Positions 1 to 64,000 of a stretch of DNA of 64,000 bases are shown here, one piece after another (positions within the stretch are counted from its first letter, which is position 1; each line of letters starts with the position of its first letter). This DNA comes from a virus: the IMG/VR virus record IMGVR_UViG_3300050343_000185. One strand, written 5' to 3'. The position numbers and the translations under genes are program-made. The notes beneath the pieces were generated by a model, which was not told where the DNA came from, made no database searches, and saw nothing but the letters and a program-made list of their open reading frames with translations.

Positions 1-479
1 TATATCTGAACTGTTGGAACGAACCATTATTCAGAATCATATCTAGAGTTTCTAGATACTGCTTATTCATAAAGTAGTTGACAATATCAAGAGATCCGAA
101 TGCATATAGATCATTCAGGAACATCTGATACTCAACACCAAAGAGATTAGATCTAATTGAGTTGCTGACTAAACCAAAAACTTTACTGACACCAACTACA
201 TGATCTGGAACAGGAATATAGTTAGTAGACTCTTCCCAGTTTGTTGTTCCAGATGATGTTGTTGACTTACCTATTGAAACGAGTTATGTCATCGGCAGTG
301 ATTTCATGCCTCATGAAACATCTTTCCATGCCGTTGTAGCAGTTCTCTTGGAAGAACTGATACGTGTCATCAATAACATTATTTACTTGTTCGTCATCAA
401 TGTTAACTTGTAATACAGGCTCACCAAGTTGCCTCTTACAATATGTGATAAGATCAGCTCTTGAATTTGGAGACGCCAT
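1..479 (-). CDS. gp13: T4-like neck protein gp13 (N-terminal part, runs off window; frameshift near 270)
   Basis: MASPNSRADLITYCKRQLGEPVLQVNIDDEQV matches the cyanophage gp13 N-terminus. After a shift at ~270 the other frame reads GKSTTSSGTTNWEESTNYIPVPDHVVGVSKVF...FLNDLYAFGSLDIVNYFMNKQYLETLDMIL and stays open to base 1. Confidence 0.9.
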
Positions 480-486
480 TACACAC

Positions 487-521
487 AAAAATCCCTTCTT
501 ACCTATTTAGGAAGAAGGGAT
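487..521 (-). terminator. Rho-independent terminator ending the oxygenase operon
   Basis: Minus strand: ATCCCTTCTT-cctaaataggt-AAGAAGGGAT followed by TTTT; perfect 10-bp stem. Confidence 0.8.
504..510 (-). promoter_or_regulatory. T4-type late promoter (CTAAATA) for gp13
   Basis: CTAAATA about 25 nt upstream of the gp13 ATG, inside the terminator loop. Confidence 0.7.
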
Positions 522-528
522 CTGAGAG

Positions 529-726
529 TTATTCTACTACTTCTGTGGGCGCTGCTTCTGCTGCTTCCTCAGGTTTCTCTTCTAGAAGACCTAGAGTTTC
601 TAGACCGCCTTCCAGTTTAATTTTATATTCTTTTGCTTTGACTAGATTTGTTTCGAGTTCAGCAATTTGCTTTTCGGTTGTAGCAATTTGCTCTTCAAAA
701 TTTGTTTTAAGTTGTGCGGGATCCAT
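529..726 (-). CDS. Small acidic coiled-coil hypothetical protein
   Basis: 65 aa, heptad-like EEQIATTEKQIAELETNLVKAKEYKIKLEGGLETL. Confidence 0.8.
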   Translation of the reverse strand: MDPAQLKTNFEEQIATTEKQIAELETNLVKAKEYKIKLEGGLETLGLLEEKPEEAAEAAPTEVVE

Positions 727-731
727 AGTTA

Positions 732-1274
732 TCAGGGGATGAAATTGAAGTTAATTACAAATCGGGAATTGTGTGTGGGTTTACTGCTTGAGTGAAAACG
801 TAAACCATCAAAGAAAACACACCGTCCCTTCTTTGGTGTGACATTGCTATTTATATCATATTCAGCAATCGGATCTCCGTACATTCTTTCACTAAAATAC
901 GTATCACCATCACTATCATTTACATAATATAGACAGACCATATGTGGATCTGCTAAGTCAACATGCATAGAATCATATTCTTTATGTCTCACTCCAGGCG
1001 TCTGTAAAAAACATCTACCACGAATGACATTAGAAACACTGATTCCTGTATTATAACATGCCTCAAATAAGAGAGGCATAAACATTCCAGTATAACTGCT
1101 AGTAGATTTTCCGTCAAGTAAGAACATATGAGAAAATCCTGGTAGTTGACTCTCTCCATCTTCTGATAGATTGTCGTGGTAGACCCACCTAAAATCTGTA
1201 TCAACTCTCAATGTTTCGTGAATAAAATTTTGATAGTTTGGATTGATACAGTTGTCTTTAATAATGTTCTTCAT
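732..1274 (-). CDS. 2OG-Fe(II) oxygenase
   Basis: HVD...LYYVNDSDGDT...FFDGLRFHSS...RFVINFNF: HxD, distal H and R of the DSBH fold. Confidence 0.85.
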   Translation of the reverse strand: MKNIIKDNCINPNYQNFIHETLRVDTDFRWVYHDNLSEDGESQLPGFSHMFLLDGKSTSSYTGMFMPLLFEACYNTGISVSNVIRGRCFLQTPGVRHKEYDSMHVDLADPHMVCLYYVNDSDGDTYFSERMYGDPIAEYDINSNVTPKKGRCVFFDGLRFHSSSKPTHNSRFVINFNFIP

Positions 1275-1863
1275 CAGGACCCTCCACGTTCCAAGTTAAG
1301 TTTCCAGATACTGTCACTCTCTCAAGTATGGTAGATTTGAAAGGATAGACAGCATGTTTAGTTGTAGATGGAAACATTAGTATAACACCGTTCCAGGACT
1401 TATCCACAGGTAACACTTCTGCTTCTAGTTGGAACGCACCATTGCTTCTATGTGTGTTTCTCTCTTCTTCACCATATGGTATATCGACAAAGATAACAAA
1501 ACTCACAATACCAGAATGTGTATGGATAGGATTGTATTCATTTTGTCTCTGATAATTTACCCATAGGTTTCTTAGTTTGATATATGGTGTAACATTATTT
1601 GTCTGTTGAAAATCCCACGGACAGGTTTCATATACCTCAGACCACAGTTGTGTCGAAAGATTAATAACATATTCTTCAAATTCAGGACACTCATACTTCC
1701 ATTCAGATAAACTTGACTGCTGTGCCAAGGCACCAGCTAGTCGCCCATTGTAATTCCAGGTTCTTTCTTGTCTACGTTTCTTTGTATAAGCATATAGATC
1801 TTTGTATACATTGTCTGGTATTTTCTCTGATATAAATGAGAGATTGCTTTGTTGATAAATCAT
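1258..1863 (-). CDS. Putative 2OG-Fe(II) oxygenase (HxH type)
   Basis: LWVNYQRQNEYNPIHTHSGIVSFV...MFPSTTKHAVYP...ERVTVSGN. Confidence 0.85.
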   Translation of the reverse strand: MIYQQSNLSFISEKIPDNVYKDLYAYTKKRRQERTWNYNGRLAGALAQQSSLSEWKYECPEFEEYVINLSTQLWSEVYETCPWDFQQTNNVTPYIKLRNLWVNYQRQNEYNPIHTHSGIVSFVIFVDIPYGEEERNTHRSNGAFQLEAEVLPVDKSWNGVILMFPSTTKHAVYPFKSTILERVTVSGNLTWNVEGPDEEHY

Positions 1864-2375
1864 GGATATAAATCAGCACTTATACTGTATCGTTTTTGAT
1901 CTTCCACTCCTTTACCTGGTGTATGTGGTAGATTGGATGGAAATATAAACCACGTCAGTAATTTATTGGGCAAGTAATATGGTTCTCTTTTCGGTATAGG
2001 AAACATTGTAGTTCCAGATGTACCTAATTTTACATACATTATACCAGACAATGTAAAAGGATTCTCTGGATTATGTGAATGCATGTATGGTTCTATTGGA
2101 TTGTTATTCCAATCTACATACACCCACGAACTTATATTGTAATCAAATATATCCATACCCCAAAACCTGGAACATGCATCATAGAAAGACCATTTTAAAT
2201 GTTTGATCATAGGTTCATCATGTTCTAAAAAATCATCCTTACCATCAGTAAAGGTAAGTTTAGATACATGATCCATATTTTTAGTAAGGGTATTATCTAC
2301 AATAGAAGTATCAATAAATTTTATAAGTTTATCTGCATCAATATCTACTGGATATCCCCTAATTGCTAATACCAT
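1860..2375 (-). CDS. Putative 2OG-Fe(II) oxygenase (HxH type)
   Basis: MHSH...LSGIMYV...FIFPSNLPHTP...RYSISAD. Confidence 0.75.
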   Translation of the reverse strand: MVLAIRGYPVDIDADKLIKFIDTSIVDNTLTKNMDHVSKLTFTDGKDDFLEHDEPMIKHLKWSFYDACSRFWGMDIFDYNISSWVYVDWNNNPIEPYMHSHNPENPFTLSGIMYVKLGTSGTTMFPIPKREPYYLPNKLLTWFIFPSNLPHTPGKGVEDQKRYSISADLYP

Positions 2376-2946
2376 TTTCTTGTAGTTTGTGAAATAATAT
2401 GTTCATGTATATCAGGATCACAGAAAGAAAAAGCAATCGTTGTCCTGATTTCATTTCCAATTAAACTATTGGGAGGTTGACCTTTGTGTAACCAGTTTGA
2501 CGGGATGAATACTCCTGTGTTAGGAACATAAGGTGTGAAATGATATTCATCATCAGGTGTCTGACATACAAATTCACCACCCCACTCTACATCCCAGTGT
2601 GGTTGATTAAAATAAATGAACGTCCACACACCATGCTCTTCCCAATCTTTATGGAAGATGGTATTCTGTCCTGCAGTTTGACCATTGACATGTATCTTAC
2701 ATAGTTTTATATCTCTACGTAGATACTTCATCATTTTTAATCTTACGTAGTAGCACACTTAGTAAAGATAAGATCAGTTCTTAGTGGATGCTGCCAAGAC
2801 ACAGGATCACCTTGACCATATGAAGCATTGTTGAATGTCCACGTAGCTAAACTATTCATGGATGGAGATCTGCGATTAAAATAATCCCAGAGAGTAATAC
2901 ACTCTGATTCTGGTAATACATTTTTAATAACAATAGGTTTATTCAT
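2366..2946 (-). CDS. 2OG-Fe(II) oxygenase (~193 aa, one frameshift near 2747)
   Basis: The two track ORFs join by adding one base (581+1=582 nt). The C-terminal part has HKD...WGGEF...FIPSNWLHKG...RTTIAF. Start overlaps the upstream stop as ATGA. Confidence 0.8.
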
Positions 2947-3506
2947 GTCCACCAAATCCAACCAGTAATAATATATTTTTCTTGTGTCTCTGATATCTGT
3001 CCTCTATGCTTGTGAGTAAGACCTGCTGGAAAGATAACAGTTTTACCTTTCTCTGCTTTGACAGTATAATCTTGGTAGTAAAATTCTGTACCACCATCAG
3101 GAACATCATTAAGATACGTGATATAGACAAACGCTCTATCACAACCTTCAAGACCAGATGCATCTACATGCCATGTATAGAATCCATCCCCAGGTTTGTA
3201 GTATTGAATCTGAGGCAATTGTTTCGCAACAAAAGATAAATTATCAATCTTTAGTGACTGCAAATATTCTTTTATAAAACTATCAACCTGGTTTTTATAC
3301 AAATCAAATTTATAGTCCTTTGCAGATCCACATGGAGCAGCCTCTTCAATAAAAAAATCTTTACTCTTTTTTATTTCAGGGACAATACTTCCCCCACCTA
3401 CACGACCAGCATAGGTTAACTCTTTCTCGTCAGCAACATGGAACAGGTCTATTAACTTATCACAAATAGATAAATCGTTTAATTTATACTCTTTAATAAA
3501 TTTCAT
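2943..3506 (-). CDS. 2OG-Fe(II) oxygenase (prolyl-4-hydroxylase-like)
   Basis: WHVD...YLNDVPDGGTEF...IFPAGLTHKHRG...KYIITGW. Confidence 0.9.
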   Translation of the reverse strand: MKFIKEYKLNDLSICDKLIDLFHVADEKELTYAGRVGGGSIVPEIKKSKDFFIEEAAPCGSAKDYKFDLYKNQVDSFIKEYLQSLKIDNLSFVAKQLPQIQYYKPGDGFYTWHVDASGLEGCDRAFVYITYLNDVPDGGTEFYYQDYTVKAEKGKTVIFPAGLTHKHRGQISETQEKYIITGWIWWT

Positions 3507-4072
3507 TTGTATGCTGGTCCTTGTATCCAACCCACCAAAGAATGTCTAACACCTGATGTAATTGGTTTTACTCTATGTGGAGTGTCTGCTTGAAATAATA
3601 TAATATCTCTCTTTTTCAATTCTATCACATTTTTTTCTGATGTACGAATTTCAAATTCACCACCCTCAAACTCATCGTTTAATAAAACAGTAAAACTTAT
3701 TTTACGAACTCTATTCTCTGGTCTTTTACCAGGACTCCAGTTTGATTCGTCAATGTGCCAATCATAAAAATCATCAACATCATACTTTGTTAGTTGAAAT
3801 GGTTCCATAAAATTTACATCTAGATTCCACTCACATTTTGAATTTGCAAATGCAACCAATCCATCCATTAATTCGTATACATTACTATCATCTACCCAAC
3901 AAACTTTAGAGCTTCTATCTGGATGATCTTCACTACTACTATACGTCTCACCATCCCATAGATCAGTTTTACCTTGATTGTATTTGTTATATGGTTTTAG
4001 TGCTTTTTCTAATAAAGGAAAAAAATCATCGTCAAGATGAACGATCATATATTGATGTTTAAATGAGTTCAT
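3503..4072 (-). CDS. 2OG-Fe(II) oxygenase (PKHD-like)
   Basis: YDWHID...RKISFTVLLNDEFEGGEF...HRVKPITSGVRHSLVGW. Confidence 0.9.
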   Translation of the reverse strand: MNSFKHQYMIVHLDDDFFPLLEKALKPYNKYNQGKTDLWDGETYSSSEDHPDRSSKVCWVDDSNVYELMDGLVAFANSKCEWNLDVNFMEPFQLTKYDVDDFYDWHIDESNWSPGKRPENRVRKISFTVLLNDEFEGGEFEIRTSEKNVIELKKRDIILFQADTPHRVKPITSGVRHSLVGWIQGPAYK

Positions 4073-5750
4073 TTTTTGTAAGTACCATAACATGAATACC
4101 GTTCCACCATCCATTAGGATCTTCTGGAATTTTGGTTAGAATCTTTCTCTCAAACAAAAGATTTAAGTTGTTCTCTTTTACAAAGAACTCTGCTGCCTGC
4201 ACAACACCCATAAAATTTGCATCGTCAATAACAAGAATAAACTTGTCCGCAAATGCGGGAATCAAAAATGTTAGATTATCATACTGAGATTGTGGATCAT
4301 GATCAGCATCATAAAAAATAACATTAGGTTGTTTGTGTATATTTTTTGGTGTCAAATCTTGAATTGATTTGGGACAGAAGTATTGTTTCTCTCTCAACCC
4401 ATTAAAGAATATTTTCTTTGGGTTATCAATCTCTACATTTACTTCATCTCTAAACGGAGAAATATCTTCTTCTGAATAATCATCAACAGCAAATGCTTCC
4501 ACATCTCTATTCATGGTAGCAGCAAAGAATGTACTACCAGCATGAACACCAAGTTCCATGTAGATAGCATCAGGTTTAGACAAAAGGTTGTTTAAGAAAT
4601 GCCTTACGATATTGGAAGACAATCCTGGATACTTATATCCTTCTTCTACAAACTCACTATCACATCTTGCTGCTTTTTCAATCGATGTTAGAACTAGTTC
4701 TATATCATCATCAAAATGTCTATCACTACGTTTCATTCTGGACTGGACAACTGAATCACAATAATTACATTTCCAACAATCAAAACCACATGTCTTGATC
4801 TTCTCTCTCCAGATGTCAATTGGTTTCTCTTCTAGAGCTACATCTTCAATGTAGTCATTAAACTGTGGGTGTAGTATCTCCTCGTCTGCCGCCCATCGTT
4901 TGATAATATCCATGCTTTCCATGAGACGCATTGCATTCTCTCTGCCATGCATCTTGAATACATCAATACCTAGATCAAGAAACTCTTCCCAATCTTTTTT
5001 CCAGGGTGGGATAGTTGCTGCTTTCAGTGATGCTGCAGGATCTCTTTCATCCCATGAAGAACAAGACACCCTACTTAAACTAGTATTAAAATACTGAGGG
5101 TCATCTTTTTCTCTCACCATATTGTAATGGTAATGTTCGGGCATGATAGGACAACCACCCCAACACCATTCATTGGCAAGTAAAGAAATTTTTACTGGTT
5201 TACCAATGTCAGCACAGTATTCTTTTGCTTCTTTAATCTTAAGTAGAGTATCTCTGTCACGCATAAGATCTCTGTCTAGATTGACATAGTGAAACCCTGC
5301 TTTTGCTAGGTTCACAATCTCATTAGGTCTGGTGACTTCTCTTAGTATAGTATTTTTAATAAACAGTTCAGGAAACTCTTTCTGCAACTGTCCTGTCAAG
5401 ACCCATGATGTATGAGGTAGAGTTACAATACGAACTCCTGCATCATATAGAAATCTAAAATTTTCAATAAAAATATCTAAGTTTTCTTGAGTAGGAGGAA
5501 CTTGAATATTATTAAATGTAGCAGACAAGGGAATGCCTGTCTCTTGGGAAACAAATAAAGCATTGAGAGAGGTATCTCTCATATCCCCATCAACAACATC
5601 ACCCATCGCATCTTGCACGAAAGGTGGCATACGACAGGTGAAATAGATATCATAAATGTAATCTTTGTATTCCTTAAGAAAAGGAATCAAAGTATTAACT
5701 ACAAAATCTTCTGGTAATTTGGTGTTAAGAGGGAGAGAAAATTTTGCCAT
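4059..5750 (-). CDS. U32-family (Fe-S hydroxylase-like) domain fused to a class I SAM-dependent methyltransferase
   Basis: N-terminal: VNLDRDLMRD, LLANEWCWGGCP, RVSC, DVFKMHGRE, TCGFDCWKCNYC. C-terminal: YMELGVHAGSTF, IFYDADHD, ILVIDD (Methyltransf_24-like). Confidence 0.75.
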   Translation of the reverse strand: MAKFSLPLNTKLPEDFVVNTLIPFLKEYKDYIYDIYFTCRMPPFVQDAMGDVVDGDMRDTSLNALFVSQETGIPLSATFNNIQVPPTQENLDIFIENFRFLYDAGVRIVTLPHTSWVLTGQLQKEFPELFIKNTILREVTRPNEIVNLAKAGFHYVNLDRDLMRDRDTLLKIKEAKEYCADIGKPVKISLLANEWCWGGCPIMPEHYHYNMVREKDDPQYFNTSLSRVSCSSWDERDPAASLKAATIPPWKKDWEEFLDLGIDVFKMHGRENAMRLMESMDIIKRWAADEEILHPQFNDYIEDVALEEKPIDIWREKIKTCGFDCWKCNYCDSVVQSRMKRSDRHFDDDIELVLTSIEKAARCDSEFVEEGYKYPGLSSNIVRHFLNNLLSKPDAIYMELGVHAGSTFFAATMNRDVEAFAVDDYSEEDISPFRDEVNVEIDNPKKIFFNGLREKQYFCPKSIQDLTPKNIHKQPNVIFYDADHDPQSQYDNLTFLIPAFADKFILVIDDANFMGVVQAAEFFVKENNLNLLFERKILTKIPEDPNGWWNGIHVMVLTKNELI

Positions 5751-5940
5751 AATCTACAATCACTTTTTCCATATACATGTGTTCTGCTTCTGGGTTTGTG
5801 TCCAGAATATACTTATTACTTTCCGCTAACTCCAAGAGTTTTTCGCGGTTAAGATCTTTTGTTTGGTCTACCCATTCATATCTACGAAGAATAGAGTGAT
5901 GGATTACAGGAACCAATTCAAGGTGTCTTTGACTCGACAT
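5725..5940 (-). CDS. Hypothetical protein (71 aa)
   Basis: ORF overlapping both neighbours within the operon. Confidence 0.6.
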   Translation of the reverse strand: MSSQRHLELVPVIHHSILRRYEWVDQTKDLNREKLLELAESNKYILDTNPEAEHMYMEKVIVDYGKIFSPS

Positions 5941-6760
5941 TGTTAGTTTGCTCTATTTGTAGTTGTCCTGAGTATTTATGTTGCTGTAGTTTAGGAAGCG
6001 CAATACCATCTTCCTGTAACTGTGCTTGGATCTGTGGTGCGATCATTTTATTAAGTTTATCAATACCACCACCAATCATACCAGAATATTTAACAGCAAC
6101 ACCAAGTGCTTCCACTTGATCTTCTTCTGGCATGTCCATGATTGTTGTCATGTTACCAGCACCAATTCTACCATACGATACAATATCCATTGCTGCTTGC
6201 TTACCCATACGAGCAACCCAATAAGTTCTTACTTCATGTGGTTGTTCTTCACAGTAATATTCAATGGGATTGTCCTCGTCAACATACTTGTCAATAATAT
6301 TTAAAAAATATTTTAACTCTAGTTCAGATTGTCTGAGTTTTCTTTTCCAAATACCAACATCATAATCATTTTTCTCCATGTCAATTTGCATCAACTCTTT
6401 ATCGAGTTCATCAGGAACTAACTCCATGTCCCTAATTAATCTCTTTCTTAAAATTTCTGCTTTTCTTAAACTGTTTCTATTTTCCATGTAGGCATGATAC
6501 CTAGTTTCAAGTTCCATCAGTGCTTGACGGACTTTTCTCCATGGAGTCAATTGAGGGTCAGCAACAAAGTGCTCACACTCATACTCTGTCATGCCACTAT
6601 TAAAGCGCATACTAGCAGACAGGATATCAAAATCTTTATTGGTTAGACCAAATTCATTTACGAAAGATTTTGATAAATGGATTTCGTTAGTATCAGAACT
6701 AACAATGTTTCTTACATCTGAAACAATATCAGATAAATTAGCGTCAGAATTTAAAGACAT
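5918..6760 (-). CDS. Hypothetical helical/coiled-coil protein (280 aa)
   Basis: Likely start MSLNSD at 6760 overlapping the upstream stop; long amphipathic helices. Confidence 0.8.
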   Translation of the reverse strand: MSLNSDANLSDIVSDVRNIVSSDTNEIHLSKSFVNEFGLTNKDFDILSASMRFNSGMTEYECEHFVADPQLTPWRKVRQALMELETRYHAYMENRNSLRKAEILRKRLIRDMELVPDELDKELMQIDMEKNDYDVGIWKRKLRQSELELKYFLNIIDKYVDEDNPIEYYCEEQPHEVRTYWVARMGKQAAMDIVSYGRIGAGNMTTIMDMPEEDQVEALGVAVKYSGMIGGGIDKLNKMIAPQIQAQLQEDGIALPKLQQHKYSGQLQIEQTNNVESKTP

Positions 6761-7553
6761 ATGCGTCACACTCATATTCAGGTTTACGATCCCAATCAGT
6801 TTCAGAGACCGTTCTGCCCATTTCAATTGCTTGTTTTTGGGGCAAGAGGATACCGATGTAATCCTCGTATAATATATTTAGGTCCCATACAGAAGTGCAA
6901 TCTTCAAATTTTTTCACTAATGATTGATATGATACGAGCATAGTGGAAAGTTTATCTTCCCATTCTTCTGCTTTTACTAAAATTTTATTTGCTAATTCAT
7001 CTTTATTAATGTGTCTTTCCATAGAAAGATAATCTAGGAAAGGAGTTTTGTGTCCTTGTCCTCCTTTATATGTCAACCATTCTCTTGCTTCATGTTTTTG
7101 AATCTCCCAAGATGCAGATTCTAAATCTGTTGTGTTCTTGAGATTTCTAAATCTTGTATTGTACTCGTCTTCAATAATTTCTTTTGCAAAATCAACCATA
7201 AAATCCATAACATCTTTTAAAATGTTATCCGTCAATTCAATGGGCACTTTAAGAATTTCATTAGCAGGTGTCCAAGCAAATCCTGCTTCTCCTGTATTTA
7301 CAGCAACCTTACCAAAAGGTCTGATCTCAGAGAAAAAGTTAGATCCGTTATAAGCTTGTTGTTTAGTAACTTCCTTATACTTGTGTTCCCACTCTTTGTA
7401 GATGACTTGATAAATTGTTTCGCTAACTTCTACACACGAGAAGTGCATCAACGAAAACATTTCGTTGTAATGTAAGCGAAGATCTCCAGTTGCCGATGAA
7501 CTGACAAACTGCTCTTGCTTGATTTCCTTTTCGTTTATGATTAGATATCTCAT
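6744..7553 (-). CDS. Hypothetical protein (269 aa)
   Basis: Start MRYLII is coupled to the upstream gene by a TAATG overlap. Confidence 0.8.
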   Translation of the reverse strand: MRYLIINEKEIKQEQFVSSSATGDLRLHYNEMFSLMHFSCVEVSETIYQVIYKEWEHKYKEVTKQQAYNGSNFFSEIRPFGKVAVNTGEAGFAWTPANEILKVPIELTDNILKDVMDFMVDFAKEIIEDEYNTRFRNLKNTTDLESASWEIQKHEAREWLTYKGGQGHKTPFLDYLSMERHINKDELANKILVKAEEWEDKLSTMLVSYQSLVKKFEDCTSVWDLNILYEDYIGILLPQKQAIEMGRTVSETDWDRKPEYECDAYVFKF

Positions 7554-8839
7554 TATTGTGCCTGAAGTGCGGTTACAGAAGCGGCACCAGAACAGCAACC
7601 GCCAGAAGATTGACCATAATGACCTTTGGGTCTTGTCGCAGCACCCATGTTGGTCTCAACGTCAGTAGTATAATCCCACTTGGTTGTGTGGTTGTTTTGT
7701 TGACCATCATATTGTCCCATCATATAACCCCAGTCCTGTCCCATCATGAAGTTTTCTTCACCGTAAGCACGGACTTTCGTTCCGTTTGCTAGACCAGCTC
7801 CACTTGAACCACTATACTTTGACCATGGTGATGTGACATTGTTTCCAGTACCAGCATAGAAATGACCGTACTTGGAAGGTAGGAACTTACAAACTCCATC
7901 AGGAGCAGCATTGGATGACCAACCAGACCAGGAATCATTTGAGTGATCTACAGAATATCTACTACCAGAGAAAGACGCCCAAGATTTTTCTTCATCTCCA
8001 CATGCAGCAGTATGATCACTACCAGAAGGTGAACTACCTACCTGATACATAATCTCGGAAGGATAATGTAGTTTACCTACAGCAGCGTTACCGCCACCTA
8101 AGTTATAACCAAACTGTTGTTTTTGTGCGGTAGCACATGCATTCCTGTCTCTACTGACAGGCATGTTCCAACCACCAACAACAGTGTATCCCATGACGCC
8201 TCTAGGGTCGTCACCTTCCCAACCATATGGGGAAGTTGGAGAGTAAGTACCACCACCAGGATTACTTCCTGTAGTACCAAACATTCTCCTCATACCTGTG
8301 TGTAGGTTGATGGAATCAGTATGACTGGATGCTCCCGTGAATGCATTAATGCAACCGTGAGCATAACCAAAGTAATCACTCCAGGTACAGTCAGCATAAG
8401 TTAGTGCTCTAGTTAACTGCTCACCACAATAGAATGTAATATCATTTGCGTGCCATGTTTTATTAACAGTTCTCCAAGGATTAGATCCTTTATACCCCGC
8501 CACCAGAAAACCATGTGTTATCAAACTCCTATATCTGAATCCTGTAAGAGGAGCAGATGCAACAGTTTGACCAGGATACGCCCAGAAAACACCGTTTTCA
8601 CCATCGGATACTAGATAAGATCCTCTAGTGATATTTGCAGGTTCGGGGATACCCCCACCAACCTCATCCCAGTCAGATCCATTCCAGATCTGTGCTTTGT
8701 TTTCATCGGTATTATAAATGATTTGACCGACGTTTGGGGATGCTGGTCTTCCCGCGTTGTTAAAAGATGGTAGTTTTAAACCTTGAGTGGTTAAACTAGC
8801 ATTTCCTGTAACAACTGTTCCAACAGTTAACTGAGACAT
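7553..8839 (-). CDS. Tail-fibre-associated protein with Kelch-like beta-propeller repeats
   Basis: N-terminal fibre motif LKLPSFNNAGRP..GQIIYNTD..QIWNGSDW; repeated GY/GFxxGG units (GFLVAGY, GYAHGC, GYTVVGG, GYNLGGG, GYMMGQ). Confidence 0.65.
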   Translation of the reverse strand: MSQLTVGTVVTGNASLTTQGLKLPSFNNAGRPASPNVGQIIYNTDENKAQIWNGSDWDEVGGGIPEPANITRGSYLVSDGENGVFWAYPGQTVASAPLTGFRYRSLITHGFLVAGYKGSNPWRTVNKTWHANDITFYCGEQLTRALTYADCTWSDYFGYAHGCINAFTGASSHTDSINLHTGMRRMFGTTGSNPGGGTYSPTSPYGWEGDDPRGVMGYTVVGGWNMPVSRDRNACATAQKQQFGYNLGGGNAAVGKLHYPSEIMYQVGSSPSGSDHTAACGDEEKSWASFSGSRYSVDHSNDSWSGWSSNAAPDGVCKFLPSKYGHFYAGTGNNVTSPWSKYSGSSGAGLANGTKVRAYGEENFMMGQDWGYMMGQYDGQQNNHTTKWDYTTDVETNMGAATRPKGHYGQSSGGCCSGAASVTALQAQ

Positions 8840-8863
8840 GGTTACGCTTCTGTCCTATAAAAG

Positions 8864-8870
8864 TATTTAG
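8864..8870 (-). promoter_or_regulatory. Late promoter CTAAATA
   Basis: CTAAATA about 25 nt upstream of the ATG at 8839. Confidence 0.65.
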
Positions 8871-9220
8871 GGTTTTGGATAGTTTTCTTTAACAAGTTTC
8901 ACAGCAGCATACCAAGAGGAAGTATCTTTTCCTGGAACCAGACCACTTTCCATGTCATGAAATAACATATCTAATTGATCTGCAATTCCAGGATAGTCCA
9001 TTCTTCTTGAAAGATCATATGAAGGGGGTTTCAAAACTACTCTCTGAATCTCCCTATCTTGGAAATTGTAGAAGTAATCAGCTTCAGTATCTTTTGGTTC
9101 TAATTCATATGGACCTTCGATCCACATAAAATCTTCATGAACTTCAAATCTTCCTTCAGTTCCAGTTTTTAAGAACTGACAAATATTTCCTGTTTCCTTA
9201 TGAACTAATGATTGGTACAT
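8867..9220 (-). CDS. Putative tail fibre assembly/chaperone protein (117 aa)
   Basis: Likely start MYQSLVH at 9220; C-terminal RRMDYPGIADQLDMLFHD...WYAAVKLVKENYPKP motif typical of marine phage fibre chaperones. Confidence 0.65.
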   Translation of the reverse strand: MYQSLVHKETGNICQFLKTGTEGRFEVHEDFMWIEGPYELEPKDTEADYFYNFQDREIQRVVLKPPSYDLSRRMDYPGIADQLDMLFHDMESGLVPGKDTSSWYAAVKLVKENYPKP

Positions 9221-9221
9221 A

Positions 9222-9977
9222 TCAAGTATACTCCCATACGATAACGCAACCAGCACCGCCGTTGCTATTGTTATAAGCAAAATCATTCTGTGAATAATAA
9301 CCATAACCACCGCCAGAACCCCACTGTCCGTGAGTAATTTCTTCTTGGTTGTTATAGTAATGGTGAGACGATCCTGCTTTGTGCCAATAACTAGATCCGC
9401 CTGCACCTTCTCTGTTGGCATCGTGTGCCATTTCTCCACCACCACCAGGGACGTTAATGTCTCCACCACTGGCATTTCCACCAGGACCACCTTGGTGAGG
9501 GTTGTCTGATTGTCCGCCTTGTCCACCAGTAGCAGTACAATAAGAACCAAAAGATGAAGTTCCTCCCGTTCCTGCTCTTCCGCCATTTCTTACATATGCA
9601 CCACCGCCACCATACTGGTAAGTAACGCTAGCAACACCAGAGAGATCAATATATTTGATTGAAGTAGCGCCGCCACCTCCACCTGCACCACGGTAGCTGT
9701 TATCATTAATGCGTGCTCCACCTCCACCGCCAGTAACATATACTAAAACATGGTTGCAACCCGCAGGTTTTGTCCAAGTTCCAGATCCACCAGAAGTAGA
9801 TTTAGCATTCCACGTACCATTTTGCGATGTATACACTTGAATGCCAAGTAAAGCACCAGGAGTGGTCATGTCAGAATAACCACTGCCATCCCAAATTTGT
9901 AATTTATCATTCTGCAGATCCATAATATTAACACCAGCGGTGTTTTGGATCTGGTCAACTTTTAAAATGCCTGCCAT
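9222..9977 (-). CDS. Glycine-rich fibre-tip adhesin (gp38-like)
   Basis: MAGILKVDQIQ N-terminus; GTWTKPAGC..VLVYVTGGGGG and many poly-Gly runs ending GGAGCVIVWEY. Confidence 0.7.
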   Translation of the reverse strand: MAGILKVDQIQNTAGVNIMDLQNDKLQIWDGSGYSDMTTPGALLGIQVYTSQNGTWNAKSTSGGSGTWTKPAGCNHVLVYVTGGGGGARINDNSYRGAGGGGGATSIKYIDLSGVASVTYQYGGGGAYVRNGGRAGTGGTSSFGSYCTATGGQGGQSDNPHQGGPGGNASGGDINVPGGGGEMAHDANREGAGGSSYWHKAGSSHHYYNNQEEITHGQWGSGGGYGYYSQNDFAYNNSNGGAGCVIVWEYT

Positions 9978-9983
9978 AATTTT

Positions 9984-12900
9984 TTATACGATAGCCCAGT
10001 TACCACCACTATTTATAGTTACAGTGTAACCAGTAGCAATAGTAATAGGTCCAGCACTTACACAGTTAATATTTGCTGGAATAATTACGTCCTCAGCAAC
10101 TGTGTTACTATTAGATTTAAAGATACCATATGAGTCTATCCATTGCTTGACACCATTAGAATAAAGGGTTCCATTCGCAACTTGAATATCACCAGAAACA
10201 TCTAGTTCATATACTGGATCTGCTTTATTGACACCAACTTTAGAAATTCTATAGATGTCTAAATTGTTAGTTGCTTCTGTCCATCTTGAAGTTACAAACT
10301 CCGCATTGTTCTGGAAGAACTGACCATTAATGTTCATATCTCCCTGAACATTCAACTTATAATTTCTGGTTGTGTTAGATTCTGGATCTACACCAGATGT
10401 AGAAGTTGTGTTAATAGAGACAGCGTTAACATCACCCTTAATGCTGATAGCAGGAGTTCCATTCCAAGTTGTTCCACCATTATCAGTGGATGCTTGGATT
10501 GTGAATAGATGGTTGCCAACTAACTGGTTACCAACTCTAAAGTTTCTATAGGAAGAAGCACCACGGAAACTAATTGGAGCACCACTATTATCATTTGCTT
10601 GGTCGATGGTTAGTCCATCATTAAAGCATCCATTACCAGCAACTTCAAAGGTGAAGTTTGGTTCACGGGTGAGTCCAACACCCATTCTTCTTGTAGCAAG
10701 AATATCACCAGTAACTTGTAGTGCTAGTTTAGTTTCTGTTCCTTCAATAAAGAATGCTTCATTATATTGGGAGTTTGGTGTGTTACTATCAGAGTGATAA
10801 TATTCAATTTTACCATTTTGAGCTGCTGATCCTAGATCAGAGAATCTAATTTGAGCTCCAACACTATCAGTTGATGTGCGAACAAAAATACCAAGATCAC
10901 CAACAACATCTAGATTAGCTACTGGATTTGTAGTATTAACACCAACTTCATTTGCCGATACATCTACAAATAGTACACCACTATCTACGTTAAAATCATC
11001 TGCGACATTAACAAAACTATTTAAGTTTGTGGTTCCGGATACTGTTAAGTTAGAACCAGATCCAGTAAGGACCAAAGGTCCGGTCATGGTATCGCCTGTC
11101 TTCAATACGTTAAGTGAAGAAGCACCAGTTACATCTGCAGTAATTGTTCCCGCAGAGAAATTGCCAGAAGCATCACGCTGTACCGCATAATTTGGAACGT
11201 TAGAACTACTAAACAGGATATTGCCAGCATTCCAAATAACTTGATTGTTTATTGTAAAAGCATTAGCGTTTACAACAGAAACATTAAGAGCGCCAGAACC
11301 ATCAGTTGCATTACCACCAGATGCTTCAATTTTTGCATTAAAGTTTGCGGACAGTTGCGAAGAGTTGAATATAATTGAGGGTGAAGATGTAATGCCATCT
11401 TTTCTACCTAACTGTAGTTCTGCGACACCACCATTACTTTGGAAGTTAGCAACTTCTACAGTATTACCATCTTCAATAGTAAAGTCGTCAAACTCTACTC
11501 TATTAGATGCAGTACCAATTGTTAAGGCACCAACAAAATTACCGGAAGTTAATCTACCAATCAGAATTGTATAATCATTAAAGTTGTCAGTAAGGTCATC
11601 ATTGGTTATAACATTGTCGAGGACAAAACTACCAACACCTTGTGCGTTCGCATTATAAAGATTGATTGAAGGGTTAGTAGGATCGCCAGGAATAAATGGC
11701 GCAGTGTTTAAGATCTGACCGGAAACATAAATTCTATACTTAGGATCTCCACTGAATGACTTAATGGTAATTTTATCTCTAAATTTAGTTTCACTAATAA
11801 ATCTAGGAAGGCGATTTTCAGATAGTGTGCCGTAGTTAATGTTTAGAGCATCCTGATACCAAGTTCCTTGTCTATTATCTAATCTGTCAGCATCTAGTCC
11901 AGAGTCAACACCATCATTTAGTGAACTCCATACTCTAGCCCAAGAGTTCCAGGTTGTGACTCCGTTACCAGAACCACGAAGATACATGTTATCATCATTA
12001 GCAAACGCAAGTTGTCTTACGCCACCAAATGATGCGTCGAAACCAGACGCACCGTTTCTTAGAGTTAGAACTAAGTGCTTAGTTGATGTGCCAGATCCAA
12101 TACCAGTATTAACAGAAGGATAAGCAGATCCCAATCCGTTGGAGCTATTAAATACTGTGTTTGAAATAGCACCTTCAACAAAACTGTTTGGATCTGGATT
12201 TGATGTTGGGTTGTTAGTACCAGTTTGTAATCTGATAGTGTTGTTTGAAGATCCACTAACGTCAATATTGTAAGTACCATTTAATCTATCGGATGGAATT
12301 GTTCCAGAAAATAGATTGGATGCATTTGTATAGTAATTACCTTGCTGACCATCTAGTAAGTCAGCGTCTAGACCACTATCTGGACCTGTCTTAAGTTCAA
12401 CCGAACCATTACCAGCCTGACCGATATTGAACTGTGCTTTCTTATATCTAGAAACACCAATTGTTCCGTAAAGATCAGCGGAAATAGTTAGATCCGAAAC
12501 TCTGGTGATATCAATAGCAACGTTTGCATACTGTCTATTAACAGTAGAAACTTTAGCATTCAATACAAGATTAGAACCAGCACCAATTTCTGTTGGAGAA
12601 ACTGTGATAGCATAGTCAGCGTTGTATCCACTACCACCATCGGTAACTGTCAGATCTGTAACTGCGTTGCCAGAAACAACAATATTTGCTTTAAGACCTG
12701 TGCCTGTGCCACCTTGTAGTTCAACATCAAAATACTGACCATTAGTATATCCACTACCACCATTGGCAACGATAACAGCATCAACAAATCCACCTAAAGT
12801 ATAGGTAGATTCAAACGTCATTGGAGATTCGCCACGCTCAAATTCGATGATCGTGTTGATTGGAATATTTTGTGTTACTGGATTGTTTAGTGCTACAGTG

Positions 12901-15900
12901 GTTAAACCAGCAGCTGTGATAACACCAGTGATGTTTGTATTATTTTGAACACCGGCAACGTTGTTCTTAACTTCGTGTCCGATTAGAACATCAGAGTTGG
13001 TAGTAAACAACATCTGACTAGAACCAGAATTACACTGTGCTGCTAGTAGAGCAAAGTATCTTCTCTCAGCACCCTTAATGGATTGCATGGCAAGAGCAAA
13101 GTTTTGGTCGCCACGTAAGAAAGTGAATGAGTTTGCAGCACCGCCAGATGCTAGTCTATCTGTTTCAATAACACCGGATGTAATATCGGATGCAGCAATC
13201 TGGTTGGAAGATAGAGATACCCAGTTATTAATATCGAATGAAGATGTATTAACACCTCTGTTAATGTTAATTGTATTTGGAGTAGGTGATGTACTATCGT
13301 TAATAGTATCGGTGTCTTCAATTTTAATATTATTAACAATATTGCCATACAATCTGCTTTCAAGTAAAGCATTACCTTGTGCTTGTACACCAGCTCCAGG
13401 AGGAGCAGCGAATGTTATAGTAGGAGCAGTGGTATATCCAAAACCACCTTTATAACCATTGAAGTCGATGATTGTTACAGTAACTACTGTACCATTGGCA
13501 ATAGTACAAGTTGCGGCAGCTGCGACTGCACCTGCTTCTGGATTGCCACCAGCAAATGTAATTACCGGTGGGGTTACATATCCAGAACCACCGTTGTTGA
13601 CATTAATTTGATATACAACACCCTTTCTGTATTCAGTTGATTGGATACGTCCAGTAGAAATGCTACCGGTAAATACATCACCAATAGTAAATGATAATGC
13701 TGGATCTACAGCAAACCCTAGGAACAAACTAGAATTATCATTGTTTAGAATGAATGATGTGGATGTATCCTGTTGGATCGCAATATCACCAGCAAGTGCT
13801 CCTTCTAGTGAAGTTCTTTCTGCTTGGTTGGCAACAGTGAAGACACTAAATGGTCTAAGTGCTGGGATCTGGTCGATAGAAATTTTACCAGAATCAGTAA
13901 GTTCAACCAGTGCTCTAGGAACAGCATTCGTAGAGTATGGTTTGTTGATGTAAGGTCCAAGGTTGTTAGTGATATAATCTCTAACTGCCTTTTGTGTGGG
14001 TAGTTTAGAGTCGGTCGCAGTTGCGCCACCAAGTGTGTTGGATGCGTCGAAACCAGTAACAACAACGTCGCCACCTTTCAGTTTCAAGAATTCAACTTCA
14101 GAAATTGTAACCGTACCAGTGAAAGTAATATTACCAGTTCTGTTTTCAATTCTAGCAAACGTACCAACTTTAAAGTCGCCAAGTTCGTCAGTACCAGAGA
14201 CATATACACGTCCATACTGTTCGGAAACTTGTTCAAATGCTTCAATCTTAGTACCACCGTTCTCAGGTAGTGCTAAGTAATTAGTTCCCGAACCAGCAAA
14301 TTCCCAAGTGTGGGAAGAAGAGTTAACAATAGATGGTCTGTGTAGATTGATTGTCTTACCTAACAATGAACCAGTAGATACTGCCTGATTAGTTGCATTA
14401 TCGGTTAGATCCATGGCACCACCTGTGCCATCGTCAAATGTTAACTGAGCAGAGAAAGGAGGACCAACTGTAACTGCAGCAACAACATCAACAAAGTATT
14501 CGATGTCTGTATTAGTATTTCTATAACCATCAATTTTAGCAACATAATGCTCTAGTGGTTCTCTTCCTAAACCAGTTACTGTTAGAATAGTTCTACCAGT
14601 AGGAGTAGAAGAAACGTTAGAGATTGTTGCAATATCAAATGTATATGGATCTTCTCTAAATCCAATACCTCTTAGAGCATACTGTCCGAAGTTAGTAGCG
14701 GAGTTGGTGATAGATGCATAACCACCAGATTCACAAAGAACGCCATCAGCACAGAAGATAACAAAGACAGAAACTAACTGAGTATAACCATCGTTTATAA
14801 CTTTATAACCTGTGCCACCAAAAGATACAATCGTGAATGCCGCAGCAACCATCGACTTACCCTGATTAGGGAAGGATGCGGATCCATCTAGTTCAAGACC
14901 AGGGAAAGGACAGTTAGGTTGTTTGACCTTACTACCATCAATTAGAGCACCACCACCACCTAGGAAGGAGATAACAGATGCATTTTGAGTGTATGGTGAT
15001 GCTTCGATGATAGGATTATCATCAAAGTCACCCCGAATTGCCATTCTTACATTATTGGAATCATAGATAAAATTATCAGGATATGTTATTAGCAATGCTG
15101 GATCAAATAATGTTCCAAAAGTTTTAACTGTTGTTCCAGCAGAAATTGTCTCATCTAAAATATCTTCAAACAGATCCATTATTGTATTAATGGAAGTTGC
15201 GACATTCGCACATAGTGGTGTGGAATCCAATAAGATATTCCAATCATCAAACCTAGGAATGGTGGAAGTTACTGTAGTCGGATTGAATATAATGATCGTT
15301 CCGTTTGTTTTTGCACTAACAAATGTATGAGCAATTCCTGCTGCAGTTCCTGCGTCTCCAACGTTCAATCCAATGGCAATCATTGTCGTTCCAGTTACAG
15401 AATTGATTTCGTAACTCTTTCCGTAGTTGGAATCAAATCTGTTTGGACTTGCGTGGTTAGCAGCGCCACCACCCATATCACAGGAGAAAGTGATAGCATC
15501 TTCTGTAAACGCAATTCTGTCTCCTACCTGTGGAATACCACCACCAGAAACAGGGTAAGTGATATTTAAATCACCTGTAGTAGAATTGTAAATGGCACCA
15601 ACTGGTGTTACAGAATCGACTACACCATCAGACCAGTTACGCATTGTTTCCAATGCATATATTTTAACTCTCTGGAAAGCATATATCGTAGAAGGACGCT
15701 GCGCTTCGGCAATACCAGTTAACTGAACACCAGTGAAGTATGATTCAGCAACAGTAACAATTCCATTATTGCCACCAAGTACCAAGTCTTTGATAAGACC
15801 ATCAAGTACAATTCTAATATCTCTACGACATTTTCTTTGGTTGGTATCGCTAAGATTTAATGAAGGAAATTGTGCTTCCGTATCAATAAGTGCTTGATCA

Positions 15901-18900
15901 GCAATAAGATCTTTATTTCTAGAAATTAAATACGCAGCATCTAGATATGTGCCGGACGCATTATTGGTAATGACATCAGACCAAAGGAATGATAAAGTAT
16001 CAATAGCAGATGCTACGTTAGCACAAGCAGGTGTTCCTGCAGTTAATGTAATAATAGTATCATCAAAATATCTTGGTAAAGATGAATGTAGTGGTGTGTA
16101 GATGGGATCCGATGGAGCACCATTTTCGGTTCTCCAGTTCCTCATACAATAAATTGCTAGTTCTCTAGCATATTCAATAGCACGAGCATTTTGAATAATT
16201 TCATCTTCAATGTAAGTAATCTTACCATCTACAATATATTTTTGAGCTGCTTCAATTACATTATGATTAGATCCAAATTCTAAATCTCTAATGATTGCGT
16301 TAATAAAGTGAACAATATCTTCTTTACACTGACTATCACCATCACTGCCAGTAGCACTTGGTGAACTATAAGATGGATAAACTTTTTGACCAGCATCACA
16401 TTCTAGAGTCATTCCCTCTAGTTTGATGTGATCATCTTCATTCAAACCCGCAACAAGACTATCTGTTGTTACAGTTGCAACACCAGTTACAGCGTTACTG
16501 TAAACAAAGTTTAAAACGTTATAAGTAGTACCACCAAACTTTACAGTACCACCAGAAACATATGTGTGAGATTGTTCTGCAAGACCTACAAAAATATCAA
16601 ATGAGTTTCCGCTGATATTATATGCAGAGTAGAAGTATCTTGCAAATTGATCGTTAATTTTACCTACGACTTCATCAGCAATAAAATCTCTATTGTTACG
16701 CAGTAACGTACAGGCGTCTTGGAACCTCCTATCTACAGGAGAACTAATTGGGAATGTGTTTGGGGAGTTAAGTAGCGATAAGGTAATAGATTTTGTTGCT
16801 GTCTTAACAGTTGCAAATTGACCTGGATCAAATTCCGCATCAGTAAGAGCTGGCATTTTTTTAGGAATGACAAATCGTCTGCAACGACCATCAGCATCTT
16901 CTAATACTTTATAAATTCTCTGTCTGCCATTTAACGCAGATAGATCAGGTGAAGAAGTTGGGAGACCTTCAATTAAGATCTCTTGACCTTCTTTAAACTC
17001 ATGTGTATTATTTCTGCCAACCAGAGCATTTGTATAAAATACAATACCACCAAGATCTTCTGCATTCCCAAATTGGGTGCCTTGGAATCCACCAGTTGCA
17101 ATACTGGTATCTCCTTGTAATGAGAAATCTAATCTGGAGATAGGCAAAAGTGATGTGTAATCTTCATCTACAGAAACAACTTCTCCCTCAGCACGAATTG
17201 ATTTGAGAGCTGTAGTATTTAATGTTTCTACCTGAGCATTTCCGGTAAATACTTCAATAGACGCAGTTTGAATTGCGGTCCATCCAGTAGATCCAAGAAC
17301 AGGTAAGTAACTAACTTCCCATGAAGTTGGATTGTTGATATCATTTGGTTCAATTTGAGTTACTTCGTAGTAACCAGCAGAAGGAGTAAATATTGCATTA
17401 CCATCATCACTTAAATATACGTATGTTCCAGCTGGGGTTATAGAAGTTGGATCAGTGCTAAATGTAATTTTGTTTGCAGAAGTTGTTCCGGTAGACGTTA
17501 ATGCTAAGGGACTTCCTACGCTATAACTAATAGAAGTTACAAAATTAAATTGTTCTCCCTCAACAAAAGAACCACTATCTAGTGTAATATCAAGAGTACC
17601 ACTAATGTATGCACTAGGACCAGTAATATCATCAAATACAACTTTTTGTATATTTGCTCTGGAACCAGTGTTAACACCAATTACGCTCAATCCAGTAATT
17701 AAAGTAGATAGACCAGTGTTATTTTGGAATGTAACTCTGAACTGTTGTGGTCCAAAAATTTGATGACCGATTGGGAAACTAGTACCAAAATCTCCATTGA
17801 CATCAGCATCAATTAAGATACGCTGTTTATCGTCAAAGACCATTGCGAAATCCCAAGTCGCAACTGCATCGCCATTGGAATCAATCTTATCTCTGTAAGT
17901 GACACCAGTAACGTAGTTTTTATCACCAAACTTGAAGATATGCTTGCCGGGGTTGGCAGGTCTGATAATTACGAGACGAAGGTTATCGCCAACAACTGAT
18001 GCGTCAGGTGGCAGTGAAATTGGGTTATCTTCTACGTAGTCACCACCAGAAACAATAAGGGTCTCCTTAACACCAGGAGTCGCCCATGCAAGTTGTGCTG
18101 CTTTCTTGATAGAACGAACTGGGTTTACGGCAGAACGACCATCGTTTAAGTCAGAACCAATAGTTTGTGAAACGTAAATACGACCACCAACGTCATTCGT
18201 TGCTAGGTTGAGGACGTATTCTGTAGTAGCAATCTTGTCTGATCTATCTCCTAGTAAAGGAGTAATAGAACGAGGGAATACCCCAGATGCACCAGTTTCT
18301 GAATATCCAAAATCATTTTCGTCAACTACACGAAAACCAATATGTTTGAAATTAACTTCACCATTTAGTGCTTCGCCATCCGTATGAACAGGTGCGCTAG
18401 ATCCAGTTTGTCCTGAGTTTAATGCTTGATATACGTTCTGTCCAAAGTACCTGTACGCATTTTCCTGTAGAATAATATTCGAGGACCATAAAGTACCCGA
18501 ATTATTAATATAAGTTTTTAGAGAGGGTGCTCTAAATGCTGCGTTTGGAGTAACGAAGTTGTCGATATCCAAGTTGAGGATTCTCGCCGTATCGGAAATG
18601 ATAGACGTAGAGGTTCTAATAGCACCGTTGATGTCAAGTTCAAAATCAACAGTATCAAGTAATGCCTCAGCAGAAGCACCAACACCGCCACCAGCTTGAA
18701 TGGTAACTGTAGGAGCTTGAGTATATCCACTGCCGGGATCATTGACAGCAATAGATACAACCTGACCATTAAAGATAAATGCAGAACCCTGTGCTTGGAC
18801 TCCACCCCCACCAATAGGTGCCGATATTGTTATAATTGGTGGCGAAATATATCCAGAACCACCAGTTAAAATTTTAACATCATTAACTCTCTGCCCCGTT

Positions 18901-19067
18901 CTATTAATACCAACACGGGGTAAACCCGTATTAGCATCTAACTGCGTCCTTAGAATTTCTTTTTCTAATGAACCTGTACCGCCTCTAACAGTAAGTTCAT
19001 TATCACCGACCAGCTTAGGTTTGGAACCCTGAAACTTTTCCTTATCGGAATTAATATGAATTGACAT
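9984..19067 (-). CDS. Giant tail fibre/structural protein (3027 aa) with a split beta-helix and phycobiliprotein-like repeats
   Basis: GxGY repeats, fibre motifs (LDADLLDGQQGNYY, VGVNTTNP), IYVSQTIGSDLNDG beta-helix start, terminal SAGPITIATGYTVTINSGGNWAIV. Confidence 0.85.
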   Translation of the reverse strand: MSIHINSDKEKFQGSKPKLVGDNELTVRGGTGSLEKEILRTQLDANTGLPRVGINRTGQRVNDVKILTGGSGYISPPIITISAPIGGGGVQAQGSAFIFNGQVVSIAVNDPGSGYTQAPTVTIQAGGGVGASAEALLDTVDFELDINGAIRTSTSIISDTARILNLDIDNFVTPNAAFRAPSLKTYINNSGTLWSSNIILQENAYRYFGQNVYQALNSGQTGSSAPVHTDGEALNGEVNFKHIGFRVVDENDFGYSETGASGVFPRSITPLLGDRSDKIATTEYVLNLATNDVGGRIYVSQTIGSDLNDGRSAVNPVRSIKKAAQLAWATPGVKETLIVSGGDYVEDNPISLPPDASVVGDNLRLVIIRPANPGKHIFKFGDKNYVTGVTYRDKIDSNGDAVATWDFAMVFDDKQRILIDADVNGDFGTSFPIGHQIFGPQQFRVTFQNNTGLSTLITGLSVIGVNTGSRANIQKVVFDDITGPSAYISGTLDITLDSGSFVEGEQFNFVTSISYSVGSPLALTSTGTTSANKITFSTDPTSITPAGTYVYLSDDGNAIFTPSAGYYEVTQIEPNDINNPTSWEVSYLPVLGSTGWTAIQTASIEVFTGNAQVETLNTTALKSIRAEGEVVSVDEDYTSLLPISRLDFSLQGDTSIATGGFQGTQFGNAEDLGGIVFYTNALVGRNNTHEFKEGQEILIEGLPTSSPDLSALNGRQRIYKVLEDADGRCRRFVIPKKMPALTDAEFDPGQFATVKTATKSITLSLLNSPNTFPISSPVDRRFQDACTLLRNNRDFIADEVVGKINDQFARYFYSAYNISGNSFDIFVGLAEQSHTYVSGGTVKFGGTTYNVLNFVYSNAVTGVATVTTDSLVAGLNEDDHIKLEGMTLECDAGQKVYPSYSSPSATGSDGDSQCKEDIVHFINAIIRDLEFGSNHNVIEAAQKYIVDGKITYIEDEIIQNARAIEYARELAIYCMRNWRTENGAPSDPIYTPLHSSLPRYFDDTIITLTAGTPACANVASAIDTLSFLWSDVITNNASGTYLDAAYLISRNKDLIADQALIDTEAQFPSLNLSDTNQRKCRRDIRIVLDGLIKDLVLGGNNGIVTVAESYFTGVQLTGIAEAQRPSTIYAFQRVKIYALETMRNWSDGVVDSVTPVGAIYNSTTGDLNITYPVSGGGIPQVGDRIAFTEDAITFSCDMGGGAANHASPNRFDSNYGKSYEINSVTGTTMIAIGLNVGDAGTAAGIAHTFVSAKTNGTIIIFNPTTVTSTIPRFDDWNILLDSTPLCANVATSINTIMDLFEDILDETISAGTTVKTFGTLFDPALLITYPDNFIYDSNNVRMAIRGDFDDNPIIEASPYTQNASVISFLGGGGALIDGSKVKQPNCPFPGLELDGSASFPNQGKSMVAAAFTIVSFGGTGYKVINDGYTQLVSVFVIFCADGVLCESGGYASITNSATNFGQYALRGIGFREDPYTFDIATISNVSSTPTGRTILTVTGLGREPLEHYVAKIDGYRNTNTDIEYFVDVVAAVTVGPPFSAQLTFDDGTGGAMDLTDNATNQAVSTGSLLGKTINLHRPSIVNSSSHTWEFAGSGTNYLALPENGGTKIEAFEQVSEQYGRVYVSGTDELGDFKVGTFARIENRTGNITFTGTVTISEVEFLKLKGGDVVVTGFDASNTLGGATATDSKLPTQKAVRDYITNNLGPYINKPYSTNAVPRALVELTDSGKISIDQIPALRPFSVFTVANQAERTSLEGALAGDIAIQQDTSTSFILNNDNSSLFLGFAVDPALSFTIGDVFTGSISTGRIQSTEYRKGVVYQINVNNGGSGYVTPPVITFAGGNPEAGAVAAAATCTIANGTVVTVTIIDFNGYKGGFGYTTAPTITFAAPPGAGVQAQGNALLESRLYGNIVNNIKIEDTDTINDSTSPTPNTININRGVNTSSFDINNWVSLSSNQIAASDITSGVIETDRLASGGAANSFTFLRGDQNFALAMQSIKGAERRYFALLAAQCNSGSSQMLFTTNSDVLIGHEVKNNVAGVQNNTNITGVITAAGLTTVALNNPVTQNIPINTIIEFERGESPMTFESTYTLGGFVDAVIVANGGSGYTNGQYFDVELQGGTGTGLKANIVVSGNAVTDLTVTDGGSGYNADYAITVSPTEIGAGSNLVLNAKVSTVNRQYANVAIDITRVSDLTISADLYGTIGVSRYKKAQFNIGQAGNGSVELKTGPDSGLDADLLDGQQGNYYTNASNLFSGTIPSDRLNGTYNIDVSGSSNNTIRLQTGTNNPTSNPDPNSFVEGAISNTVFNSSNGLGSAYPSVNTGIGSGTSTKHLVLTLRNGASGFDASFGGVRQLAFANDDNMYLRGSGNGVTTWNSWARVWSSLNDGVDSGLDADRLDNRQGTWYQDALNINYGTLSENRLPRFISETKFRDKITIKSFSGDPKYRIYVSGQILNTAPFIPGDPTNPSINLYNANAQGVGSFVLDNVITNDDLTDNFNDYTILIGRLTSGNFVGALTIGTASNRVEFDDFTIEDGNTVEVANFQSNGGVAELQLGRKDGITSSPSIIFNSSQLSANFNAKIEASGGNATDGSGALNVSVVNANAFTINNQVIWNAGNILFSSSNVPNYAVQRDASGNFSAGTITADVTGASSLNVLKTGDTMTGPLVLTGSGSNLTVSGTTNLNSFVNVADDFNVDSGVLFVDVSANEVGVNTTNPVANLDVVGDLGIFVRTSTDSVGAQIRFSDLGSAAQNGKIEYYHSDSNTPNSQYNEAFFIEGTETKLALQVTGDILATRRMGVGLTREPNFTFEVAGNGCFNDGLTIDQANDNSGAPISFRGASSYRNFRVGNQLVGNHLFTIQASTDNGGTTWNGTPAISIKGDVNAVSINTTSTSGVDPESNTTRNYKLNVQGDMNINGQFFQNNAEFVTSRWTEATNNLDIYRISKVGVNKADPVYELDVSGDIQVANGTLYSNGVKQWIDSYGIFKSNSNTVAEDVIIPANINCVSAGPITIATGYTVTINSGGNWAIV

Positions 19068-19107
19068 GTCGCAGTCTAACTCCCAGAACCTGTATTATCC
19101 TCAGTTG

Positions 19108-19114
19108 TATTTAG
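19108..19114 (-). promoter_or_regulatory. Late promoter CTAAATA
   Basis: Upstream of the 3027-aa gene start at 19067. Confidence 0.6.
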
Positions 19115-19119
19115 CATTC

Positions 19120-19620
19120 TCATGCCCACTCAAGTGTTGTAACTTGAGTTGATACTGCCCATTTAATAGTAGATGTTGTGCCTGCTCTAATAGTAGTATA
19201 AGAAAATCTATTAGTTGCTCCCACTGGAGTAATTGACCAAGTTTGACCCGCAGGAATATCATCTTTGATGATTGTTTCCATAGTTGACATTACAGTAACT
19301 GAACCTACTCCGTCGCAATACACCGCAGATTCTAATTTACTTGTGAAGATAACACCAGAAGCATTTACTGCAATAATATGTCCAGTAATAAAATTCATGG
19401 TGCTATTAGCAATAGGAATTTGTGCTCCTACGCCATCTAATTCTAGAGATGCTGTGTTGATACCTCTTAAAATATATGTGGTAGTATTACTATCTGCATA
19501 GTTAGAGTTTTTAATTTCTAAAGTATTCAGATCTTTACCATTTCGACTTTCATCGACAATCACAGTTTTTCCGATAGAAAAACCACCTGCGGAATCAAAT
19601 TTTTCGATTGTAGTTGCCAT
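19120..19620 (-). CDS. Virion structural protein (166 aa)
   Basis: MATTIEKFDSAGGFS; beta-rich; lies between two fibre genes. Confidence 0.7.
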   Translation of the reverse strand: MATTIEKFDSAGGFSIGKTVIVDESRNGKDLNTLEIKNSNYADSNTTTYILRGINTASLELDGVGAQIPIANSTMNFITGHIIAVNASGVIFTSKLESAVYCDGVGSVTVMSTMETIIKDDIPAGQTWSITPVGATNRFSYTTIRAGTTSTIKWAVSTQVTTLEWA

Positions 19621-19621
19621 T

Positions 19622-22600
19622 TTAGTTCTTGGTAATTGTGGATGAGAAAGTAATAACTACGGTATTTGTAGTAGGAACATCAGCTCCTAATGTAATATTT
19701 AACCTTGCTTCATTTCCAGAAGTAAATTCAAACTCTGGAACAATCAATTGGTATCCAGTTCTTAAGTTTCCATACTCTGTATGGAATATATCTGTACCAT
19801 CATCTGTTACACCAAATTCAATAAATTCTTTAGAACCATCTGCTTGATTTTCTGCCACTACAACTACCTTTGCTCCTTTAGCAACAGTTGTATCATATAT
19901 GTTGGAACCACCATTATTCGCAGAACCTTTAATCAAAGTTACTTTCTCAGATGAAATTTTAATATCTGCAAGTTCAAATTCTTTAAGATCTCCATCAAAG
20001 ACCTTAACTCCATTATAGTTACCAGTGCCAAAACCAGTGTTTAGATATACATCACCTTGATCATCCAATCTAAGAATAGGATCTACATAGATGCCTGTGG
20101 AAACACCAAGATCAAAATATGGTTTTGAAGTATGTAGGAATGTCCTAGTTGTATCAGTATTATCAAATGTAGTTTCTGCATTATTAAATGTCATTAAGTT
20201 TGCAGTAATCTCAAACTGATTGCTTGATTGCGATCTGATTGTATCTACGGTATAGAAATCAAGTGCTGACGTGGTGAGTTGTAATGAGTTGTTTCCATCA
20301 TTGTAGAAGTATAAAATATTTTCATTAGCACCAGGAACGGTTTCCGGAATAATATAAGTGTTTTGATCAACGTCTTTGACACCACCAAGAGAACCCCAGT
20401 TGGTTCCATCATAACCTTCATATGTTAGATTGGTTGTATTGTATCTAATAGAACCTTGCTCTGCTGTTCCTCTTTCGCCAGTAGATCCATTTGGAATTAC
20501 AAGAGATGTTGCTGCATCAATAATAACTTTTTTGCCAGAGTTAGGTCTTAGAAGTAGATCACTAACATCAGTTGATACTACATTATCTGCTAATCTTAAA
20601 TCGCCATTAATACTTAATGGCAAATCACCTAGAGGTCCAATTCTCAGTTCTTCAATATCCTCAAATGTTAGAGGAGCAACTGCGATTTGAGAGTATTCTA
20701 GTTGTGCAGAACCATTAGGTAGAGTGCCACTTGTATGTGTTGGTTCACTACCACTTGTAGCAGTAGTACCAGCTCCACCACTAGGAACAAGATAAAGGTT
20801 ATTCTTATACTTGAGATATTGCCCTTCCGTTACAGGAACGTTTGCTGCCCACTCTGTATATGCAGGAGCAGTCACGTTCACAGAACGCATCTTCTTCATG
20901 TTGACAAATTCAAGATGATTTGGAGTGAACCTAACCGTATTAATATTGTCGTTAATAAACCATAAAGTATTGTCGTTATTACCTACACTCTCTTCCGCTA
21001 AGATAAATGTATTTCCATCTAGATCTCTAACACCACCTAATGACGCCCATGAAGAAGTTTGTGAACTATAACCTTCGTATTGATTTGTGTCTGTGTTAAA
21101 TCTAATACAACCATCTTTTACGATACCAGCAACAGGTCTTTCTGATGTATTACCAGATGGAACAGCAATAGCAGTATTAGTTAAAACATCCGCAATTCTA
21201 CCTGTATCAGGAACAAACTTAACATCAAATCCACCAAGTGATCTGAACGAATTATCAACATTTTCAATTTTTAAGTAATCACCAATTCTTACTTCACTAC
21301 CCTTGAGGATATTAGTAACAGTAAGATCACCTGTTGTTGCCGCAAACTGAACCTTAGAACCTACGTTTAATGTAGCAGCAGTAACATTAACAATTCCAGT
21401 TAGAGGATCATCTACAGCAATGTCGATATTTCCTGCTGCAGGACCAGAGAAATTACCACATGTAATTGCTGTAGATGTTAGTAATGTACTAATAGTCGCA
21501 TTAGCAATCACAGCTTCAGTCGCTTCTGCTAATGGTGTTGTAAGTTTTTGAACTTCAAAGAAACCATCTTGTACAGTTCCTTTTACAACTTCCTCTACAA
21601 TAACATCAGTTACAGATAATGAGAATCCACTACCAAATGTCTTAGGATTATTTGTGCTAACTGTAATTTGTGCTTCATCGTTATCATCGCCACCTTCGTT
21701 TTGGTGATCAATATTTTCTGTAGAACAGAAATAATAAAGAGTAGGTGTTGTATCTGAAACTTTAATTGTTACATTTGTACCATCAACAGTAACACCATCC
21801 GTATATTGTGCACCAAAGATATTGATAACAACTTCACCTGGTGTAGTTGGATTTGAACTCAGTGTCAATTGAGTCGCACTATCTACAGATACAACAGTTG
21901 TATTATCTCCAAGAATACCATCTCCAGATACTTTTTGTACAACCATACCAGCAGTAATTCCACTGGTTGAAGTGATGGTAATAATTTTACTAGTAGTTTC
22001 TAAAGTAGTACTAAGGTTTTCTCTCCTACTAGGTGCCCAAATACCATCCCTAAATGTAGACAGAGCAAAATCATGACCGCCATTTGTTCCATCGCTAAGA
22101 TCAAATACGTAACTGTTACCAGAATATACAGTCCAAGATGGAGTCATTGTTGCTCCATTACCATCATTTAAATCAACAAAGTAACGATACTCTGTTTCGG
22201 CAGTATCAGTCTCATATCCTACTGTTGGAGCACTTGCATTTACAAGAATGTCTCCTGCAGAAAAACCAAATCTATCTACTACAATGTAATCAATGTTACC
22301 AGCAGCAGTTGCCACTTTACGAACAACTACAGGATCACCAGCAGCATTGACAGAGTTAACTGTGATTGTCAGGTTATCGGCAGGTGTATTACCACCAATA
22401 GATGCGCCAGGAATTGTGATAGTATCATTATCTGCGTAGAAAGATCCTTCAGATCCTGTAGTAATTACGGCGGACAGAATAGCACCAGTGTTGTCTCTTT
22501 GTATATCAAAGGTAGCACCAACGCCATTTCCAGATGTTGCACTCTGTACTACCCCACTGTATACACCATCATTAGCAGCTGCTACAACCGTAGAAACTGT

Positions 22601-25126
22601 TACTGTAGATGCTAGAATTGATCCACCAGCATCTCCTACTGTATCTCCTACGCTAAATGTGGCAGCAGGAATTACATTACTTACAAAACTAATCTTATCA
22701 ACTTCTAAGTTAGTAACTGCATATACTTCTGGTTGGACAAGATCAAACGGACTAACTTCTAAAGTATCTCCAATGGTATATCCATTACCACCTTCTACAA
22801 TACTTACCTCACTAACAAAACCTAATGTGCCAACTGTATATTGGAATCCAGTACCACCACCATATTCTGGTTCAAAGTTGACAACCATTGTGCCAGCAAC
22901 TGATGGATTAATAGAAATTTTTAACGTAGTTGCATTAATGATTTCATTAACTGTTGTGCCAGAAACAAGTTCACCGTTACCACTTACTTTGGTAATTTCC
23001 ATTCCAACAACAATACCTGTCGTGGAAGCAACTGTTAAATTATCTAAATTTGAGTTGACAATTTTAAGATCTGCACTACCAGGGATAGTTGGTCCCTCTG
23101 ACATAGTGAACTGTGTTCCACTATCAACACTAAGAACAGTTACACCACCAGGAATTTGTCCTGGGTTATTAATGTTTTGAACAATTTCAACACCATCACC
23201 AACTTCAATACCAGTAGTATCGGAAACTGTAATCTGAGGACTACCAGCATCAATTGTAGAAACACTAATAGCAAGATCATTACCACCAGATCCAGGTTGA
23301 ACACCAGAAGTACCACCTAAGGTGTTACCCGCAATGTATAATGAATCTCCTGGTAAGTAACCAGTACCAGCTGTTACAATGGTTACAGATTCATAGAAAG
23401 AATTACCACCACCTTCCGAGATAACAACATCAACAATTAATCCACTACCACCACTAGTGATATTTTGTACGGCAATACTATTATATGTTCTAGCACTACC
23501 AAAAGCATTACCTGTAAACTGAATTGCGGTAACACCTGCTGTAGATGTGAAGGTAATACCACTAAAGGTCAATTCTCCTCTAGCATAAGTGTTGACATTA
23601 CTAACTGCACTTGCTAATGTAAGAATATCTCCAGTTTGATATCCATTACCAAAATCAGCGATCTGATCTAATGCTGAAATAGCACCAAAATTACCACCAA
23701 GAGTAATCTGCATACCAGAACCTAATGTTCCTGCATTGGCAGTGTCTACATCATATAAATCTGCTGCAGCAACAGAGATGACATCTCCTGCTTGGTAAAG
23801 ACCATTTCCTGGAGCATTGACTATAAATTCTGTGACACTACCACCAACAGTTTCGATTTCCATTTGGAATCCACTTTGTTGTGGATTTGGATCTGAGTGA
23901 GTAATAGCACCACCCATTAATGGGTGAACAGCACATCCATAATAAACAACAGCATTTGCTGGGTTTGCTGGTACTGCATATGTAATACTTCTAGTAGTAG
24001 CACCAAAATAACCTGAAACAAATCCTGATCCAGTTACTGTAACTCCATCTAGAACATATGTAAAACCATCAGCAGCATCTAAAATAGTGTTCGCATCATC
24101 TTGTGTAGATGAAAAGAACATTGGGTGTGAACCATTTGTTGGATCAACAACTTCAAAAATATAAGTTTTACCTTTTAATAGATTAAAATCTCCTCCTTCA
24201 AATCCATCAAGGAAATATTTGTTACCTAAAGAAGATTTAACTACAAATGTTTGTGTTCCTGCAAGAGGAATAGTTCCTGTTACAACATCCCCTGCAGTGT
24301 ACTGAGATGTAACAGATACGAATTCGCTGCTATCAACTCCACCAACAGGTTGTACACCACCATTTTGAACACTGAGATTCATCAGCATTCCTGTTCCATT
24401 ACCACCCGTCATTGGGATGCTCTTAAACACCCCGTTTGGATAGTTAGTTCCGCCAGTTACTGTGGCAGCAAACGCACTAATTGTGACATCAGCAGTCATC
24501 TGCTGACCACTACCACCAATTACTGCTAAGTTTGTATATGAACCAGTGGCATAGTTAATACCACCATTAGTAATAGCACCAGCAATTTCATCAACTGTGA
24601 AGTCGATAAGAGCACCAGTACCAGATCCGTTACTAAGAACTGGAATATTTAAATAAACTCCTGGTACATATGCGGAACCAGTAGATGTAACAGATCCACC
24701 AAATCCATCCACTTCGATACCAACAGTAGCAGAATCACCAGTACCACCAATTACTGCAATTCCCGAATAAGATCCAGCGTCATAATTACTACCAGTATTT
24801 AAAACAGCGATGCCGGTAGTATCGAGACTATTTTTCTCAATTACAAAATCTCTGTAATACTTAACGTTTGCCGCTGACAGATCTGATAATTTTTTACTGT
24901 TACTGGCAAATCCTAATACACCTGCCCCATTTCTATAGATGCCTAACGCAGCATCATTTACAAATGCCAAACTCGGAATAGATACTGAACCATCACCTAA
25001 TTTTAAATTTCCTGTAGATAGATCAGATCCACCTGCAGTAACGTTAAAAATTTGAGCAGCGACTTCATTAATTTTTACCCTTTGTTTTTCAAAGGTATCA
25101 GTTCTAGCGACATTAATTGCTGGCAT
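19622..25126 (-). CDS. Large virion structural/fibre protein (1834 aa) with cupredoxin-like domains
   Basis: MPAINVARTDTFEKQRVKIN; GxGY repeats; two C-terminal IP.G.T.ER...IR(F/Y)NT...YEGY...W.SLGGV.D.D repeats. Confidence 0.85.
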   Translation of the reverse strand: MPAINVARTDTFEKQRVKINEVAAQIFNVTAGGSDLSTGNLKLGDGSVSIPSLAFVNDAALGIYRNGAGVLGFASNSKKLSDLSAANVKYYRDFVIEKNSLDTTGIAVLNTGSNYDAGSYSGIAVIGGTGDSATVGIEVDGFGGSVTSTGSAYVPGVYLNIPVLSNGSGTGALIDFTVDEIAGAITNGGINYATGSYTNLAVIGGSGQQMTADVTISAFAATVTGGTNYPNGVFKSIPMTGGNGTGMLMNLSVQNGGVQPVGGVDSSEFVSVTSQYTAGDVVTGTIPLAGTQTFVVKSSLGNKYFLDGFEGGDFNLLKGKTYIFEVVDPTNGSHPMFFSSTQDDANTILDAADGFTYVLDGVTVTGSGFVSGYFGATTRSITYAVPANPANAVVYYGCAVHPLMGGAITHSDPNPQQSGFQMEIETVGGSVTEFIVNAPGNGLYQAGDVISVAAADLYDVDTANAGTLGSGMQITLGGNFGAISALDQIADFGNGYQTGDILTLASAVSNVNTYARGELTFSGITFTSTAGVTAIQFTGNAFGSARTYNSIAVQNITSGGSGLIVDVVISEGGGNSFYESVTIVTAGTGYLPGDSLYIAGNTLGGTSGVQPGSGGNDLAISVSTIDAGSPQITVSDTTGIEVGDGVEIVQNINNPGQIPGGVTVLSVDSGTQFTMSEGPTIPGSADLKIVNSNLDNLTVASTTGIVVGMEITKVSGNGELVSGTTVNEIINATTLKISINPSVAGTMVVNFEPEYGGGTGFQYTVGTLGFVSEVSIVEGGNGYTIGDTLEVSPFDLVQPEVYAVTNLEVDKISFVSNVIPAATFSVGDTVGDAGGSILASTVTVSTVVAAANDGVYSGVVQSATSGNGVGATFDIQRDNTGAILSAVITTGSEGSFYADNDTITIPGASIGGNTPADNLTITVNSVNAAGDPVVVRKVATAAGNIDYIVVDRFGFSAGDILVNASAPTVGYETDTAETEYRYFVDLNDGNGATMTPSWTVYSGNSYVFDLSDGTNGGHDFALSTFRDGIWAPSRRENLSTTLETTSKIITITSTSGITAGMVVQKVSGDGILGDNTTVVSVDSATQLTLSSNPTTPGEVVINIFGAQYTDGVTVDGTNVTIKVSDTTPTLYYFCSTENIDHQNEGGDDNDEAQITVSTNNPKTFGSGFSLSVTDVIVEEVVKGTVQDGFFEVQKLTTPLAEATEAVIANATISTLLTSTAITCGNFSGPAAGNIDIAVDDPLTGIVNVTAATLNVGSKVQFAATTGDLTVTNILKGSEVRIGDYLKIENVDNSFRSLGGFDVKFVPDTGRIADVLTNTAIAVPSGNTSERPVAGIVKDGCIRFNTDTNQYEGYSSQTSSWASLGGVRDLDGNTFILAEESVGNNDNTLWFINDNINTVRFTPNHLEFVNMKKMRSVNVTAPAYTEWAANVPVTEGQYLKYKNNLYLVPSGGAGTTATSGSEPTHTSGTLPNGSAQLEYSQIAVAPLTFEDIEELRIGPLGDLPLSINGDLRLADNVVSTDVSDLLLRPNSGKKVIIDAATSLVIPNGSTGERGTAEQGSIRYNTTNLTYEGYDGTNWGSLGGVKDVDQNTYIIPETVPGANENILYFYNDGNNSLQLTTSALDFYTVDTIRSQSSNQFEITANLMTFNNAETTFDNTDTTRTFLHTSKPYFDLGVSTGIYVDPILRLDDQGDVYLNTGFGTGNYNGVKVFDGDLKEFELADIKISSEKVTLIKGSANNGGSNIYDTTVAKGAKVVVVAENQADGSKEFIEFGVTDDGTDIFHTEYGNLRTGYQLIVPEFEFTSGNEARLNITLGADVPTTNTVVITFSSTITKN

Positions 25127-25319
25127 TTCTTACTAACTCTCTAAGTAGGGATTTGATTTCAGAGATTTCATCCTTCAACATATTTATGTCTTCTAACGCG
25201 GAACCAAGGTGTTTTGATTTGCGTCTAGATTCTATAGCAGAATTGTCGAAATTGATGATAGCACCTGTGGTCTCGTCTCTAACGAGACCATCATGACCCT
25301 CTACTTTAATGTAACTCAT
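25113..25319 (-). CDS. Conserved small cyanomyovirus protein
   Basis: MSYIKVEGHDGLVRDETTGAIIN...; usual position downstream of vrlC. Confidence 0.75.
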   Translation of the reverse strand: MSYIKVEGHDGLVRDETTGAIINFDNSAIESRRKSKHLGSALEDINMLKDEISEIKSLLRELVRNASN

Positions 25320-25328
25320 ATGCGGAAA

Positions 25329-28300
25329 TTAGAATGCTGCTACTGCTCTGATGTCTTGAATTTTGGGAACAAATGCTGGATCAACTCCCTTCATAACAAT
25401 CTTAACAGCAAATGATGAGAACTCTGGGAGATCAGACACACTATAAGTAATGTCTTGATACGAAGATTGTTTCTCTATAACAGAAGAAATTGTATTTTCT
25501 GCTGTAGCAATCTCTAGTGAATTTGGAGATCCATCTTCATTAAAGTATATCCAGTTAATGTCTTCAAAGTTTTCTTGACTCGAAGATTTTTTAAATTTAT
25601 AAAGAACTTGAACATCATTAATGTCTTTAGAATTTAATGTTATATGAACATCAACAGCAGTTGCCGGATTATTAATTACAACTTCTTTTGTAACATATTT
25701 TGCCACAGCAGAACTGTTTTTGGAAGTGTTGTCCGAAACATATGTTATTCCATTAGCATAAGTAATTTCTTTAATTTCTAAGAATCTTGCTTCCTCATCT
25801 ACTTGATTTGGATACTTAAGAAAGTCTCCTACTCTAAAGATATCAGAAAGTTGATCATTTACAACAGAATTTCTATTGTATATTACATTGTCAATAATTC
25901 TTCCTGTGAAGTCATCTGCTAATGGTTGTGTATCATTCCTTACTTCCAATTCTTGGGTTTTATTGTTCCAAATAACCGCAGTTCCGGTAATGATGTTATC
26001 ATATGATTCTAAAATATTAGATGGATTTCTGGCAACCATAGTTGCCGCATCAGGAATATCAAGGAATACTTCAATTGGGTTGGTATCAATAGTAGCAGCT
26101 GGTACAATTACACCATTAAGAGTCTCAACTAACGTTGGCTGATTTCCTAATGTAACTCTTTCTCCTCTCTTAAAGAATTGACTTGTTTTAAGTCTCACAT
26201 AAACTGTGGAACCATCAACTCTAGCAATAGTACCAACTGCTTTTGAAGTATATCCTTCGATAGCTTGGTTGTTTTGAATTTGACTACCGCTGGTATTTCC
26301 TATATTAAACTTATAGATTGGGTAGAACTTAATAACTTGATCTCTTCTTCCGTATCTGTCTTCTTGCCCAGTAGCAGATTCAATTCTATTAGATATAGTT
26401 TTGACACTTGCTGTGGAAAGATCAACTACAGGGGAAAGATATGAAACAGTAGATGAAAGAGACAACTTATACATTAATGAAGTAACATTGTTTAATGTCT
26501 CATTAATATCAGAAGCAATGAATTTTTGATTCGTGAAATAATGTGGTTCATTTAAAAATGTCTTTTCATAATCTGTCTGTGAGTATGATGTGTAATTATT
26601 AGTTGTTGAATCTACGGGAACAACATTTGTTGTTTTGATAGAAGAACTTAGTTTAGTTCCGGTAAATGATAAGTATTGAATTTGTGGATATAAAATTTCA
26701 TATTTTCTGTTGTAAGTAGCATATACTACTTCACCACCACCTTCAATGTTTCCGGAAGCAGCAACATCTGATACAATATTGTAGGTATCAATTCCACTAT
26801 TTGTAATCTGGAATAATTTGCTGTTTAAAACATCAGAAGTCACACCACCAGTCTCAACCGCTCCTTTGAAGAAAACATAAGAGGATCCAGAAGTTTCAAA
26901 TCCATTATCTCTATGTGATACTTGAATGATGTTGTTGTTGTTTCGGAAGAGTCTTGAAGTCGCGTTTGTATTAGCTGTAGCATTAGTATTGAATGGATTC
27001 TTAGATAATAACTCATAACCTAAAGATTCATTTGTTAATACTAACTCTGCAGTTTTGGTGATATTAAATTCTGCTCTGTATAGAGTAAACTTGACATCCT
27101 CAAAATTATCTTCTGTCCAGTTGTCTACATTTTGTGATCTGTATACTGAACCAAGAGAAGGTTGTGTCGTAATAACAGTACTTGTAGAAACATCAACTTC
27201 CCCAAGTCTAGATACCCAAATTTCATAGTCAGTTGAGTCTGTTTCAATTGCCATGGCATACTCTGTGTCATTCTGTAGATATACAGGATGTTCAAATTCA
27301 AAATGTGTTGGGACAGTGGAATCTGTGAGACCACTCTGATCCACTGCTACACCCATTCTGACAGCCGGACTATCAATCTCTATCTCAGTCTCAATTATCG
27401 CTCCTCCAGCGCCGTTACCGATGCCTTTGATGACGACCGATGGTGGTTCTGTATATCCAAATCCGTTCAAACTAATTTCTGTATTATAAAGTTTGCCGTC
27501 AGATACTTCCACACTAGCAGTAGCAACAGATCCACCAGGAAGTTGTGGACTTTCAATAGTTAAAATTGCGTTAGTATAATTTTGACCTGTAGATGTAATT
27601 CTGATATTTGAAACTTTGCCACTATCTTTAGCAACAGTTAGAACTCCAAATTCTCCTTGTGTATTGTTTCTGAGAGTTACTGATGGAACTGAAAGTTGTT
27701 CGTTTTGATTAAACGAACGACCATTGTGGTTACTCAGAACAAGTGTATATACTTGCTCATTTGTTAGCAAGAACCTACCAGAAGAAGATGGAATTAAATC
27801 AACACCATTTTTATCAATAACCTTTTCAATTGGACCACTTGCGGCAGAAGTAGTTCCCGTTACGTTTTCGCCTTTGGTAATATAAACATTTCCATTTGCC
27901 GAGAATTTAATATACGTAAATGGAGATAGGATTTTTTCTGTTCCAGGAATAATATTTTTGCCTGGTTTGTCCGACTCTACATTGGTTAAGTATACTTTGA
28001 CGGGAACCTTATTACTCTTTTTGTTGAAGTAAAGATCAATACCAGTAGTAAATACTCCACCATCATAGTTTTCAACTTTAAATGTTTGAGCAAGTGGATT
28101 TGGTCTTACAGGATTATCTGTATTACTATCGACAAATTGAACACCCTCGTTTGCTTTAAAGAAAGATGGTTTGGTTGAGATAATACTAACAGGATTTTCT
28201 GGTAAAATGCCTGTAGCATAATACTTAACTTCAGCATATGTAGACACTGTTAGTTTATCAGCATCGCTATCGCTTGAAGTAAACCTGAAAGTCTTAACTC

Positions 28301-31300
28301 CAGATGTAATTCTTACTTCTTCGGAATCTGTATCATAATCAACAGTATCAACATCGCCACCCCATGTAGCATTTTGTCTAGGAGCAAAACCTGCAGGTAA
28401 TAAGATCAATCCACTAGCGTTGCCATCATTGTCTGTAGTTATAGTGCCGTTAAAAGCTGATAGTGAATTACCAGCAACACCAGTAAATCTGAGATCTGGA
28501 TTTACCCAACGACTAATATCTCGACCTTCTAAGAAGACTGAGATATTAGTATTTGGTTTTAGTCTACTAATTACAAACTTAACTGGTTGACTTCTAGCAA
28601 AGAATTGTAGTGAAGTAGATACAGAATTGCCTCTAACGATAGAAGATTGTACTCCTTTAGCAATATCATTATTTTGTGGACTGATGTTTGAGGAACTTGA
28701 AACAGAAGCTTTACTTACAGAAGACTGGGATTCTAAGGAATTGATTTGTCCTAGAGAATTGATAGATGTAAATGATGGAGAAGATCCAACCCAGTTTATG
28801 ATAAAGGAATTATGTAAACTTGAAAAACTTTCTCTTACATCTTGCTTAGCAAGAAAAATCTTATATAGATCAGTATTTGTATCTACTACAAGAGGTTCTG
28901 TGGATTGATCATACCATTGATCGATACTTGGTGATATAGAAGCATCGCCAACATATTGTAAAACAACAAATGGATTTGGGTTTAATGTTTTTGAAGCAAA
29001 ACTATTACCTAATAGATTTAAACTAGTGTAAGGTAGAGTGATAATGTTGCCAGATTTTTTATATCCAGAAACAAATCTTTGATCTTCCCTAGTATTGAGT
29101 TCTTCTAAGAATAGAGAATCTTCTTTAGATTGGGGACGTAAAACTGATTGCTGAGAATCAACTGCACATTGGTAATCAAGAGATACTAGATTTCCAGATC
29201 TATGGGATTCAAAATTATCAACTAAGAAACCTGATTTGAATCTATCCAAACCAATTTCGTCTTTGATCTGCATGTTTAAAGCTTGTTGCTCTAGGATGCT
29301 GAGTGTAGTGTAATACTCTAAACGTTCGATACGCTTCTCTAGTTTGCCGATATCACGCATCGTGTAACGGCGATTATCGACTGATGTAATTCTTACATCT
29401 TTGCTGGTTTGAGTAAACGCAGGAATATAAGCATAGAATAAAGCAATCGCATCATCAATAGGATCTGGTTTAGTTGGATTTAATGAAGAGTTTCCTTCCT
29501 TAACAATAAAGTTTCCATTTTTATTCAAGAAAACTCCATCAATTCTATCAAGATATTGTACTTGACTAAAAGAGATTGTGTACTCTAGTCCAAGATCTGG
29601 TGCTGGTGTAGCAGCAATTACAGATCCTACTCCGGCAAATTTACCTACACTATCTGCCAAAGAAGATTGATCTTGGAAACCAGCGATAGTTGATGCAGAA
29701 TCAACCTTAGGTCTAAAGTCTAACAAATTTTTTAAATTTACAATTCCATAGACAGAAGAATTGAATGAGGGAATGAGGTCTTCGGTTACACCCGCTTCAT
29801 GAATATAACTATCAATTGTACAGAAGTCTCCCTGAGACTGTTCAAAGTAATCAAAAGCAATTACAAGTTGACCTGTAGTTTGTTCTTTTCCAGGTTTTAA
29901 TACAATACGAGAAACATCATATATGGTATCTCTTTGTCCATTATCAAACGTAAATCTATCTGTTACATCTATTCCAGAAATTAACTGTCCTGAAGTATCA
30001 ACAGTTGGTGGTTGTGTTGCGCTACCTTCATAGACATATTTCAGTTTATAAGCATCTGAATATGAAATAGTTTCAACAACATCACTATCGTAATTAGTTC
30101 CTCTAAATGGGATTACACGATCTCCAGAAGAAGTAACAACAATCCTTCTGTTTTCAATAGAAGTTTTTAATCTAGGTTTGGCATTTGAAACTTCTAATGT
30201 TGCAGATAGTTTTAACTTGGGGAATGTGCCATTTACTGGAATAGTTCCAAAGTATGATGTTGGTAGATTGAGACTAATACTACCAGATGTTAGTCCACTT
30301 GCTGTATCAGTAGCAGAACTAATTTCTACAGAGTCTACATCAACGTAAATGATATCACCCTTACTGATATTTGGAGCATCACCTGGATCTAATACAGTAA
30401 TAACATAATTTTCTTCAGTAAAAGTAGCAAACCTTTGTGTACCAAATGGTAGTTGAGCAGCAAAAGTAATTGTACCACCAGACGTAGATGCTGTAGTTAC
30501 AAAATCTCTACGGAAAAAATATTTGATATTTGTTTCTTCGGGTGTATTAGAAACTTTTTTAATCTGATTGCTTCCTGTTGGGAATAATAAAGTTCCTAAG
30601 TTAGCATTATCTACTCTAGGACGTAATCTAACAATACTAGTATTGGTTACATTACCAGGAAGGACAGTATCCATGTATACTCTAGACTTAGAAGATCCTT
30701 GTCTTTGAGTAGCATATTGTACAACAGCACGAACTAGTGTGTTGCTTTCATCTGAAAACTGAACAACATCTCCTTGCTGTAGCAAAATACTAGCATCAGC
30801 ACTAAAACTAGTAGATTCTATAAAATTATAACCTTTAGAACCAAAGAAAGTAAAATCAGTGACTGATTTAATTTCTGCATATGATTGATCATCTGTAACT
30901 AAATCTGCAGTAAAGATATTGGCATTGCCAGATCCATATTGTGCTGTTACAGATTTTACATTTTGTGGTGTGTAAGTTGTTACAGAATTTCTAGTTAGTA
31001 CAGGTAAAATAACAGCACTAATGCTAGGATTAGCAGCTCCATCTGGTTGTTTAATTGATACTGCTGGTGGTTGGGAATACTCAGTAGATAAAGCAGACTT
31101 GTTATTAATTTCAACTGTATAGAACGAACCGTTTGTCAAGCGCATCAATTCTGCTGCTGCAGCATCGTATTCTACGCCATTGATAACAAGAGTAGAACCA
31201 TCAGCATATCCAAGTCCACGATTAACTACAATAAATTTAGAAATTGTATTGTCTTTAGCAATTTTATTTGTAACCCCATCTTCATCTCTAATGGATTCTC

Positions 31301-33443
31301 CAGAAGCAAATTTACCAGAAAGAGTTTTTACAAATAGAATACTACCAATGGAATATGTTCCGGAAGGTGCTCCTTCAACAACTCCATAAGCACCACTAGT
31401 CAATCCAACAACATACTTACCAATTCCAAAACTATTATTTTGTGGGACAGTTTGTAGTAGTAATTTTGTGTAAAATTCAGGATCAAAATAAGAAAGACCA
31501 AAAATGGCATTGTATGTGTCGCCACCTGCTGCCAATCTTCCTTTAGATAAGATAATGTCAGAGTCCGAATTAAATCCAAGACCTCTATTCTTTAAGAAAT
31601 AGTTGCTTGGTTTTGCTCTACCAACTAAAGGTGTGATAGTTTCACTATAATCAATGATATATCCTAATTCGTTGCTATCAGTAGAAGCATCTGCTTCTGA
31701 TAAAAATATATTTCTTTGATAATTAGTATCACCTGGATCGTATTCCAGCATCAATAATTCAATATCTTCTTTCTCTCCAACTACTGTTAATTCTAGGAAT
31801 AGAACAGAGTCATTAGCATTGAGTAATGGTTTGTTTACTTTAGCAAAAGATAATGACTTTAATGTTCCTGTTGTAAGTGCATTACCAGCATCGTCTCTTG
31901 TTTTGATGAAATACAAATCTGCCAAATTAGCAAACGTACCATCTGTAATCGATGCCAATGTAGTGGTTGTGTTTGTTACATTAATAGTAACTGTTTTGAT
32001 ACCATCATTACTTGTTAATGTGGTTCCTCTTTTATTTAAAGTTTGTCTGTGGTCTGTAGATTCTTCTGATCCATTGAGACCAATAGATCCATCATTATAA
32101 GTAGCGAATAAATTAATATATGGATATGCAGTGAGATCTCCACCTTCTTTATTTAAAGGTACACTTCCATACGTGTTGGTAATATTAAAAGTGGGAAGTC
32201 CTTTAGTTTTCAGTGTAACATTATCACTTGAAAGAGATTCTCTTGCTTTATTAATTTCTAGAAATTTTGTCTCTTTGTTGACAATTTCGTATCCTCTAAT
32301 ATATGCTTTACCTGGTCCAATACCAGCAAGCATTTTTCTACTTGCTTCTGACTCTGTTAATCCATTATATGATCCAAATTCGTCAATCTTATAGACACCG
32401 CCATTCTTATCTTTTTGTGCATATTCTCTAACATCTACAGAGAAATTATTAACAATATAATCTCCACTTTCGTCGAAAGTTCTTCTAGCAAGAGTCTGCT
32501 CAATCAAACTATAGTTTGTAGGAGATACTTTTTTCTGTACCAATCCTTTGTATACTGTAATTAGTTGAATAAAATTCTTATCTGTCGCTTCAGATAGTTT
32601 AAATTTCTTAATTGTTAAACTAATCTTAAGTCTATGTGACCCAGGAGCAGAATAGTTTGCAGATCCAATAGAATTGTCATATAGAGATGCATCTTCTTCT
32701 GGAGTAACAACTTCTTCAACGATAGTAAATCCAACCTTTGCCGATGGATTGTTGTAATAGTCGTCTATTACTAAAAGTTGTTTTTCATTTCTAACAAAAT
32801 ATCCATTTACGAAATAGATACCTTCTTCTACTTTCACAGCAGAAGCATAACCCATAGCGGGACTTTCTAGTGGAGTAACTTCATCTGTATCTGGGTTTGT
32901 AATTTGGATACTAGTTGGAAGAACACTTCCATCAGTTCCAACAACTAGCAATGGACTATTAACTCCATCCACTACTTCAAGTGTTTCTCCTTGACGAAAT
33001 GTCTCATCTAAGTTAGAATTTCCACTGCTTAAATAATTTACGTATACTGTATCAGCAGTAGAATCTGTTGCTAACTTTGTTTCTAGGACGGTAGCAATTA
33101 CTCCAGAGCTCAGACCTCTAATTTGTAATCCAATAAGTTGACTGATATCATATTTTTTATAAACGATATCAATACCATCTGATACAGCAACTTCTGATAC
33201 AGAAGACAACTTCACATAATCTAGTTTAGTGTTAAGTCCAACTTCCCCAGGGACAACTAAGTCTCCTTGTTTGAAAGCATACTTACCAAAACTTTCAACC
33301 TGATTCTGTAGAATAGATTGTATTTGTGTTAATTCTCTAGTCTGGATAGAATACCCAGGACGGAAAAGAATCTTATAGAAATTCTTGCTCGCGTCGAAGT
33401 CCTCGTAATAAGGATTTACATTAAGGTTTGTCTTCTGTGGCAT
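25329..33443 (-). CDS. vrlC: VrlC-like (DUF4815) large baseplate-associated structural protein
   Basis: MPQKTNLNVNPYYEDFD..KNFYKILFRPGYSIQTRELTQIQSILQNQ N-terminus; RRYTMRDIGKLEKRIERLEYYTTLSILE...RFKSGFLVDNF. Confidence 0.9.
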   Translation of the reverse strand: MPQKTNLNVNPYYEDFDASKNFYKILFRPGYSIQTRELTQIQSILQNQVESFGKYAFKQGDLVVPGEVGLNTKLDYVKLSSVSEVAVSDGIDIVYKKYDISQLIGLQIRGLSSGVIATVLETKLATDSTADTVYVNYLSSGNSNLDETFRQGETLEVVDGVNSPLLVVGTDGSVLPTSIQITNPDTDEVTPLESPAMGYASAVKVEEGIYFVNGYFVRNEKQLLVIDDYYNNPSAKVGFTIVEEVVTPEEDASLYDNSIGSANYSAPGSHRLKISLTIKKFKLSEATDKNFIQLITVYKGLVQKKVSPTNYSLIEQTLARRTFDESGDYIVNNFSVDVREYAQKDKNGGVYKIDEFGSYNGLTESEASRKMLAGIGPGKAYIRGYEIVNKETKFLEINKARESLSSDNVTLKTKGLPTFNITNTYGSVPLNKEGGDLTAYPYINLFATYNDGSIGLNGSEESTDHRQTLNKRGTTLTSNDGIKTVTINVTNTTTTLASITDGTFANLADLYFIKTRDDAGNALTTGTLKSLSFAKVNKPLLNANDSVLFLELTVVGEKEDIELLMLEYDPGDTNYQRNIFLSEADASTDSNELGYIIDYSETITPLVGRAKPSNYFLKNRGLGFNSDSDIILSKGRLAAGGDTYNAIFGLSYFDPEFYTKLLLQTVPQNNSFGIGKYVVGLTSGAYGVVEGAPSGTYSIGSILFVKTLSGKFASGESIRDEDGVTNKIAKDNTISKFIVVNRGLGYADGSTLVINGVEYDAAAAELMRLTNGSFYTVEINNKSALSTEYSQPPAVSIKQPDGAANPSISAVILPVLTRNSVTTYTPQNVKSVTAQYGSGNANIFTADLVTDDQSYAEIKSVTDFTFFGSKGYNFIESTSFSADASILLQQGDVVQFSDESNTLVRAVVQYATQRQGSSKSRVYMDTVLPGNVTNTSIVRLRPRVDNANLGTLLFPTGSNQIKKVSNTPEETNIKYFFRRDFVTTASTSGGTITFAAQLPFGTQRFATFTEENYVITVLDPGDAPNISKGDIIYVDVDSVEISSATDTASGLTSGSISLNLPTSYFGTIPVNGTFPKLKLSATLEVSNAKPRLKTSIENRRIVVTSSGDRVIPFRGTNYDSDVVETISYSDAYKLKYVYEGSATQPPTVDTSGQLISGIDVTDRFTFDNGQRDTIYDVSRIVLKPGKEQTTGQLVIAFDYFEQSQGDFCTIDSYIHEAGVTEDLIPSFNSSVYGIVNLKNLLDFRPKVDSASTIAGFQDQSSLADSVGKFAGVGSVIAATPAPDLGLEYTISFSQVQYLDRIDGVFLNKNGNFIVKEGNSSLNPTKPDPIDDAIALFYAYIPAFTQTSKDVRITSVDNRRYTMRDIGKLEKRIERLEYYTTLSILEQQALNMQIKDEIGLDRFKSGFLVDNFESHRSGNLVSLDYQCAVDSQQSVLRPQSKEDSLFLEELNTREDQRFVSGYKKSGNIITLPYTSLNLLGNSFASKTLNPNPFVVLQYVGDASISPSIDQWYDQSTEPLVVDTNTDLYKIFLAKQDVRESFSSLHNSFIINWVGSSPSFTSINSLGQINSLESQSSVSKASVSSSSNISPQNNDIAKGVQSSIVRGNSVSTSLQFFARSQPVKFVISRLKPNTNISVFLEGRDISRWVNPDLRFTGVAGNSLSAFNGTITTDNDGNASGLILLPAGFAPRQNATWGGDVDTVDYDTDSEEVRITSGVKTFRFTSSDSDADKLTVSTYAEVKYYATGILPENPVSIISTKPSFFKANEGVQFVDSNTDNPVRPNPLAQTFKVENYDGGVFTTGIDLYFNKKSNKVPVKVYLTNVESDKPGKNIIPGTEKILSPFTYIKFSANGNVYITKGENVTGTTSAASGPIEKVIDKNGVDLIPSSSGRFLLTNEQVYTLVLSNHNGRSFNQNEQLSVPSVTLRNNTQGEFGVLTVAKDSGKVSNIRITSTGQNYTNAILTIESPQLPGGSVATASVEVSDGKLYNTEISLNGFGYTEPPSVVIKGIGNGAGGAIIETEIEIDSPAVRMGVAVDQSGLTDSTVPTHFEFEHPVYLQNDTEYAMAIETDSTDYEIWVSRLGEVDVSTSTVITTQPSLGSVYRSQNVDNWTEDNFEDVKFTLYRAEFNITKTAELVLTNESLGYELLSKNPFNTNATANTNATSRLFRNNNNIIQVSHRDNGFETSGSSYVFFKGAVETGGVTSDVLNSKLFQITNSGIDTYNIVSDVAASGNIEGGGEVVYATYNRKYEILYPQIQYLSFTGTKLSSSIKTTNVVPVDSTTNNYTSYSQTDYEKTFLNEPHYFTNQKFIASDINETLNNVTSLMYKLSLSSTVSYLSPVVDLSTASVKTISNRIESATGQEDRYGRRDQVIKFYPIYKFNIGNTSGSQIQNNQAIEGYTSKAVGTIARVDGSTVYVRLKTSQFFKRGERVTLGNQPTLVETLNGVIVPAATIDTNPIEVFLDIPDAATMVARNPSNILESYDNIITGTAVIWNNKTQELEVRNDTQPLADDFTGRIIDNVIYNRNSVVNDQLSDIFRVGDFLKYPNQVDEEARFLEIKEITYANGITYVSDNTSKNSSAVAKYVTKEVVINNPATAVDVHITLNSKDINDVQVLYKFKKSSSQENFEDINWIYFNEDGSPNSLEIATAENTISSVIEKQSSYQDITYSVSDLPEFSSFAVKIVMKGVDPAFVPKIQDIRAVAAF

Positions 33444-33479
33444 CGTTTTCCGCCAAATACTAGCATTCTTTGTCCTTAG

Positions 33480-33487
33480 TATTTATA
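33480..33487 (-). promoter_or_regulatory. Late promoter TATAAATA
   Basis: Exact T4 late consensus upstream of vrlC. Confidence 0.8.
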
Positions 33488-33492
33488 GAGAT

Positions 33493-33525
33493 AAAAAAAA
33501 TCCCCCGAGGTATCTCAGGGGATTT
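33493..33525 (-). terminator. Rho-independent terminator after gp8
   Basis: Minus strand: AAATCCCCTGAG-atac-CTCGGGGGATTT followed by a T run. Confidence 0.85.
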
Positions 33526-33543
33526 GAAGTGATTTATTTGTAA

Positions 33544-35355
33544 TCAGAATTCGATTACTAGTTTGATATCTTCAATCTGGTCAGGAGCACGAGTGATTAG
33601 ACGACGGTTTTCCTGATAGATGATATCACCAGAGTTATTGGCAATTTCAGGTGCTGCGAGACCACCTGCGAAAGTAACACCCAAAAGTGTGCTTGCGTAT
33701 GTTGTATCAACATTACCTGCTGCTGCCGATAGTACACCGGAGATAGCATTGGATCCATTGCTCTCGAATGCTTGTACAACACCTTGATCTACATGAGCAT
33801 CATTTGTTTGGATATACTTAAGAACGCCTGCTGTAGAAGAACCACTATCAAGTGTCCATGAAACCACGGTTCCTTTTGCAGTGCCACCTGTTACAGTTTG
33901 GGAGATCTGCTCATCGGGAATGAAATCCGCAGTGGCACCAGTAATTTTAACTGATTTCAAACCACTAAGAGTGTCTGCAGTAGAGAACGTAGTAGTTCCC
34001 CAGTTGAATGGGTCCTTGATAATACCAATACGACGGAAGTCGTTATCAACAGGGAAGTCTCCAGAACCTTCTGAGTAAGTTAGACGAATATTCGTCATGA
34101 CGCGCTTACCGTTGAGTTCTAGTTCATGATCAGAACCATGACCGCCTTGTGGAGGCAGCACAACTTCAACCGCACCAACACCGTTTGCGGGTGTCGCAAC
34201 TGCTGTAGTTAGACCAGCATCAGAGAAGAGGTTACCATTTCCTAAAAGAACATTGGCATAAGTATAATCTTGACCCCTTGCTTGAACACTAGCAGAAGTG
34301 ATAGTACCAGAACCATCGGTAGCAAGTTCAATTACTCCACCAGTTCCATCACCCTTGATGCCAGTAAATAGTGTTTGTGAAGCAGGTAAGTTGGCACCAC
34401 CATCTTCAATAAGAGCAACATCAATTGCTCCAGCAACAGCAGAACCAGTAACAGCAGTACGAGTATTGTTAGCAGGAAGAACAATTGGCATGAAGTCTGA
34501 AGATAGGAATCTTAGAACATCATCAGTTGGCATGGTGTACATATACTTCCAAATGTATCCAGCACCAGAAGTCTCTGTGTAAAGACCAGTTGCAGAAGCA
34601 TAGTTAGCACCAGAAGTTTTTGGTTCTTCTGTTGCGTTTTGTCCACTGGGGTTAGCAACGTTCTCGCCATTATAGAGGCACTTAAATACTTCATAATCAG
34701 AGTTCATTAAATAGAACTTAGCATCAGAGATACTTGTCTGATTTGTACCTGTTTGCTTACCAACTTGACCACCACCGCCTGGAGTAGCAGAGTAATCAGG
34801 TTTCCACATATCAAATTTGGGGTTTGCAACTACATCCCAATTGTAACGACGGATAACTGTTCTTGCGAAGGAATCAGTAATACGCTTAGCAGCAATGAGT
34901 TCATCATATACGGCAATTTTTTCTCGCTGATTATCCAAAGGAAGCGGGGGAATATCTTCTGTTGCATAACGGTACACGCCGGATTTTGCTACAGCAGATG
35001 TGTCGGTAGAACCACCATCAGCAGTTTCTTTTAGATCAGAACCAATGGGAGGAACGGAATTTGTACTGTTGCTGCCAAAAACGTCGGTAAGAAGGAGGGC
35101 ACTATCATAAACTGCAGCAACGGTGGCACGGAAAGCAGTGGATCCATATGTCCCAACATACACTTCATTTCCAACAGTAAAATTGGTTGAAGATTTTGAG
35201 TAAACTTCCAGGTATGCTTTCCATGGTTGAGGACGCCCAACAAAGAAATACATTCTAGTGCGCTCAGCACTTGTTTCGCTAGGTCCTTCTGTCAAGGATT
35301 CGAGGAATTGTTTCGCGTTAAAAATGCGAAACTTATCAGAGATAATAGCAGCCAT
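33544..35355 (-). CDS. gp8: Baseplate wedge subunit gp8
   Basis: MAAIISDKFRIFNAKQFLES...YEVFKCLYNG...GYIWKYMYTM...DFRRIGIIKDP...RAPDQIEDIKLVIEF. Confidence 0.92.
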   Translation of the reverse strand: MAAIISDKFRIFNAKQFLESLTEGPSETSAERTRMYFFVGRPQPWKAYLEVYSKSSTNFTVGNEVYVGTYGSTAFRATVAAVYDSALLLTDVFGSNSTNSVPPIGSDLKETADGGSTDTSAVAKSGVYRYATEDIPPLPLDNQREKIAVYDELIAAKRITDSFARTVIRRYNWDVVANPKFDMWKPDYSATPGGGGQVGKQTGTNQTSISDAKFYLMNSDYEVFKCLYNGENVANPSGQNATEEPKTSGANYASATGLYTETSGAGYIWKYMYTMPTDDVLRFLSSDFMPIVLPANNTRTAVTGSAVAGAIDVALIEDGGANLPASQTLFTGIKGDGTGGVIELATDGSGTITSASVQARGQDYTYANVLLGNGNLFSDAGLTTAVATPANGVGAVEVVLPPQGGHGSDHELELNGKRVMTNIRLTYSEGSGDFPVDNDFRRIGIIKDPFNWGTTTFSTADTLSGLKSVKITGATADFIPDEQISQTVTGGTAKGTVVSWTLDSGSSTAGVLKYIQTNDAHVDQGVVQAFESNGSNAISGVLSAAAGNVDTTYASTLLGVTFAGGLAAPEIANNSGDIIYQENRRLITRAPDQIEDIKLVIEF

Positions 35356-35391
35356 TGGTTTTTTGTTCCGACGTAGGGTTTGTGCCTGAGT

Positions 35392-35405
35392 TATTTATAT
35401 TTATA
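35392..35405 (-). promoter_or_regulatory. Two overlapping late promoters (TATAAATA x2)
   Basis: TATAAATA at 35398-35405 and 35392-35399 upstream of gp8. Confidence 0.75.
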
Positions 35406-35415
35406 CCGATATTTA

Positions 35416-38400
35416 TTAAATTACAAACGGAATTAATTCCTGTCCGTTTGTGATGTTATTTGGACCTCTAGTCAAGGTGCAACCAGTAAATTCGGTTGCT
35501 GTTTTTCCAGTATACTGGATAAGAGTTCCTCCACTTGTAAATATATATCCGTTATCTGGGAAGTTTGTTGTATCTTGAACAACAATTGGACCACCAATAG
35601 TTCCAGAGGAAGAACTAATAGCAACTGGATTTTGTATAGATGGTGGCATCAAATTAAATCTATCCCCTGCTAAAGTATAACTAGAATTTCCTCTTTCTCT
35701 AAAGTCTTTTACTGTTAATGCAGGGAAATATATATCCATCTCACTAAGTGTTAATCCAGAAACTCCAGATGCTCCATCATCAAAAATACCATCAAAATGT
35801 GATATAGTATGACCAGCATTAGTTGTTGTATAATTTCCAATATATGTATTAGTTTGACCAAAGATAGAGTTGTTTATGAAGATTTCAACTCCATTTCTCT
35901 TTACTACACCATAATCATCTAGGATGTTTACAAATCCATTTAATCTAGTATTAATAGGATCCGCAATAAAGACACTCTCTTCATAACCATCAATTACTCC
36001 CCCAGGTGGAGTAAAGATCAATACCTGTGTCTGCTCCTTGGTAAGAGTAATATCACTTACAATAACTTGAGTCTCAAGTTCAATTTTAGTTTCATTATAA
36101 GATAGTGTAAACGATTGTACTGAATCAAGTGCAGGTTCTAATTTATAAACTACAAAAGTATTGACGCTAGAAATAGACTCAACATTAATTTGTGGTTGTA
36201 ATTGTGCTTCAATTACATTAGAAATTGTGGTATTTACTAGCGGTGTTTCAATTTGAAGTTCAGTTTCTCTTTCAGTTCTACCAACGTTAGCGCCACCTTT
36301 GACACTAACAACAGTAGACTCAGATTCGACCAGAGTAACACCACTGAATGCCACGGATACTGGATCTGGAATCTGTCGTAAGAATGTTCCAGCAATCCAC
36401 TCTTGGGCAGTAGTATTTTGCTGACCTCTTTCTACACTCAAGAAACGATCATTAATCTTGCGGAAATATCGAACAATTTCTGATCCAACAATAAGATATC
36501 CGTTGTTTTTAAACTTATCTGTATTACCAACATAAATGACGGTATCATTAACACCAAGTGTAGCATCCAAGAACGCACCAACTTCAAAGTAATTGATATT
36601 GGTAAGAGCAGTGTTGTTTACAACATTATTGATTCTGGAAGTTATCTCTCGTGTTGCTGATACAGTGAGTGTAGAAGAAGACTCAATGTCAACAATGTAT
36701 GGAGTGTTGATACGAATATAAACTTCCGTTCCATTGTAGAATGTATCAATTGGTGCTGCTTCCTGCTCTGTATGGAAAGTAGTTAATACCTCATCAAGAT
36801 TTGCTGATAAAAATTCTGAAGGAATTAATGGGATAGGATATATTTCAGCAGTAATAACTTTGTCAACATTGACCGGACTATCAATTAATGTTGATGTGAT
36901 AGAAGTAACATCAACTGATTCATTGCCAAAGATAGATACAGTAGAGATTACATTCAGTCCTAAAGACTGCTCTAAATTCACTGCAACGTTGATTAACGAT
37001 ACTCCAATATCAGTTTCTTCTAAAACATCATAACGTCTAGCAACAACAACTTTTGGTGCTTTTGTATATCCAGATCCGCCCTCAGTTAATTCTACACTGA
37101 TAACCTGACCCTTACTAACAATAACTTGTGCCTTAGCTCCACCACCATCGCCGTTTTCGGAAATAAAATTGATTACTGGAGGAGTATAATATTGATAAGC
37201 AGTTGGTTGTGTAATAGGATCATAACTACGTTGATTCCAATCTAAATCTACAACAATACCATTTTCAATTTTAGCAACAATACTAAGACCTTCGCCTCTT
37301 GTTACTCCATTATATGCCTGAACTTCAACTTGACCAAAGTAACTATTTGATACTTGCTGTTGATTTCTTTGTTCTTTACTTGTTAGTTTTGCTGGCAGTT
37401 CTTTAATTTTTCTGAACTTATCTTCACCCTCAACTTTTATTAAACTATTACTTGAGAGATTTATAAATGGATTTCTGTATGTCCTTCTCCAATAAGTACC
37501 ACGCCAATTTTGATCAGTTCCTCTGAGAATAGATCTACCATCATTATCAGTTTCATATACAATTGAAGAACCAGATGAATCTAATCCAACAATAGTATTA
37601 ATTTCATACCTTCTTGCTATAGAGAAATATACATCTCTTCCTTGAATTAATTCACATTTAAAACCAAATACTTTTAAACTTAGAGTTGATCCAGAAACTG
37701 TTGGATCACTAACTTGACCAATCACATTGTATGTGCCGTTATCATTAATTTGATAGGCATGAATTGAATCTCCTCTTCTGAGACCCATCCAATTATTTGC
37801 TAGGAAAGTATCGAGTCCTGAGGTAGTCTCTAAAGTAACAATTCCATTTAAGTAATATACGTCTGCATTAAAATCATACAAATTTAAAATTTGTCCGACA
37901 TCTCTACCATAAAGGTATCTCATGTCAACTTTCATCTGTTCTGTAATTGGGAAATTAAAGAATATATTTGGACCAGATACGGTGTATGATTCAATATTTT
38001 TTTGAAGAACTCCGTCAATGAACACTAACAAGTAATCTGATTCTTCAACGTTAACAACCGTAAGATCTTCTAAGTCAAGAATTAAGAATGGTCCTGTTCT
38101 GACATTATTGACCAAATTCTTGTCGAGAGTCATTCTCTTGTAATTGCCAACACCAATACCAACAACTTTCTCAACAGCTGTTGGTTCTCCTAATGTTTTG
38201 GCACCAGCATATTGATCCCAAATAGGAGCAACATCAAATTTGAGTATGTTTGGAATTACTGTTCTATCGATATAATATGAATCATCTCCTGGATAATCTG
38301 CATTATACTTAGTCTCTTGTAATACAGCATTAATTGATAGTAATAAATTCTCATCTTGTTCTGTGACAACAGAACTTCCGTCTTCCCAATATAATTCAAA

Positions 38401-41400
38401 CTCTTTGGTTTCGCCGTCAATATAATCAGGAAGAGTTTTAGCAACTTCTAATTTATTTAAAACATCGTCTAGGTTATTATAAAGAGAATTAATAGATGAA
38501 ATTACATCATTACATTCTTGTGATGGAAGCAATGGATCTGGTAGTATATTATAGTTTGAATATGTAAGAGTAGCAGACCAATATCCAGGTTTGTTTGGAT
38601 TAATGTTTACGACTTCTACTACACCTGTTCCCTTAGCAATGATATCTTTTATGATATCAATCATGGTAACAATTGATGATTCAACTTCAGCGCATACAGG
38701 AAATTCGGTATCTGTAAATACTGTACCATCTGCATAAGGTGTGATACTAGTAAAAGTTCCATTTGGCAATGAATTTCTCATTGCTAGTACCATGAGATCT
38801 CTTAATTTTTCCCATGCCGCAGTCGCAGCAGTAACTTCTAATCCTGTTAGGTAAGATAATTCTTCTCCGTATGGATATCCACGATTTGTATAGTATAGTT
38901 GAGCAAATTCAACGATTTTAGCATTTCCACCAAACCTTAAGTGATAAACTACGTTATCAATTAAAAATCCAAGATCTCTAGCACACTTTACTTTATCTGA
39001 TACAGGTAAAGCATAATTAGCATATACGAATTCACTTACTTCTTCCTGTAAATATTCTTTGTTGTTTACAATTAGGTTTGAAGCATCGTAGTAAGTTCCA
39101 TTATTAATTCCACTAAAGAAGAAAGTCGCACTATCAGTAGAAGCAAATGATACCGGTACTTGTAGAACGTCATTTGGATTTATCGAATATTGATTTCCTG
39201 GTTGAACCGCACCAGTACTAGTTCCTAAAACTTCACTTCCAGAAGAAGATCCACTGAGGAAAGTAGTAGATGAAGCTGCTCCACCACCACCACCCGAGTT
39301 TGCTAGTGCTGGTTTTGATAATGTTATTTGTGATTTGCTATCAATAGAAACAACAATTGTATCAGGACTATATGCCCTACCTGCACTAATTGTCATGCCG
39401 ATAGCAATATTATCAGTATTGCTAACTGTCACTTTTTTAGAACCTTGAATGAAGACTATATTTTCTTCAACATAATCCCAATTTCTAATTGCCAAATTTG
39501 CTAAATTTGTAGCATATTTAAAAATTGACAAAGATTCTGCTGCGTTATCTTTAATGTAATCCGAACTGGTAGCAAAAATATTTGCGTAATCTACAAGTTT
39601 GCTATTTCCTCCAAATCTAATATCATGTTGGTAGGCATCAAGAATATAACCAATGTCAATAATATAATCGTCTAATTTTGTACTCCAATCCAACGAACTA
39701 TAGTATTGCTTTCCATAACCAATCGATTCTTCAATAATAAATTGCTTGTTTCTGTCAATTTGATTGGCAGCATCAATCCATGTTCCACTACGTTGAAAAA
39801 TGTTTCTTAATTTTTTGAGATAGCGAGTGTTGTATTGACTATCTTTAAAGTAGAAATTTCTTCCAACAAACTTTGTTCCTTTGTATGAAGATGTGTCACT
39901 GATATTATTTCCTGTTAATTTATTTCCAGGACCCAGTGGAGGTGCGCTAAAGATAATATTATCACCACTTACTGTATATGCAACTCCTGGTTCTTGTAAA
40001 ATCCCATTAAGAGTAACAATCAAACTTTCAGCATTAACTGGAGTAAATGCTAGTCCTGTATCATCTAATACCTGGAAAGATGTTGTTCCTTGTAATCTAC
40101 CATCAGTATCAAAATATCCATCAAATGGAGCACTGAGAGTAAAGGAGAAAGCACGAGTTTCATTAAAGTTAAATTCAGAAGTAGCAGCAGAACCTTGTCC
40201 AGTACGTATTCTTGTATTTTTAACAGTTTGAATAGTTTGAGTCGTTACTTGCTTTGTGCTTTCAACAGTAATTTTGTTTTTATTTGGATCCCATAGTTGA
40301 ATGATTGAGAAAGTATCTGCTTTTCTTTCGCCAGCAGATGGCATTTCAGATTTTGCATCTGTCTCAACATCAACTTGACCAAATAATTTAAATCCAGCAG
40401 GGTGTGTGGTAGATTTAATTAAATCTCTCCACTGTTCAATAGAAGTTTTTGATTTAACAACGTAAGAGTAATCCTGATAGAAAAAACTATCAGTTAATTT
40501 TTGATTTGCTGCTCCAAGTCTTCCTTTATCAGAAGTGTAGTAACCTAGGTTATCATACGTAGCTTTAGTTGTTGTATTAAATGTTGTAATGAATACCTTC
40601 TTAACTACACCAGAAGCACCAGATATAAAACCAACTACAGGAACATTTTCTCTGATAATACCGACAACTTTTTCAATTTTAATTAAATTTGATCCCTGCC
40701 TATATTCAGAAACTACTGCTCTGGAAACTTCTACCCCGTTAATTGACTGAGTTAAAATTTCTCCTTTTTGGTATCCACCGCTGAAATTTTTCAACGCCAA
40801 AGTATATTTTGAAGTTACGGTTGACGCTACGGTTTCATCTAAATGGTAACCAGCTCCATTGTTTATAATTCTTACACTTTGAGGAATTCCAATACTTTCA
40901 CTTTCAGCATATAAATTTACCGCAGATTCAATTATTACAATCTCAGGAGCATATGTGTAACCGATACCCGGACTTTTAACAGTAATTGAAAACAACTCAC
41001 CATTACGTTGAATTACATTAAAATCTGCACCAGTTCCATCGGAATTAGTAATAATAACTTTGGGATTTACATAATTTGATCCAACATTGTCTATGTTAAC
41101 ACTAGTAATAATATTAGCAGATGTATCAAATAAAACTGTTGCTGATCCTCTATATGGTTCTGAAGGATCGCAACCTACAACTAATGGAACTTTTTTGTAG
41201 TTTTGTCCTAAATTTATTATTTTGACATCGTTAATTTCACCAATAGCAAATTGACCACTGGTGGTATACGAAATAGATCCAGAACCATCCCAAAGAGGAG
41301 TGCTTAAAACATCATATACGAAACGATTTCTTGTGACATAATTAAGTCTCTTTGTTCCTTGTAGTGGATCATCAATAACTTGTAAGTATGCTCCTTCTGC

Positions 41401-44400
41401 GTTTACAATACCATTTTTATCAAAGTAATAAAAATTAAGAAAATCTGTTCCTACTTTAGTATTATAAGTATTTTGCGATAGAGCAGAACCAAATCCAAAT
41501 TTAATTGTTGTTGATGATCCAGAATTACCTGGTAAAATTGTAGTAGCAAGTTTTTCTGTAGTTAATAGATTATAACTTTTACTTGGACTCATATCAAAAT
41601 ATGTTCCAATCAAAGAAGAATGCGAAGTATCAAAAACATACTTATAAAACTCTTGTACATTAATATTTGGATTTGGTGTAAATGTAGTATTGTCTTCTGA
41701 GAATTCAAATTTAAAATCAATATCTCTAACCGAAACAATAGATACTAATCTTTGTTGACTGCTTTCATCAAAAAATGTTGTACTTAATGTTATTGTTTCT
41801 GCTTCTCGCTTATCGATACTGTAATCAAATACGATAGTAGCATTTTGAGTATTCAAATCATACGACTGAATATATCCACTACCATTCGCAGAAGTAATTT
41901 TAAAATTATCTGAAAAATTATATCTAGGTTTGTATAATGAGAGAGATCCCCCATTGTAGTGATCTACTGCGATAGTTTCTTCTACAGATCGAATTACTGT
42001 TAGTATATTGCTATTGATAGCAGAAATTTCTACAATCTCAGATCCAATACTTACTAAATCTCCTACAGCAAATCCTTTTGAAGTTTTAACTTCAATAGTA
42101 GTAGCGTTGAATGAAACACCTGCATGATCAACATATAATGCTAATCTGGAAGAACTTAAAGATGCTCCTGATCTTTGTAGTTGATCATCATCTACACCAA
42201 GGTAATCTCCTCTCTTATAATCAGTACCACCATTTGTAATAGTGATACTACTAACGACTCCGGTAGTAGATACTATAATGTCCGCAATAGCACCAGAACC
42301 AGAACCTCCTGTGATTGGAATATCTGTATATGTTCCTGGTGTATAATCTGCCCACCATTTAAATTGGTAAATCTACCAATACCATTAAAATTAATCGTTG
42401 TTGTATTAGACGGTGGTCTGAATGTTACTTGCTGATATAATCTTTTCCTGATGTAATAAATTTTAGTTTTTACTGCATCGTCTGGAAATATATTAATATC
42501 AACAGAGTCTCCAATTGCTAATCCATGATCTTCTGTAGTTTCCACTAAAGCAACACTTTGATTTACTTCAAATGGTTCTAGATTATCACTTAACGAAACT
42601 AATGTGATAATTTTAGATCCAGATGTGTTGAACAGATTATCTGACTGAATATAATAATCATCATCAACAATCCATACACCAGATAATACTTTAATAGTAA
42701 CTGTATTCTGTCTGCTAGTTCCTTCTAGAATTTCAGCAGTAGCAATTGCTGGATTAACACCATCAGTTAAACTTAAGGTGGCACCTTTTGTATATGAACT
42801 ATCTTGATCAATAGTAAGAATAAAGGTTTTAATGTCAGCTGAAAAAGTTCCAGTGTTATTGAAAGTTCCTACTACATTTTTAAGTACAATCAAGTTGTCG
42901 TTAGAAACAGTTCCTACAATAGAACCAGATGCTCCACTTGCTGGTTGTCTTAATGTGTCATCTACAAATAAGAAAGCATTTTGAATAGTTGTTAGTTTTA
43001 CAACTTTATCTTCTTTACTCTGTAAGTAATTGACACTTTTTCCTTTAACCGAAGATACTAATGCATTAACATCTTTTCCTTCAGTTCCCAAATTATCAAA
43101 GTATAACTGTGAATTTACGGAGAAATTGCTAGAAGAACTATCAATAGCAATAGTATCTACAGTTCCCGATCGTACTTCTGAAATAGTAGCTACTAATCCA
43201 TCACCATTACCCAGCATCCCTGGAGTAAAAAATCTTTTAGCATTTTTGGGAATATCGTTTTGATTAATTCTAGTAGTGTAATTACTATCTACTGGCAGAG
43301 AATAGTATTTGTCTCCCAAAACATATGGAAACTGTGGTACTTGACTACTATTAATAGTAATAAAATACGCATATGTTCCATTAGGGAAATCGGGGGTAAT
43401 ACAAAAACGACCATTGTTTTCATCCAAGGATCCACTTTTGTGTGAATAAACATAGTCATTGATAAAGGATCCTAATGGATACTCTATTGGAGAAGGACCA
43501 TCTTGTCTATTTCCAGATAAAGAATAACTAGAAGTCATTCTTACAATTGAGGAAGACTGATCTAATGGATTTTCATGTCCAAATGGACCATAGATTGGAT
43601 TGCCGTCATACGCAAATCCTAAAATAGGAGAATGCGTTTTGTTTGCTGGTTCTGTATCTGCAGAATTTAAATTATCATTTAATTGAATCCTAAGTGCTTT
43701 TGGATTCGCAACTTGACCATATCCATATTCAAGAACATTGTTTATGTTTTCAAAAACATAACCATATTGCTTGTCTAAATTTGTTTCTAGTTTAGAATAG
43801 CGGTTTTTATTCCATTCTTTTAGTAGTGGTGTTACTTCAGCACCTGTTCCAACAGGAATAATTTCTACTTCGATGTTCTGTTGTGTGTATAGTGTACCAC
43901 TGGCAACTTTAACAAAGTCTACAATAGATCCATCTCTATCAATTACTGTGTTATATTCAGCAAACCTTCCTTTACCAACTTTATCAATAATTCTTACAAT
44001 AGGTGGTGTTGAATAAAACTTGCCAGGATTTTCTACGACTATACTAGTTACTTCTCCACCTGTTACAACTGCTCTAGCAACACCATCTCTTCCCGAAGTA
44101 ATCTCTACAGTGGGAGTAACTGGGAATGCGATGTCTGTATCAACAATAATACTATCAACAACATTACCAACCATCTGTGCTCTTGCTCTTCCAGCAAGAC
44201 CATCTACTATAACAAATGGAGGATTGATATATCCACGTCCTCTATTATCTACACGAATTTCTTCTAGTTTTCCGAAACGTAAACTTTCCGAATCTTTATA
44301 TCCATAAATGGGAACACCATTTAATAAGATACCAACATCTCTTTTTTGTGTTTTATAAATCTTCTGTTGTTGCTACAGGAGTTTTTCTAAGGATTCTAAG

Positions 44401-45898
44401 TATTTTTTGATCCTGAACAGGTTGTGCGATAATAGGACCATCAAAAATATTATATGACGGATAACTAGAAGATGTGATATAGTAATACTGATCATCTGCA
44501 AAAATAGCAGATACATTATTGGAAACACCAGCAAGTGATTGTTCTACTGGTGTATTAGTACCAGATGTTACTGATGTTCCAGTGTCTTGAATCCACCTAA
44601 GTTGATTAGTTCCAGTCAGAACAATTCTAGGATCCGATGTTTTAAATCCGGGTTGAGATACTTGTATAGCATCATTTGTGAACGAATACGGTTTGGAAAC
44701 ATCAGGCAAAGCATCATAAACAACACCTAACGTTAGCAATGTAACATCAGAACCTTCAATTGTAACTGGTTTATAAACAAACTCACCTTGAGAATGTGGT
44801 ACAGATAAACTTCTTTCACTGACAATAAACTGAGTTATTGTTTTATCTGAAAACTTAATAATTTCATTGCCAATTAAAATTTCTCCAATAGAACTCCATC
44901 CCATCGTAGAAAATACATTAACTCTATCACCAACTCCAAGAGATGAAGTGCTATAGCATTTTCTAATTTAGTTTTTGTTGAAATTTGAAATTCGCCATTG
45001 ACAGTTTCTGGAGCAACAACAATATTCCAGATTACTTCACCATCAATTGTACCTTGAGCAATAACATTATCTACAGTAGCAGATGCATATCCATAATCCT
45101 CTGTTGGAGACTGTACTATTTTCTTGCCAATTAAGTCTTTTGGATTTCCTGATACTACTTTTACCTTAAGGGCATATACATTAATCCAATCAGATTCAGA
45201 TGATTTGTATGTAAATTCTCTTGGGTGATATACTTCTGGTTTGTTTTCTACATCATCAGATACAATAGTATTAAAAATAAATTTAATAGAATCATCTGTT
45301 CCTTTTGCTTTGTAGAACTTCTGAATATTTTTAATCAGCGTTCTTTTATCTACCTCTCCCCTAAGATACTTTTCTGGGAATGATCCAAGGTATTGATTTT
45401 CAAAATTTCTTACAAAAGCATATAAGAATAGATTACTGATGTTATATACTTCAGCACCTGCTAAATGCTCTGTTGCTGTTGTACTAGAAAAATTAGAAGC
45501 ATTATACAAGTCTCCTAACTTAGTATTACCGCTTACTCCTCTAGAGCATTTAGTAATTGGTTACTAGTGCGACTTTCATAGAAAATAATTTCGTCATCAA
45601 TTCTTACATATCCATTTTTCTCTGGAAAAGACTGAGCATCTACAAGAAGAATTGTTGTATCACTAATGTTAACGTTAGTAACGATAGAATCTTTCTGATT
45701 AAGTAGATTTTTTTCGTAATAATCGATGTCAGCATATTTTTGGATGTTACTTAAAACATCCAAGGGACCACCCTGTACTTCCTGTGCTTCGTAATACTTC
45801 TCTACAAACTTACCAAATAGTTCATATTCAGAAGAAATGAATTCTGGAAGTTGTGATTCAATTAGAGTAGAAATTCTTTTAGTCTTTACAGAAGGCAT
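35416..45898 (-). CDS. gp7: Baseplate wedge initiator gp7 (~3494 aa), split in the track by four single-base frameshifts
   Basis: Begins KRISTLIESQLPEFIS...YY; directly follows gp6. Corrections of +1 (~45548), +1 (~44952), -1 (~44361) and +1 (~42351) give 10485 nt, an exact 3495 codons, with protein-like sequence across every junction. Confidence 0.85.
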
Positions 45899-45903
45899 TT
45901 ACT

Positions 45904-47700
45904 TTACTCTTTGTATGCAGTGAACGATGAATTGGCAACGTCAACGTCAAGGTATACCTCACGGAGTGCCTTGATATCATTAAGAAGTGGTTTTACTCTA
46001 ACAGAAATGCGGTTGTCAAAGAATGATCCTTTTATGATAGTAAGAGCATACATTTTCAACTCACCTTTTTCATAATCAATATCCCCAACATTACTGTCTA
46101 GAACAACTTTTTCGCCGGTTACGCTATCTATTCTATATAGGACAATTTTGCCATCCCTATCTTCCAAATACACATCAAATGTTGGGTATTCTGTTACTCT
46201 AAAAGCAGTTGATGACAGGGTGGGTTCGTCACAATCTTTATCGAAAGCATTTTGAAAACATACTTCATAATAGAAAGTAGAATTGAGACTAGGATAAAAA
46301 TCCTTCCTCATAGTTACTTCTGTTAAATTTGAATTGATTGATGGGTCTGCGTCATCAATTACACTGACTAACTTACTAAATCTAAACTTGCCATTAAATT
46401 TCTCTATATCAGAAACGTCAAGATATGATTGTACAGAATTAATTGTTTTATCTCTAATCTGTGCTGGTTTTAAATCTGTTGCCTCACCACTGTAATAAAC
46501 CTTAGAAGTTAACTCAACAAACAAAATTGATGGATCTACAATAACTGGTCTTACCGAAGCAACCATGTACTTCTTTAGATCTTCGATAATTTCTTGTTTT
46601 GTTAATGATGTAAGGAAAGAAGCATCAGTTGGTTTTAATACAATAAAAACTTTACCATACTCTGGTGGGTCTTGGTCTTCGCCGCCAAAAATAATAATAT
46701 CACTTACTGATGGATATACTTTACGAATGATAGCAGAGTAATCTTGAGCAGTTACAGCACGATCCTGTGTGCCATACATTTTTGGAGCATTTCTCTTAAT
46801 GTTCTTAATAGACTCTTTATCTTCTCCACCTGTAGAAGCTTCTACATTAGTAATGGCAGTACTAAATGCGTTTGGAGATACACCATTTGGATTTTCAATA
46901 ACTCCAGAAAACACAAATGTCTTAACACCGTTGGACTCTGGTCCTGATGTTGTAATGTAAGATACTTCTACTCTAGATCCGTTATCAACTTTCTTACCTA
47001 AAACACCATCACCCAATAAAATTTCGTATCTATCATCTTCGATCTCTTCAATGAAGAAAACTTTTGATGTAGAATCAACGTTTAGGATATTATCAGCAAC
47101 GAGATATGACTCATTGAAATTACTACCAGAAGGATATACCTTCACTCTAATAGTATTAGTGTCAATGTTTTGGTTGTCAAGAACAAATCTTTGTGATTTT
47201 AATGATGTGTTAACAGTAAATGTGTTGAGAATCTGTGTTCCTTCTCTAACTTCAACATTATCAAATGTCGCAACGTTGTTAACTACTTGTCCTGTTACAT
47301 CCTCTAATGTGATGTATTGATAAATGTTGTTGTCAAACGAACTAATAAATCCTGTTCCTTTCTTCAGTAGGAGTTCAGTATCAGTTGTTGATGTTCCATA
47401 ACTTACGTTAAAAGAAATATACGCAGTAGGAGAGGTGATACCTTTGGGTCTGTATCCTAATTGCTTCGCAATCGCTACTACGTTGTCTCTTAAGGTGGCA
47501 GAATCAATGAATAGTTCATTGACTACCAGATTAGCATTAAACGCCGTATAATACGTATTATAGGCAAGTGTGTCAATTAATGTTGATAGGACTGATCCAT
47601 CAAAATCATAGTCAGTAAAATCTGACTGTGCTCTGATATATTCTTTCAGAGCAACTTTGATATCTTCAAAGTCTAAATTAGCAACCTGAGTATATGGCAT
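45904..47700 (-). CDS. gp6: Baseplate wedge subunit gp6
   Basis: ANLDFEDIK..LKEYIRAQSDFTDYDFDGS; TQDRAVTAQDY; GGEDQDPPEYGKVFI. Confidence 0.95.
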   Translation of the reverse strand: MPYTQVANLDFEDIKVALKEYIRAQSDFTDYDFDGSVLSTLIDTLAYNTYYTAFNANLVVNELFIDSATLRDNVVAIAKQLGYRPKGITSPTAYISFNVSYGTSTTDTELLLKKGTGFISSFDNNIYQYITLEDVTGQVVNNVATFDNVEVREGTQILNTFTVNTSLKSQRFVLDNQNIDTNTIRVKVYPSGSNFNESYLVADNILNVDSTSKVFFIEEIEDDRYEILLGDGVLGKKVDNGSRVEVSYITTSGPESNGVKTFVFSGVIENPNGVSPNAFSTAITNVEASTGGEDKESIKNIKRNAPKMYGTQDRAVTAQDYSAIIRKVYPSVSDIIIFGGEDQDPPEYGKVFIVLKPTDASFLTSLTKQEIIEDLKKYMVASVRPVIVDPSILFVELTSKVYYSGEATDLKPAQIRDKTINSVQSYLDVSDIEKFNGKFRFSKLVSVIDDADPSINSNLTEVTMRKDFYPSLNSTFYYEVCFQNAFDKDCDEPTLSSTAFRVTEYPTFDVYLEDRDGKIVLYRIDSVTGEKVVLDSNVGDIDYEKGELKMYALTIIKGSFFDNRISVRVKPLLNDIKALREVYLDVDVANSSFTAYKE

Positions 47701-48092
47701 TATCGTGTGCGCTCTAAGAAGAATTCTACTGCTACTGGTGTATCGTCTCTACCTACGATCGTATACGATAATTCAACTTCATATCCATTACTCATTTCAT
47801 CTGGTATGCAGTTAATAGTATTAACACGAATTCGTGGTTCGTAACGATTTAATACATCTGCGATCTCTGATCTGAGAATACCAGCACTACCATAATCTAA
47901 TGGTTCAAATAATATATTTTGAATATCACAACCCAATTCCGGTTGAAATGGTCTTTCTCCCTTCCTAGTAAGGAGTAAGGCAGTAATCGATTGAACGATA
48001 GCTGCCTTATCTTTTACCGTTACTAAATCATCACTTACAGGATGCTTCTTAAAGGTAATACTCAGATCTTTAAATGTCTGAAAGGTCGGCAT
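47700..48092 (-). CDS. gp25: Baseplate wedge subunit gp25
   Basis: FKDLSITFKKHPV...LLTRKGERPFQPELGC...RYEPRI. Confidence 0.95.
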   Translation of the reverse strand: MPTFQTFKDLSITFKKHPVSDDLVTVKDKAAIVQSITALLLTRKGERPFQPELGCDIQNILFEPLDYGSAGILRSEIADVLNRYEPRIRVNTINCIPDEMSNGYEVELSYTIVGRDDTPVAVEFFLERTR

Positions 48093-48116
48093 CTAGACAC
48101 AGCAGTAGGCTGTTAC

Positions 48117-48123
48117 TATTTAT
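48117..48123 (-). promoter_or_regulatory. Late promoter ATAAATA
   Basis: Upstream of the gp25 start. Confidence 0.7.
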
Positions 48124-48314
48124 CACTTACCAACGAATCCATCCGCCCATTCTTGAGAATCAAAAACCTCTTCGTTCTTTGCTTTGTTGCGATTACGTTT
48201 CGCTGACATGTTTAGATACTTATCACTATCAGTCTCGGTGATAAGTGTCATACCTTCATTAACAAAGTCATCGCCTTTGTCAACTGATCCGTCTAATCGA
48301 TTAGGGTGTCCCAT
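48123..48314 (-). CDS. Hypothetical protein (63 aa)
   Basis: Likely start MGHPNRL overlapping the upstream gene end. Confidence 0.6.
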   Translation of the reverse strand: MGHPNRLDGSVDKGDDFVNEGMTLITETDSDKYLNMSAKRNRNKAKNEEVFDSQEWADGFVGK

Positions 48315-48960
48315 TTTGTTTCTCCTTTTGTGTTTGCCAAAAATAATCATCGGTGTCTCCAAGGCGTCCCCAGTCCGTTCCTGACTCTACTTGGTATTCT
48401 ATGGTAGATACTTTAAAGTCGGGGAACTTGGGTTCCTCAGGGGTGATAGAGAGGTCATACAGACGCATCCTGTTATTAGGATACAATGCATACTGACCAT
48501 TGTTCAATGCGATACAATTATGTGATTTGTGCTCTTGTGGCACTTCACTTACATTGTTATCTATTACATCTGGATTTGCGTGGTAGTTATCAAGTGTAAA
48601 CAAGTATTGTCCCTTCATAAGACCATGATCTCTAGTGAAGACCTCACAATCCATTGATGAGACAAATCCTTTGTTGATTGCCATGACACCATAATCCATG
48701 CAATTCCAGAATTGTAGATTCTCCAAACTCATGTCTATGACTGGGGTTTCGGGGGATCGTACAAACGCACTAATGGGTAGTTTGTCATACATTGCTCCAT
48801 ATGTGGGTAAGTATGTCTCAAAGTAAAAAGCACGCCCAGGTATGCTTTTAGCAGCAACCCAGACGCCCTCAACAAACTCCCCATGTCCATCTTGATGATC
48901 TCGTAAGTATTCCCTACGAACCCAAACTTTCTCTGCAGGAAGATTGCAAATTAAATTCAT
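48301..48960 (-). CDS. Conserved marine myovirus hypothetical protein (219 aa)
   Basis: MNLICNLP..VWVRREYLRDHQDGHGEF...YGAMYDKLPISAF...HKSHNCIALNNGQYALYPNNR. Confidence 0.8.
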   Translation of the reverse strand: MNLICNLPAEKVWVRREYLRDHQDGHGEFVEGVWVAAKSIPGRAFYFETYLPTYGAMYDKLPISAFVRSPETPVIDMSLENLQFWNCMDYGVMAINKGFVSSMDCEVFTRDHGLMKGQYLFTLDNYHANPDVIDNNVSEVPQEHKSHNCIALNNGQYALYPNNRMRLYDLSITPEEPKFPDFKVSTIEYQVESGTDWGRLGDTDDYFWQTQKEKQNGTP

Positions 48961-49106
48961 CCCCTACCTTGTCCTCTGTAACGCTTCTTAGCACTATTGC
49001 GTGACGTAGGTGTATACTTGGTGTGCTTACCACGTCCTTGACGAGTACGCTTCGGTCGAGACTCAATCGTCTCAGCACCTGATAATCCAACTCTACTCTT
49101 TGCCAT
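48957..49106 (-). CDS. Small highly basic protein (49 aa, not in the ORF track)
   Basis: MAKSRVGLSGAETIESRPKRTRQGRGKHTKYTPTSRNSAKKRYRGQGRG; ATGA overlap with the next gene; TATAAT at 49131-49136 upstream. Confidence 0.75.
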   Translation of the reverse strand: MAKSRVGLSGAETIESRPKRTRQGRGKHTKYTPTSRNSAKKRYRGQGRG

Positions 49107-49160
49107 TGCTTTTTATCGTTTGACCTTTGTATTATAGCACATCAAACAGGAATCGTCATC

Positions 49161-49526
49161 TTAACCCGCAGGAACCGCAGGAATAATTGGAGCATCACCA
49201 AGAAAGACCGAATGCGATCCTGTAAGGACCCTAGAACCAAATCCAACACCGGGAGGGAGTGCTACGATATCACTTAGTCCAACAACTGCTGCTGGACCTC
49301 CTCCTATCCATACTGTAGCATGTCCTGTGAGAATTACATCCGGATGTATCGGTGGTGGTGGAAATGTAGGAATCGTATGTGGGATAAACGTATTACCTAC
49401 ATGATGTGCTGGTCTTCCATTAATTAAAACATTTGCAGCAAATCCTTCTGGTGCTGGTTTCGGAATTGGTACTGGATGAGAATCATGGTTACTATATGAT
49501 CCAAGTAACCCTACTAACATCACCAT
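49161..49526 (-). CDS. PAAR-domain spike tip protein (gp5.4-like)
   Basis: VLINGRPAHHVG and VWIGGGPAAVVG PAAR-like repeats with His ligands. Confidence 0.8.
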   Translation of the reverse strand: MVMLVGLLGSYSNHDSHPVPIPKPAPEGFAANVLINGRPAHHVGNTFIPHTIPTFPPPPIHPDVILTGHATVWIGGGPAAVVGLSDIVALPPGVGFGSRVLTGSHSVFLGDAPIIPAVPAG

Positions 49527-50647
49527 TAGTCAAATGCCCCTGGTTCATTAACAGCGGTTCTATTTAGAAGAAATTGTATACGATCCGGCACAAAATCACC
49601 GTTATACCTTACAGGCCAATAAAAATACCATATATTATTTGATAAGTTAGAAGCAAACGTTTCTAATCCAACTTTACCGTATTCAACTAGTCCTGTTGCT
49701 ACATCATCCGGAATTAGCACGTCAGGTATAATAACAGTAGTACATGAAACCTTAAGTGTAATTACTACGGTGTCAAGTTGACTACTTTTAACTTCAGCAA
49801 TTGTTCCTACTGTACGTTTAGAACCCCTAGGTTTTGTTAGTTCATCCCATTTAGGACTACCAGAGTTTTTCGCATCAAATTCTTCGTCACTTATCGCAAG
49901 CAGATCATAACTAGCGTTCGGCGTCGTGTTCTTAAAACCTGATTCAAAAGTCGGATACCCGTTCTTCTTATCGATAACTAACGGTTCTCCAAATTTTGGT
50001 ATAATCGCAGGGTTCTGTCTCCAAACACCATCACCCCTTATATGAAGAAGCTCGGAGTCACTTTCCTCCAGATCCGGCATGTTATACTGTGGTGCATTTA
50101 TAATTGTCAATTCTTGATCATAAAAAGGAAACTCAGAAACATAGCCCCGGATAGTAGATATACCTACGTACCCTAAGAACAACACAGGAGGCACTACATC
50201 GTTCGTAAGTATGATTCCGGGGTCAATGTTCGGATATAGTCTGCCATCGTCTCCATGACCCCATGCGCTTACTCTGATTGCCTCATCGTATGGTGTCTCC
50301 TCATACTCTGGTAGATACTCACCATCTTCCTCAGCATCTCTTGGCCATAGATCAATACGTTCTACCGTAACATTCATAGTGAGTATACGTTCATCCTCAA
50401 ATGCTGGAACCATCCAGATCTGAGTACTCTTTATCTCTTCCCATATTACCCACGGTGGGGTCTCTGAAAATAATCCTAACTCTAACCCAGAAAATACTGC
50501 CTGTGAATTTTTTGGATAAAATCTTCCAGCATAAAACGGTACGCCATTATAATCGGTGAGCTCCTCTAACTTATTGAAGTCGGAAATCTCGATCGGACCA
50601 ATACCGCCCATCGATGGTGCTAAGAAATTAATCCATGGTACTGCCAC
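49526..50647 (-). CDS. Hypothetical late protein (373 aa)
   Basis: Long clean ORF coupled by TAATG overlaps in the late operon. Confidence 0.8.
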   Translation of the reverse strand: MAVPWINFLAPSMGGIGPIEISDFNKLEELTDYNGVPFYAGRFYPKNSQAVFSGLELGLFSETPPWVIWEEIKSTQIWMVPAFEDERILTMNVTVERIDLWPRDAEEDGEYLPEYEETPYDEAIRVSAWGHGDDGRLYPNIDPGIILTNDVVPPVLFLGYVGISTIRGYVSEFPFYDQELTIINAPQYNMPDLEESDSELLHIRGDGVWRQNPAIIPKFGEPLVIDKKNGYPTFESGFKNTTPNASYDLLAISDEEFDAKNSGSPKWDELTKPRGSKRTVGTIAEVKSSQLDTVVITLKVSCTTVIIPDVLIPDDVATGLVEYGKVGLETFASNLSNNIWYFYWPVRYNGDFVPDRIQFLLNRTAVNEPGAFD

Positions 50648-50874
50648 TATACTGTCCTCGCAACCTGTAGTAAGTCTTTCTTGATACCTTCGATATTATT
50701 ATGAAGATAATCTAATGTCTCTGAGAGACTCTCGTGCTCAGATTCCGTGGGACGACGATACATCAATCGTGGTCGCTCCAGCTGCGATATCCGTTGGTCC
50801 AGGCTCGTCAACTTCTCGGACAGCTTCAGGAGTTGACTCTCCAACTTCTGCTGCTGCTGTAACAACTCTTCCAT
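50647..50874 (-). CDS. Hypothetical coiled-coil protein (75 aa)
   Basis: MEELLQQQQKLESQLLKLSEKL...LERPRLMYRRP. Confidence 0.65.
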   Translation of the reverse strand: MEELLQQQQKLESQLLKLSEKLTSLDQRISQLERPRLMYRRPTESEHESLSETLDYLHNNIEGIKKDLLQVARTV

Positions 50875-50989
50875 CGTTTTGATCTCCTCTGTTGAATGCT
50901 TCTGATGCCCTCGACTCAAATGCGTCACAGAATGCATCGAAATTATTTAATATACTATCGAAATTTTTAAACTCGTCTTTTTCAGGCAT
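50738..50989 (-). CDS. Hypothetical acidic protein, first gene after the late promoter
   Basis: MPEKDEFKNFDSILNNFDAFCDAFE; overlaps the next ORF. Confidence 0.55.
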   Translation of the reverse strand: MPEKDEFKNFDSILNNFDAFCDAFESRASEAFNRGDQNDGRVVTAAAEVGESTPEAVREVDEPGPTDIAAGATTIDVSSSHGI

Positions 50990-51046
50990 TTTTTTGCTGG
51001 GAAATTTTTTTGGGTTTCAAGGTTTTGAAAAAACCATTTTCAAAAA

Positions 51047-51053
51047 TATTTAG
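51047..51053 (-). promoter_or_regulatory. Late promoter CTAAATA opening the baseplate operon
   Basis: At the boundary between the early region and the late module. Confidence 0.65.
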
Positions 51054-51175
51054 TGGTCGTCTGGATACTTTTGTAGGTTAGGAGGGACCCATGGATTTTC
51101 GCTTGGCGCATCGCTAAGGGCGCTAGGGGGGGCAATATACAGTCCGTAGACTGTCCACCCCTGTCCCCGCTGTGA

Positions 51176-51445
51176 TCACAACTCTGCTAGCATCTCATTC
51201 ATCTCATCAGCGTCGATCTCTGGATTGTCCCATGCCACGCCGTCTGCTGTCTTGCAGAGCATACGACCGATCTGCCCCTCACACATGCAACGTTGGAACT
51301 TGTCCCATGGTGTCTCGTCCTCACTGCAGAACTTCACACATGCCTTTGCTGTGTTGTAGAGGAACTCATCGTTACCGATCCACAGCGACACGTTCCATGT
51401 CTCGTAGTTTGCCCAACCGTTGTACGTGGTGTCGGTTGCTGTCAT
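51176..51445 (-). CDS. Conserved phage hypothetical protein (89 aa)
   Basis: TYNGWANYETWNVSLWIGNDEFLY motif; AC-rich leader and dyad promoter upstream. Confidence 0.8.
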   Translation of the reverse strand: MTATDTTYNGWANYETWNVSLWIGNDEFLYNTAKACVKFCSEDETPWDKFQRCMCEGQIGRMLCKTADGVAWDNPEIDADEMNEMLAEL

Positions 51446-51497
51446 GTGATGTCCTTTGTTTGGTATGTGCTTATTGTAGACCCTAGAGGGGCGTTGC

Positions 51498-51724
51498 CTA
51501 TGCCAGCAGTGCCAGCTCCTGGGTTGTCACACTGCTGATGTCCTCTCCTTCATAGACCCGCACCCATGGGATGGGTTGACCAGAGGTGAGACGCCAGATC
51601 ATCTGATCTCCCTCTTGCTCCTGCTGTCTGATCGCTGCGATACGGTAGGCACCGCAATGGTGGGTGAGTAGTCTGCACCGTACTCGTCAAAGGTGCCGAA
51701 TGAAGTGGGTTGGACTGCGAACAT
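51498..51724 (-). CDS. Early hypothetical protein (~75 aa, one frameshift)
   Basis: MFAVQPTSFGTFDEYGADYSPTI / GAYRIAAIRQQEQEGDQMIWRL...; joins by adding one base near 51655. Confidence 0.55.
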
Positions 51725-51772
51725 GATTTGATTGGTTGTTTGTTTGTTGAACTTAGTCTACAGGGTCAGCGT

Positions 51773-51960
51773 CTAATGTCTGTCGCTGATGTTCCAGTTC
51801 GTGGATTGGACGGGTTCGATGCGTCCTGCTCTCACTGCCTGCCTGTACTCATCTCTGCCTGTGCTGGCGTTGGATCTTCTCCATGACTGTCTGCATCATG
51901 AGGGGATGGGTTCTCGTTGTGAATGAAGAAACCGGTTCGTGTCATTGCTTTGTTTTCCAT
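51773..51960 (-). CDS. Early hypothetical protein (frameshifted)
   Basis: MENKAMTRTGFFIHNENP... continuing in other frames as MMQTVMEKIQRQ and EYRQAVRAGRIEPVQSTNWNISDRH. Confidence 0.4.
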
Positions 51961-52215
51961 GCTGTTAGTATAGACCCTCGGATAAGTGCTTTGGTGATTC
52001 TGTAGACCAGTTTCAACGCTGTCACATCACTACCCATAGAGGGAGCGAAGGCATGTGTTCACTTAGTGATGAAGCAATAATGCAGGATCTTCTACGTGAT
52101 GCCATCTTCGTGCTAGTATGGGTGAACTATCTTCTCCCTGTTCTTTGGTCAGCTTGCCCTGTGTTACTTAGTGATGAAGCGATTAGTGTTAGTTAATCGC
52201 TTCACTATGTGAAAC

Positions 52216-52543
52216 TTAAGCAAACTCGACGAATGTGTAACCGTTCACGAAATCATGGGTGACTTTGTTGTCACGAACGAACCACTGATAATCCTTCTGA
52301 AAGACACCATCAGTGAACGCATTGCAGAACTCGTTGATGATAGCGTTGAGACGTGATTTGGTTGTGTTTGACTGCCATACCCACCATCAAAGATGCGAAC
52401 AAAATCATCACCAACCTCAGCAATCTTGTTGCCATGCAGGCGAACCTCTGACACACCATCCTCAGTGATAACTGATGTGTTGGCGTTGTCCAGTTCTTGT
52501 TTGCCTTGATGGCGGCGTTCATGTTGGATTCGATCTTACGCAT
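52216..52543 (-). CDS. Conserved cyanophage early protein (two frameshifts)
   Basis: MRKIESNMNAAIKANKNW / NANTSVITEDGVSEVRLHGNKIAEVG..DGG / QSNTTKSRLNAII... Confidence 0.65.
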
Positions 52544-52618
52544 GAGAGTCGTTGGTTGTTTGTCTTGAATGAATAATAGTTGCAGGGATGGGGGGCAATT
52601 GCAACCCCCTGTGTGACA

Positions 52619-52804
52619 CTAGGTGGACTGGTTGCTTTCGTCCACGTCTAGCATGATCATCATGGCAAGATCGCAGAGGTTGTCGTCTGCCTCAAAGGGG
52701 ACGATCTGCGAGTCTACAAAATCCATGACCATTTCAAAGTCTGCCTCAGGGTTGCTGATGCAGAACCCTCTGATGTCTGATGCGATGTTGTTGAGTTTGT
52801 CCAT
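52619..52804 (-). CDS. Early hypothetical protein (61 aa)
   Basis: ORF directly behind a dyad promoter. Confidence 0.65.
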   Translation of the reverse strand: MDKLNNIASDIRGFCISNPEADFEMVMDFVDSQIVPFEADDNLCDLAMMIMLDVDESNQST

Positions 52805-52863
52805 GTGTCTACAATACAGGGTTTAGAGTGCTGTGCCTATTTTGTGTGGCACTAGGTCAACTG

Positions 52864-53055
52864 TCACAGTCCGTTGAGATAGTCTGCCAGTTCCTCTTCA
52901 TACTGTTCCTTGGTGTCAAAGGTGCGACCATGGATCACCCGTGGGTACGTGGCATCAAGACCAGCAGCAGCGACCATCTCACAGTCTGCCCGATCGTATC
53001 CCATCTCAACCAGGTTGTTGACGTATGGGTTGTTGCTTGGTGTTTCGTTGTTCAT
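52864..53055 (-). CDS. Early hypothetical protein (63 aa)
   Basis: MNNETPSNNPYVNNLVEMGYDRADC...FDTKEQYEEELADYLNGL; ATG 6 nt after the -10 box. Confidence 0.7.
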   Translation of the reverse strand: MNNETPSNNPYVNNLVEMGYDRADCEMVAAAGLDATYPRVIHGRTFDTKEQYEEELADYLNGL

Positions 53056-53142
53056 GTGTATACAATACAGGATCTGAGGGACGAAATCAACCGATAGTGG
53101 ACAGTTCAGCAATTGGAGCGAAGCGGCTGACCTGGATAACAT

Positions 53143-53352
53143 TTAGTGGACCTCATCTAGCAGCAGTTTGTGACATCTATCTGCCTCTTCTAATGTATCA
53201 TCATCTAGTTCATCGAATTCAACATACTCATAAGCACCACGGTTTGATTCAACATTGCCATCAGATAGCAACGGGTGATACATAAGAATTCTCTGATGAT
53301 TACCATCCAATGTGTATACTAACTCGTTTGCCTTTGAATAGATGAAAACCAT
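53143..53352 (-). CDS. Early hypothetical protein (69 aa)
   Basis: Clean ORF behind a dyad promoter. Confidence 0.7.
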   Translation of the reverse strand: MVFIYSKANELVYTLDGNHQRILMYHPLLSDGNVESNRGAYEYVEFDELDDDTLEEADRCHKLLLDEVH

Positions 53353-53416
53353 GAAAAAATCCCGAACATGTATATACTACACGAACGGGATTGAAAATCA
53401 AGTGATAGTGGACAGT

Positions 53417-53572
53417 TCAATAAGTGTCATCATACTCATTGACTTCTCGTTTAAACTTGCTTACCTTCTTTTTAGATGAACGTTTGACGTTTTTCACATC
53501 ATATCCAAAGTCTTCAAACTCATCGATGAATTGTTGCTTTGGATTGTCAGATTGATTGGATCGTTTACTCAT
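53417..53572 (-). CDS. Small charged protein (51 aa, not in the ORF track)
   Basis: MSKRSNQSDNPKQQFIDEFEDFGYDVKNVKRSSKKKVSKFKREVNEYDDTY. Confidence 0.6.
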   Translation of the reverse strand: MSKRSNQSDNPKQQFIDEFEDFGYDVKNVKRSSKKKVSKFKREVNEYDDTY

Positions 53573-53609
53573 TGTCTTGTTTGAATTGTTAACTCAATTG
53601 ATGGCAAGA

Positions 53610-53855
53610 TTATTTAGATTCAACAATCAAACCCTCTTTGATTTGATTGTGTAAGAACCGCCCAACACTGCCTCCTGTCTTCAATTCAACTGATATCAGT
53701 TCTTTACACAAAGTATCTTCAAATACTTGTATATTACTGCAGTTAAATGTATATTCTTTGTCTATATTACTATTATATGTTACTATAACAGTGTTATCAA
53801 CAATATTAATCGATTTAATAGCTGAACTGATTAAATTGTTGTACATCTTAGTCAT
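53610..53855 (-). CDS. KTSC-like small protein
   Basis: SSAIKSI...VIVTYNSN..KEYTF...GSVGRFLHNQIKEG resembles the KTSC pattern SS.I.SI...V.F...Y.Y...S.G.F. Confidence 0.55.
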   Translation of the reverse strand: MTKMYNNLISSAIKSINIVDNTVIVTYNSNIDKEYTFNCSNIQVFEDTLCKELISVELKTGGSVGRFLHNQIKEGLIVESK

Positions 53856-53859
53856 TTGG

Positions 53860-53989
53860 AGTTAAATGAAGTGATTTAAAAAGGAAAAAAAAGGAAAAAA
53901 CTTAAAAAAAGAACTTTCTCAGTTTCTTAAGTTTTTAAAAAAGTCGTTTTTTTGACTTTTTAAGATTTTGAGAAAACCTCGAAACCCAT
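53860..53989 (-). other. Extremely AT-rich non-coding tract with two inverted repeats (leader, ncRNA or origin candidate)
   Basis: Stems AAAAAGTC/GACTTTTT and AAAAACTTAA/TTAAGTTTTT followed by T runs, directly behind the TATAAT dyad promoter. Confidence 0.4.
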
Positions 53990-54177
53990 GAATCTATTAT
54001 AACGTGCTTTGAGTGTTTCTGAGGGGTCTGTGTGCCACTTGGAGGTCTGTCACATGCTTTCTTGACTTTCGAGTGGTAGCGTGCTAAGCCAACATCTCCA
54101 GCGCACCTTACCTATATTTTTTTAATGATTAATAAACAGTTGGGTAGTATCCAATACTATCATTGAAACCCTTGCTA

Positions 54178-54369
54178 TCACTGGTGCGCTTCTGGTATGT
54201 ATAGATCATGAACAATTACTGTTTGGTTAGTAATAGTTTGTTGCCACCAATATGCTCTCAGTTGTTCATAATCATCAAATCTTTTGTTGTTGATAGTGTA
54301 GTAATGTCTATCGTAAGGTTTGTCTGATGTTGATGTAAACCAGGTGTTATTAGTTGTTGTTGGTGTCAT
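54178..54369 (-). CDS. Conserved cyanophage hypothetical protein
   Basis: FTSTSDKPYDRHYY...FDDYEQLRAYWW. Confidence 0.7.
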   Translation of the reverse strand: MTPTTTNNTWFTSTSDKPYDRHYYTINNKRFDDYEQLRAYWWQQTITNQTVIVHDLYIPEAHQ

Positions 54370-54685
54370 ACTCTTTCTTTGTTTTGAAGTATAGTTTGTA
54401 GTATGGACGTTTGATTTGTTCGAGTGTGTTCATGTCATGTTCAAACCCCATATATTTGAGGAGTTGGTATGATCCTTCGAGTTCAGAGATTGAGTCTTAG
54501 TATGTTAGCAGGGTGTCTAGGTAGACCATTAAACTGGTACTTTGCCAGTGAATTGGTAGCATTTGTATTTGGGTTTGTATCTGTCAATGTATTTCTGAGC
54601 ATGATGTGTGCAAGTGAACCAACAACGTTTGTTATCAGTTAGATCATGTAAGAAGATAGGGAACGTTTCGTGATAGGGGAATTGA

Positions 54686-54919
54686 TCAAAACTTACGAGA
54701 GTTGAGTACTGTAAGTGTATTGTCTGATTGCTTCTTCTTTCGCTTCGTACCAGTTGTGAGGTTTTTGTATTCTGAGATAAGGATTGCATCGTCTTGGATT
54801 TCCCAAGTGATTTCTGTTCCTTCTTTCCACCCGAGTTCTTGACAGAGTTCGTCTGGGATTTCGATGAAGAAGTCATCCGAGTCATTGCATTCTTGTATAG
54901 TAGTAATAAATTTAGACAT
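54686..54919 (-). CDS. AbrB/MazE-like (swapped-hairpin) DNA-binding protein
   Basis: FIEIPDELCQELGWKEGTEITWEIQDDAILIS. Confidence 0.65.
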   Translation of the reverse strand: MSKFITTIQECNDSDDFFIEIPDELCQELGWKEGTEITWEIQDDAILISEYKNLTTGTKRKKKQSDNTLTVLNSRKF

Positions 54920-55063
54920 TTTGATCTATGATAGTATACCAACGGAGACGACGATCATGTTGTTTTAACGATTGAATAATAAACCATTCACTAGCAGTTG
55001 AGTTAATGGTGTGAGTAGTGTATCCACCATCAATGTATTCAATCGTAACAACATATCGATGTC

Positions 55064-55734
55064 TCATTCAATGTAACCGTTCTGTTCTAAGTATTTACGT
55101 GTCAAGGGAGTTGGTTCATATACTTCCCACATATTACCACCAGCACATGCTGCAAGAGCATTCATTGTCATATTTTCAGTACGACCTGCCCAACCTGCTT
55201 CTGCTTCCCAAGGTAATGCTGACTTAGGATATGTACGTTCTGCTAATACACGCCAGATCATAGGAACTTCATCCTCTGGCATAATAATAGCAATGAGTGA
55301 GTTATCAATAGTTCCTGCCATACAATCTTGTGCAGCGTGCCATCCTTCATGTCTCATCACCATCATCAGAGTACCAGGTTTACCCATATAATCCTTATTC
55401 AGGAAGAAGTTATTGGATACTGTGTGATAGACACCACGATGACCTGAGGGAAATACTTTTGATCAGCAAGGAATACATTCACACCAACTTGATTGAGTGA
55501 GTGTAACATATTATGAAACTCACCAGTGACACTCGTGAATTCTTCAGTGTTATCATACTGTGATGAGATATCAAGCATCGAGTATACTTTCGTGACACCA
55601 TCAGTGCATTCACCTAATAACATACAACCCATACTATCCATGGAGTTGTATCCTTGAGTGATCTTACTATCATCAGCAAATGCTGGTGTAGTAAGAGTTA
55701 ATGCTGCTGCTAGTAATACATTACGTAGTTTCAT
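55064..55734 (-). CDS. Signal-peptide-bearing HExxH metallopeptidase-like protein (~223 aa, frameshift near 55447)
   Basis: MKLRNVLLAAALTLTTPAFA signal; the joined frame gives GHRGVYHTVSNNFFLN...MRHEGWHAAQDC...EAEA (671+1=672 nt). Confidence 0.65.
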
Positions 55735-55852
55735 TTTGTTGCCCTTGTGCTTTGATTTGTTCAAGTATTTGTTCAGAGTCAGCATAACGTTGTTCATTAC
55801 ATGCTGTCATGTATTGTACAATGAGATCACGCATCTCATCTGTAATAGGTAA

Positions 55853-56107
55853 TCATCCATCAATTTCAGGGAGTGAGAGATACAAGTTCAAGAGATCATC
55901 CTCATTATAGAATGCAGTCTCTTCCTTCTCCATACCATCAGGGTCCATCCATTCAAAGAACTCATCAGCAAGTGCTAGTGCCTTGTCAATCTCATCATTT
56001 GCCATGAAATAACGGAAACGTTCCACACACCAGTCATAGATGTCATCACGTTGTTCTGAGAGACGATCAACAGTTGCAGCGTCGTCAGTGATTTTGTAGT
56101 TGCTCAT
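55853..56107 (-). CDS. Hypothetical protein (84 aa)
   Basis: Clean acidic ORF in the early cluster. Confidence 0.7.
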   Translation of the reverse strand: MSNYKITDDAATVDRLSEQRDDIYDWCVERFRYFMANDEIDKALALADEFFEWMDPDGMEKEETAFYNEDDLLNLYLSLPEIDG

Positions 56108-56663
56108 GATTTGGTAGCGAAGAGAATGTTGGCGAGGTGATCGTATTGAACGAATTCTACATCCTTAGGGAGTAGAGAGACGGCAGCAGCAGCAAAATCG
56201 TTAGGAAACTTCTTGAACAAGCGCCAATACTTCTGAACACCATCATAATCTAGATCTTCACGCGGAAGAACACGGATCTCCCACGCTCCACGAGTGTAAC
56301 GATTAGGATACGGTTGGATGTAATTCCTTGATGTGATCTGATAGCATGTTCATTTGACAAAGACCTCGTTGAGTTTGGTGTGTTCTTCAGTTAGTTTAGC
56401 AATCTTGTTGCATGTGATATGCTACATGTATGCAAGATACTCTTGCTCTTCTTCATCAACTTCATCATAAGCAATGTCATAGCAGTCATCAATATCAACA
56501 GTGTTATCATCATAACACGTCATGCCATACATGGTATCCGTAGAAGAATCCATCGCATAGGCATTACCAGCAGCAACGAGATAGAACATAGAACGCGGGG
56601 AGTGAAAGCAGGGTGAATTTAGTATACTATGTATTTCAAAATTGATGAATGTGTCAACGTTTT

Positions 56664-57126
56664 TCACCCTGATATTATGCGTTCTTGATACAGATAACCT
56701 CCTGCCCAATCAGCATTCTCAAGCAAATTCACGCTCTGTGATGATACGAAGATCAAAACGCACTCCCTTAGCAGGTGCTTTGATAGATGCTGCTTTGTAT
56801 ACTTCACCAGTCTTCTTGTCAATGAAGCAGTGAACACTACGCGATTACCACCATCAGTAGTCATCATCACCTTGTGATACTTACGACCAGTGTCAACAGT
56901 GAAACGATAAGCACCAATGTTATTCTTCAGGTCAGCAATCTTCTGCTCATGATACTCTTTGTCATCAGGGATGCCATGAAAGAACTCTTGCACGACGGAT
57001 GCTCTCGTTCACGAAGTCTTGCTCTAGTGCTTGACAGAGACGGAATGTGTGCCCTAGGATCGCTTGTGCGATGTCCTTACGTGCCTCAGCAGATGCAGCG
57101 TAGTCAGCGAAGGTGGTGGCAGTCAT
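56664..57126 (-). CDS. Conserved phage protein (several frameshifts)
   Basis: MTATTFADYAA... / DTGRKYHKV / SVHCFIDKKTGEVYKAASIKAPAKGVRFDL / ENADWAGGYLY, spread across frames. Confidence 0.6.
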
Positions 57127-57161
57127 GTGTGTTTGTTTGTGTGAACTTAGTATAGGGCAGA

Positions 57162-57412
57162 TTAGGCGTTGCGGATCTCACCACCGACCACTACGTCAGC
57201 TGGCACACGAGAGACAGTGTAGCGACGGATCTGACCCTCAAACTGTCTCCATGCCTCAACAGTCTCGTTCACGATGCGGTTGTGCTGACGATCCATGCCC
57301 TTAGCAGTGGTACACTTGCCTTCCTTGCGGAAATAGATGATAGGGTTGCTGGGGACGCATCAGTGTCGATCTCGATCTTGTAGAAGGAGTGCTTGACGAC
57401 TGTGGTGGTCAT
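57162..57412 (-). CDS. Early hypothetical protein (frameshifted)
   Basis: MTTTVVKHSFYKIEIDT / IIYFRKEGKCTTAKGMDRQHNRIVNETVEAWRQF... Confidence 0.5.
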
Positions 57413-57481
57413 GTGGTGTGTCCCGTGCTGATGAATATAGTATAGGGCATTTGGATGCCCTGTGTGCGTTCAGTGGACAGT

Positions 57482-57697
57482 TCACGAGGTGGTCAGTCGA
57501 GACATGCTGATCATGAATAGGAAGACTACCATGATCACCACATCCCATGATTTTGTTCTGATGAAGTATGGGATGCTAATCAGATCAGCAACACAATTCA
57601 ACATCACACCAGCGATCACATTCACATGAAGAATCACAAAATAGGCAGTGATAACACCAACGCTGCCTAATACTCTTGCTTTACTATCGAGTTTCAT
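57482..57697 (-). CDS. Small membrane protein (about 3 TM helices)
   Basis: Hydrophobic segments RVLGSVGVITAYFVIL / VIAGVMLNCVADLISIPYFI / WDVVIMVVFLFMISM. Confidence 0.7.
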   Translation of the reverse strand: MKLDSKARVLGSVGVITAYFVILHVNVIAGVMLNCVADLISIPYFIRTKSWDVVIMVVFLFMISMSRLTTS

Positions 57698-57856
57698 TCA
57701 TAGTAGATCCAATGCTTCTGGTGATAGTTCATCACTAGCACTCTGACGCCAGTTCTTATTCACCTTGTCAAAGTCTTCTACAATATCCCATGCTGGTTGA
57801 GCATCATCGATGTTCTCCAGAATCCAACGGTCGAGCATTACTTCAGAAATAGACAT
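57698..57856 (-). CDS. Hypothetical protein (52 aa, not in the ORF track)
   Basis: MSISEVMLDRWILENIDDAQPAWDIVEDFDKVNKNWRQSASDELSPEALDLL; abuts both neighbours. Confidence 0.55.
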   Translation of the reverse strand: MSISEVMLDRWILENIDDAQPAWDIVEDFDKVNKNWRQSASDELSPEALDLL

Positions 57857-57858
57857 GA

Positions 57859-58140
57859 TTAATCAGTTGATACGAATGATTTGAGTAGTGGCATAGCAGA
57901 GTATGCCGTAGTGTTGCTTACGTCTACAGTTTTACCTGGACGTTTGTGGTTAATTGGGGCAATGTAACATTGTTTCTTAGTGTTGTAGAATCCCCAGATC
58001 GATCGGACAGGCTCATTAGTGTAACTAAACCGAGCATGATTCCGAATCCAAATGCCAACGACGTTGGACTTATGTTCATGAATCTCATAGGTGAAACCTT
58101 CTGGTGGTTGATGAGGGAAATCAGATGGTAGTTCTGTCAT
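57859..58140 (-). CDS. Conserved cyanophage hypothetical protein (93 aa)
   Basis: LPSDFPHQPPEGFTYE...IWGFYNTK...PINHKRPGK..TTAYSAMP. Confidence 0.8.
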   Translation of the reverse strand: MTELPSDFPHQPPEGFTYEIHEHKSNVVGIWIRNHARFSYTNEPVRSIWGFYNTKKQCYIAPINHKRPGKTVDVSNTTAYSAMPLLKSFVSTD

Positions 58141-58301
58141 TAAAGATCAGCATGGAGCATCTCATCAACAGTCATCTCAAGTTCTGCTGCTCGCAGTTCT
58201 AATGCATCCATACCAGCAGTGTCATCATCATGCAGATCAATCATGTCAGTGTCAATATGCTTGGTGAACTTACCAAAGAGTTTATCAAGAAAAGAGATCA
58301 T
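58140..58301 (-). CDS. Hypothetical protein (53 aa, not in the ORF track)
   Basis: MISFLDKLFGKF...ELRAAELEMTVDEMLHADL; TAATG overlap. Confidence 0.55.
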   Translation of the reverse strand: MISFLDKLFGKFTKHIDTDMIDLHDDDTAGMDALELRAAELEMTVDEMLHADL

Positions 58302-58439
58302 TTACGAACTGTTTGTTGCTGGATTGTTGAGTCATAGTAGTTCATCATCTTGGCATCACGCTGTGCTAAGAATAGCAGATAGCAAGTGATAGTGACAAAG
58401 GCAAAGATGCCACTTAGGAGAAACTGTGTGTACCTCTCA

Positions 58440-58690
58440 TCAAACTGCCATCGGGGTGTACTCAGAGCGAGGCATCTGCTCAACGTTGTAACCTGTGACC
58501 TCAGCACCGTTAGCGATACGCTCTGCCCACTCGTTACGTGCTGTGAGCATGGTGACAGTGCTGTAAGACTTGAGACCGTTAGATTCCAGGTGACACGCTT
58601 CTGGAAACGCTTGACGATCACGCCGTCCTCTTCAGCGATGAATGCTTCAGGAAAGAAGTCAACAGTGGTGACGAGTGTGGTGAGTTGCAT
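58440..58690 (-). CDS. Early hypothetical protein (one frameshift)
   Basis: MQLTTLVTTVDFFPEAFIAEEDGVIVKRFQKRVTW / SNGLKSYSTVTMLTARNEWAERIANGAEV. Confidence 0.55.
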
Positions 58691-58725
58691 GTGGTGTGTT
58701 CCTTTGACTCTCTTAATATACACGG

Positions 58726-58905
58726 TTATGGGGTGCTGTGCGCGTTTGGTAGACAGTTCTCAAACTGGTTGTAAAGGGCAGCATCGTTGATTCCATTCTT
58801 TACCATACAGTCGGTTGAATATCCGAGAGGACACCCAACCATAAGATCCATCACGTATCGGATCTCAGAGGGCGTTAGAGGCACTTCTATAGTCTGGTCA
58901 GTCAT
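58726..58905 (-). CDS. Hypothetical protein (59 aa), third gene of the nuclease-MTase operon
   Basis: MTDQTIEVPLTPSEIRYVMDLMVGCPLGY...; ATGA overlap with the MTase stop. Confidence 0.55.
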   Translation of the reverse strand: MTDQTIEVPLTPSEIRYVMDLMVGCPLGYSTDCMVKNGINDAALYNQFENCLPNAHSTP

Positions 58906-59786
58906 AAGTGGTTCAAGACGCTTGTGGGCGATTGTGGAGGGGTCTCAGGACACACTGATCTTAGTCGATCTGATGCGATTTGGCAATAGTGCTCATCAGA
59001 ATCAATTCCAATGAAGTTTCTATCAATACCTAGAGCAGCAACGCCAGTTGTTCCACTGCCACAAAATGGGTCAAGTACGGTAGAATTAATGGGAGAATAG
59101 ATTTTGATAAGATACTCCATCAAACTCACGGGTTTAACTGTAGGATGATCGTTATCTTGTCCCTTCTCTTTACGTGTGGCACGAGGAGCATAGAAATACT
59201 TTTGATGCTCATGTTGTACATCACCAATGATATTTGATGGATAGCGTCCATCAGGATTAGCATCTACAGTTCCATACTCTTTCTGTGTACCTGTAGTTTT
59301 ACCATCTTTACCAAATGTGCGACGTTTAGCACCTTGTGCCACCCAACCAGTAGGAGGTTTCTTATCCCACGGAATACGAGTGTTAGTTGTATCAATCATT
59401 CCGCATCCCCATTCCTCAAAGTTATCCTTGAGCGTACCTTTGTACGGTTTCTGTGCTACGACAATGGGTTCGTGTGCGGGTTTAAGTTTATTATACTTGG
59501 GCATCTTGGTGGTAGTCATCCACATGATCTGGTCTTTAATGATAAATCCCGCGTCTTCTACATTACATGCGAGTCTATGATACAATTCAGGAGAACAGAA
59601 CGCAAGACAGAACGCACCAGGGCGAAGTGTACGATATACTTCACGCCAGATGTCTACATCAGGAACAGAATGATCCCAATGATCCATACCCATACCATAC
59701 GGAGGGTCAGTAATACAAGAATGAAAAAAGTTCTCCCCATAAGTGGAGAGAACAGATTGGCAGTTACCAGTTAAAATTGAGAACAT
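58902..59786 (-). CDS. Beta-class amino (N6-A/N4-C) DNA methyltransferase
   Basis: CITDPPY (motif IV) near the N-terminus; HPTVKP...VLDPFCGSGTTG (motif I) near the C-terminus; likely start MFSILTGN at 59786. Confidence 0.92.
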   Translation of the reverse strand: MFSILTGNCQSVLSTYGENFFHSCITDPPYGMGMDHWDHSVPDVDIWREVYRTLRPGAFCLAFCSPELYHRLACNVEDAGFIIKDQIMWMTTTKMPKYNKLKPAHEPIVVAQKPYKGTLKDNFEEWGCGMIDTTNTRIPWDKKPPTGWVAQGAKRRTFGKDGKTTGTQKEYGTVDANPDGRYPSNIIGDVQHEHQKYFYAPRATRKEKGQDNDHPTVKPVSLMEYLIKIYSPINSTVLDPFCGSGTTGVAALGIDRNFIGIDSDEHYCQIASDRLRSVCPETPPQSPTSVLNHL

Positions 59787-60297
59787 TAGACTCACAAAGT
59801 TGACGATCAGAGTGCTTGAAATAGTTGGTACGCTTCCAACCACCAGATTGAGTGAACATGTTACGAATGTAAAAATTAAATCCACGGTTGTCATCCTGCC
59901 ACTCTGGCATCGCTTGATACTTGTCAAGAACTAACTGAAGTTCAGCAATCAGACAAGCGAACAATTCACGCTTACGATTAGAAACTACATCATCTGAAAA
60001 ATAGATGGTAGTCTCGTTGTATTTGGATGAACTGAATACATAAACAGTGCCTGACTTAGGCAAACCACCATTATATGTGGGATATGCTTGCTTAGAAGAC
60101 TTACACTCAATGTCAACAGTCTTGCCGTTGTCAAGAGTTACACGGAAATCAGGAGAGTTCTGAGGACCATTTGGTTGCCAAACGTATTTGTAACCAAACT
60201 TGTCAAGCAATGCCATGACTTGATTCTCATGAAGAGGATTATCCTGAGAGTTAGTCGTGAAAGGAAGAAGGAGTACTTCTGACCAGAATTTTTTCAT
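59764..60297 (-). CDS. PD-(D/E)xK nuclease, putative type II restriction endonuclease
   Basis: SPDFRV...DIECKSSK catalytic pattern; overlaps the MTase start by 23 nt. Confidence 0.65.
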   Translation of the reverse strand: MKKFWSEVLLLPFTTNSQDNPLHENQVMALLDKFGYKYVWQPNGPQNSPDFRVTLDNGKTVDIECKSSKQAYPTYNGGLPKSGTVYVFSSSKYNETTIYFSDDVVSNRKRELFACLIAELQLVLDKYQAMPEWQDDNRGFNFYIRNMFTQSGGWKRTNYFKHSDRQLCESNVLNFNW

Positions 60298-60378
60298 TTG
60301 TTTTTACTTTTGAATGTCTCGGACTTAATTGCCCGTTGTACAGTGGAGTCTTTAGGGCGCTTCCTCTCCCATGAACCT

Positions 60379-60407
60379 AATATACACCAGTTTGAGGTCT
60401 GTGTCAA
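60379..60407 (-). promoter_or_regulatory. Consensus sigma70 promoter TTGACA-17-TATATT
   Basis: -35 at 60402-60407, -10 at 60379-60384, 17-bp spacer; dyad at 60414-60435. Confidence 0.8.
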
Positions 60408-60420
60408 CCCCCTAGTCCAG

Positions 60421-60990
60421 TTAACGAAGTGGTGGACCAGTGAACCATCCAACGATGCTTTTTCTGATACCATGTGTCACTGGAGTTACCTGATGTAAAA
60501 TGTGACTAGAAAAAACTATCAATGTGCCACGTTTTTTAGGCACAGAGAAAATATGATATGGATCTTCTGAGTCTGGTGTTTGTGGTGTTGCTATTTGTAG
60601 TACACCACCCTCGTAATCATCATTTAAAACTAATGAAAACGAGAGTTTTCGGACAGAAGATCTACGAACAATCTTCTTAGTATCAATAGCATCAACATGC
60701 CATTTATAGTAATCATTTACATTGTAATGTGCATATTGGAATTGGTTGTTATCAAATTGACAAATGTCGTAATTATACATCTCTAGGTTGACATCCATTA
60801 CGTTGTCGTAACAAAGTTCTCCAATGTAATGAGATGAATCAATAAACTTAACTTTAGTAGATCTCCAATTAGAATTTTGATTAAAAGTTAATGCTTGCTT
60901 CCAGTCACCTATCAGGTCCAACTCAGCAATCATCTCATTTAATATTAGATCGTCAATTCTAAGTTGGCGCACAGAAAAAGTGTCTATCAT
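60421..60990 (-). CDS. 2OG-Fe(II) oxygenase (PKHD-like)
   Basis: YKWHVD...RKLSFSLVLNDDYEGGVL...HQVTPVTHGIRKSIVGW. Confidence 0.9.
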   Translation of the reverse strand: MIDTFSVRQLRIDDLILNEMIAELDLIGDWKQALTFNQNSNWRSTKVKFIDSSHYIGELCYDNVMDVNLEMYNYDICQFDNNQFQYAHYNVNDYYKWHVDAIDTKKIVRRSSVRKLSFSLVLNDDYEGGVLQIATPQTPDSEDPYHIFSVPKKRGTLIVFSSHILHQVTPVTHGIRKSIVGWFTGPPLR

Positions 60991-61145
60991 TGATCACTAA
61001 AGATAGGGATGATGTTAGTTTTAGCGTGTTCTGTTTTGTTAATGTGTTGTTCCCACATGCTAGCATCATCTAAGTTATAGAAGATCGCTTGCTGTTTCGC
61101 TTGCCCCTTCTTCTTGTTCTTCATCCACACAACTGCGTACTTCAT
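60987..61145 (-). CDS. Hypothetical protein (52 aa)
   Basis: MKYAVVWMKNKKKGQAKQQAIFYNLDDA..WEQHI. Confidence 0.55.
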   Translation of the reverse strand: MKYAVVWMKNKKKGQAKQQAIFYNLDDASMWEQHINKTEHAKTNIIPIFSDQ

Positions 61146-61308
61146 CCCAATACTCTCGAAAAACACATAAAGTTGACTGATAACGACCATGACGACATGA
61201 TGGGTCAGGTCGATCGACATAACAAATAGTGATATACCTATCACTGATAAAGTCTACCCACCCTGTGGTGGCGTGATACTGAACCTTCATACCACGAGTA
61301 AATTTCAC
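61075..61308 (-). CDS. Hypothetical protein (77 aa)
   Basis: MKFTRGMKVQY...GWVDFISDRYITIC; ATGA overlap with the upstream gene. Confidence 0.6.
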   Translation of the reverse strand: MKFTRGMKVQYHATTGWVDFISDRYITICYVDRPDPSCRHGRYQSTLCVFREYWDEVRSCVDEEQEEGASETASDLL

Positions 61309-61505
61309 TCGTCAACCTCTTCAAATGGTTGACGATTTTGATTCTCTACTTTAGGAAGACGGAACATCTCTTTCAAGTCATTCAACTGATTTAATTGACG
61401 TTGGAGATTGTCAATCTGTGCTTGTAAAATCTGAAAGTTAGAATCATTGTTATTCTGCATCATCAACATGTTGTTGATTGCTTGTTTAAAGTCTTCTTCA
61501 GTCAT
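61305..61505 (-). CDS. Hypothetical coiled-coil protein (66 aa)
   Basis: QNNNDSNFQILQAQIDNLQRQLNQL. Confidence 0.7.
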   Translation of the reverse strand: MTEEDFKQAINNMLMMQNNNDSNFQILQAQIDNLQRQLNQLNDLKEMFRLPKVENQNRQPFEEVDE

Positions 61506-61753
61506 TAGTAGCGTTCAGGAATACGGTGGTCTAGGTTAAGAGCAGTGTTGCCGGTCATAAGATCTCGAAGAGACATAGCACGACAGTATGCTGTCTTGTG
61601 ATATTCTATCACATCATCGACGCCAGATAGCATCTCTTCATACGTTTGTCGTGCTGATACTTTATCATCGTTGAGGTAATCATCGATCGCATCTTGCATA
61701 CGATCTTTACGCTGTTTTGAATACTCATTTTTCCAGTTGATTTCAGTTTTCAT
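61505..61753 (-). CDS. Hypothetical protein (82 aa)
   Basis: Likely start MKTEINW overlapping the upstream stop. Confidence 0.65.
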   Translation of the reverse strand: MKTEINWKNEYSKQRKDRMQDAIDDYLNDDKVSARQTYEEMLSGVDDVIEYHKTAYCRAMSLRDLMTGNTALNLDHRIPERY

Positions 61754-61940
61754 TAAAGTCTTCATTACGACGTTTGTCAAGGTATTCAATGATCTCACTA
61801 CGCCATTCTAACAACTCATGATAGCATTGCTGATCATGTGCGTCCTGACGTAGCTGATAGTCTGGTTTGAGAACGCTCTCATAGAAGATATAGAACGCAT
61901 CTTTACGTTTCTCGTGTTTTGTGGTACTATTCCAATCCAT
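61743..61940 (-). CDS. Conserved cyanophage hypothetical protein
   Basis: KHEKRKDAFYIFYESVLKPDYQLRQDAHDQQCYHELLEWRSE. Confidence 0.75.
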   Translation of the reverse strand: MDWNSTTKHEKRKDAFYIFYESVLKPDYQLRQDAHDQQCYHELLEWRSEIIEYLDKRRNEDFNEN

Positions 61941-61977
61941 GGGGTTCGACGGACGCTCTGCTACCATAGCACAGGTG

Positions 61978-62845
61978 TCAACCTACTGTCAAGTCCTCAA
62001 ATTGTCTCAAACGGCATTGGTGGACATAAAGATCTTTAATATTTCCGTTAACATCAATAATATACTCCAATTCAAATGTGGATTGACCAACGCAAATTGA
62101 TCTGATATAGTCTTTCTGTTCATTAGTAATAAGTTCCAGTCCACCCTCACGAGAGAGCAGATCAAGAATACCATCAGCAATATTTGTATTCTTAACAGTC
62201 TTGTTTAAAAACAATTCATCATCATTATCAAAAATCTCTGGATAACTGAATGCTAAATGTAATTTAATATCTGTACTATCTGTCAATAGAGATACAACTC
62301 CTTTACAAATATCATATCTTTTGGTAAGAAGACGATACAATTCTGTTAGGAAAGAATTCTCCGGTACATCAAAGTTGTAATGACCATCCCAGACAGAAAC
62401 TTGAGTAACGACGCCATATGAGTTATATGACATACCCATTATTTACTTCTTCCATCGCATCATGATTGTTAGTAATGCTTCTAATCTTAGTTCTAAAATC
62501 TAAGATATTGTCATTACCAATCTCACTAATAAATTTATTCCAAACAATAGGATGTTCAACAGTAGAGAATCGAATTGGATTTTTACAATAATATGACATT
62601 ATATTATTATCTTTATGCTCAATATAAAGATATTTGTCAAAAACGTAGTTGTAGTCTGTTGTGTGTTTTTGTTTGTAATTAAATAATTTATTTAATTTGA
62701 TAATCATATCAGATTCCATGTCCGGAAGATATGCAGAATCAACCAAACATGTAAATCTTCGTGGCATCATCTCGATTGTCGAAACATGCTCTTGTGTGTT
62801 TACATTGTATTTCTCTACAATGTGAAAGTTATCTGAGAACATCAT
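61978..62845 (-). CDS. AT-rich hypothetical protein(s): two track ORFs, possibly one gene broken by an extra A near 62441
   Basis: GTAAATAATG minus one A reads ...EEVIMGMSYN... continuously. Confidence 0.45.
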
Positions 62846-63189
62846 TCGTTTGTCATTACGATTTGACCAATAGAGTTAGCAAGAGAATAGAAAATGTAAT
62901 TTTCTGGTGTAGTAACACTCTCCTGACTATCTGGTAGATTTGACTCCAAGAAATTTAACATATCATCAAAATCATCTACCTCAACAAATACGTGCTCAGA
63001 GTTCGTTAGAAGAGTCCACAGATCAGTAGGAAGAATATCTTTATACAGTTTTTGTGAGGCATTAATAGCATCTACATCAGAACTGGCATTCCAACCAGTC
63101 GATCTGAGATATAATATCGCTTTGCCTTTGAGAACAGCGTAATTCTCAATAAAATTATCAAAGTAGAATGCGTCGTAAGATGAGTTCAT
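62842..63189 (-). CDS. Hypothetical protein (115 aa)
   Basis: ATGA overlaps on both sides. Confidence 0.65.
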   Translation of the reverse strand: MNSSYDAFYFDNFIENYAVLKGKAILYLRSTGWNASSDVDAINASQKLYKDILPTDLWTLLTNSEHVFVEVDDFDDMLNFLESNLPDSQESVTTPENYIFYSLANSIGQIVMTNE

Positions 63190-63701
63190 TTTAGTATTAG
63201 TTTCCAAGCAACAGTTACTCTCAACCCAGTAAATAATCTAGATGTTCCCTCTGCCATGTGTGGTATTTCACCGGGGAAAAGAATAGCAGAATTTGGAATA
63301 GGGTTTTTATATTCCAATTCATTTTGATTGCGGAGAAATATAGTTTTTCCTCCCCACTCTGGTCTCCATGTAGGGTTTACATAGTATACTAGAGTTCTAC
63401 CATTCGATTCATACCAGTCAACGTGAAACTCTCCTTGAGTACCAAACGTGTGACCATTAGCATATACATCATATAGATCATAATCTTGATGGGTTTTTTC
63501 CCTAATGATATTTAGAAGATAATCAGAAAAATATGAATCTTCTAAAAAATCCATACGCCAAAATGGAATACTATCTGGTCTATTATATTTGTCAACATGT
63601 GACCCATGACCAAATCTCCATTTAGATTCTTCTACTTTAGACTGTATCTTCCTAACATCATTAAAAGAAAAAAAATCATTATATTGTATAATATCATTCA
63701 T
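63186..63701 (-). CDS. 2OG-Fe(II) oxygenase
   Basis: FHVD...LVYYVNPTWRPEWGGKT...LFPGEIPHMA...RVTVAW. Confidence 0.88.
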   Translation of the reverse strand: MNDIIQYNDFFSFNDVRKIQSKVEESKWRFGHGSHVDKYNRPDSIPFWRMDFLEDSYFSDYLLNIIREKTHQDYDLYDVYANGHTFGTQGEFHVDWYESNGRTLVYYVNPTWRPEWGGKTIFLRNQNELEYKNPIPNSAILFPGEIPHMAEGTSRLFTGLRVTVAWKLILK

Positions 63702-64000
63702 TGTGTCTGTATCCATCCAATAAAAACATTTCTAGTCCCAAACTTAACTTCATTCACACGATGCAATAGATTTCCTGGATATAACACTGCTTTGCCTTTA
63801 GATAATTTGATATTTCTCCCATTCTCTATCACCAACTCTCCCCCATCATAATCATCATTGAGAAAACAAGTCATACTATAATCTGATCTCACACCACCAC
63901 ATGGATTAGCATCATAATGATCTTCATATTTGTCTCCCACACCATATTTTACAAAATATATTTGCGACATTTCAGATACATGTAAGGGAACTGTACGTAA
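63698..64000 (-). CDS. PKHD-type 2OG-Fe(II) hydroxylase (5' end outside the window)
   Basis: HYD...DYSMTCFLNDDYDGGEL...HRVNEVKFGTRNVFIGW; frame open to base 64000. Confidence 0.85.
   Translation of the reverse strand, partial: LRTVPLHVSEMSQIYFVKYGVGDKYEDHYDANPCGGVRSDYSMTCFLNDDYDGGELVIENGRNIKLSKGKAVLYPGNLLHRVNEVKFGTRNVFIGWIQTQ

Follow-up and report, generated by a model that had tools for sequence, protein, structure and literature searches.

Phycobiliprotein-type globin domains in baseplate and fibre proteins of a Synechococcus cyanomyovirus: virions that may carry bile pigment

Giant virion proteins of a T4-like Synechococcus cyanomyovirus contain domains that are truly homologous to the pigment-carrying phycobiliproteins of the host, and the sequence suggests that the virus particle may carry bile pigment. 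In the preferred reading, these domains are phycobiliprotein-type globin beads in the baseplate and fibre proteins, with a bilin carried at a C-x-R-D site and light-controlled adsorption as the likely function; we judge the chances of this reading to be about even.

The DNA analysed here, a stretch of 64,000 nucleotides referred to as the window, is about 91% identical to G006, the closest complete IMG/VR genome. It holds four copies of the domain, two with an intact CxRD motif, one with CxED and one degenerate, distributed over two genes:

35416..45898, minus strand: giant virion structural gene at the gp7 position (PHROG phrog_4406 'virion structural protein', 2417 bits)
39496..39792, minus strand: copy 1 in the gp7-position protein, degenerate (family HMM score 75.0, E 4e-23)
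38788..39111, minus strand: copy 2 in the gp7-position protein, intact K-C-A-R-D (family HMM score 104.4, E 3e-32)
16149..16730, minus strand: copy A in a 3027-aa fibre-type protein (ORF 9984-19067), two partial HMM matches
15645..15959, minus strand: copy B in the same fibre-type protein (family HMM score 90.7, E 5e-28)

The gp7-position gene is flanked by gp8 (33544-35355) and gp6 (45904-47700), and its counterpart in Synechococcus phage ACG-2014e, the closest isolate, is annotated between gp6 and gp8. Residues 357-519 of the encoded protein match baseplate wedge families in PHROG and the P-HM1 homologue is annotated as gp7; the match to Pfam Baseplate_wedge is weak (E 0.015). Pfam searches with the whole protein and with single copies provided no usable family, and weak matches to ESM4 and Baseplate_wedge were discarded. 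The original prediction named the protein baseplate gp7. It is probably not T4 gp7 proper and is better described as a giant structural protein of the virion, encoded at the gp7 position. The gene is colinear with a single 3495-aa CDS in ACG-2014e and with a 3494-aa ORF in G006. In the window it is distributed over five frames' worth of ORFs, with breaks at about 45550, 44950, 44400 and 42351 in a tblastn frame map; the L006 orthologue is unbroken. The four frame changes are confined to the first third of the gene and the domain-bearing part is intact, with the minus-strand ORF 35416-41856 encoding 2146 residues (P0001). On the plus strand, the frame over the motif region is riddled with stops.

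Copy 2 contains the phycocyanin-like motif from which the original prediction departed. The segment KCARDLGFLIDNVVYHLRFGGNA corresponds to residues 957-979 of P0001 (window positions 38920-38988), with K-C-A-R-D at 38974-38988, Cys958 at 38983-38985, along with Arg960 and Asp961. The predicted positions of both motif and Cys were exact, and the strand had to be corrected to minus. KCxRD is kept in about 70 of 78 orthologous copies of copy 2. Copy 1 features D-Y-I-I-D (39655-39669) in place of K-C-x-R-D, with Cys and Arg both gone. It includes IDIGYILDAYQHDIRFGGN (residues 733-751, window 39604-39660), the Cys-less sister repeat that had been pointed out before, and a blastp comparison of copies 1 and 2 demonstrates their homology (E 9e-13, 35% identity over 78 aa). 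CxRD is still present in 21 of 70 orthologues of copy 1, the remainder having DYxxD. The earlier extension of the claim to the fibre holds as well, as the family HMM located sister repeats in the fibre-type protein. In copy B the motif is intact and reads K-C-R-R-D (15819-15833, with its Cys at 15828-15830). In copy A, an insert of some 88 residues separates the first helices (16608-16730) from the motif helix (16149-16343), and the HMM matches this copy in two parts, over positions 6-45 (E 3e-7) and 41-103 (E 2.5e-11) of the profile; its motif reads Q-C-K-E-D (16317-16331, Cys at 16326-16328), with Glu in the Arg position.

The relationship to phycobiliproteins is apparent already from a single sequence. 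A phmmer search with the 441-aa stretch against all PDB sequences placed C-phycocyanin alpha at ranks 1-21 and in 24 of 26 matches (best E 0.017), and the alignment reproduced the 11 identities in 23 positions that had originally been stated. A family profile built from 146 diverse copies, of which 143 come from other phages and no two exceed 55% identity, resulted in a stronger and longer match to the PDB, with phycobiliproteins in 37 of 39 matches and R-phycocyanin alpha as the best (E 6.2e-5, residues 35-104). When aligned to eight Synechococcus phycobiliproteins with hhalign, the phage family gave a probability of 94.1% (E 1.3e-7, 106 columns), as compared to 0.5% for the reversed control and 0.1-0.8% for ten shuffles. 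The register places C-x-R-D on Cys84/Arg86/Asp87 and was unchanged when the KCxRD columns were masked (P 0.0025). Scanned singly, the 146 members have PF00502 as top Pfam family (21 members, runner-up family 3), albeit these 21 reach it only at E 0.0014 to 1, all below the threshold of 22.2 bits; PF00502 gave no match to the window copies even at E up to 10. Thus, the domain represents a distant, unclassified branch and is not a PF00502 member by Pfam's rule. An ESM Atlas feature search returned noise-level neighbours alone (score 0.80, V-ATPase subunit clusters).

The fold provides a similar result. An AlphaFold model of copy 2 was obtained with a pLDDT of 91.7 and a pTM of 0.84; a single-sequence model of the 441-aa stretch was uninformative (pLDDT 31). 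With Foldseek, phycobiliprotein entries appeared in all rows among the matches listed, down to rank 48, with TMq up to 0.67 and weak E-values of 0.02-0.15. VIA-align, which is independent of Foldseek and covered 48,161 chains, returned bilin-binding globins at all of ranks 1-9 (Z 9.6-11.1), comprising ApcE, allophycocyanins, photocobilin (PDB 8j2y, Z 10.6) and phycoerythrins. The best match is the bilin domain of ApcE with a rmsd of 2.7 over 101 aa and a Z of 11.1, a value that helical models can reach by chance. The profile and structure searches suggested with the original prediction therefore recover the phycobiliprotein globin fold with Cys84 and Asp87 aligned. Of the phycobiliprotein helices, the domain of about 108 aa retains A, B, E, F' and G but neither helix H nor the X/Y pair used in dimerisation. 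Both the model and the hhalign alignment span phycobiliprotein residues ~30-148 only. A haem globin identity was ruled out, as the family alignment contains no conserved (proximal) His.

Uncultured T4-like phages have the family in arrays that reach about 30 copies, with units recurring every 108-160 aa within proteins of 1000-6000 aa. Across 1542 copies, the site residues are conserved at 95% (C), 94% (R) and 99% (D), at an average identity between family copies of 23%. Moreover, Cys, Arg and Asp are lost together, as a set. In Cys-less copies, R falls to 41%, D to 70% and Y77 to 61%, in contrast to a sustained 88-96% for the scaffold residues D61, N67 and N18; in most of these copies the Cys position is taken by Y, F or W. 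The arrays usually contain one Cys per repeat (8 of 8 Cys in CxRD for P0057, 23 of 27 for P0002), which rules out an intradomain disulfide as a family feature. The family also has invariant residues of its own that lack a phycobiliprotein counterpart (D61 98%, D56 79%, N67 82%, and N18), so that the site could serve another ligand or a structural network. A narrow-pattern scan of genome contigs returned two MAG contigs alone, phage-like DNA, which says little on cellular genomes.

Compared to the members of PF00502 (CpcA/B, ApcA/B, CpeA/B) and to ApcE, the phage domain shares the globin fold from helix A through helix G (Z 10-11, rmsd 2.4-2.7 Å over 101-105 residues). It is aligned in the same register as phycobiliproteins, K-C-x-R-D being followed by a G-G turn. 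The phage domain is shorter, with about 108 aa versus about 162 in phycobiliproteins, and occurs as single or tandem beads in virion proteins; ApcE likewise has its phycobiliprotein-like domain inside a much larger multidomain protein. As the N-terminal X/Y helices and helix H are missing, alpha-beta heterodimers or disc assemblies are not expected, and the phage domain is not a light-harvesting antenna subunit. Hitherto, phycobiliprotein-type globins had been described from antennae and, from 2023 on, as small BBAGs (bilin biosynthesis-associated globins) in bacteria. The branch in phage baseplate and fibre proteins, with its long arrays, is a new context for this fold, and we found no published description of a phycobiliprotein-like domain in phage virion proteins. 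Outside the antenna, phycobiliprotein paralogues include the photoglobins/photocobilins and the BBAGs, the latter showing a genomic association with genes for heme oxygenase and for bilin reductase (Rockwell et al. 2023, PMC10151467). CXRD is the bilin site, and the CXRD-bearing paralogues BBAG-1 and BBAG-3 self-attach bilins with no lyase (PMC10151467). The gene association of BBAGs is mirrored by the phage domain in PcyX phages (see below). BBAGs, which were compared by description, differ in that they are small, soluble and cellular, occur in heterotrophic bacteria and certain cyanobacteria, and are not phage structural repeats.

The original prediction had connected the motif to phage CpeT-type lyases and bilin synthesis genes. 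Both the closest isolate, ACG-2014e, and G006, which served as proxies for the genome of this phage, carry cpeT. Among 17 isolate phages, cpeT is present in 11 of 12 with the domain and in none of five without (Fisher p 0.001), noting that the counts are small, that shared ancestry is uncorrected, and that the three domain-less cyanomyoviruses may be one clade. Syn9 is another of the domain-bearing isolates. The exception is S-ShM2, a domain-bearing phage that lacks cpeT. A connection with a CpeT-type lyase gains support, and of the bilin genes the nearest relatives have cpeT only; ho1, pebS and pcyA are absent, so that any bilin would have to be host-derived. A tblastn search of the window with the ACG-2014e CpeT gave no match. 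T-type lyases have a known site at beta-153, not Cys84 (PMC10452541).

In other lineages, the domain occurs together with PcyX. The domain is present in all near-complete uncultured PcyX phages tested (G005, G058, G061), and G002, in which the type of bilin reductase is not assigned, bears it as well; two array-bearing genomes, G002 and G005, were confirmed to encode a heme oxygenase. A Cys-conserved repeat equally common in phages of non-pigmented hosts had been named as evidence against biliprotein virions, and this is partly touched by uncultured T4-like phages without psbA that bear the domain with a conserved Cys and a PcyX resembling that of a Pelagibacter phage. As the near-complete PcyX carriers tested among them bear the domain too, and two genomes encode a heme oxygenase, the biliprotein idea is not refuted by this. 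A strict link of bilin synthesis genes to the domain was ruled out, because such genes occur without the domain in P-SSM2 (bilin reductase) and in the Pelagibacter phage Mosig (heme oxygenase and PcyX). The purpose of bilin genes in phages of non-photosynthetic hosts has been described as unknown (PMC11480375).

Three other explanations were weighed against a bilin-carrying bead. That the likeness to phycobiliproteins is convergent or due to chance, the domain being a generic helical bundle of e.g. colicin-like or sensor-globin-like type, is highly improbable. The fold list does contain globin-coupled sensors (Z ~8) as well as the colicins S4 (Z 9.2) and N (Z 8.2), helical models easily attain high Z, and the Pfam and Foldseek scores are sub-threshold. 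However, four different methods agree on family and register, the profile match exceeds that of the single sequence in strength and length, the shuffled and reversed controls stay below 1%, and the register persists with the motif masked; moreover, the sequence searches yield no colicin or haem globin, and the proximal His is absent. Alternatively, the conserved Cys could harden the virion outside the cell by cross-linking, through disulfides or otherwise, either inside one protein or from one fibre subunit to another. This would suit proteins that act extracellularly, and copy 2 is followed by two Cys helices (Cys1055, Cys1115) which Cys-less copy 1 does not have. Still, the single Cys of most array repeats has no partner, and cross-linking explains neither why Arg, Asp and Tyr77 are conserved in concert with Cys nor why bulky aromatic residues replace it, making this explanation unlikely.

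A more serious alternative, which we consider possible but somewhat doubtful, accepts the phycobiliprotein-family fold as genuine and proposes that the chromophore has been lost. The bead would then be a rigid, compact spacer or interaction module, and the retained C, R and D would help in packing, form a salt bridge, or hold a metal or some other small ligand. The evidence on homology and fold fits equally, and the invariant polar residues that phycobiliproteins lack (D61, D56, N67), the persistence of copies without Cys and Arg in functional-looking proteins such as copy 1, and the phages with bilin genes and no domain are in line with it. On the other hand, such high conservation of three chromophore-contacting residues in so divergent a family would be unexpected, as would their loss as a set with retention of scaffold residues, and the co-distribution with cpeT and PcyX would be left unexplained.

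Returning to the preferred reading of bilin-carrying beads, the units of about 108 aa are shortened phycobiliprotein-type globins that form bead-like inserts in the giant baseplate and fibre proteins. The apo-domains would fold late in infection in the cytoplasm of the infected Synechococcus, where host-made phycoerythrobilin or phycocyanobilin would be joined to Cys958 and to the Cys of the fibre copies. Attachment might be autocatalytic, comparable to BBAGs and ApcE, or assisted by a phage CpeT lyase. A mature virion would then bear a few dozen bilins at the baseplate periphery and on the fibres. Most likely, these bilins would serve to control adsorption in a light-dependent manner; a role in photoprotection, or in stabilisation alone, is less probable. 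We regard as rather doubtful the further-reaching proposal that the virions of many aquatic T4-like phages are biliproteins, in which bilins supplied by the host or by the phage (HemO/PebS/PcyA/PcyX) and attached with the aid of PhiCpeT form a photoreceptor that gates adsorption. If true, photoreceptor virions would explain why phages synthesise bilins, including phages of non-photosynthetic hosts, and why some cyanophages adsorb in the light only. The phage genes hemO/ho1, pebS, pcyA, pcyX and PhiCpeT occur in the same aquatic T4-like phage group and encode enzymes, not acceptors; as an acceptor of bilins made by phages, and as one for phage CpeT, the domain is a concrete candidate. Should the domains bind bilins, small tags that can be concatenated, fluorescent or chromogenic, could moreover be derived from them.

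Phycobiliproteins serve as antennae and not as photoswitches, and we know of no reports of pigmented cyanophage preparations. In cyanophages whose adsorption depends on light, the domain is a concrete candidate for the light-sensitive element. P-HM1, P-HM2 and S-PM2 adsorb only in the light, whereas P-SSM2 and P-SSP7 adsorb in the dark (PMC6628666). The distribution of the domain follows this division: it is absent from P-SSM2 and P-SSP7, and 6-10 copies are present in each of the light-dependent adsorbers P-HM1, P-HM2 and S-PM2.

The phycocyanin-like motif of the original prediction, KCARDLGFLIDNVVYHLRFGGNA, occupies residues 957-979 of a 2146-aa minus-strand frame (window 35416-41856). Both the motif (38920-38988) and Cys958 (38983-38985) were found where they had been placed, on the minus strand; the plus-strand translation at 38470-39790 contains stops throughout. 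A sister motif without Cys lies at 39604-39660, and the two repeats of the gp7-position protein are homologous to each other (blastp E 9e-13). The protein matches the PHROGs virion structural protein family phrog_4406 with 2417 bits, with additional matches to tail-fibre and baseplate-wedge families. The source of the window is a T4-like Synechococcus cyanomyovirus, sharing ~87% DNA identity over conserved parts with its nearest isolate, phage ACG-2014e, and ~91% with G006, its closest complete IMG/VR relative (2757321006_000001). The orthologous gene is a single 3495-aa CDS flanked by gp6 and gp8 in ACG-2014e and a single 3494-aa ORF in G006. The window's gene is colinear with these, but four frame changes in its first third (window 42300-45900, minus strand; near 45550, 44950, 44400 and 42351) give five ORFs. 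These changes may be artefacts of sequencing or assembly, or the gene may truly be broken; the domain-holding part is intact. The junction at 42351 adjoins a GGTGGG run. Four copies of the domain are present in the window:

Copy 1, gp7-position protein: DYIID, degenerate site
Copy 2, gp7-position protein: KCARD site
Copy A, 3027-aa fibre protein (ORF 9984-19067): QCKED site, split by an insertion of ~88 aa
Copy B, same fibre protein: KCRRD site

The insertion in copy A (window 16344-16607, minus strand) is rich in beta-type sequence and lies in the loop that joins the first helices to the CxRD helix, resulting in a domain-in-domain arrangement.

The resemblance to phycocyanin is beyond chance, as four lines of evidence agree. 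A single-sequence search of a 441-aa stretch against all PDB sequences returned C-phycocyanin alpha at ranks 1-21 and in 24 of 26 matches, the alignment being centred on the Cys84 helix, albeit with an E-value of only 0.017. An alignment of three window copies retrieved 1060 representative proteins among 1.84 billion, and a family profile was built from these three copies and 143 others from IMG/VR loci (≤55% identical). Against the PDB, 37 of the 39 profile matches were phycobiliproteins (best E 6.2e-5), spanning phycocyanin residues 35-104. This match is stronger and longer than that of the single sequence, which is the behaviour of homology. When the 146 members were scanned singly against Pfam, 21 touched PF00502 and at most three touched any other family. 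Alignment of the family to eight phycobiliproteins of a marine Synechococcus genome with hhalign gave a probability of 94.1% (E 1.3e-7, 106 aligned columns) and placed C-x-R-D on Cys84/Arg86/Asp87; controls reached 0.5% for the reversed alignment and 0.1-0.8% for ten column shuffles. The same register was kept with the KCxRD columns masked (P 0.0025).

The AlphaFold model, obtained with the family alignment, comprises five helices and a short hairpin (pLDDT 91.7, pTM 0.84). Foldseek against 350,542 PDB chains listed phycobiliprotein entries in all rows to rank 48, with weak E-values (0.02-0.15) and TMq up to 0.67. In a second, independent fold search over 48,161 representative chains, ranks 1-9 were all bilin-binding globins. 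Among them are the bilin-binding domain of ApcE, superposed over 101 aa with an rmsd of 2.7 Å (Z 11.1), and ApcE from three phycobilisome maps; the others are allophycocyanins, two phycoerythrins and a photocobilin. Lower down, at Z 8-9, come colicins and haem sensor globins. The model spans the equivalent of phycobiliprotein residues ~30-148; the phage domain lacks helix H and the X/Y helices. The proposed profile and structure searches therefore bear out homology to phycobiliproteins, with Cys84/Asp87 aligned and bilin-binding globins on top. Our literature search found no description of phycobiliprotein-like domains in phage structural proteins. Copy 2 is followed by two short helices (window 38500-38790, minus strand; residues ~1040-1130) whose motifs, PVCAEVESSI and QECNDVISSI, resemble each other and include one Cys each; a similar CANVAS helix follows the copies in the fibre protein. 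Such helices may, for example, substitute for helix H or relate to the globin unit through a disulfide.

Outside the window, the unit repeats at a spacing of 108-160 aa, with up to 34 matched stretches in one protein by the library search and 31 on recounting. Over 1542 copies, conservation is highest at C (95%), R (94%) and D (99%) of the site and at D61, Y77, N18 and N67 (98%, 92%, 87% and 82%). Arrays usually hold a single Cys per repeat (in one array protein, P0057, 8/8 Cys fall within CxRD), so that an intradomain disulfide is ruled out as the family's reason for keeping it. Where Cys is missing, Tyr, Phe or Trp mostly takes its place, and the site residues behave as a unit.

Table. Residue conservation in copies with Cys (n = 1458) and without Cys (n = 69, from 39 proteins)
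Arg: 97% with Cys; 41% without
Asp: 100% with Cys; 70% without
Tyr77: 93% with Cys; 61% without
Scaffold D61, N67, N18: 82-98% with Cys; 88-96% without

Orthologues of copy 2 keep KCxRD in ~70 of 78 cases; those of copy 1 are intact in 21 of 70, the remainder reading DYxxD. CXRD is the bilin site of phycobiliproteins, and BBAG paralogues that have this motif need no lyase to attach bilins (Rockwell et al. 2023, PMC10151467). Bilin attachment to the phage domain is given an even chance here; the full reading of a photoreceptive virion appears rather unlikely.

The bilin-gene check suggested originally was run in ACG-2014e and G006. The lyase gene cpeT is present in both; a bilin reductase is absent from both and heme oxygenase from ACG-2014e, so any bilin in the window phage would be host-made. 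Among 17 isolates, with the domain called by profile, cpeT occurs in 11 of 12 domain-bearing phages (exception S-ShM2) and in none of the five without the domain (P-SSM2, S-SM2, S-SSM7, Mosig, P-SSP7). One-sided Fisher tests, not corrected for shared ancestry, gave p 0.001 with all 17 isolates and p 0.011 when restricted to the 14 cyanomyoviruses. This co-occurrence largely holds for isolates but fails in three uncultured PcyX phages (G005, G058, G061). Heme oxygenase and bilin reductase genes are adjacent in both near-complete array phages first tested, and both near-complete uncultured genomes selected through PcyX alone contain the domain. P-SSM2 and Mosig carry bilin synthesis genes without the domain, and the link to these genes is thus not strict.

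Light-dependent adsorption offers a lead, not a result, as it concerns five phages, two of them near-identical. According to Liu et al. 2019 (PMC6628666), P-HM1 and P-HM2 fail to adsorb in darkness, and S-PM2 needs light, though not photosynthesis, for its adsorption; P-SSM2 and the podovirus P-SSP7 do adsorb without light. Profile search found six domain copies each in P-HM1 and P-HM2, ten in S-PM2 and none in P-SSM2 or P-SSP7.

With copy 2 and an 8-copy array protein as tblastn queries, matches among 50,697 isolate phages were restricted to Synechococcus, Prochlorococcus, "Cyanophage" and a few "Marine virus" records. Large uncultured array-bearing contigs carry T4-type capsid genes and neither psbA nor psbD; the bilin reductase of one is PcyX (PDB 5owg, E 2e-67), with Pelagibacter phage Mosig as closest isolate relative. 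The domain therefore extends beyond cyanophages. It also occurs on two contigs binned into bacterial MAGs, L003 (NYWG01000229.1, Verrucomicrobiales) and the 194 kb L004 (JBJBBP010000001.1, Synechococcus), both of which appear to be phage sequence wrongly assigned to cellular genomes. In Mosig, whose host is non-photosynthetic, ferrochelatase, heme oxygenase and pcyX (L228, MT647606 39650-43977) sit at the structural module's edge, directly adjoining the genes for the neck and the sheath stabiliser; no CxRD globin domain was detectable in this phage by profile. G002 (IMG/VR 3300034050_000451, 270 kb), an uncultured T4-like phage whose complete genome lacks psbA, combines 14 domain copies with heme oxygenase, bilin reductase and a CpeT-type lyase (197155-198278, 218192-218758), a full candidate set for pigment attachment.
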